DNA from: Thainema sp.
GTDB taxonomy: Bacteria > Cyanobacteriota > Cyanobacteriia > Phormidesmidales > Phormidesmidaceae
DNA length: 24,600 nt
Direction of reading: 5' to 3'
Assembly (NCBI GenBank): GCA_052168235.1
Contig: JBQLZK010000079.1
Span: 1 to 24,600 of the forward strand
Each line of letters starts with the position of its first letter. The first letter of the stretch is position 1. Position numbers and translations under genes: made by a program. This document shows positions 1 to 24,600 of this stretch, one piece after another. The notes under the pieces were generated by a model. The model did not search any database. It had not been told where the DNA came from and worked only from the letters and a program-made list of their open reading frames with translations.

Positions 1-51
1 TTGCCAGTGCGGTCATCACATTTCGCTCATCTGAGGTTTTCGGATAGGCTC
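1..51. mobile_element. Probable end of an IS (IS5-family-like) inserted into the EamA gene
   Basis: On the minus strand the EamA reading (..VDKSGLVLVLL) switches abruptly at TTA|GAGCCTATCCGAAAACCTC. A GAG terminus next to a TNA trinucleotide resembles IS5-family (IS1031-like) ends. No transposase is visible in the window. Confidence 0.45.
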
Positions 52-389
52 TAAAAGCACCAAAACCAACCCTGACTTATCCACAGGAGCAACCAAAGAC
101 GCATTGCCAATTTGTAGTGCTTTGAAATAGCAAAGCCATGATAATCCGGTCGCCACTCCCGATAAAACCAGAAATATCAACGTTTAGGAGAGATGGGAAA
201 TATCTCCTGCATATGACCATTTGCCCACACAATCCCCCAAGCGATTGCCAAGATGACTACCGTGCGGATAGCGGTTGCCAGATTGGAATCGATGTTCTCA
301 ACGCCAATTTTGGCAAAGATGGTCGTTAGCGCCGCAAAAAAAGCAGAAAGTAAAGCAAAAATCCACCAGGCTTTTTCGTATCCCATCAT
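52..389 (-). pseudogene. EamA/DMT-family small transporter, frameshifted and 3'-truncated
   Basis: ORF 389..177 ([38 protein letters not shown]) stops early at ..AAACGTTGA. A shifted frame continues LIFLVLSGVATGLSWLCYFKALQIGNASLVAPVDKSGLVLVLL, which is typical EamA sequence, and ends at the putative IS junction. Confidence 0.85.
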
Positions 390-435
390 TCTCTATTTCG
401 TGATTGTTTGTGCTGATTATGATAGTTCCTTCAAT

Positions 436-1479
436 TCGTCATCATCCGCTCATCCGTTTATTGCGCTACGGCAAAACGAAGCAGCTACAGACTTTAGGTG
501 CGATCGCAACTTCCATCCTCAACACCATCTTCGCCTTGTCCCGCCCTACCTGATCGGCATCGCCATTGATGTCGTAGTGAATGAAGAAAACTCTCTCATT
601 GCTCAGTTAGGCTTCACCAGCATCACCGGACAGTTAGCTGTGCTCTCAGCCCTAACCCTGCTGATCTGGAGCCTGGAATCGCTGACAGAATATGCTTACA
701 GTCGCCTGTGGCGCAACTTGGCCCAGACCCTCCAGCACGAACTGCGGGTCGATGCCTATAGCCATCTGCAAGAGCTAGAGCTGAGCTACTTTGAAGACCG
801 CAGCTCCGGCATGCTGCTGTCGGTGCTCAACGACGACATCAACCAGCTAGAGCGATTTTGAACTTTGGTGCCCACGACATTACCACCGTCCTCTTTGTCG
901 GCGGCACGTTTATTGCCCTGGCTCCGGGCGTATCCTGGTGGGCGATGGCTCCGATTCCGTTTGTGATCTGGGTAACCAGCCTATTCCAGGCCAAGCTGGA
1001 GCCGCGCTATGCCGATGTGCGTGAGAAAAGCGGACTGATCAGCAGTCGGTTAACCAACAACCTCTCAGGCATGGCCACCATCAAAAGCTTCACCGCCGAA
1101 GCCTACGAGTGCGATCGCATCACCGCTGAAAGTAACGCCTATCGTCGCAGTAACTACAAGGCCATTGCCCTCAGTGCCGCCTTCGTCCCCCTGATTCGCA
1201 TCGTGATTCTGATCGGCTTCACCGCCACGCTGTTTCTGGGTGGGGTGGCCGTGGCCATCGGCAGCTTATCGGCAGGTACCTACGGCTTCCTGGTGTTCAT
1301 CATTCAGCGATTGCTGTGGCCCTATCGCACATCGCCTTTCCACCATTCGCCATAGTCACTGCATTTACATAATGGATCAAGGACAAATTGTTGAACAAGG
1401 TACCCACAATGATCTGCTGTCTATGAATGGAATATATACAAACCTTTGGCTTGTACAGTCTGGCAATCAGATTGAGTAA
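436..1479 (+). pseudogene. ABC exporter (permease plus ATP-binding domain) pseudogene with frameshifts and a large internal deletion
   Basis: Fragments lie in different frames: [19 protein letters not shown], a shift near 533, [23 protein letters not shown], a shift near 858, then [14 protein letters not shown]. The sequence then jumps near 1323 to the NBD C-terminus IAHRLSTIRHSHCIYIMDQGQIVEQGTH. Walker A, LSGGQ and Walker B are absent. The start is approximate. Confidence 0.85.
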
Positions 1480-1626
1480 AGGAGACGCGGTGGCTGATTG
1501 CGTCTCTCTTTTCTGCTTGCAACTGAGCCGATGATTACCTGAATGTCCTACCCACTAATGTTCTGAACGTGATGTCTGCACCGCATTAGGGAACGCATTA
1601 CCTGTAGATGAAGACCAAAACAATAG

Positions 1627-1710
1627 ACTTTATTGGAAATAAAGTTTTTAGGGTTGGAAATTGTTTTGTAGCGCGGCTCAGCCGCGCTACAAAACAATTT
1701 CCAATAAAGT
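1627..1710. repeat. Palindromic MITE-like element / hairpin between convergent genes
   Basis: Perfect 25-bp inverted arms at 1654-1678 and 1680-1704 (TTGGAAATTGTTTTGTAGCGCGGCT-C-AGCCGCGCTACAAAACAATTTCCAA). An outer 14-bp inverted pair lies at 1627-1640 and 1697-1710. Confidence 0.85.
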
Positions 1711-1747
1711 TTAATAGAAAAATGGGGTACAACATCTAGTCAGAGAT

Positions 1748-2368
1748 TTAGTAAGATAAGCCGGGAGTTTTCTTGAGGCAAGTATCATCGGTGACCTGCT
1801 TCAGCATGAAGTCCGCCACATCTGCGCGCGAAATTCGGGCACCCAAATCGATTGTTTCACCATAGCGGTAGTCGCCTGTGTGATCGCCGTTGGTTAGGCC
1901 AGCGGGGCGAACAATCACCCAATCTAGATTACTTTGCTTGATGATCTGTTCTTTGTCTTCATGATCTGCGATCGCATTTCGCAGTACCAGTGGAACGACG
2001 ATATAGCGAATAAAAAAGCCAACTTGTTTGCGACTGTCACCGACTCCCAAAGAGGACTGATAGACCAGTCGGCGCACGTTGTGCTGTTCCATAGCCTGAA
2101 CAATATTTTCTACACCTTTGGTCAGCGCTGGGCTTCGCTTCAGGCTGGAAGAACCAAGGGCAGACAGTACAGCATCTTGTCCCTGCACGGCCTGCTCAAC
2201 AATTGCCATGTCGGACACGTCTCCTTGCACGGTCTGTACCGCTGGAAAATCATCAGTTAGCTCATTCGCGTGGCGGGAGAACCCAGTGACAGTATGCCCT
2301 TGGTCAAGCGCTTGTTTAATCAGTTCGCGACCTGTATCTCCAGTCGCACCAAAAATGAGTAAGTTCAT
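1748..2368 (-). CDS. NAD(P)H-binding oxidoreductase (flavin reductase / BLVRB-like atypical SDR)
   Basis: N-terminal Rossmann motif IFGATGDTG, plus LDWVIVRPAGLTNG and ISRADVADFML; 206 aa. Confidence 0.9.
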   Translation of the reverse strand: MNLLIFGATGDTGRELIKQALDQGHTVTGFSRHANELTDDFPAVQTVQGDVSDMAIVEQAVQGQDAVLSALGSSSLKRSPALTKGVENIVQAMEQHNVRRLVYQSSLGVGDSRKQVGFFIRYIVVPLVLRNAIADHEDKEQIIKQSNLDWVIVRPAGLTNGDHTGDYRYGETIDLGARISRADVADFMLKQVTDDTCLKKTPGLSY

Positions 2369-2491
2369 CCTGTGTTCTCCATTATTTCCAGGCCATTTTT
2401 ACGGTGGCAGACGACCCAATTGTTGCCTTCTATCTTTGTAATGAATTATTTGTAATGAATTGGTTGAAATAGGGACAAAATATCAGTCAAT

Positions 2492-5206
2492 CTACTTGAG
2501 TGGTTTTTGCCACCTGAGCAGTGAAGCAAACACGATAACTGGTAATCCTGCTCCCAGGCACAAGAGCCACTGCGTCCAGCTTAGGGGAACCGTGTCAAAC
2601 AAATTATTAAATACCGATAGCTGACTGAACAAGATTTGTAGTCCTGCTACACAGACGATACCGATCGCAGGTGCATAGGCTAGCGGTTTAGATTTACGTT
2701 GTAAATTAGCCCAGAGCGATGGAATAAATCGGCTGATGCAGAGTAAGTAGAACACTTCCGCAGCCACCAAAGTTTGTACGGCCATTGTCCGCGCCAAGGC
2801 TTCGTTTTCTGTCCGCCCCATCATCCACTCAAATATGCCGAACGTAACGGCCCAGTTGAACAGAGAGATAATGCCAATGCGCCAGAGGATATCTGCCGTC
2901 AGCAGGGATTGATGGGTTGGCCGGGGCGGCTTTTCCATGACTCCCTCCGGCTGCGGTTCAAATGCTAGCGGAATCGAGAGCGAGCTGGAACTGACCATAT
3001 TGACCCAGAGAATCTGTAGCGGCAGGATGGGCAGTGCCGTATTCAGTAGCACACTCGCCAGAATGGTCAATGACTCGCCACCGTTGACGGGTAAGACAAA
3101 TGCGATCGCTTTTTTCAAATTCAGGTAGACGGTGCGTCCTTCTTCGACTGCGGCTTCGATAGAGGCAAAATTATCGTCAGTCAGGATGATGTCTGAGGCT
3201 TCTTTGGCTACTTCAGTGCCCGCTTTGCCCATTGCGATGCCAATATCGGCCTGCTTCAATGCGGGAGCATCATTGACGCCATCTCCCGTCATCGCCACAA
3301 TCTGGCCTTTGGACTGAAGGGCTTCAATGAGCCGGAGCTTTTGTTCTGGGGCAACGCGAGCAAAGACGGCTGTATCTTCAACCGCGTTTTTCAAGTCCTG
3401 GTCACTCATCTGATTAAGATCTTGACCAGAGAGCGCCGGAGCGTGATCGCGCTGGCTCAAGTGCATCATGGTTGCGATCGCACTGGCCGTCACCCGGTGA
3501 TCCCCTGTGACCATCTTGACCTGAATGCCTGCGTTTTGGCAGATCTCGACGGCTCGAATGGCTTCCTGGCGGGGCGGATCAATCATGCCCTGTAGACCTA
3601 GAAAAGTTAAGCCAGATTCAATATCTTTTCGCTCTAGGGTGTCAGTATCCTCTGCCGTTTTTTGAGCAAAGGCTAGTACCCGTAGTCCTCTTTCAGCAAA
3701 GGATTCAGCAATCTGTTCGATGGCATTCTTATCGAGTTCGGCAGATTCTTCCTGATTGGTTTGAGTGCGATCGCAGCGGCTTAAAATTGCCTCTGTTGAA
3801 CCTTTACTATAAATGATCCGGTTTGGTTCTCCCCCTTCATACAGGGTTGCCATATATTGATGTTCTGATTCAAAGGGAATAATGTCACGTCGGGTTTGAA
3901 TCTCCTCCAGCTTTTGTCGCGTTAGCCCAGCTTTGTGAGCCACGACAATCAATGCGCCCTCGGTCGGATCACCTTCGACGGTTAGCTGCCCTTCTTTCTC
4001 TTGTAGTTCGGAGTCATTGCAGAGTAACCCGCAGCGCAAGCAGTCTCGTAAAGCTGGCGCTTGAGCAATTGCTACGGGTTGATCATCCTGAAGAATATTC
4101 CCAGCAGTACTGTAGCCAGCACCGCTAACTTGATAGCGCTGTCCCCCGGCATAAATCTGCTCGACCGTCATTTGGTTCTCGGTCAGCGTGCCAGTTTTAT
4201 CGGAACAAATCACTGTCGCGCTGCCCAGGGTTTCGACGGCTGGTAGCTTGCGGATAATGGCATTGCGATCGGCCATGCGAGAAACACCAATCGCCAGCGC
4301 AATAGTCACCAGGGGCGGTAACTCTTCTGGAATGCCGCTCACTGCTAGCGCCACTGCGGATTGAAACATCTCTATCCAAGATTGTCCCTGGCCTAACCCA
4401 ACCGCAAACGTCAGTGCCGCCAGTCCCCAAATAACGTAGAGCAGACGCCAGCTAAATCGCTCCAGTTTGCGGGTCAGAGGCGTAGTCAGATGAGCACTCT
4501 GTTCTACCATTTCCGCAATTTGCCCGGTTTCCGTCGCCTCGCCAATGGCGATCACCAACCCTCGCCCCTGTCCGGATGTGGCAATGGTTCCGGCAAAGGC
4601 CATATTGGTGCGATCGGCCAGCGGAGTATCGGCATCAAGGGGATTGGTTCTCTTGTCTACTGGCACCGACTCACCCGTTAGGGCAGACTCATCAACGTGT
4701 AGATTCTTGGTTTCAGTCAACCGTAGATCGGCTGCTACTTTATCCCCCGATTCCAATCGCACCAAATCTCCGGGCACGAGCTGATCGGCTGGAATTCGCT
4801 GCTGTTTGCCTTGGCGAATCACTGTCGCTTCCGTCACGATGGACTTGGCTAGTGCTTCCATCGCCTGCTCTGCCTTCGCCTCTTGGATATAGCCAACAAC
4901 GGCATTAATCAGCACCACCCCAAAGATGACCCCAGCATCGATCCAGTCCTGCAGCAGCAGAGTAATCGCGCCAGCAACCAGCAAGATGTAGAGCAGCGGT
5001 TGATTGAACTGCTGTAAAAACCTCATCCAGGGAGGAATTCCGGCTTCGGGGGTGAGTCTGTTTGGCCCAAACTGCTCTTGGCGCTGGGATACGGCTTCTT
5101 GACTTAAGCCATTATGGAGATGACTGTGTAGCTGCTCTGTCACCTCCTGTACCGAAAGGTGATGCCATTGCCGATTCAGAACTTCAGAAGAAAGTGATCT
5201 AGCCAT
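2492..5206 (-). CDS. Cation-transporting P-type ATPase, P2 type (PacL/PMA1/CtpF-like)
   Basis: 904 aa with cation-ATPase N-terminus (GLSQEAVSQRQEQFGPNRL), LTGES, CSDKTGTLT, GDPTEGAL, MIDPPR, TGDGVNDAPAL and C-terminal TM helices. Confidence 0.95.
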   Translation of the reverse strand: MARSLSSEVLNRQWHHLSVQEVTEQLHSHLHNGLSQEAVSQRQEQFGPNRLTPEAGIPPWMRFLQQFNQPLLYILLVAGAITLLLQDWIDAGVIFGVVLINAVVGYIQEAKAEQAMEALAKSIVTEATVIRQGKQQRIPADQLVPGDLVRLESGDKVAADLRLTETKNLHVDESALTGESVPVDKRTNPLDADTPLADRTNMAFAGTIATSGQGRGLVIAIGEATETGQIAEMVEQSAHLTTPLTRKLERFSWRLLYVIWGLAALTFAVGLGQGQSWIEMFQSAVALAVSGIPEELPPLVTIALAIGVSRMADRNAIIRKLPAVETLGSATVICSDKTGTLTENQMTVEQIYAGGQRYQVSGAGYSTAGNILQDDQPVAIAQAPALRDCLRCGLLCNDSELQEKEGQLTVEGDPTEGALIVVAHKAGLTRQKLEEIQTRRDIIPFESEHQYMATLYEGGEPNRIIYSKGSTEAILSRCDRTQTNQEESAELDKNAIEQIAESFAERGLRVLAFAQKTAEDTDTLERKDIESGLTFLGLQGMIDPPRQEAIRAVEICQNAGIQVKMVTGDHRVTASAIATMMHLSQRDHAPALSGQDLNQMSDQDLKNAVEDTAVFARVAPEQKLRLIEALQSKGQIVAMTGDGVNDAPALKQADIGIAMGKAGTEVAKEASDIILTDDNFASIEAAVEEGRTVYLNLKKAIAFVLPVNGGESLTILASVLLNTALPILPLQILWVNMVSSSSLSIPLAFEPQPEGVMEKPPRPTHQSLLTADILWRIGIISLFNWAVTFGIFEWMMGRTENEALARTMAVQTLVAAEVFYLLCISRFIPSLWANLQRKSKPLAYAPAIGIVCVAGLQILFSQLSVFNNLFDTVPLSWTQWLLCLGAGLPVIVFASLLRWQKPLK

Positions 5207-5492
5207 AGCGCGTTTGACAGTACCAGGACAAGCATAGATAGGCTACTGGCCAAATCCACCCTCGCGTTTTCATTTTAGAGTTAGGACGAATCTGAATTGC
5301 AGATATGAAGTAAAGAGAGATAAGCAACTCCAATGTTGTATTAGCCAGTTGCTATAGATTGCCAAGTATCGATGTCAGGTATTCCACCTTTGAGGATATG
5401 TATTCCTTCGGGCTACTCAATCATGCGACTCTTCCTTATGCCCCAGGATGGATAATCCTCTAAATTTATAGGTTTGGGGCTTATCTGCCTGT

Positions 5493-5717
5493 GTGCTGGT
5501 CTTTTTTCTATTTCGACTTTTCCACGTTAGAGAAAAAGGTCGAAACACGTTCAAGAACTTGCATAATCTGCGCACTGTTCCTTGCTCAAAATGCCGTTTC
5601 TCTAGCAAGAATCCTCATCTGAAATGCGCTGTACATAAACAAAATGTTAGCAAAGTTGATGCAAAAGACTGCCCCGTTTTTTGGCCTAATGACCAAGATG
5701 AGTTTCGAAATAAATAA
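5493..5717 (+). CDS. Small Cys/His-motif hypothetical protein (cyanobacterial type); start uncertain
   Basis: Motif VPCSKCRF..HLKCAVH..AKDCPVF (CxxC-x9-CxxH-x11-C) follows a short hydrophobic stretch. Confidence 0.55.
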   Translation: MLVFFLFRLFHVREKGRNTFKNLHNLRTVPCSKCRFSSKNPHLKCAVHKQNVSKVDAKDCPVFWPNDQDEFRNK

Positions 5718-5894
5718 TATTTAATCTACTCACTGCTTAATCTGGCTTAAGCTGTTGACAGTCTGCTCTTGCTGATTTTCTAACCTGAATGAACCTCATA
5801 AAGTACTGCTGGAATGCGGTATCCTACTCTTCATCGGATGGCGTTTATGGTAGAAGCATCAAATAGATCAAGGACAGATCAAGAGGGCACGATC

Positions 5895-6833
5895 ATGACG
5901 ACCGATTTACGCATTCAACAGGCTCAGCAGACTCAACAACCTCGGCTGGGTGGTTCAGTAGAAACCTTTTCTTGGCAGTGGCAAGGGCAAAATCTGACGA
6001 TTACCTATGAAGTGCTAGGCAGCGGCAATCCAGTCTTGTTGCTACCGGCTTTCAGCACTGTATCGACGCGGGCGGAACTGAAGGCGCTGGCGCAGCAGTT
6101 AGCGGCTCAATTCCAGGTTGTTGCCCTCGATTGGCCGGGCTTTGGTGAGTCTGATCGCTTACCTCTCAACTACGGCCCTGCTCTATATAACCAGTTTTTA
6201 CAAGATTTCGTGTCAGTCAGGTTTGATACACTAGTTGCGATCGCAGCCGCAGGACACGCGGCTGGCTATGCTTTACATGTGGCGGCTCAGCAGCCCACAA
6301 CCTGTGCCATGCTGGTGCTGATAGCGCCCACTTGGCGCGGCCCTTTGGCCGTTATGGGTGTACCACCAGCAGTACGATCGGGAGTAAAGGAACTGGTGAG
6401 AACTCCCCTGATTGGTCAAGCTCTCTATAGCCTCAACACGCAACCAGCGTTCCTCAAATGGATGTATCGCCGCCACGTATTTGTCGATGACACGCAGTTA
6501 ACGCCGGAGTATATTGCGCAGCGCCATCAAAATACTCAACAAACCGGGGCTCGCTATGCTCCAGCCGCTTTTGTGACGGGTGGACTTGATCCGGTGCAGA
6601 GCCGAGATGCTTTTCTACAGTACATTGAGCAGATTGCTTGTCCGGTAATGGTGGTCATTGCCGATCAATCCCCTTCGGCATCGAAAGCAGAAATGGAGGC
6701 AGTGGCCGCCCTGCCATCGGTTGAATCGACCCATCTACCGGGCACTTTGGGCTTGGCTGAGGAATATGGCGAAGCGGTAGCTGAAGTGGTTATTCCCTTT
6801 TTAACCGATTCCCCTTCCCAATCGGTTGAATAG
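5895..6833 (+). CDS. Alpha/beta-hydrolase fold protein
   Basis: Motifs GSGNPVLLLPAFSTVS, VVALDWPGFGES and LVLIAPTWRGP. ATG 5895 (in frame with the 5814 ORF) follows an AGAGGG Shine-Dalgarno-like sequence. Confidence 0.85.
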   Translation: MTTDLRIQQAQQTQQPRLGGSVETFSWQWQGQNLTITYEVLGSGNPVLLLPAFSTVSTRAELKALAQQLAAQFQVVALDWPGFGESDRLPLNYGPALYNQFLQDFVSVRFDTLVAIAAAGHAAGYALHVAAQQPTTCAMLVLIAPTWRGPLAVMGVPPAVRSGVKELVRTPLIGQALYSLNTQPAFLKWMYRRHVFVDDTQLTPEYIAQRHQNTQQTGARYAPAAFVTGGLDPVQSRDAFLQYIEQIACPVMVVIADQSPSASKAEMEAVAALPSVESTHLPGTLGLAEEYGEAVAEVVIPFLTDSPSQSVE

Positions 6834-6917
6834 TGCTGTGTCAAATTAGTTTTGGGCCGCGCTTGGCGCGGCCTCTCAACTATCAAAACCCACCCAAACA
6901 ACGTTGACAAACCAGTA
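6831..6917. repeat. Small dispersed MITE-like repeat, copy 1
   Basis: Imperfect terminal inverted repeats TAGTGCTGTGTCAA..TTGACAAACCAGTA and an inner GGCCGCGC-TTG-GCGCGGCC hairpin. Clearly homologous to 9706-9802. Confidence 0.8.
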
Positions 6918-6949
6918 GCTAGATGCGATCGCACCTTGATCAGCAAAAC

Positions 6950-8089
6950 CTAAATTGAAGCTGCTTCCACTGTTGCCACAACCTCTCCAGTAAATTGAGT
7001 GTCATAACCGCCCAAAATTTCTAATTGAGAAATTACCCGACGATGGCTAAGCGTGCCTAAAAGCTGCTGCACGGGAGCTTCCTCTAAATAAGGCTTCAGG
7101 GTCACCAGATCATAGTGGGACTGCCGCAGCGGCAAAAATTCCAGATTGAACATTGCTGCAACCGAGGCCGCACTTACCCCAACATCGGCCTCTCCAGTTG
7201 CGATCGCTTGGGCCACCGCTTGATGAGACGATGCAGTGCGATCGCTACCCAACACCTGCTGCAGCGAAAGCCCAGCTTCTGCCAAAGCCTGTTCCAACAA
7301 AGCCCGACTGCCCGCCCCAGGCTCACGATTAATAATGCTGACATCATCACGAGCTAAATCAGCAATCCCCTGAATCCCCTTCGGATTGCCTGGGGCCATC
7401 AATAATCCTTCTTCCCACACGCCTAAGTTAATGATCAATGCCGTCTGCTTTTGCAGCACCCGACGGACAAACGGCACATTAAACGTCTGAGTTTTTGGAC
7501 AATAAAGATGCACGCCAGCAATATGAACTTCGCCTCGCATCAACCGTTCTAGCGATGCCGCACTATTGGCAAAGGTCAACTGAACCCGCAGGTTTGGATG
7601 CCATCGTTCTGCAGCTCGAGCCCAGAGAGAAAGAGCGGGAGAGCAGCCCGCGACAACGACCGTGTTCAGTAGCTTAGTGGGTTCATCCAGTAGAGTAACG
7701 GTGATGGTTTCCTGATCGGCTTGACGAGTCGCTTCACCATCAGCGGGAATGAGTTCCATCCGAAAGGCATCATTCCCGACCAGCGGATGGGCAACCCAGT
7801 AACCTCCAATCCGGGCTACGCTGACACGTGAGGGAACGCCAGTTGCCATACTTGCCGTTGGCACGGCCTCGACTGTGACTTGGTCTTGATCGAGCCAAAA
7901 CAAATCTTCGACGCCGCAACCTAGCGCTTTGGCCAACTTTAAAGCCACGGTGACAGATAATGCTGTTTGTCCCGACTCTACCCCACTAATCGTTTGGCGG
8001 CTCACCCCGACCATTGCAGCCAAGTCCTGTTGGCTTAGCCCTAACCGCAGGCGAGTTTGCCTCAAACCATTACGGAGATCGTCCTTCAC
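6950..8089 (-). CDS. XRE-family HTH transcriptional regulator with C-terminal molybdate-binding (PBP-like) domain
   Basis: N-terminal HTH LRQTRLRLGLSQQDLAAMVGVSRQTISGVESG. C-terminal PBP-like motifs GEVHIAGVHL, GNPKGI and INREPGAGSRALL. Divergent from mop-modA. Confidence 0.88.
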   Translation of the reverse strand: MKDDLRNGLRQTRLRLGLSQQDLAAMVGVSRQTISGVESGQTALSVTVALKLAKALGCGVEDLFWLDQDQVTVEAVPTASMATGVPSRVSVARIGGYWVAHPLVGNDAFRMELIPADGEATRQADQETITVTLLDEPTKLLNTVVVAGCSPALSLWARAAERWHPNLRVQLTFANSAASLERLMRGEVHIAGVHLYCPKTQTFNVPFVRRVLQKQTALIINLGVWEEGLLMAPGNPKGIQGIADLARDDVSIINREPGAGSRALLEQALAEAGLSLQQVLGSDRTASSHQAVAQAIATGEADVGVSAASVAAMFNLEFLPLRQSHYDLVTLKPYLEEAPVQQLLGTLSHRRVISQLEILGGYDTQFTGEVVATVEAASI

Positions 8090-8319
8090 AGCAGCACCAG
8101 AATAATGAATTTGTGAGTCAGTATAAACGACTCAATGAACAGACTCATAAAAACCGCTCATAAAAACTGCGTCCATAAAAACAGTTTTTATGTTTTGCGA
8201 AAGCTAGACTGTGCTGGACTTGTGCCAAGCATCATTTGGGGTCTTGACAGACGGATTTGGCATCAGACCGGATGTGAGCGGCCAAAAATTCCTTAACAAG
8301 AGAAAGAAAAGCAATCACC

Positions 8320-8362
8320 TGTATCTCTAGGCACAGTTTTTCCCAAGTGTCGCCAATAAATT
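8320..8362 (+). promoter_or_regulatory. Putative NtcA-activated promoter of mop-modA
   Basis: tGTA-TCTCTAGG-CACa (GTA-N8-CAC, 8321-8334) followed after exactly 22 nt by TAAATT (TAN3T, 8357-8362). Confidence 0.55.
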
Positions 8363-8403
8363 TAACATGTGTCAAGGATACTAGCATTCGTCAAGAGACT
8401 CTT

Positions 8404-8613
8404 ATGAAAATTAGTGCTCGCAATGCCCTAAAAGGCTCCATCAAGCAGATCACACCCGGTGCGGTCACTACTGAAGTGGTTATCGAAGTTGCTCCTGGTG
8501 TTGAGATAACTTCCGTGATCACCAAGGCCTCAAGTGAAAAATTGGAACTTGCGGTCGGCAAAGAGGTATATGCCGTTGTGAAAGCTTCCAACGTTATGTT
8601 GGCTTTGGACTAG
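8404..8613 (+). CDS. mop: Molybdenum-pterin-binding protein (Mop/molbindin, single TOBE domain)
   Basis: MKISARNALKGSIKQITPGAVTTEV..ITSVITKASSEKLEL..VYAVVKASNVM is the classic Mop pattern. ATG 8404 is preferred over GTG 8347. Confidence 0.95.
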   Translation: MKISARNALKGSIKQITPGAVTTEVVIEVAPGVEITSVITKASSEKLELAVGKEVYAVVKASNVMLALD

Positions 8614-8625
8614 GAGCAAACAGTC

Positions 8626-9561
8626 ATGAATCGACGCCATTTCACCGTGTTGTCTACATTGGCTCTGGTCACATCTATAGGGGCTATCAGTTGCACGTCC
8701 TCACCTACAGCTTCTGATAATCAAGCCACGGATGCGGGTCGTCCTGAAGCGACTGTTGGATTGACCGTTTCCGTAGCGGCCAGTGTCCAGGACGCCATGA
8801 AAGACGTGCAGGAGGCATACCAGGCTGAGGAGCCAAACGTTGCGATTACCTACAACTTTGGTTCATCCGGTTCCTTAGCCCAGCAAATTTCTCAAGGGGC
8901 TCCCACCGATATCTTTCTCTCCGCTTCCGAGAAATGGATGGATGACTTAGAAGGGCAAGGGCAAATTTTAGAGGGATCTCGCAAAGACTTGTTGCTGAAT
9001 TCTCTGGTCTTGATTGTGCCCCAGGACAAGACGGACATTACCAACTTCAGCGACTTTGAAACCGATAAAGTCAGCAAACTTGCCTTAGGTGAACCGGAAA
9101 GCGTTCCCGCTGGTAAATACGCCCAGGAAGCGCTGACTGCAATGAACATGTTTGAAGCCCTGCAGCCCAAAATGGTGTTTGGTAAGGATGTGCGGCAGGT
9201 ACTGTCTTACGTTGAGACGGGCAACGTTGATGCCGGTCTAGTGTATGCCACCGATGCCAAAGTGTCTGACCAGGTGCAGGTTATTGCCACTGCTCCTGCC
9301 GATACCCACTCTCCCATCGTTTATCCAGTTGGAGTAGTCGCCGATAGCGAAAATGCCGAAGCCGCCCAATCTTTTGTCGATTTTTTATCCAGTGATACAG
9401 CAGTCGCCATCTTTGAGGAGTACGGTTTCGTTATCGTTTATCCAGTTGGAGTAGTCGCCGATAGCGAAAATGCCGAAGCCGCCCAATCTTTTGTCGATTT
9501 TTTATCCAGTGATACAGCAGTCGCCATCTTTGAGGAGTACGGTTTCGTTATGGCTGAATAA
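8626..9561 (+). CDS. modA: Molybdate ABC transporter substrate-binding lipoprotein with duplicated C-terminal 39 aa
   Basis: Lipoprotein-like signal ending GAISC. Motifs VAASVQDA, NFGSSGSLAQQISQGAP, PESVPAGKYA and DVRQVLSYVETGNVDAGLVYATDA. GGAG Shine-Dalgarno upstream. Confidence 0.95.
   Translation: MNRRHFTVLSTLALVTSIGAISCTSSPTASDNQATDAGRPEATVGLTVSVAASVQDAMKDVQEAYQAEEPNVAITYNFGSSGSLAQQISQGAPTDIFLSASEKWMDDLEGQGQILEGSRKDLLLNSLVLIVPQDKTDITNFSDFETDKVSKLALGEPESVPAGKYAQEALTAMNMFEALQPKMVFGKDVRQVLSYVETGNVDAGLVYATDAKVSDQVQVIATAPADTHSPIVYPVGVVADSENAEAAQSFVDFLSSDTAVAIFEEYGFVIVYPVGVVADSENAEAAQSFVDFLSSDTAVAIFEEYGFVMAE
9316..9549 (+). repeat. Exact 117-bp tandem duplication within modA
   Basis: 9316-9432 is identical to 9433-9549 and encodes IVYPVGVVADSENAEAAQSFVDFLSSDTAVAIFEEYGFV twice. 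Confidence 0.97.
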
Positions 9562-9654
9562 GGAGTTGTGCCTGACTAACTGACAACAGTTCCTTAGTAG
9601 TAGCGCGACCGATCTAACATGCCGGGTTGCCCCATTCCTTAAACCAGCGATCTT

Positions 9655-9679
9655 GTAGGGTGGGCGATGCCCACCTTAC
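9655..9679. repeat. GTAG-type REP-like small palindromic repeat
   Basis: GTAGGGTGGGC-GAT-GCCCACCTTAC forms a near-perfect hairpin. It resembles small dispersed repeats common in cyanobacteria. Confidence 0.75.
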
Positions 9680-9705
9680 CCAGCAAATTAAGCTGGCAGT
9701 GCTAC

Positions 9706-9802
9706 TACTGCTGTGTCAAATCAGTTTTGATGGTTGGTATGCCGTGCTCTGCGCGGCATACCAACCATCAAAACCCACCAAAACAAGGTTGACAAACCAC
9801 TA
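9706..9802. repeat. Small dispersed MITE-like repeat, copy 2
   Basis: Ends TACTGCTGTGTCAA..TTGACAAACCACTA. Inner 24-bp arms at 9724-9747 and 9751-9774 with one G-T mismatch. Confidence 0.85.
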
Positions 9803-9891
9803 CGACAGAATACTTTTTGGGCTTTGTCGGTCAAGTTGCTACGTTTCGGATCACCGTCGCCTCATAATCTATAGAAAATTTAGAAAATTTC

Positions 9892-11934
9892 ATGCCAGCA
9901 GATCTCACTCCCCTCTGGATTTCGCTAAAAACGGCGGCTGTCGCTACTGTTATGGCCGCGTTTTTAGGTATTTTGGTCGCTCGCTGGATGCTGAGCTATC
10001 GCGGAAAGGCCAAGGGCATAATTGATGGAGTGCTCACCCTGCCGTTGGTCCTGCCACCGACAGTAGTGGGGTTTCTGTTACTGCTGTTGTTGGGCAAGAA
10101 TAGTCCAGTTGGGCAATCTCTCAGTCAGCTCGGTATTTCTATTATCTTTACCTGGCCAGCAGCGGTGATTGCGGCGACGGTGGTGGCTTTTCCGCTGATG
10201 TACAAAACGGTGCTGGGTTCGTTTGAGCAGGTGGATCTGACTCTAATCAGCTCTGCCCGCACGCTGGGCGCTTCAGAAGGGCGGATTTTCTGGCAGATTT
10301 TGCTGCCTCTGGCTTGGTCGGGAGTGTTAGCGGGGACGGTGTTGGCCTTTGCCCGTGCCCTGGGAGAATTTGGGGCAACCTTGATGATCGGGGGCAGCAT
10401 TCCCGGTGTGACTCAAACGATTCCGATCGCAATTTTCTTTGCGGCTGAGGCGGGACGCATGGGAGTGGCCTTAGCCTGGGTATTGCTGATGATTGCGGTT
10501 TCGCTGGTGGTGATTGCCGGGATCAACTACGGCAACCGGAGCAAGTTCCATCAGCAAACACCTGTGAATGAATTGGTGAAGCGGGGCTTTAACTGGGTCT
10601 TTTTCAGGACATTGCGAGGCGACCAGTTTAATTTCGCTGCAACGGGAATGCCCGCTCCGGCTCATTCGCTCACAACTGCCTTCAATAAGCCACAGGCTGA
10701 TCGTCCTGTTTTAGCGTCGGGAAATGGCCCAACTCTTACTCTAGTTGGGGAATCAGCTTGGGAAAAATTCACTCCAGGGTCTGAGGCAGAGTGGATGCCC
10801 GTGACTCGCTCAGCGGTGATGCTAGCTCCTCGTCCGGCAGAAGATGCGATCGCAATCTCAACTGAGGCTGAGCTGGTAGTCAACATTGAGAAGCAGGTGT
10901 CAGGATTTCAGCTCAATGTAGGGTTTGCGACCAGCAGCCAGCCCCTGGGATTGTTGGGTGCTTCCGGATCAGGCAAGAGCATGATCCTGCGCTGTATTGC
11001 TGGCCTCGAAACGCCGACTCAGGGCCGGATTGTGCTGAACGGGCGGGTGCTGTTTGACTCCCATAAGCGGATTAATGTGCCAAGTCGCGATCGCAAAATC
11101 GGTCTGGTTTTCCAAAACTACGCGTTGTTTCCGCATCTCACCGTCGCCCAAAATATAGCCTTTGGCATGAACTCTATCCCCCAGCCTCAGCGGGTAGCAG
11201 AGGTGACGAAGTATCTTGATCAGATTGGGTTGACGGGACTAGGCGATCGCTATCCTCATCAGCTTTCAGGAGGACAGCAGCAGCGGGTTGCACTGGCCCG
11301 TGCCCTCGCGATCCAGCCCGATATTCTCTTGCTAGATGAGCCGTTGTCTGCCCTGGACACCTACCTGCGCAGCCACATTGAAAAGCTGCTGATCGAGGTG
11401 CTCTCCCACTACAACGGCATTACCCTGTTCATTACTCACAAACTGGAGGAAGCCTACCGGGTTTGCACCAATTTGCTGGTGCTCTCGGACGGACACATTC
11501 AGGCGGAAGGTACCAAAGAAGAGATTTTTGAACATCCCCCCACCTTTGAGGTGGCCAAGGTCACTGAATGTAAGAACTTCTCCCGTGCCCGACGATTAGA
11601 CGATTATCATATCGAGGCTCTAGACTGGGGCTGCTGTCTTAAAGTCAGTACGCCGATGCCTGCTGACAGTGGCTATGTCGGATTGCGAGCGCATCATATT
11701 AAATGCCTCCTAGAACCCAGTGAGAGCAACACTTTCCCCGGCTGGTTAGCCATGATTACCGAAACTCAGCACCGGGTAACACTTTACATTAAACTCCATA
11801 GTGAACCAAAGTCTCCCCAGGACTATCATCTCCAGGCAGAACTTTATCGCGATCAGTGGGATTTACTCAAAAGCCGCTCATTTCCTTGGCCAATCTGGCT
11901 CGATCCGGATCGCCTGATCCCGATGGCACGCTAA
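9892..11934 (+). CDS. modBC: Fused molybdate ABC permease / ATP-binding protein
   Basis: ModB part: LPLVLPPTVVGFLLL, SARTLGASEGRIF, FARALGEFGAT. ModC part: GASGSGKS, VFQNYALFPHL, LSGGQQQRVALARALA, LLLDEP. This fusion is known in cyanobacteria. Confidence 0.95.
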   Translation: MPADLTPLWISLKTAAVATVMAAFLGILVARWMLSYRGKAKGIIDGVLTLPLVLPPTVVGFLLLLLLGKNSPVGQSLSQLGISIIFTWPAAVIAATVVAFPLMYKTVLGSFEQVDLTLISSARTLGASEGRIFWQILLPLAWSGVLAGTVLAFARALGEFGATLMIGGSIPGVTQTIPIAIFFAAEAGRMGVALAWVLLMIAVSLVVIAGINYGNRSKFHQQTPVNELVKRGFNWVFFRTLRGDQFNFAATGMPAPAHSLTTAFNKPQADRPVLASGNGPTLTLVGESAWEKFTPGSEAEWMPVTRSAVMLAPRPAEDAIAISTEAELVVNIEKQVSGFQLNVGFATSSQPLGLLGASGSGKSMILRCIAGLETPTQGRIVLNGRVLFDSHKRINVPSRDRKIGLVFQNYALFPHLTVAQNIAFGMNSIPQPQRVAEVTKYLDQIGLTGLGDRYPHQLSGGQQQRVALARALAIQPDILLLDEPLSALDTYLRSHIEKLLIEVLSHYNGITLFITHKLEEAYRVCTNLLVLSDGHIQAEGTKEEIFEHPPTFEVAKVTECKNFSRARRLDDYHIEALDWGCCLKVSTPMPADSGYVGLRAHHIKCLLEPSESNTFPGWLAMITETQHRVTLYIKLHSEPKSPQDYHLQAELYRDQWDLLKSRSFPWPIWLDPDRLIPMAR

Positions 11935-12045
11935 GCACAAGTTTTCTGATCCAAGATTGCGACCTGTTAAGTAATTACAGCGCTTTTTTAAGCTTGATAA
12001 AGGGTTGTCTACAAAGCAAAAATGCCTAATTCAACTTTGGTATTT

Positions 12046-12342
12046 ATTGAGAATAAATATTATTTGGCTGCTACTTAAACTGAGATTGAGTACATTGCAG
12101 TTCCTCCAACTACCACATCGTTTTGCTGAAGGTTGGCTGTGTCCTTGATTAATTAGGTTTCCTATCGCTACTTATCTTTCATGACGTTACCCCGTTAAGT
12201 AACTAACCCAACTTTGCGATCGCGAACCGTTTCCATCTCCAACCCTCGCAATTGATTACTTATCTCAAAAAGATCGTTAAATAGCTTTTTAGTGATAAAG
12301 TGATTTTTGTGTCTTGTCGGCAAGTTAGGAATTATTCTCGCT
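12046..12342. promoter_or_regulatory. Three candidate Fur boxes upstream of feoA
   Basis: ATTGAGAATAAATATTATT (12046-12064), ATTGATTACTTATCTCAAA (12251-12269) and GTTAGGAATTATTCTCGCT (12324-12342). Each partially matches the palindrome ATTGAGAAT-N-ATTCTCAAT. Confidence 0.55.
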
Positions 12343-12386
12343 AGGCCATTCGCTTTTCTCCCTCTGTCCTGATTTTGGAGTCTGAT

Positions 12387-13067
12387 ATGGAATTTGATTC
12401 AGCAGTTAATACCGCTTCAGATGCCTCGGTTGATGCTCAATTTTGGAACGTAACGTTTATCGGTGGCACTGCCGACACAGAAGACGCTCCATCACTCCGT
12501 CCTCAGGTTGCCGCTCCAGCTTCAAGTGGAGAAAGTTTGCCTTTGGCGATGACGACGGTTGGAACTCGGGTGTGGATCGTCCAGATTAAAGGCGGGCATC
12601 GGATGGCACGCCGCCTCACCGATTTGGGGATCGTTCAGGGCAGCGAGGTTACCATCGTTAGCCGGACTGAAAGCGGCTCGGTCATCGTAGGACTACAAGG
12701 TTGCCGCATTGGTCTAGGCGCGGGCATGGCACACCGAGTCATGGTCAGCACTGTGCGGCAGGAGGTTTTTCAAATCACAACCCTTCAACAACCGACACAG
12801 CCTGTAAATGGAGATATTGCTATGCCAGCCACTTTACACCTGGATGCCCTCTCAGTGGGTCAATCAGGTCGCATCATTGGCTACGAAAAAGGTCAGCGTG
12901 CCTATCGAGAAAAACTGCTGTCAATGGGACTCACCCCTGGTACCCACTTCACCGTGACTCGCCAAGCTCCGATGGGTGATCCCATCAGCATTGAAGTGCG
13001 CGGCTTTAGGCTCAGTTTGAGAAAAGGGGAAGCGGCAGCGTTACGGGTTGAGGTTATAAGCAGATAA
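12387..13067 (+). CDS. feoA: FeoA protein with two FeoA domains
   Basis: Domain 1: RRLTDLGIVQGSEV..RIGLGAGMAHRVMV. Domain 2: YREKLLSMGLTPG..APMGDPISIEVRGFRLSLRKGEA. ATG 12387 (or TTG 12375) is the likely start. Confidence 0.9.
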   Translation: MEFDSAVNTASDASVDAQFWNVTFIGGTADTEDAPSLRPQVAAPASSGESLPLAMTTVGTRVWIVQIKGGHRMARRLTDLGIVQGSEVTIVSRTESGSVIVGLQGCRIGLGAGMAHRVMVSTVRQEVFQITTLQQPTQPVNGDIAMPATLHLDALSVGQSGRIIGYEKGQRAYREKLLSMGLTPGTHFTVTRQAPMGDPISIEVRGFRLSLRKGEAAALRVEVISR

Positions 13068-13081
13068 TGGAGAGATTCACC

Positions 13082-15409
13082 ATGTCAAACTACACCATTG
13101 CCCTACTTGGCAACCCCAACTGCGGCAAAACAACTCTGTTCAATGCCCTGACTGGAGCGAATCAGCAGGTGGGCAACTGGCCGGGAGTCACTGTTGACCG
13201 CAAAGAGGGCCGCTATCGCTACGGTGATAAAGCGATCACGGTGGTCGATCTGCCCGGTATCTATGCGATTGACTCGGAAGAGGACGGCAGTATTGATGAA
13301 GCCATTGCTCGTGACTATCTGCTATCCGGTACTGCCCAGGTTGTGGTTGATATCGTTGATGCGTCGAATCTAGAGCGTAACCTCTATCTCACCACCCAAA
13401 TTTTGGAAATGGGGGTGCCGTTGGTCATTGCGCTGAATATGGTTGATGTGGCTCAGGATCAGGGTATCCGCGTCAATCCTCATCTCTTATCAGAACGTCT
13501 AGGCTGTCCGGTGGTGCCGCTGGTGGCTTCCCGCGGACAGGGAGTTGATGAGTTACGGAGCTGTCTGGATGAGTTTTTGGTCGCTCCCCATCGTCCGAAA
13601 GCACAGGTCGTGTATCCATCCGTGCTGGAAGAAGCCTTGACGGCGTTGACGCCTGCCTTGGCAACCTCTGGATCCCCAACTCTCCGCGATCGCTGGACGG
13701 CGTTGAAGCTGCTGGAGTATGACGATACCCACGTGCCGGATCTGTCCCATGAGCTGTTGCGTCAAGTGGCTGAACAGCGCCACCGCATCCATCAAGTGTT
13801 GGGAGAAGATATTGACATTGCCGTGGCCGATAGCCGTTATGGCTATGCTCATCGTTTGGTCAACGATATTGCTAATCGTCCTCGTGAGGTCAACCTGACC
13901 CAGTCGGACAAAATCGACCAAGTGGTGCTAAATCGCTGGCTGGGCATTCCCATTTTCCTGGGCGTGATGTATCTGCTGTTTATGTTCGCCATTAATGTCG
14001 GCAGCGCTTTTATTGACTTCTTCGATATCCTCTTCGGCACGATCTTTGTCGATGGCTTTGGCCGACTGCTGGCCGCCATTGGACTGCCGGACATTGTGCA
14101 GGTGGTGCTGGCTAATGGCATGGGCGGCGGTATTCAAACCGTGGCGACTTTTATTCCGGTAATCGCTTGTCTCTTCCTGTTTATGGCGTTTTTGGAAGAC
14201 AGCGGCTACATGGCCCGGGCGGCCTTTGTCATGGATCGCTTTATGCGGTTTGTCGGGCTACCAGGAAAGTCCTTTGTACCGATGCTGGTAGGGTTTGGCT
14301 GTAATGTACCTGCGATTATGGCCACCCGGACGCTGGAGAGCAGGCGCGATCGCATTCTCACTATTTTGATGAATCCGTTCATGTCCTGCGGGGCCAGACT
14401 GCCGGTATATGCCTTGTTCGCAGCTGCATTCTTCCCCCGCGCTGGACAGAATGTGGTCTTCCTGCTCTACCTGATTGGCATGGGCATGGCCGTTGTCACC
14501 GGACTGATCATGAAGTACACCCTGCTGAAAGGCGAAGCGGCTCCCTTTGTAATGGAGCTACCCACCTATCACCTGCCTACCCTTAAGGGAGTGTTGATTC
14601 GAACCTGGGAACGGCTCAAGTCCTTCATTTTGCGAGCAGGGCAGGTGATTGTGATCATGGTGATGGTGCTCAGCTTGCTGAACTCCATTGGTACCGATGG
14701 CTCGATTGGCAACGAAGACAGTGAAAATTCCGTCCTCAGTTCCCTTAGTCAGAGGGTCACCCCAGTCTTTACGCCAATGGGGATCACCCAGGACAACTGG
14801 CCTGCTACGGTCGGTATCTTTACAGGTGTCTTTGCGAAGGAAGCCGTCGTTGGCACGCTCGACTCGCTTTACACTCAGCTGGGCCAAGATGAAGCCCTCG
14901 CTGCCGGAGTCAACGTGGACGAAGCAGAATTTGACTTCTTGGGCAACATCGGCGCAGCCTTTGCCACCATTCCGGCTAACCTGGCTGCCCTCACGGGTAC
15001 ACTGCTCGATCCCCTGGGTTTGTCCGTCGGTAACGTGAGTGATCTAGAAACCGCTGCCGCTGAGCAGGAAGTCGCTTACACTACCTTCGGTCAGATGGCC
15101 CTCCGCTTTGACGGGCGCGTTGGAGCCTTTGCCTATCTGCTGTTTGTGCTGATGTACTTCCCCTGCGTCGCTGCAATGGGAGCCGTCTACCGCGAAACCA
15201 ACGCTGGCTGGACTGCCTTTGTTGGCCTCTGGACCACGGCTCTAGCCTACTGGAGCGCCGTCATGTTCTACCAGGTGATGACCTTCACTCACCATCCTGC
15301 TAGCTCAGCCGCCTGGGTAATTGGCCTGGTCTTAATTGCGATCGCAACTATTATCGCCATGCGGTATTCCAAACCTGCAAGACAGCGGCGGTTGTTGTTG
15401 GGACGGTAG
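13082..15409 (+). CDS. feoB: Ferrous iron transporter B
   Basis: G-domain motifs GNPNCGKT, VGNWPGVTV, DLPG and ALNMVD. Membrane-domain motifs LEDSGYMARAAF, GFGCNVP, FMSCGARLP, FVMELP and YFPCVA. GGAGA precedes ATG 13082. Confidence 0.97.
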   Translation: MSNYTIALLGNPNCGKTTLFNALTGANQQVGNWPGVTVDRKEGRYRYGDKAITVVDLPGIYAIDSEEDGSIDEAIARDYLLSGTAQVVVDIVDASNLERNLYLTTQILEMGVPLVIALNMVDVAQDQGIRVNPHLLSERLGCPVVPLVASRGQGVDELRSCLDEFLVAPHRPKAQVVYPSVLEEALTALTPALATSGSPTLRDRWTALKLLEYDDTHVPDLSHELLRQVAEQRHRIHQVLGEDIDIAVADSRYGYAHRLVNDIANRPREVNLTQSDKIDQVVLNRWLGIPIFLGVMYLLFMFAINVGSAFIDFFDILFGTIFVDGFGRLLAAIGLPDIVQVVLANGMGGGIQTVATFIPVIACLFLFMAFLEDSGYMARAAFVMDRFMRFVGLPGKSFVPMLVGFGCNVPAIMATRTLESRRDRILTILMNPFMSCGARLPVYALFAAAFFPRAGQNVVFLLYLIGMGMAVVTGLIMKYTLLKGEAAPFVMELPTYHLPTLKGVLIRTWERLKSFILRAGQVIVIMVMVLSLLNSIGTDGSIGNEDSENSVLSSLSQRVTPVFTPMGITQDNWPATVGIFTGVFAKEAVVGTLDSLYTQLGQDEALAAGVNVDEAEFDFLGNIGAAFATIPANLAALTGTLLDPLGLSVGNVSDLETAAAEQEVAYTTFGQMALRFDGRVGAFAYLLFVLMYFPCVAAMGAVYRETNAGWTAFVGLWTTALAYWSAVMFYQVMTFTHHPASSAAWVIGLVLIAIATIIAMRYSKPARQRRLLLGR

Positions 15410-15421
15410 GGAAGAGTGAGA

Positions 15422-15728
15422 GGGTGGATGGGTGGATGAGTAGATGGGTGGATGGGTGCTAGGTACTGGATATTAGGTGTTGGGTTTTAGGTTCTGGGAG
15501 CTAAAAAATATCACTGAACATCACATCTAATGCCCAGCACTTCGTCACTCTAGCCTGGTACCTAATACCTAATACCTAGCACCCAATACCCCAAAAACTC
15601 ACTCCCTCTAAACCTAGTATCCAGAACCCAACACCCACCCATCTACCCATCCACCCATCCACCCATCCACCCATCCACCCATCCACCCATCTACTCATCC
15701 ACCCATCTACCCATCCACCCATCCACCC
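15422..15728. repeat. Short tandem repeats (octamer and heptamer) arranged as nested inverted arms
   Basis: Left side: GGGTGGAT-type octamers, then TAGGTAC/TAGGTGT/TGGGTTT heptamers. Right side: CCTAATA/CCTAGCA/CCCAATA heptamers, then 11 ACCCATCC-type octamers (15637-15724). Confidence 0.9.
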
Positions 15729-15739
15729 CTTTTCCCAAA

Positions 15740-15958
15740 ATGCTCCGCGACCTCCAAACCTACATCGCTCACCACGGCACGGTTTCCATTGCTGACCTGT
15801 CCTTACACTTTCACACTGATGGTCAGGCTATTCAACCCATGTTGACTAAGCTGAGCCGCAAAGGCCGCATTCGCAAATTGCCCGCCCCTGAGAAGTGTGC
15901 AAACTGTACCTGTTGCGACTTGAGTAGTTTGGAGTGCTATGAGTGGATAGGAAAGTGA
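15740..15958 (+). CDS. feoC: FeoC-like winged-helix protein
   Basis: [37 protein letters not shown] followed by a Cys cluster CANCTCC; lies directly after feoB. Confidence 0.88.
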
Positions 15959-16134
15959 ATGTTGAGTTCCAAGTTGTAAGCTATAGCCGTAGCAATATTG
16001 GTGTAGCAACATTGGTTAGGAGATCAGAAAATTCTGAAAACGTTCAAACGTTCGATTGTCTACTCAACCTAAATAGCGATAGCCGTAAGAACTCAACCTT
16101 CATAACTCACAACTTTATTCATCAAGGAAAACCG

Positions 16135-16680
16135 ATGCTTTCTCAATCCATGACCGATCGCCTCAACAAGCAAATCAATCTGGAGATGTACTCTTCCCAT
16201 CTGTATCTGCAAATGAGTTCCTGGTGTGCTTACCAGTCTTTGGATGGCTGCGAAGAATTTTTGCGGCTGCATGCTCAGGAAGAAGCGGGACATATGCATC
16301 GCTTACTCAGCTACATGCACGAGACTGGGGCATTCGTTGTCCTGGGCGGGATGGATGCACCGCCGACGCAGTTCGACTCACTGCAGGAGCTATTTGAGCG
16401 CATTTATGAGCACGAACAGTTCATTACCCGCAACATTAATGAGCTGGTACATTTCGCAAATACTGAGCCTGATTACTCAACACTGCAGTTTTTGCAGTGG
16501 TACGTAGCAGAGCAGCACCAGGAGGAGTTTTTGTTTAAGGGCATTCTGGACAAAATCAAGCTAATCGGCACCGAAGGTCAGGGACTGTTTTTGATTGATC
16601 AGGAAGTTGGCCGGCTGGCAAAGTCCCCGGCCAAAGAGGCAACATCTATGACGACGCCATCAACGACAGCAACCGTCTAA
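16135..16680 (+). CDS. ftnA: Non-heme ferritin
   Basis: LNKQINLEMYSSHLYLQMSSWC, HAQEEAGHM, YEHEQFIT and FLQWYVAEQHQEE show the ferroxidase-centre pattern. AAGGA precedes ATG 16135. Confidence 0.93.
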   Translation: MLSQSMTDRLNKQINLEMYSSHLYLQMSSWCAYQSLDGCEEFLRLHAQEEAGHMHRLLSYMHETGAFVVLGGMDAPPTQFDSLQELFERIYEHEQFITRNINELVHFANTEPDYSTLQFLQWYVAEQHQEEFLFKGILDKIKLIGTEGQGLFLIDQEVGRLAKSPAKEATSMTTPSTTATV

Positions 16681-16794
16681 GTTGACGGGGGTTACGATAG
16701 GCGAACTCAATGATGGAAAATAACCTTATCGTCATACAATGATGCAGTGGGTGTCTTGCCATACACTCACATCCGGACAAGGAGACGACACATT

Positions 16795-17115
16795 ATGTTG
16801 AATACACAAAGGCCCATTGGCTTGAGGGCTCATGTAGCGGAGTTGGCCAATAATCCCAATACTAAAGCTCTGGTGATTGGCGTAACGGCGGTGGCGATCA
16901 CACCAATTGTACTGCCGCTTGTGAAGCCCGCTCTGAAAGCAACAATTAAGTCAGGGGTGACGCTGTACGAAAAAGCAAAGATTGCGATCGCAGAAACGGG
17001 TGAAGTGCTAGCCGATGTCGCTGCAGAAGCCCGAGCCGAAGTACATGCAGGCTCTCAAAAGCAAGCGACCTTACCCGCAGCTGCTGCATCGTCTGAGTCT
17101 GGCCCTACAGGTTAG
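16795..17115 (+). CDS. DUF5132-like small membrane protein
   Basis: Hydrophobic ALVIGVTAVAITPIVLP, then KPALKATIKSGVTLYEKAK..AETGEVLADVAAEARAE, the pattern I recognise for DUF5132. AGGAG lies upstream of ATG 16795. Confidence 0.75.
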   Translation: MLNTQRPIGLRAHVAELANNPNTKALVIGVTAVAITPIVLPLVKPALKATIKSGVTLYEKAKIAIAETGEVLADVAAEARAEVHAGSQKQATLPAAAASSESGPTG

Positions 17116-17135
17116 ACATCAGAAGCGTAATTGAG

Positions 17136-17183
17136 AAAGGGCATGGGCTGCCGTCGTACCGTGGCGGGAGCCCATGCCCTTTT
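17136..17183. terminator. Hairpin, probable bidirectional terminator between convergent genes
   Basis: AAAGGGCATGGGCT (17136-17149) pairs with AGCCCATGCCCTTT (17169-17182). Confidence 0.75.
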
Positions 17184-17201
17184 AAGCTGCTTGGAGGCGA
17201 A

Positions 17202-17480
17202 TTAGGCGGCCAGTCTGTCGGATTCAGTATTGGCGACAGACAGTGCAGGTCGAGCTTCGGTATGACCTGCGGACATCTGCTTTTGCTTAACCCAATCCGA
17301 TAGGCTCATGCCCGGACAATAGGGAGAAGCAGACTGGCTGTGTGCTTTGGACAATAGCTTTGGCCCAAGTAGCAAAGCACCTAGACTAACTAGAGTCAAC
17401 GGGCCACCTAGATGACCATCTTCCAAAATCTCTTTGAAGTGGAAGGTGATAACTGATTTGTCGAGATGGATTAAAGACAT
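17202..17480 (-). CDS. Small hypothetical membrane protein; N-terminus resembles DUF5132-type proteins
   Basis: EILEDGHLGGPLTLVSLGALLLGPKLL is a Gly-rich hydrophobic segment ending in Pro, like the neighbouring protein. Confidence 0.55.
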   Translation of the reverse strand: MSLIHLDKSVITFHFKEILEDGHLGGPLTLVSLGALLLGPKLLSKAHSQSASPYCPGMSLSDWVKQKQMSAGHTEARPALSVANTESDRLAA

Positions 17481-17530
17481 AACATCACCGAGGCAGTAGC
17501 AGAACAGCAGGTTAAGCCAAGATTATTTAA

Positions 17531-17545
17531 TGAATAAGATTATCA
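17531..17545. promoter_or_regulatory. Candidate Fur box upstream of the 17480 ORF
   Basis: The minus strand reads TGATAAT-C-TTATTCA versus the 7-1-7 consensus TGATAAT-N-ATTATCA. Confidence 0.45.
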
Positions 17546-17772
17546 GTTAATTGATCGATGATTAATCGCTGATTGATAGACTTCGGCAAAGCCTTAAAAA
17601 TCGTATTAGATCGTCTGGGTAGCAAGAAACCCTTGAATTGTAGCCTTCTATGTACTGAAAACTGATTCAGTCATCGTTTAGCTAATTCAATCTGTTGCTT
17701 TTCAGCTTAGCAGAAAGCATATTCTTGATGCAATATCCTCGCAATAAGCAATTATATCTAAGTTTTGACTTT

Positions 17773-20001
17773 TTATTCAATAATGGCGTTGGGCAAAAAC
17801 TTATGCGTGACCAGGGGCCGCAGGCTGTTGAGTCCGGCTGCGATCGCAGATCCGTTGTGAATAATGGTTGCTACCAAAGGATTCAATCCTGCTGTGGACG
17901 CTAGCCCCAGCGCGACTAGGTTGGGCACCACGACCAGCGCAATATTCTGCTCAATCAGATCGCGGGTTTCGCGAGCGATGGCGATGGCTTCTAGTAGTTC
18001 GAGCAGGTTGTTGTTCATCAGCACCACGTCGGCGGTTTCGCGGGCAATGTCGGCTCCCCGCTCAAAGGACACGGAGACATCCGCGTAGGCCAAGGCGACG
18101 GAATCATTGAGGCCATCGCCGACAAAGGCCACGGTGCGACCTGCTCGGTGCAGATCCCGCACGATTTGGGCCTTCTGATCCGGGAACGCTTCGGCATAAA
18201 CATGTTCAGGCTGAATGCTCAGTTCGTCGGCAACCTGAGCGGCTCGCTGGGGATTGTCCCCCGTCAGCAGATGCAGTTCGAGATTAAACTGTCGCTGCAG
18301 CATGTGAACCAGGCGCGTACTTTCAGGCCGCAGGGGATCAGTGAAGCCCAAAGTGCCTGCAAATCGGCCATCACAGGCCACATAGATCTGCGAGAGGATG
18401 CTGGCTTTGGGATTTGTCCAGCCGTTCCAGTCCACCTGTTGCTGATGCAGGAATCGCTCACTGCCCACCAGAACGGTGTGCCCCTCGATTTGAGCGGTCA
18501 CACCAAACCCAACGATGTAATCCCAATCGTCACGCGGGAGGAGGGACAGTCCCTGCTGCTGGGCGTGATTCACGACGGCTTCCGCTACCGGATGGGTGAG
18601 CCGCTGTTCTGCTGAGGCGGCCAGTTGCAGCAGTCGTTCGGGTGAAAGGGTGTGTGGCACAGGAGAGACATCTGCGATCGCAATTCGTCCTTCGGTCAGT
18701 GTGCCAGTCTTATCAAAGACAATCGTGTCGATTTCGGCGAGCTGCTCCAGAGTCCGACCGCTGCGCACCAGCACCCCGTGACGAGTCGTGTGGTTCAGCG
18801 CCCCTAGAAAAGCAGTGGGGATCGAAACCCGAATACCCGTGACAAAATCCAGCGTCAGGATCGCCGCCGCCCGCGCTGGATCGCTCGTAATGCCTAGGAC
18901 TAAGGTCGCTAGCAACAGCGATGGCACAATCAAGCGATCGGCAACTTTTTCCGTGTAGTTTGCCATGCGGGTATCGTAAACCGGGGCTTGCTGTAGCAGC
19001 CTCAATCCTGCTGCTGCTCGCGTATCATTGCCGACCCGTTCGGCCCGCAGGATGAGCTGTCCCGATCGCACCAGTGTGGACGCAAACACATAGCTGTCAG
19101 GCCGCGCCACAATGGGCATTGCCTCTCCGGTCAGCCCCTGCTGATCGACCGTAGCTTCTCCACCCAGCACGGTGCCATCAACCGGGATTTGCTCCCCCGG
19201 ATGAACAACTACGATATCACCCACCTGCACCTGGTCACTCGGCACCTGCCGCAGTTCGCCGCCTTCTCCCTTCACCCAGGCAAAGTGACCAATCGCATCA
19301 GCCAGCGTGGAGGAACGCACCTCTGTCGCGCGAGCTGTCTGTTCTCGAATAGCATCCCCTAGCTCATGCAGCGTAATCACCAGTGCCGGGGTTACCAGCT
19401 TGCCCTGCCAAGCACTCAGGCTCAAGGCCAACAAATCAAGACAGTCAATATTTAACCGCCGATCCTGCCAGAGGCTTTGGAAGGCTCGTTGAGCAATTGG
19501 GAAAATCGTCGTCGCCACAGTTGCTGCCGCCAAAGGCCGCAACCACCGCAAACTGGGGAACTGGCTCGCTAAGGCGAGAGCAGACGCTAATCCAGGCAGT
19601 TGTAGACCAGCCCACTGGTTATCCTGTGGAGAGGCTGTAGGGGCTGTAATTGAACCTTGTGAGGTTTCTGCTTCTGCGATCGCAGAATTATTGCTTGCCA
19701 CCGATACGGCCTGCTGAACTGCACGGTGTTCCAACTCACCCAGCAGCTCGCCCAGTCTCACCCAAAGCTGATCTGCCAGTGCGGGTTGATACTGAATCAC
19801 AACTGAACGAGCAGTTCGGTTAATGCGCAGATAAGTGATCCCTGGCGTCGTTTCGAGAGCCGCTTTCAGCCAAATCTCATGCTGATTATTGGCTCCCAGT
19901 TCTGGAACTCGTAGACGAACGCGACCGGGGAGTTGGTGGAGGATGATCCAGGTGGGGGAGAGTGGAGGAGTAGATGGGTCGGAGAGTCGGAGAGTGGACA
20001 T
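17773..20001 (-). CDS. Heavy-metal P1B-type ATPase with N-terminal HMA2-like domain (FezB/P1B-6-like variant)
   Basis: N-terminal LHQLPGRVRLRVP. Motifs LTGEA, FDKTGTLT, THPVA and GDGLNDS. TM motif LDFVTGIRVSIP replaces CPC, and the C-terminus has IIHNGSA. Confidence 0.9.
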   Translation of the reverse strand: MSTLRLSDPSTPPLSPTWIILHQLPGRVRLRVPELGANNQHEIWLKAALETTPGITYLRINRTARSVVIQYQPALADQLWVRLGELLGELEHRAVQQAVSVASNNSAIAEAETSQGSITAPTASPQDNQWAGLQLPGLASALALASQFPSLRWLRPLAAATVATTIFPIAQRAFQSLWQDRRLNIDCLDLLALSLSAWQGKLVTPALVITLHELGDAIREQTARATEVRSSTLADAIGHFAWVKGEGGELRQVPSDQVQVGDIVVVHPGEQIPVDGTVLGGEATVDQQGLTGEAMPIVARPDSYVFASTLVRSGQLILRAERVGNDTRAAAGLRLLQQAPVYDTRMANYTEKVADRLIVPSLLLATLVLGITSDPARAAAILTLDFVTGIRVSIPTAFLGALNHTTRHGVLVRSGRTLEQLAEIDTIVFDKTGTLTEGRIAIADVSPVPHTLSPERLLQLAASAEQRLTHPVAEAVVNHAQQQGLSLLPRDDWDYIVGFGVTAQIEGHTVLVGSERFLHQQQVDWNGWTNPKASILSQIYVACDGRFAGTLGFTDPLRPESTRLVHMLQRQFNLELHLLTGDNPQRAAQVADELSIQPEHVYAEAFPDQKAQIVRDLHRAGRTVAFVGDGLNDSVALAYADVSVSFERGADIARETADVVLMNNNLLELLEAIAIARETRDLIEQNIALVVVPNLVALGLASTAGLNPLVATIIHNGSAIAAGLNSLRPLVTHKFLPNAIIE

Positions 20002-20022
20002 GGGAGTGGAGGGTTTTGAATA

Positions 20023-20571
20023 TTAGGTATTGGGTGTTTCTTGTTCTGCCTGTTCAAGAATCTGCAATAACCTCATCCCCAGTTCAAGTTCTGATAGGTT
20101 GGTGCCGTCGTAACGGATGGCGATGGAGCTAGCGGCGCGGTTGATGCGGACGCCGAGGACAATATCTTGGGTCAGCAGCAGCTTTTCGAGGCGTTTGCCG
20201 AAAGCGGGTTCAGTTTGCAAGCGAGGAATGCGTAAGCGAATGCGACCGGGGACGGAGTGGACGATGGTGTAGTCTTCTTCGGCAGTTTCTGTTTTGCCGT
20301 TTGTGGACGTGGCAGCAAGGGCTGGAGTTGAAGGGGCATATCCTGCCTGCTTTTTAAGCTGCACAATGGCTTGCCGGGTAATGGCTGCGATCGCAATGTT
20401 GACTACCAGCGCACTCGCACCTCGTAGTCGTAACTGACTAGTAACGAGTAATCCGGTCAGCACTGGCAAGATAGCCGCAATTTCGCCGTATTCCTCCAAC
20501 AGATGTCCTAATTGAGAACTATTTTCAGTATTGCTAGCAGATTGAGCCTCGACTGTTGAAGATGTAATCAT
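20023..20571 (-). CDS. Membrane protein with C-terminal HMA2-like domain
   Basis: Hydrophobic IAAILPVLTGLLV..ALVVNIAIAAIT, then YTIVHSVPGRIRLRIPRL..VRINRAASSIAIRY. The domain is paralogous to the N-terminus of the adjacent ATPase, which lies 21 nt downstream. Confidence 0.8.
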   Translation of the reverse strand: MITSSTVEAQSASNTENSSQLGHLLEEYGEIAAILPVLTGLLVTSQLRLRGASALVVNIAIAAITRQAIVQLKKQAGYAPSTPALAATSTNGKTETAEEDYTIVHSVPGRIRLRIPRLQTEPAFGKRLEKLLLTQDIVLGVRINRAASSIAIRYDGTNLSELELGMRLLQILEQAEQETPNT

Positions 20572-20763
20572 TCTCGATCCTCTTGGTAGCTGGATGTCTC
20601 CAGAACTTCACTATCGATACTAAAACCTCTCGTTGCTAATTAATCTTATCTAAAAATTAATTTTGCGCAGGAATCGTGGGTTTTCTTCGCCCATCCATTG
20701 CAGTCCATTGCAGTGATGGTCTGGACAAAACGGGATCGGCAGTATCGACAAAATTGTGTACGA

Positions 20764-20779
20764 TGTATTTGGAGCTACA
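20764..20779. promoter_or_regulatory. Consensus NtcA box in the divergent intergenic region
   Basis: TGTA-TTTGGAGC-TACA (GTA-N8-TAC). Confidence 0.55.
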
Positions 20780-20826
20780 ATTAACTATATGTCTATTTGG
20801 ATATTAAGACGCACCTGGGTTCTGCC

Positions 20827-21423
20827 ATGCTAGATGACTTAGCTGCTGCCCTCTTCGAAGCGCTGCAGGATGAATACAAAGCTCGCGCCACCTATCGAGC
20901 CATCCTCAATCGGTTTGGGTCTGTTCGACCATTTATAAACATTTTGGAATCTGAGGAGCGACACATTCAAGCGTTGCTGCCTCTATTTAATCGGTACGGT
21001 ATTCCGGTGCCGGAGGATAACTGGTCTGCTCAGGTAGAAGTACCAGATTCTCTGGCTCAAGCCTGCGAGGGCGGCGTACAGGCCGAGATCGAGAATGGCG
21101 CAATGTATGAGCGGTTGTTGGCGATGACTGCGGTGTATCCCGATGTGCAGCAAGTATTTCGACAGCTCCAGCGAGCCTCCCAGCAGAATCATTTACCCGC
21201 CTTTCAGCGATGTGTAGCGCGAGCCGCTCGTCACTACGTGGAATCTGACCTAAGCGGACAGCAGCCTGCGGGTCGCTTCTGTTTAAGTCCCTCCGGCTGT
21301 GGACAGTTCGGTTCTGAAGATGAAAGCCAGAGTGAAACGCCAGTCAGAACTGGCCGAGAATGGAAACAAGGACGAAGACGCCGCCACCGTCGTGGCAACT
21401 ATGGTCAATCAAGACAGGGTTAG
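20827..21423 (+). CDS. Ferritin-like (DUF2202-like) four-helix-bundle protein
   Basis: ALQDEYKARATY..RPFINILESEERH..QAEIENGAMYERL..ASQQNHLPAFQRC gives a paired E/ExxH di-metal pattern, followed by an Arg-rich tail. ATG 20827 is preferred over TTG 20797. Confidence 0.8.
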   Translation: MLDDLAAALFEALQDEYKARATYRAILNRFGSVRPFINILESEERHIQALLPLFNRYGIPVPEDNWSAQVEVPDSLAQACEGGVQAEIENGAMYERLLAMTAVYPDVQQVFRQLQRASQQNHLPAFQRCVARAARHYVESDLSGQQPAGRFCLSPSGCGQFGSEDESQSETPVRTGREWKQGRRRRHRRGNYGQSRQG

Positions 21424-21608
21424 GTTTCAAACCTGTAAATAGCGTGAGTGATAGGCGCGATGCACCCCACCCACCCACACCATTTACAGATCTAGATTCA
21501 GCAATCAAGACAGGACTGACACTACCGGATTTTTGGTAAGTTAAGAATTCCTGCGCATCCAACGCTTGATGATCAGTGGTCAACAAAGGGTGATAGGATA
21601 CGCTAACC

Positions 21609-21796
21609 TTATCGGTTCTAGTGGAGATCAGCCACTAGAGGAAACGGGGAAAGTGCAGTGAAAATCTGCCGCTGTCCCGCAGCTGTAAGCCAATTTTAGA
21701 TTGCTGATTTTAGATTTTAGATTGAGTCATTAGCCTCTATTCCAAAATCCAAAATCCAAAATCCAAAGTTGTGTAAGTCAGAATGCCCGCCGATAA
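21609..21796 (+). ncRNA. Cobalamin (B12) riboswitch
   Basis: P1 pairing TTATCGG (21609-21615) with CCGATAA (21790-21796). Conserved blocks CGGTTC..AACGGGGAAAGT-GCAG-TGAAAAT-CTGC-CGCTGTCCCGCAGCTGTAA and the B12-box AAGTCAGAATGCCCGCC. Located upstream of cobW. Confidence 0.92.
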
Positions 21797-22206
21797 ATGG
21801 TTGATGTTCTATACCATCTGCGAGGTACGGATGATGACTGCTTTAGTATTGTTTGGGTCGCGATTCTGTTGTTTTAGGAGCGTCGTTACAAAGCTCCAAA
21901 GGCAGGAATGGGGCTAGCCGACTGTGCTGCTGCCCTAACCATTGGTTTTGAGTCTTGGTGAGCCAGTTGTTTTGCAGGAAGCTCGCCTGATTTGCACTGA
22001 TCATGTTTGTGCTAACCGCAATGTACGCATAATGTGCGATATCACAGCCCATAGTTACAACACTTATGAGGTCAGTGCTGAGGACTGAGTGAAATACAAT
22101 TCGCTGTCCTAACTCTGCTGCAATCAGTTGATCTCACTGCTGAATGTAAATACGAACGAAGAACCCAGTCTGCTGGTTGGTTAATTCAAATATTAGGAGC
22201 TATTTC

Positions 22207-23265
22207 ATGCACAAAATACCTGTTACCGTTGTCACTGGTTTCTTGGGATCTGGTAAAACCACCCTGGTTAGGCACCTGCTGCAAAATAATCAGGGTCGGC
22301 GTATTGCTGTATTAGTGAATGAATTTGGTGAAGTTGGCATTGATGGCGAAATTCTGAAAACGTGCCAGGTGTGCGACGACGATGAGAACTCTACCGCTGA
22401 GCCAAACACCAATATCTTAGAGCTAGCTAATGGCTGTCTTTGCTGCACCGTTCAGGAAGAGTTTTTGCCCACGATGCAAGAACTGCTGAAGCGACGGGAT
22501 GAAATTGATTGCATTGTGATTGAAACTTCGGGTCTAGCGCTCCCTAAACCTTTAATTCAGGCGTTTCGCTGGCCTGAAATTCGAACTGGAGCAACGGTAG
22601 ACGGGGTGGTCACGGTTGTCGATGGCGATGCCCTCGCTCAGGGACAAGTTGTGGGAGATCTGGAAGCGCTGGAAGCTCAGCGGCAGACGGATGACAGTTT
22701 AGAGCATGAAACCCCAATTGAAGAACTCTTTGAGGATCAATTGGCCTGTGCCGACATGGTGCTCCTGAGCAAAACGGATAGGATGACCAGGGAAAGTTGC
22801 GATCGCATCCAGCAGTGGCTGCAGCAACAGGTTCCCGCCGGGATCAAAGTTGTCCCCTGCAATCACGGTGAAATTAGCCCAGACATCCTGCTCGGCTTCA
22901 ATGCTGCGGTGGAAGACAACCTCGACAGTCGCCCCAGCCACCACGATACCGAGGAAGACCACGAGCACGATGACGATATCAACTCTGTCTATGTGGAACT
23001 AGAGCAAGCCTTTGATCCAGAGGGACTCATCGATCGCCTGCAAGCCTTGGTGCAGCAGCAGGAAATTTATCGCATTAAAGGCTTTGTCGCGGTTCCAGGT
23101 AAAGCTATGCGGCTGGTGCTGCAGGGGGTCGGACAGCGATTTGACAAGTTTTACGACCGCCCTTGGCAACCTGCTGAATCCCGCAAGACCCAATTGGTCT
23201 TTATCGGTCATGCCTTAGATGCAGACAAGATTAATACCGCGATCGCAGCCCAAATCGCAGCCTGA
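22207..23265 (+). CDS. cobW: Cobalamin biosynthesis protein CobW (COG0523 GTPase)
   Basis: KIPVTVVTGFLGSGKTT, VNEFGEVGIDG, ELANGCLCCTVQEEF, IETSGLALPKPL, a His/acidic patch SHHDTEEDHEHDDD, and YRIKGF. AGGAG precedes ATG 22207. Confidence 0.95.
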   Translation: MHKIPVTVVTGFLGSGKTTLVRHLLQNNQGRRIAVLVNEFGEVGIDGEILKTCQVCDDDENSTAEPNTNILELANGCLCCTVQEEFLPTMQELLKRRDEIDCIVIETSGLALPKPLIQAFRWPEIRTGATVDGVVTVVDGDALAQGQVVGDLEALEAQRQTDDSLEHETPIEELFEDQLACADMVLLSKTDRMTRESCDRIQQWLQQQVPAGIKVVPCNHGEISPDILLGFNAAVEDNLDSRPSHHDTEEDHEHDDDINSVYVELEQAFDPEGLIDRLQALVQQQEIYRIKGFVAVPGKAMRLVLQGVGQRFDKFYDRPWQPAESRKTQLVFIGHALDADKINTAIAAQIAA

Positions 23266-23565
23266 TTGGTAGGTGCATTCCTATCCAATCTGTTTCTTAT
23301 CTAATCTATTTATCTGATCTGTGAGGTGTTTACGAATATGAGGAACACTCGAAGGGGATCGCAGATGCCGGCTTGGGTCATGCATGACATCGGCTAGAGG
23401 ATTGAATTGTTAGGAGAGCCACTGGCAAGCTATAACGAACGAGAAGTGGATGCCAAACTAGCCAATCTCAAAGCGGCTATGGAAGGTTAATCTGACAACG
23501 GAGAGTTGAATTTCGCAAGGGATATCTCTATGCCTCATTTTTAGGTAAATAACGGCTGCCTCCAT

Positions 23566-23594
23566 AATAAACCTCAACCCTGTTGAGGTTTATT
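23566..23594. terminator. Perfect 13-bp hairpin between convergent genes
   Basis: AATAAACCTCAAC-CCT-GTTGAGGTTTATT. Confidence 0.65.
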
Positions 23595-23709
23595 TGGAAT
23601 CTTCCTGATGGTTGCAATAATATTATTACTAATGGTTCTGCTAGAAATTAGAATTGCTACTTGAGCCTATTTTCTAATAGATGGAGTCGCAATTTATTGC
23701 AGTCGCTTT

Positions 23710-24549
23710 CTACCTTAAGTGGTCAGTTCTAGTTAAATGATTAACTGCATGATTGTAGCGCTCCTCAATTAATTCCTGATCATGTTTTTGGGATAGTCCC
23801 TCATAGCTACTCTGCAACATCACATCAGCTTGCTTTTGCAATACAAAGCGATCATGAGCATGACGAGTCCGTAAGGCAATTTGTGCGATCGCATCCAGTA
23901 AACGCATCATCACAGCTACATCAGATTTGCCATAGTGCCGAATTTGATTAAATGCGATATTCACCAAATGCTCAAACGTCACAGGTTCAGCAATGACACG
24001 TAGCTCACCCTCCTCGTCATAACGGTAGCAGGATGGAAATTCACGCTCTGCTAAGCTGGACAGCCCAGCGCTCAGACGATCGATACATCGAATAGCAGTA
24101 AATGGGTCATTAATACCAGGGGAAAGCGCTCGCAGCGCAATTTCAACTAATTGGTCAAGAGGAAATTCAATATCTTGCTGCTCCGTTCGCTCTCTACCCA
24201 AGAGAAAGGCATCATTAATTTGATTCGCTAGATCCTGGTTTACCCGCGTTTCTGGATAAGCCAACACTATCGTATTATCTTTAGCCACAAATTTCCCTGG
24301 TCGAAATTTGAGCTGTATCAGTAGATTATGTTGACAAGCAATCTTCAACAGTCGCGGATCATCAATTGTTTGTAGGTAGCCAGTTGTCGTTGATTGAACT
24401 GGGCAAACTCGGAGCTTAAAATCTTGAGGAATTTCTGCAACGCTTCGCTTCTTTTCAGGTTTACTCTGCCCAATTTTTTCTGGAAACAGCCGCTCAATGG
24501 CGTTGTCTAAATCATTCACAACGTCAGCGATCACATGAGAAGCTTGAAT
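23710..24549 (-). pseudogene. DUF2254-like predicted membrane protein, C-terminal part only (5' end cut by an IS)
   Basis: Motifs IQASHVI.., GYLQTID, GRERTEQQDIEFPLDQLVEIALRALSPGINDPFTAIRCIDRL and AFNQIRHYG. The N-terminal membrane half is missing, and an in-frame TAA lies at 24591-24589 inside the IS-like sequence. Confidence 0.8.
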
Positions 24550-24550
24550 A

Positions 24551-24600
24551 TAGCGGTTCTCATTCGAATGAGGTACAGTAGCAGTCGTTTATGAACCAGT
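24551..24600. mobile_element. Probable IS630-family terminal inverted repeat at a TA target
   Basis: TA|TAGCGGTTCTCATTCGAATGAGGTACA starts exactly where the DUF2254-like homology stops. The TA-TAGCGG end resembles cyanobacterial IS630 termini. Internal palindrome CTCATTCGAATGAG. Confidence 0.65.

Follow-up and report, generated by a model that had tools for sequence, protein, structure and literature searches.

The locus examined here raises the question of whether an oxygenic cyanobacterium carries a gene cluster that works like the fez clusters of ferrosome-forming bacteria. It lies in a 24,600-nucleotide stretch of a Thainema sp. contig (JBQLZK010000079.1; hereafter the window), and a preliminary description had read it as a ferrosome (fez)-like cluster joined to feoABC and a ferritin gene. 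Open reading frame calls and domain profiles confirmed its five genes at 16795..21423, directly after feoA-feoB-feoC-ftn (12387-16680, forward strand; see table). The word 'joined' is right for adjacency and wrong for a single operon, as the strands converge: feoABC-ftn-DUF5132 runs on the forward strand towards HMA_2-ATPase-orf92 on the reverse strand, with the DUF2202 gene divergent. The HMA_2 gene, described as co-transcribed with the ATPase gene, does lie beside it on the same strand, 21 bp apart; scans of the window for sigma-70 promoters and terminators gave fewer matches than the chance counts.

Table. Genes and Fur-type boxes in the window, with the evidence for each.
Feature	Position	Strand	Evidence
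Strong Fur-type box upstream of feoA	12046..12064		18.9 bits, 0/1000 shuffles
feoA, two FeoA domains	12387..13067	+	profile match
feoB, ferrous iron importer	13067..15409	+	profile match
feoC	15740..15958	+	PF09012, E 2e-16
Non-heme ferritin (ftn)	16135..16680	+	NF007638 above cut-off
DUF5132 single-helix membrane protein, 106 aa, Ala/Glu-rich helix	16795..17115	+	PF17195, E 2.5e-14
orf92, 92-aa single-helix protein, diverged DUF5132 paralogue	17202..17480	-	hhalign, orthologues
Weak Fur-like site upstream of orf92, position conserved in orthologues	17525..17551		6.4 bits, 209/1000 shuffles, not significant alone
P1B-type ATPase, 742 aa, DFVTG/His subclade of the FezB-sister DxxTG clade	17773..20001	-	TIGR01525 above cut-off
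HMA_2 protein, 182 aa, first gene of the ATPase unit	20023..20571	-	PF19991
Second Fur-type match, inside 5' end of HMA_2 gene	20511..20529		raw 14.9 bits, may be chance
Fur-type box in divergent gap between HMA_2 and DUF2202 genes	20632..20650		13.3 bits, 2/1000 shuffles
DUF2202 ferritin-like protein	ORF 20797-21423, likely ATG 20827	+	profile match

The ATPase proved to be, as first described, a P1B pump lacking CPC and carrying an N-terminal HMA2-like domain. It is intact (DKTGT present), its sole cysteines are Cys187 and Cys543, and the CPC, CPH or SPC of P1B-1 to P1B-4 exporters is missing from its TM4. The N-terminal HMA_2 domain (residues 20-73) matches PF19991, the family also called CoBaHMA in the available parts of 10.1101/2024.07.07.602159 and PMC8890360; it is R-rich, Cys-free and without CxxC, with His22, Arg27, Arg29 and Arg31 conserved. 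An R-rich N-terminus is one of three features given for FezB in the part of 10.1101/2020.01.10.902569 at hand, the others being D[Y/F]SCA in TM4 and HNxxT in TM6. Both of the latter are missing here, where TM4 reads DFVTG and TM6 reads HNGSA. The Cys and the final Thr of the FezB motifs are replaced in 54/54 subclade rows (Thr388 and Gly389 are present, and Ala takes the place of the last Thr, in all 54), which counts against a storage module of the fez type, and the TM6 His and Asn are retained. Alignment predicts a metal site of Asp385, Thr388, Asn694, His715 and Asn716; Asp385, Asn694, His715 and Asn716 are invariant in the 54 subclade rows and in 28/28 FezB-motif rows, and the TM6 His occurs in just 2% of 85 other DxxTG rows. 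The looser hallmark N...H-N-X-(S/T), quoted for P1B-6 in the available part of PMC13460109, fits in its residues, with a spacing of 20 rather than 18. A search of solved structures returned nothing closer to the ATPase than CopA/ZntA types.

In the trees, the ATPase falls within a DxxTG clade, the sister group of FezB, with joint support of 100 (supports are SH-type, and the FezB rows are references picked by motif, the experimentally studied FezB proteins not being among them). It lies far from the Cu/Zn/Co exporters of its own genome, which already has two CPC copper pumps, one CPH, one ZntA-type and one SPC pump. Grouping with Zn/Cd/Co/Cu exporters was rejected (AU p 4e-48), in agreement with the preliminary description; membership of the FezB clade was not upheld, since a group of FezB plus the DFVTG subclade that leaves out the other DxxTG pumps was itself rejected (AU p 9e-96). 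CPC-type rows with a TM6 His-Asn were placed outside the FezB and DxxTG clade. With both signature motifs failing and a sister-clade position, the identification of the pump as FezB was rejected, and a FezB HMM gave it 589 bits versus 847-896 for 10 held-out FezB-motif proteins. The same HMM found no canonical FezB in 401 cyanobacterial genomes (best match 627 bits), so the DFVTG subclade could fill the FezB role in this group. A metagenome scan with generic P-type patterns yielded mostly unrelated pumps, but supplied FezB-motif loci; at no locus examined did a FezB-motif pump occur together with a DxxTG pump, and in the phylum of genome G411 no DxxTG pump adjoined FezB among the matches listed.

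Of the partner proteins, the HMA_2 protein combines moderately hydrophobic N-terminal helices with a C-terminal R-rich HMA_2 domain, and its predicted structure had no Foldseek match at E 0.001. The two small proteins, introduced as Gly/Ala-rich with a single helix, do have the single helix; Gly+Ala amounts to 27% in DUF5132 and to just 17% in orf92, for which the compositional label was dropped. The two align with each other (hhalign 84%, E 8e-6), orf92 having a conserved N-terminal motif, and the Dapis orthologue of orf92 matches PF17195 at 2.6e-12; nothing was found for orf92 in the Atlas. Profile comparison indicates weak homology of both to small proteins beside FezB-motif pumps, and the DUF5132 protein appears to be a distant relative of the small Fez proteins; in the three proteobacterial fez clusters compared, most of the remaining small genes had no match among the small proteins of the window. 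GxxxG near the membrane helix occurs in 10/11 FezA-like proteins versus 4/33 DUF5132 and 3/29 orf92 proteins; in the window, DUF5132 has none and orf92 has one just ahead of its helix. The ferritin-like protein of the preliminary description is present as DUF2202; the DUF2202 encoded in an Arcobacter FezB-motif cluster is 39% identical to it across 132 aa (E 1e-34). However, the hydrophobic GxxxG tail of the Arcobacter protein is missing in 13/13 aligned cyanobacterial copies, and the absence of a membrane tail from the window's copy counts against a fez-like storage module.

The claim of Fur-like boxes nearby was examined with a matrix trained on 13 sequences upstream of feoA in relatives, the window being excluded, and with 1000 dinucleotide shuffles as control. 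It held before feoA and the HMA_2 gene and weakened before DUF5132 (41/1000) and orf92, although a Fur-like site lies 63-99 nt upstream of orf92 in many orthologues. Matches above 13 bits number 67 in the 7.5-Mb genome, the best of them preceding TonB receptors, TonB, ExbB, an IsiA-like protein and fur; two ZnuA genes are matched as well, and a generic Fur consensus scored weakly except at feoA. A Fur-type box by itself does not tell repression from activation, and some Fe exporters are activated by Fur.

Synteny of the small genes in other genomes was recovered, and the module is kept in many cyanobacteria. Among the 33 full-flank loci of the DFVTG subclade, the HMA_2 gene is retained in 27, and an iron gene lies within 7 kb in 25, versus 0/21 for other cyanobacterial DxxTG pumps. 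Feo genes are near the pump in 22 of the 33, in several gene orders, ferritin in five and DUF2202 in eight; eight loci have no iron gene of the query set within 7 kb, and six have no partner gene (L053, L090, L091, L093, L094 and L095). The pump follows feo co-directionally, with short gaps, in eight of the 25 mapped loci (L026, L029, L030, L031, L032, L046, L080 and L089; gaps of 3, 186, 51, 19 and 79 bp in L089), and in Arthrospira platensis PCC 7345 (L026) feoABC, DUF2202, HMA_2 and pump all run in one direction. As the subclade is a single clade, the iron link may be a single inherited event. DUF5132-like and HMA_2 genes also accompany all seven DxxTG loci from the phylum of genome G412, where the iron-gene queries had no match; the partner kit is thus generic, which counts against an organelle. 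In the iron transcriptome of Trichodesmium IMS101, feoB has no cluster of this kind next to it (rows Tery_2870-2889), and the literature searched makes no mention of all2908, a locus tag with a possible link to the pump family.

With the FezB motifs failing, a position outside the FezB clade, scarce GxxxG motifs and a kit that occurs elsewhere without iron genes, the label 'fez cluster' does not hold. What survives of it, from the neighbourhood and the Fur-type boxes, is a fez-like, iron-linked locus, and it is probable that the cluster handles iron. Compared with the fez clusters in the available part of 10.1101/2020.01.10.902569, the similarities are a sister pump clade with an Asp/Asn/His/Asn site and an R-rich, Cys-free N-terminal domain, small proteins with a single helix, DUF2202, an association with genes of iron homeostasis under apparent Fur control, and a FezC/FezD-type partner joining hydrophobic helices to an R-rich domain (C-terminal here, N-terminal in FezC). 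The differences are DFVTG and HNGSA, mostly missing GxxxG, a DUF2202 protein without a membrane tail and an oxygenic host. FezH and the related R-rich P1B ATPases, compared by description, share the R-rich motif and differ in membrane-site residues; that work suggests that they may also load compartments, and its supplementary tables may already list cyanobacterial DxxTG pumps. FezH accompanies FezB as an additional pump; no FezB was found in the window's genome or in the 401 cyanobacteria sampled.

From the gene content, intact pump, tree position, site residues, synteny and Fur-type boxes observed, we infer a metal, a sign of regulation, a destination and possibly an organelle, as follows. 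Under iron limitation, Fur would release the feo operon and the HMA_2-ATPase unit. Feo is an established importer of ferrous iron, and would bring in Fe(II) when it returns. To our knowledge, all P1B pumps move metal out of the cytosol; the ATPase would do so for Fe(II) through its predicted oxygen/nitrogen site, into an internal space enclosed by a membrane, which could be a vesicle like the ferrosome or a lumen derived from thylakoids. The pump may be stabilized and clustered by the HMA_2 protein together with both DUF5132 proteins, as PacL does on CtpC via the N-terminal domain, and ferritin and DUF2202 would handle the cytosolic share of iron. That the cluster is an iron-regulated Fe(II) storage module working like a fez cluster is a tenable reading, to which we give slightly less than an even chance. 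A ferritin already adjoins the cluster, an observation that we count against such a module.

The analogy with PacL also sustains a reading with no organelle. The cluster could be an Fe(II) export platform, in which the pump, clustered by DUF5132, would discharge excess Fe(II) into the periplasm or the ordinary thylakoid lumen and so protect photosynthesis when Feo overshoots. The PacL-CtpC effluxosomes, as described in the available part of PMC13460109, likewise have a P1B-6-like pump with a Cys-free N-terminal domain and a small single-helix Glu/Ala-rich partner, and CtpC is a plasma-membrane zinc exporter despite its P1B-6-like character; DUF5132 is built like PacL, with a single membrane helix followed up by an Ala/Glu-rich one in the overall plan, and has weak profile links to DUF6110, a family that the same paper calls PacL-like. 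The rarity of GxxxG in DUF5132 and orf92, and the location of the window's ATPase unit on the strand opposite feo with its own box, fit export as well. However, CtpC keeps CPC, its partner is DUF1490 rather than DUF5132, and direct similarity of DUF5132 to PacL is marginal (hhalign 4.6%, E 0.009). Moreover, an importer and a surface exporter on one promoter would presumably form a futile cycle, which an internal store would not, so the co-directional, short-gap linkage behind feo in eight loci suits storage better. We consider export unlikely.

The predicted site leaves room for another metal. The pump might move Mn, Co or Ni, harmful or needed during iron starvation and hence placed in the Fur regulon: the loss of Cys leaves a thiol-free O/N site, to which, on general grounds of coordination chemistry, Mn(II) is as well suited as Fe(II), and related DxxTG pumps are found without iron genes nearby. 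Such a role is rather improbable given the repeated linkage to ferritin, DUF2202 and, in several orders, feo, and given a His in common with FezB that is particular to the iron-linked subclade.

It is very unlikely that the cluster belongs to a kit for calcium or carbonate biomineralization: DUF5132 and CoBaHMA genes do flank calcyanin ccyA in Microcystis, the adjacent DUF5132 being co-expressed with it (10.1101/2024.07.07.602159 and PMC8890360, in the parts available), and in 8/31 rows of sister cyanobacterial pumps with Asn for His, cax or a Ca-ATPase is close by, but the ccyA-linked genes occur with cax, whereas the DFVTG subclade sits with iron genes and has a Ca transporter within 7 kb in 0/56 loci, and an HMM of the R-rich domain found no further clear member in the window's genome (just two weak copper-pump HMA matches), hence no CoBaHMA-type calcyanin. 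A glycine-zipper protein near one sister pump (L215) was considered as a calcyanin and rejected, its repeat layout being different.

Within the storage reading, the step to a ferrosome-like organelle is a tentative one, with the chances moderately below even. Leptolyngbya JSC-1 and Fischerella JSC-11 are reported to form intracellular iron particles. A cytoplasmic Fe-P-O particle of about 100 nm has been seen in a cyanobacterium (PMC9670899, available part), and the papers on such particles, in the parts at hand, do not identify the genes behind them; the accessible part of PMC11672702 holds no ferrosome passage. Against an organelle, GxxxG motifs are largely lacking from the small proteins, ferrosomes are known from anaerobic growth, their ferrous phosphate mineral oxidizes in air, and S. 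putrefaciens and R. palustris form none under aerobic growth (10.1101/2020.01.10.902569, part available). It is somewhat doubtful that a minority of cyanobacteria, for the most part filamentous mat-formers, build such an organelle with a pump of their own, a FezB sister free of thiols in which the TM6 His was regained and which became part of the Feo operon.

Even without an organelle, the cluster defines a P1B site having no sulfur ligand, and shows that a single kit, made up of an R-rich HMA domain, a small helix protein and a pump, accompanies iron genes in one subclade of cyanobacteria and, in the sister groups, calcium genes. Cyanobacteria combine a large iron demand with oxygen production, and the ferrosome mineral is oxygen-sensitive. 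The cluster supplies a precise gene set and named cultured carriers: A. platensis PCC 7345, Calothrix NIES-4101 and Alkalinema CENA528. If the organelle reading is true, no iron store enclosed by a membrane would have been known before in oxygenic phototrophs, and the Fe-P particles that siderophilic cyanobacteria form inside the cell, so far unexplained, would have a candidate genetic basis.

The gene cluster in the window is real, conserved and iron-linked, and it is related to the ferrosome (fez) clusters without being a member of them. ORF and family scans retrieved all the genes claimed in the preliminary description (feo–ferritin genes, ATPase, HMA_2 protein, small proteins and ferritin-like protein), feoA-feoB-feoC-ftn lying on the plus strand upstream of the cluster. 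The layout is convergent, not that of a single operon (see table). The host is a cyanobacterium: in a set of 60 loci, 46 match at 50–82% identity, with cyanobacterial titles save for one unclassified bacterium. The ATPase is confidently predicted to fold as a P1B pump (pLDDT 88.8; closest structural matches, CopA and ZntA types); it is the single pump of its kind in the Thainema genome, CPC, CPH and SPC pumps being encoded separately.

Genes of the cluster and their positions in the window
Feature	Position	Strand	Source
DUF5132	16795-17115	+	ORF and family scans
92-aa ORF (orf92)	17202-17480	-	ORF and family scans
P1B ATPase, 742 aa	17773-20001	-	ORF and family scans
HMA_2 protein	20023-20571	-	ORF and family scans
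DUF2202 protein	likely start 20827	+	ORF and family scans

Elsewhere in the window, which takes up an entire contig, a cobalamin riboswitch (RF00174, 58.4 bits, 21598-21808) lies ahead of a CobW gene (22207-23265), and a short tandem repeat (7-bp unit) occupies 21741-21767. A molybdate-uptake-like cluster (6950-11934: regulator, small Mop-like gene, binding protein, fused permease-ATPase) is named from translations alone; the 3' end of a modA-like gene carries an exact, in-frame 117-bp tandem duplication (9316-9551), possibly an assembly artefact. An ABC-transporter-like reading spans two overlapping ORFs (253-1355; possible frameshift), and 8-bp tandem repeats in opposite orientations, which could pair as a hairpin, separate feoB from feoC (15410-15728).

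Pump phylogenies comprised a 197-row FastTree (11 duplicate rows dropped beforehand) and a 61-row IQ-TREE quick tree, whose supports are not bootstraps and whose FezB rows were chosen by motif among search matches. In both, the window's pump falls in a cyanobacterial subclade with TM4 DFVTG and a TM6 His (support 100), within a wide DxxTG clade (99) that is sister to the FezB-motif clade (99 and 97). These two clades are joined with support 100, DxxCG pumps, CPC pumps with a TM6 His-Asn and ordinary exporters remaining outside. AU tests (32 rows) rejected a grouping of the subclade with exporters (p 4e-48), as well as one with FezB that excluded the other DxxTG pumps (p 9e-96). The fez-like assignment proposed earlier is thus upheld against exporters but not as membership of the FezB clade: the pump is a sister-clade relative, with DFVTG/HNGSA instead of FezB's D[YF]SCA/HNxxT. 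Asp385, Asn694, His715 and Asn716 are invariant in 54 subclade and 28 FezB rows, and Asn686 occurs in 100% and 89% of them, respectively; the FezB Cys and last Thr correspond to Thr388 and Ala719 in the subclade. Position 715 is mostly Asn or Ser in other DxxTG pumps (85 rows); in the rooted trees, pumps lacking the His surround the subclade, whose TM6 His thus looks regained.

P1B-like ATPases with neither Asp nor Cys at the TM4 site were also seen (L202:8353-10533, L203:2330-4384, L212:8448-10517 and 14871-17084), two of them directly 3' of a large adenylation-domain-like gene. On a Bosea plasmid (L198, 2243-6474), an unusual-TM4 P1B ATPase between ferric-reductase-like and VIT1/CCC1 genes may form another iron-handling unit.

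A sample of 401 genomes from the host's class was searched, taking two candidates from each for scoring; 61 gave a pump match at E 1e-110 or better, and 26 a match with at least 53% identity; all 20 sequences retrieved from the latter are of the DFVTG/His type, one reading DLVTG. The one congeneric genome searched gave no pump match. Canonical FezB was not found in the 401 genomes, the FezB profile reaching at most 627 bits, versus 847–896 bits for 10 held-out FezB-motif proteins. One pump copy (G085:C1:3171910-3173397, 62% identical) has an internal TAG stop.

Neighbourhoods were compared, using our own query set, at 56 DFVTG and 31 other cyanobacterial DxxTG pumps (9 duplicate loci dropped). 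The partners do recur: of the 33 DFVTG pumps flanked by a full 7 kb each way, 27 are accompanied by HMA_2, 24 by DUF5132 or orf92, eight by DUF2202 and five by ferritin. Six lack any partner within 7 kb; partners are therefore the rule but not a requirement. An iron gene occurs in 25 of the 33 (feo in 22) versus 0/21 other DxxTG loci with full flanks, a contrast that is no statistical test, as the latter are a hand-picked subset of matches, several of the DFVTG loci come from closely related hosts (Okeania, Dapis) and the DFVTG subclade as a whole is a single clade. Only four of the 31 other pumps have iron genes, all in loci shared with a DFVTG copy. The iron link survives rearrangement: feo genes may be in line with the pump or oriented convergently or divergently, FeoB comes in two types, and TonB-ExbBD-FecCD or isiA stands in for feo at some loci; the pump follows feo in the same direction with short gaps in 8/25 loci laid out (two being close relatives). 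At L052, L054, L055 and L056, a DFVTG/His pump and a DFATG- or DLATG/Asn pump flank the feo genes, and the partner genes go with the Asn pump.

A palindromic Fur-type matrix was trained on 13 feoA upstream regions of relatives. Its top matches in the host genome (33 ORFs scanned) adjoin fur, three TonB-dependent receptors, TonB, ExbB, an IsiA-like protein, four AraC regulators and a Dps/PerR-like pair. Two ZnuA genes and some unrelated ones are hit as well. The Fur-like boxes reported earlier hold at 12046 (18.9 bits, 0/1000 shuffles) and at 20632, in the gap separating HMA_2 from DUF2202 (13.3 bits, 2/1000), but are weak before DUF5132 (41/1000) and orf92 (209/1000). Across relatives, mean best scores are 6.1 versus 0.3 shuffled for 27 orf92 orthologues (mostly 63-99 nt upstream), 3.5 versus 1.3 for 38 HMA_2 genes and 2.7 versus 1.7 for 30 DUF5132 genes.

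To judge from their sequences, orf92 is a paralogue of DUF5132, which itself shows remote homology to the small proteins encoded next to FezB-motif pumps. In profile comparisons, DUF5132 matched the gene just upstream of an Azospirillum pump (77% probability, E 2e-5); two DUF5132 sets gave 10.6% and 59% against 11 DUF6110-type proteins ('FezA-like' in our interpretation of the ferrosome preprint's description), and a PacL gave 4.6%. The first set scored 21.8 against the DUF6110 type, 40 column shuffles reaching at most 18.2. The likeness to Fez proteins is distant, and the GxxxG motif is largely absent from the small proteins. The DUF2202 protein shares 39% identity with its counterpart in an Arcobacter FezB-motif cluster but lacks the latter's membrane tail; the host encodes another DUF2202 in a context unrelated to iron. 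At seven DxxTG loci from the phylum of another genome, G412, a DUF6110-type HMM matched 4/478 ORFs, all DUF5132-like; DUF5132-like and HMA_2 genes occur at 7/7, with no match to iron-gene queries. The partner kit is generic, as is also seen in the DUF5132 and CoBaHMA genes reported beside Microcystis calcyanin and in the PacL proteins described as stabilising the P1B-6-like CtpC at the plasma membrane (PMC13460109).

P1B pumps export metal from the cytosol. A thiol-free Asp/Thr/Asn/His/Asn site speaks against Cu(I), Zn or Cd as the substrate; Fe(II) or Mn(II) would suit it. A ferrosome-like Fe(II) store is quite possible, if short of probable: the wiring of the pump to the Feo importer argues for an internal destination, as with fez genes, which a C. 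difficile fur mutant is reported to overexpress. The ferrosome preprint itself proposes that related pumps may load compartments (bioRxiv 10.1101/2020.01.10.902569). Against an organelle stand the lost FezB/Fez motifs, the generic partners, the oxygen sensitivity ascribed to the ferrosome mineral and, in the preprint's account, ferrosome formation by two facultative species anaerobically only (bioRxiv 10.1101/2020.01.10.902569). Fe(II) export without an organelle is somewhat unlikely. That the pump carries another metal is less likely still. A calcium role is very improbable, with a Ca transporter at 0/56 DFVTG loci, although Microcystis calcyanin is described as flanked by DUF5132 and CoBaHMA genes (bioRxiv 10.1101/2024.07.07.602159; PMC8890360).

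Other cyanobacterial DxxTG pumps with Asn for the TM6 His (L010-L013, L099-L115), often paired, frequently lie near cax, Ca-ATPase or carbonic anhydrase (Ca transporter in 8/31 rows, 4/21 with full flanks); L115 combines carbonic anhydrase, two DUF5132, R-rich small proteins and two ATPase-like genes. They are candidates for pumping calcium when carbonate forms inside cells.

Titles and abstract openings from literature searches yielded no description of such a cluster or of a cyanobacterial ferrosome, and DUF5132 came up in a single paper, on calcium carbonate; the preprint's tables may list these pumps. For JSC-12, one paper describes feoABC-ftn as a probable operon, with no mention of such a pump (PMC8223812), and Fe-P-O particles of ~100 nm can occur in cyanobacteria (PMC9670899; PMC5376642). 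As a ferrosome-like system, the pump would move Fe(II) out of the cytosol into an internal store. Many carriers belong, judged by titles, to benthic or mat-forming genera, and night-time anoxia in such habitats could provide the conditions for ferrosome formation.
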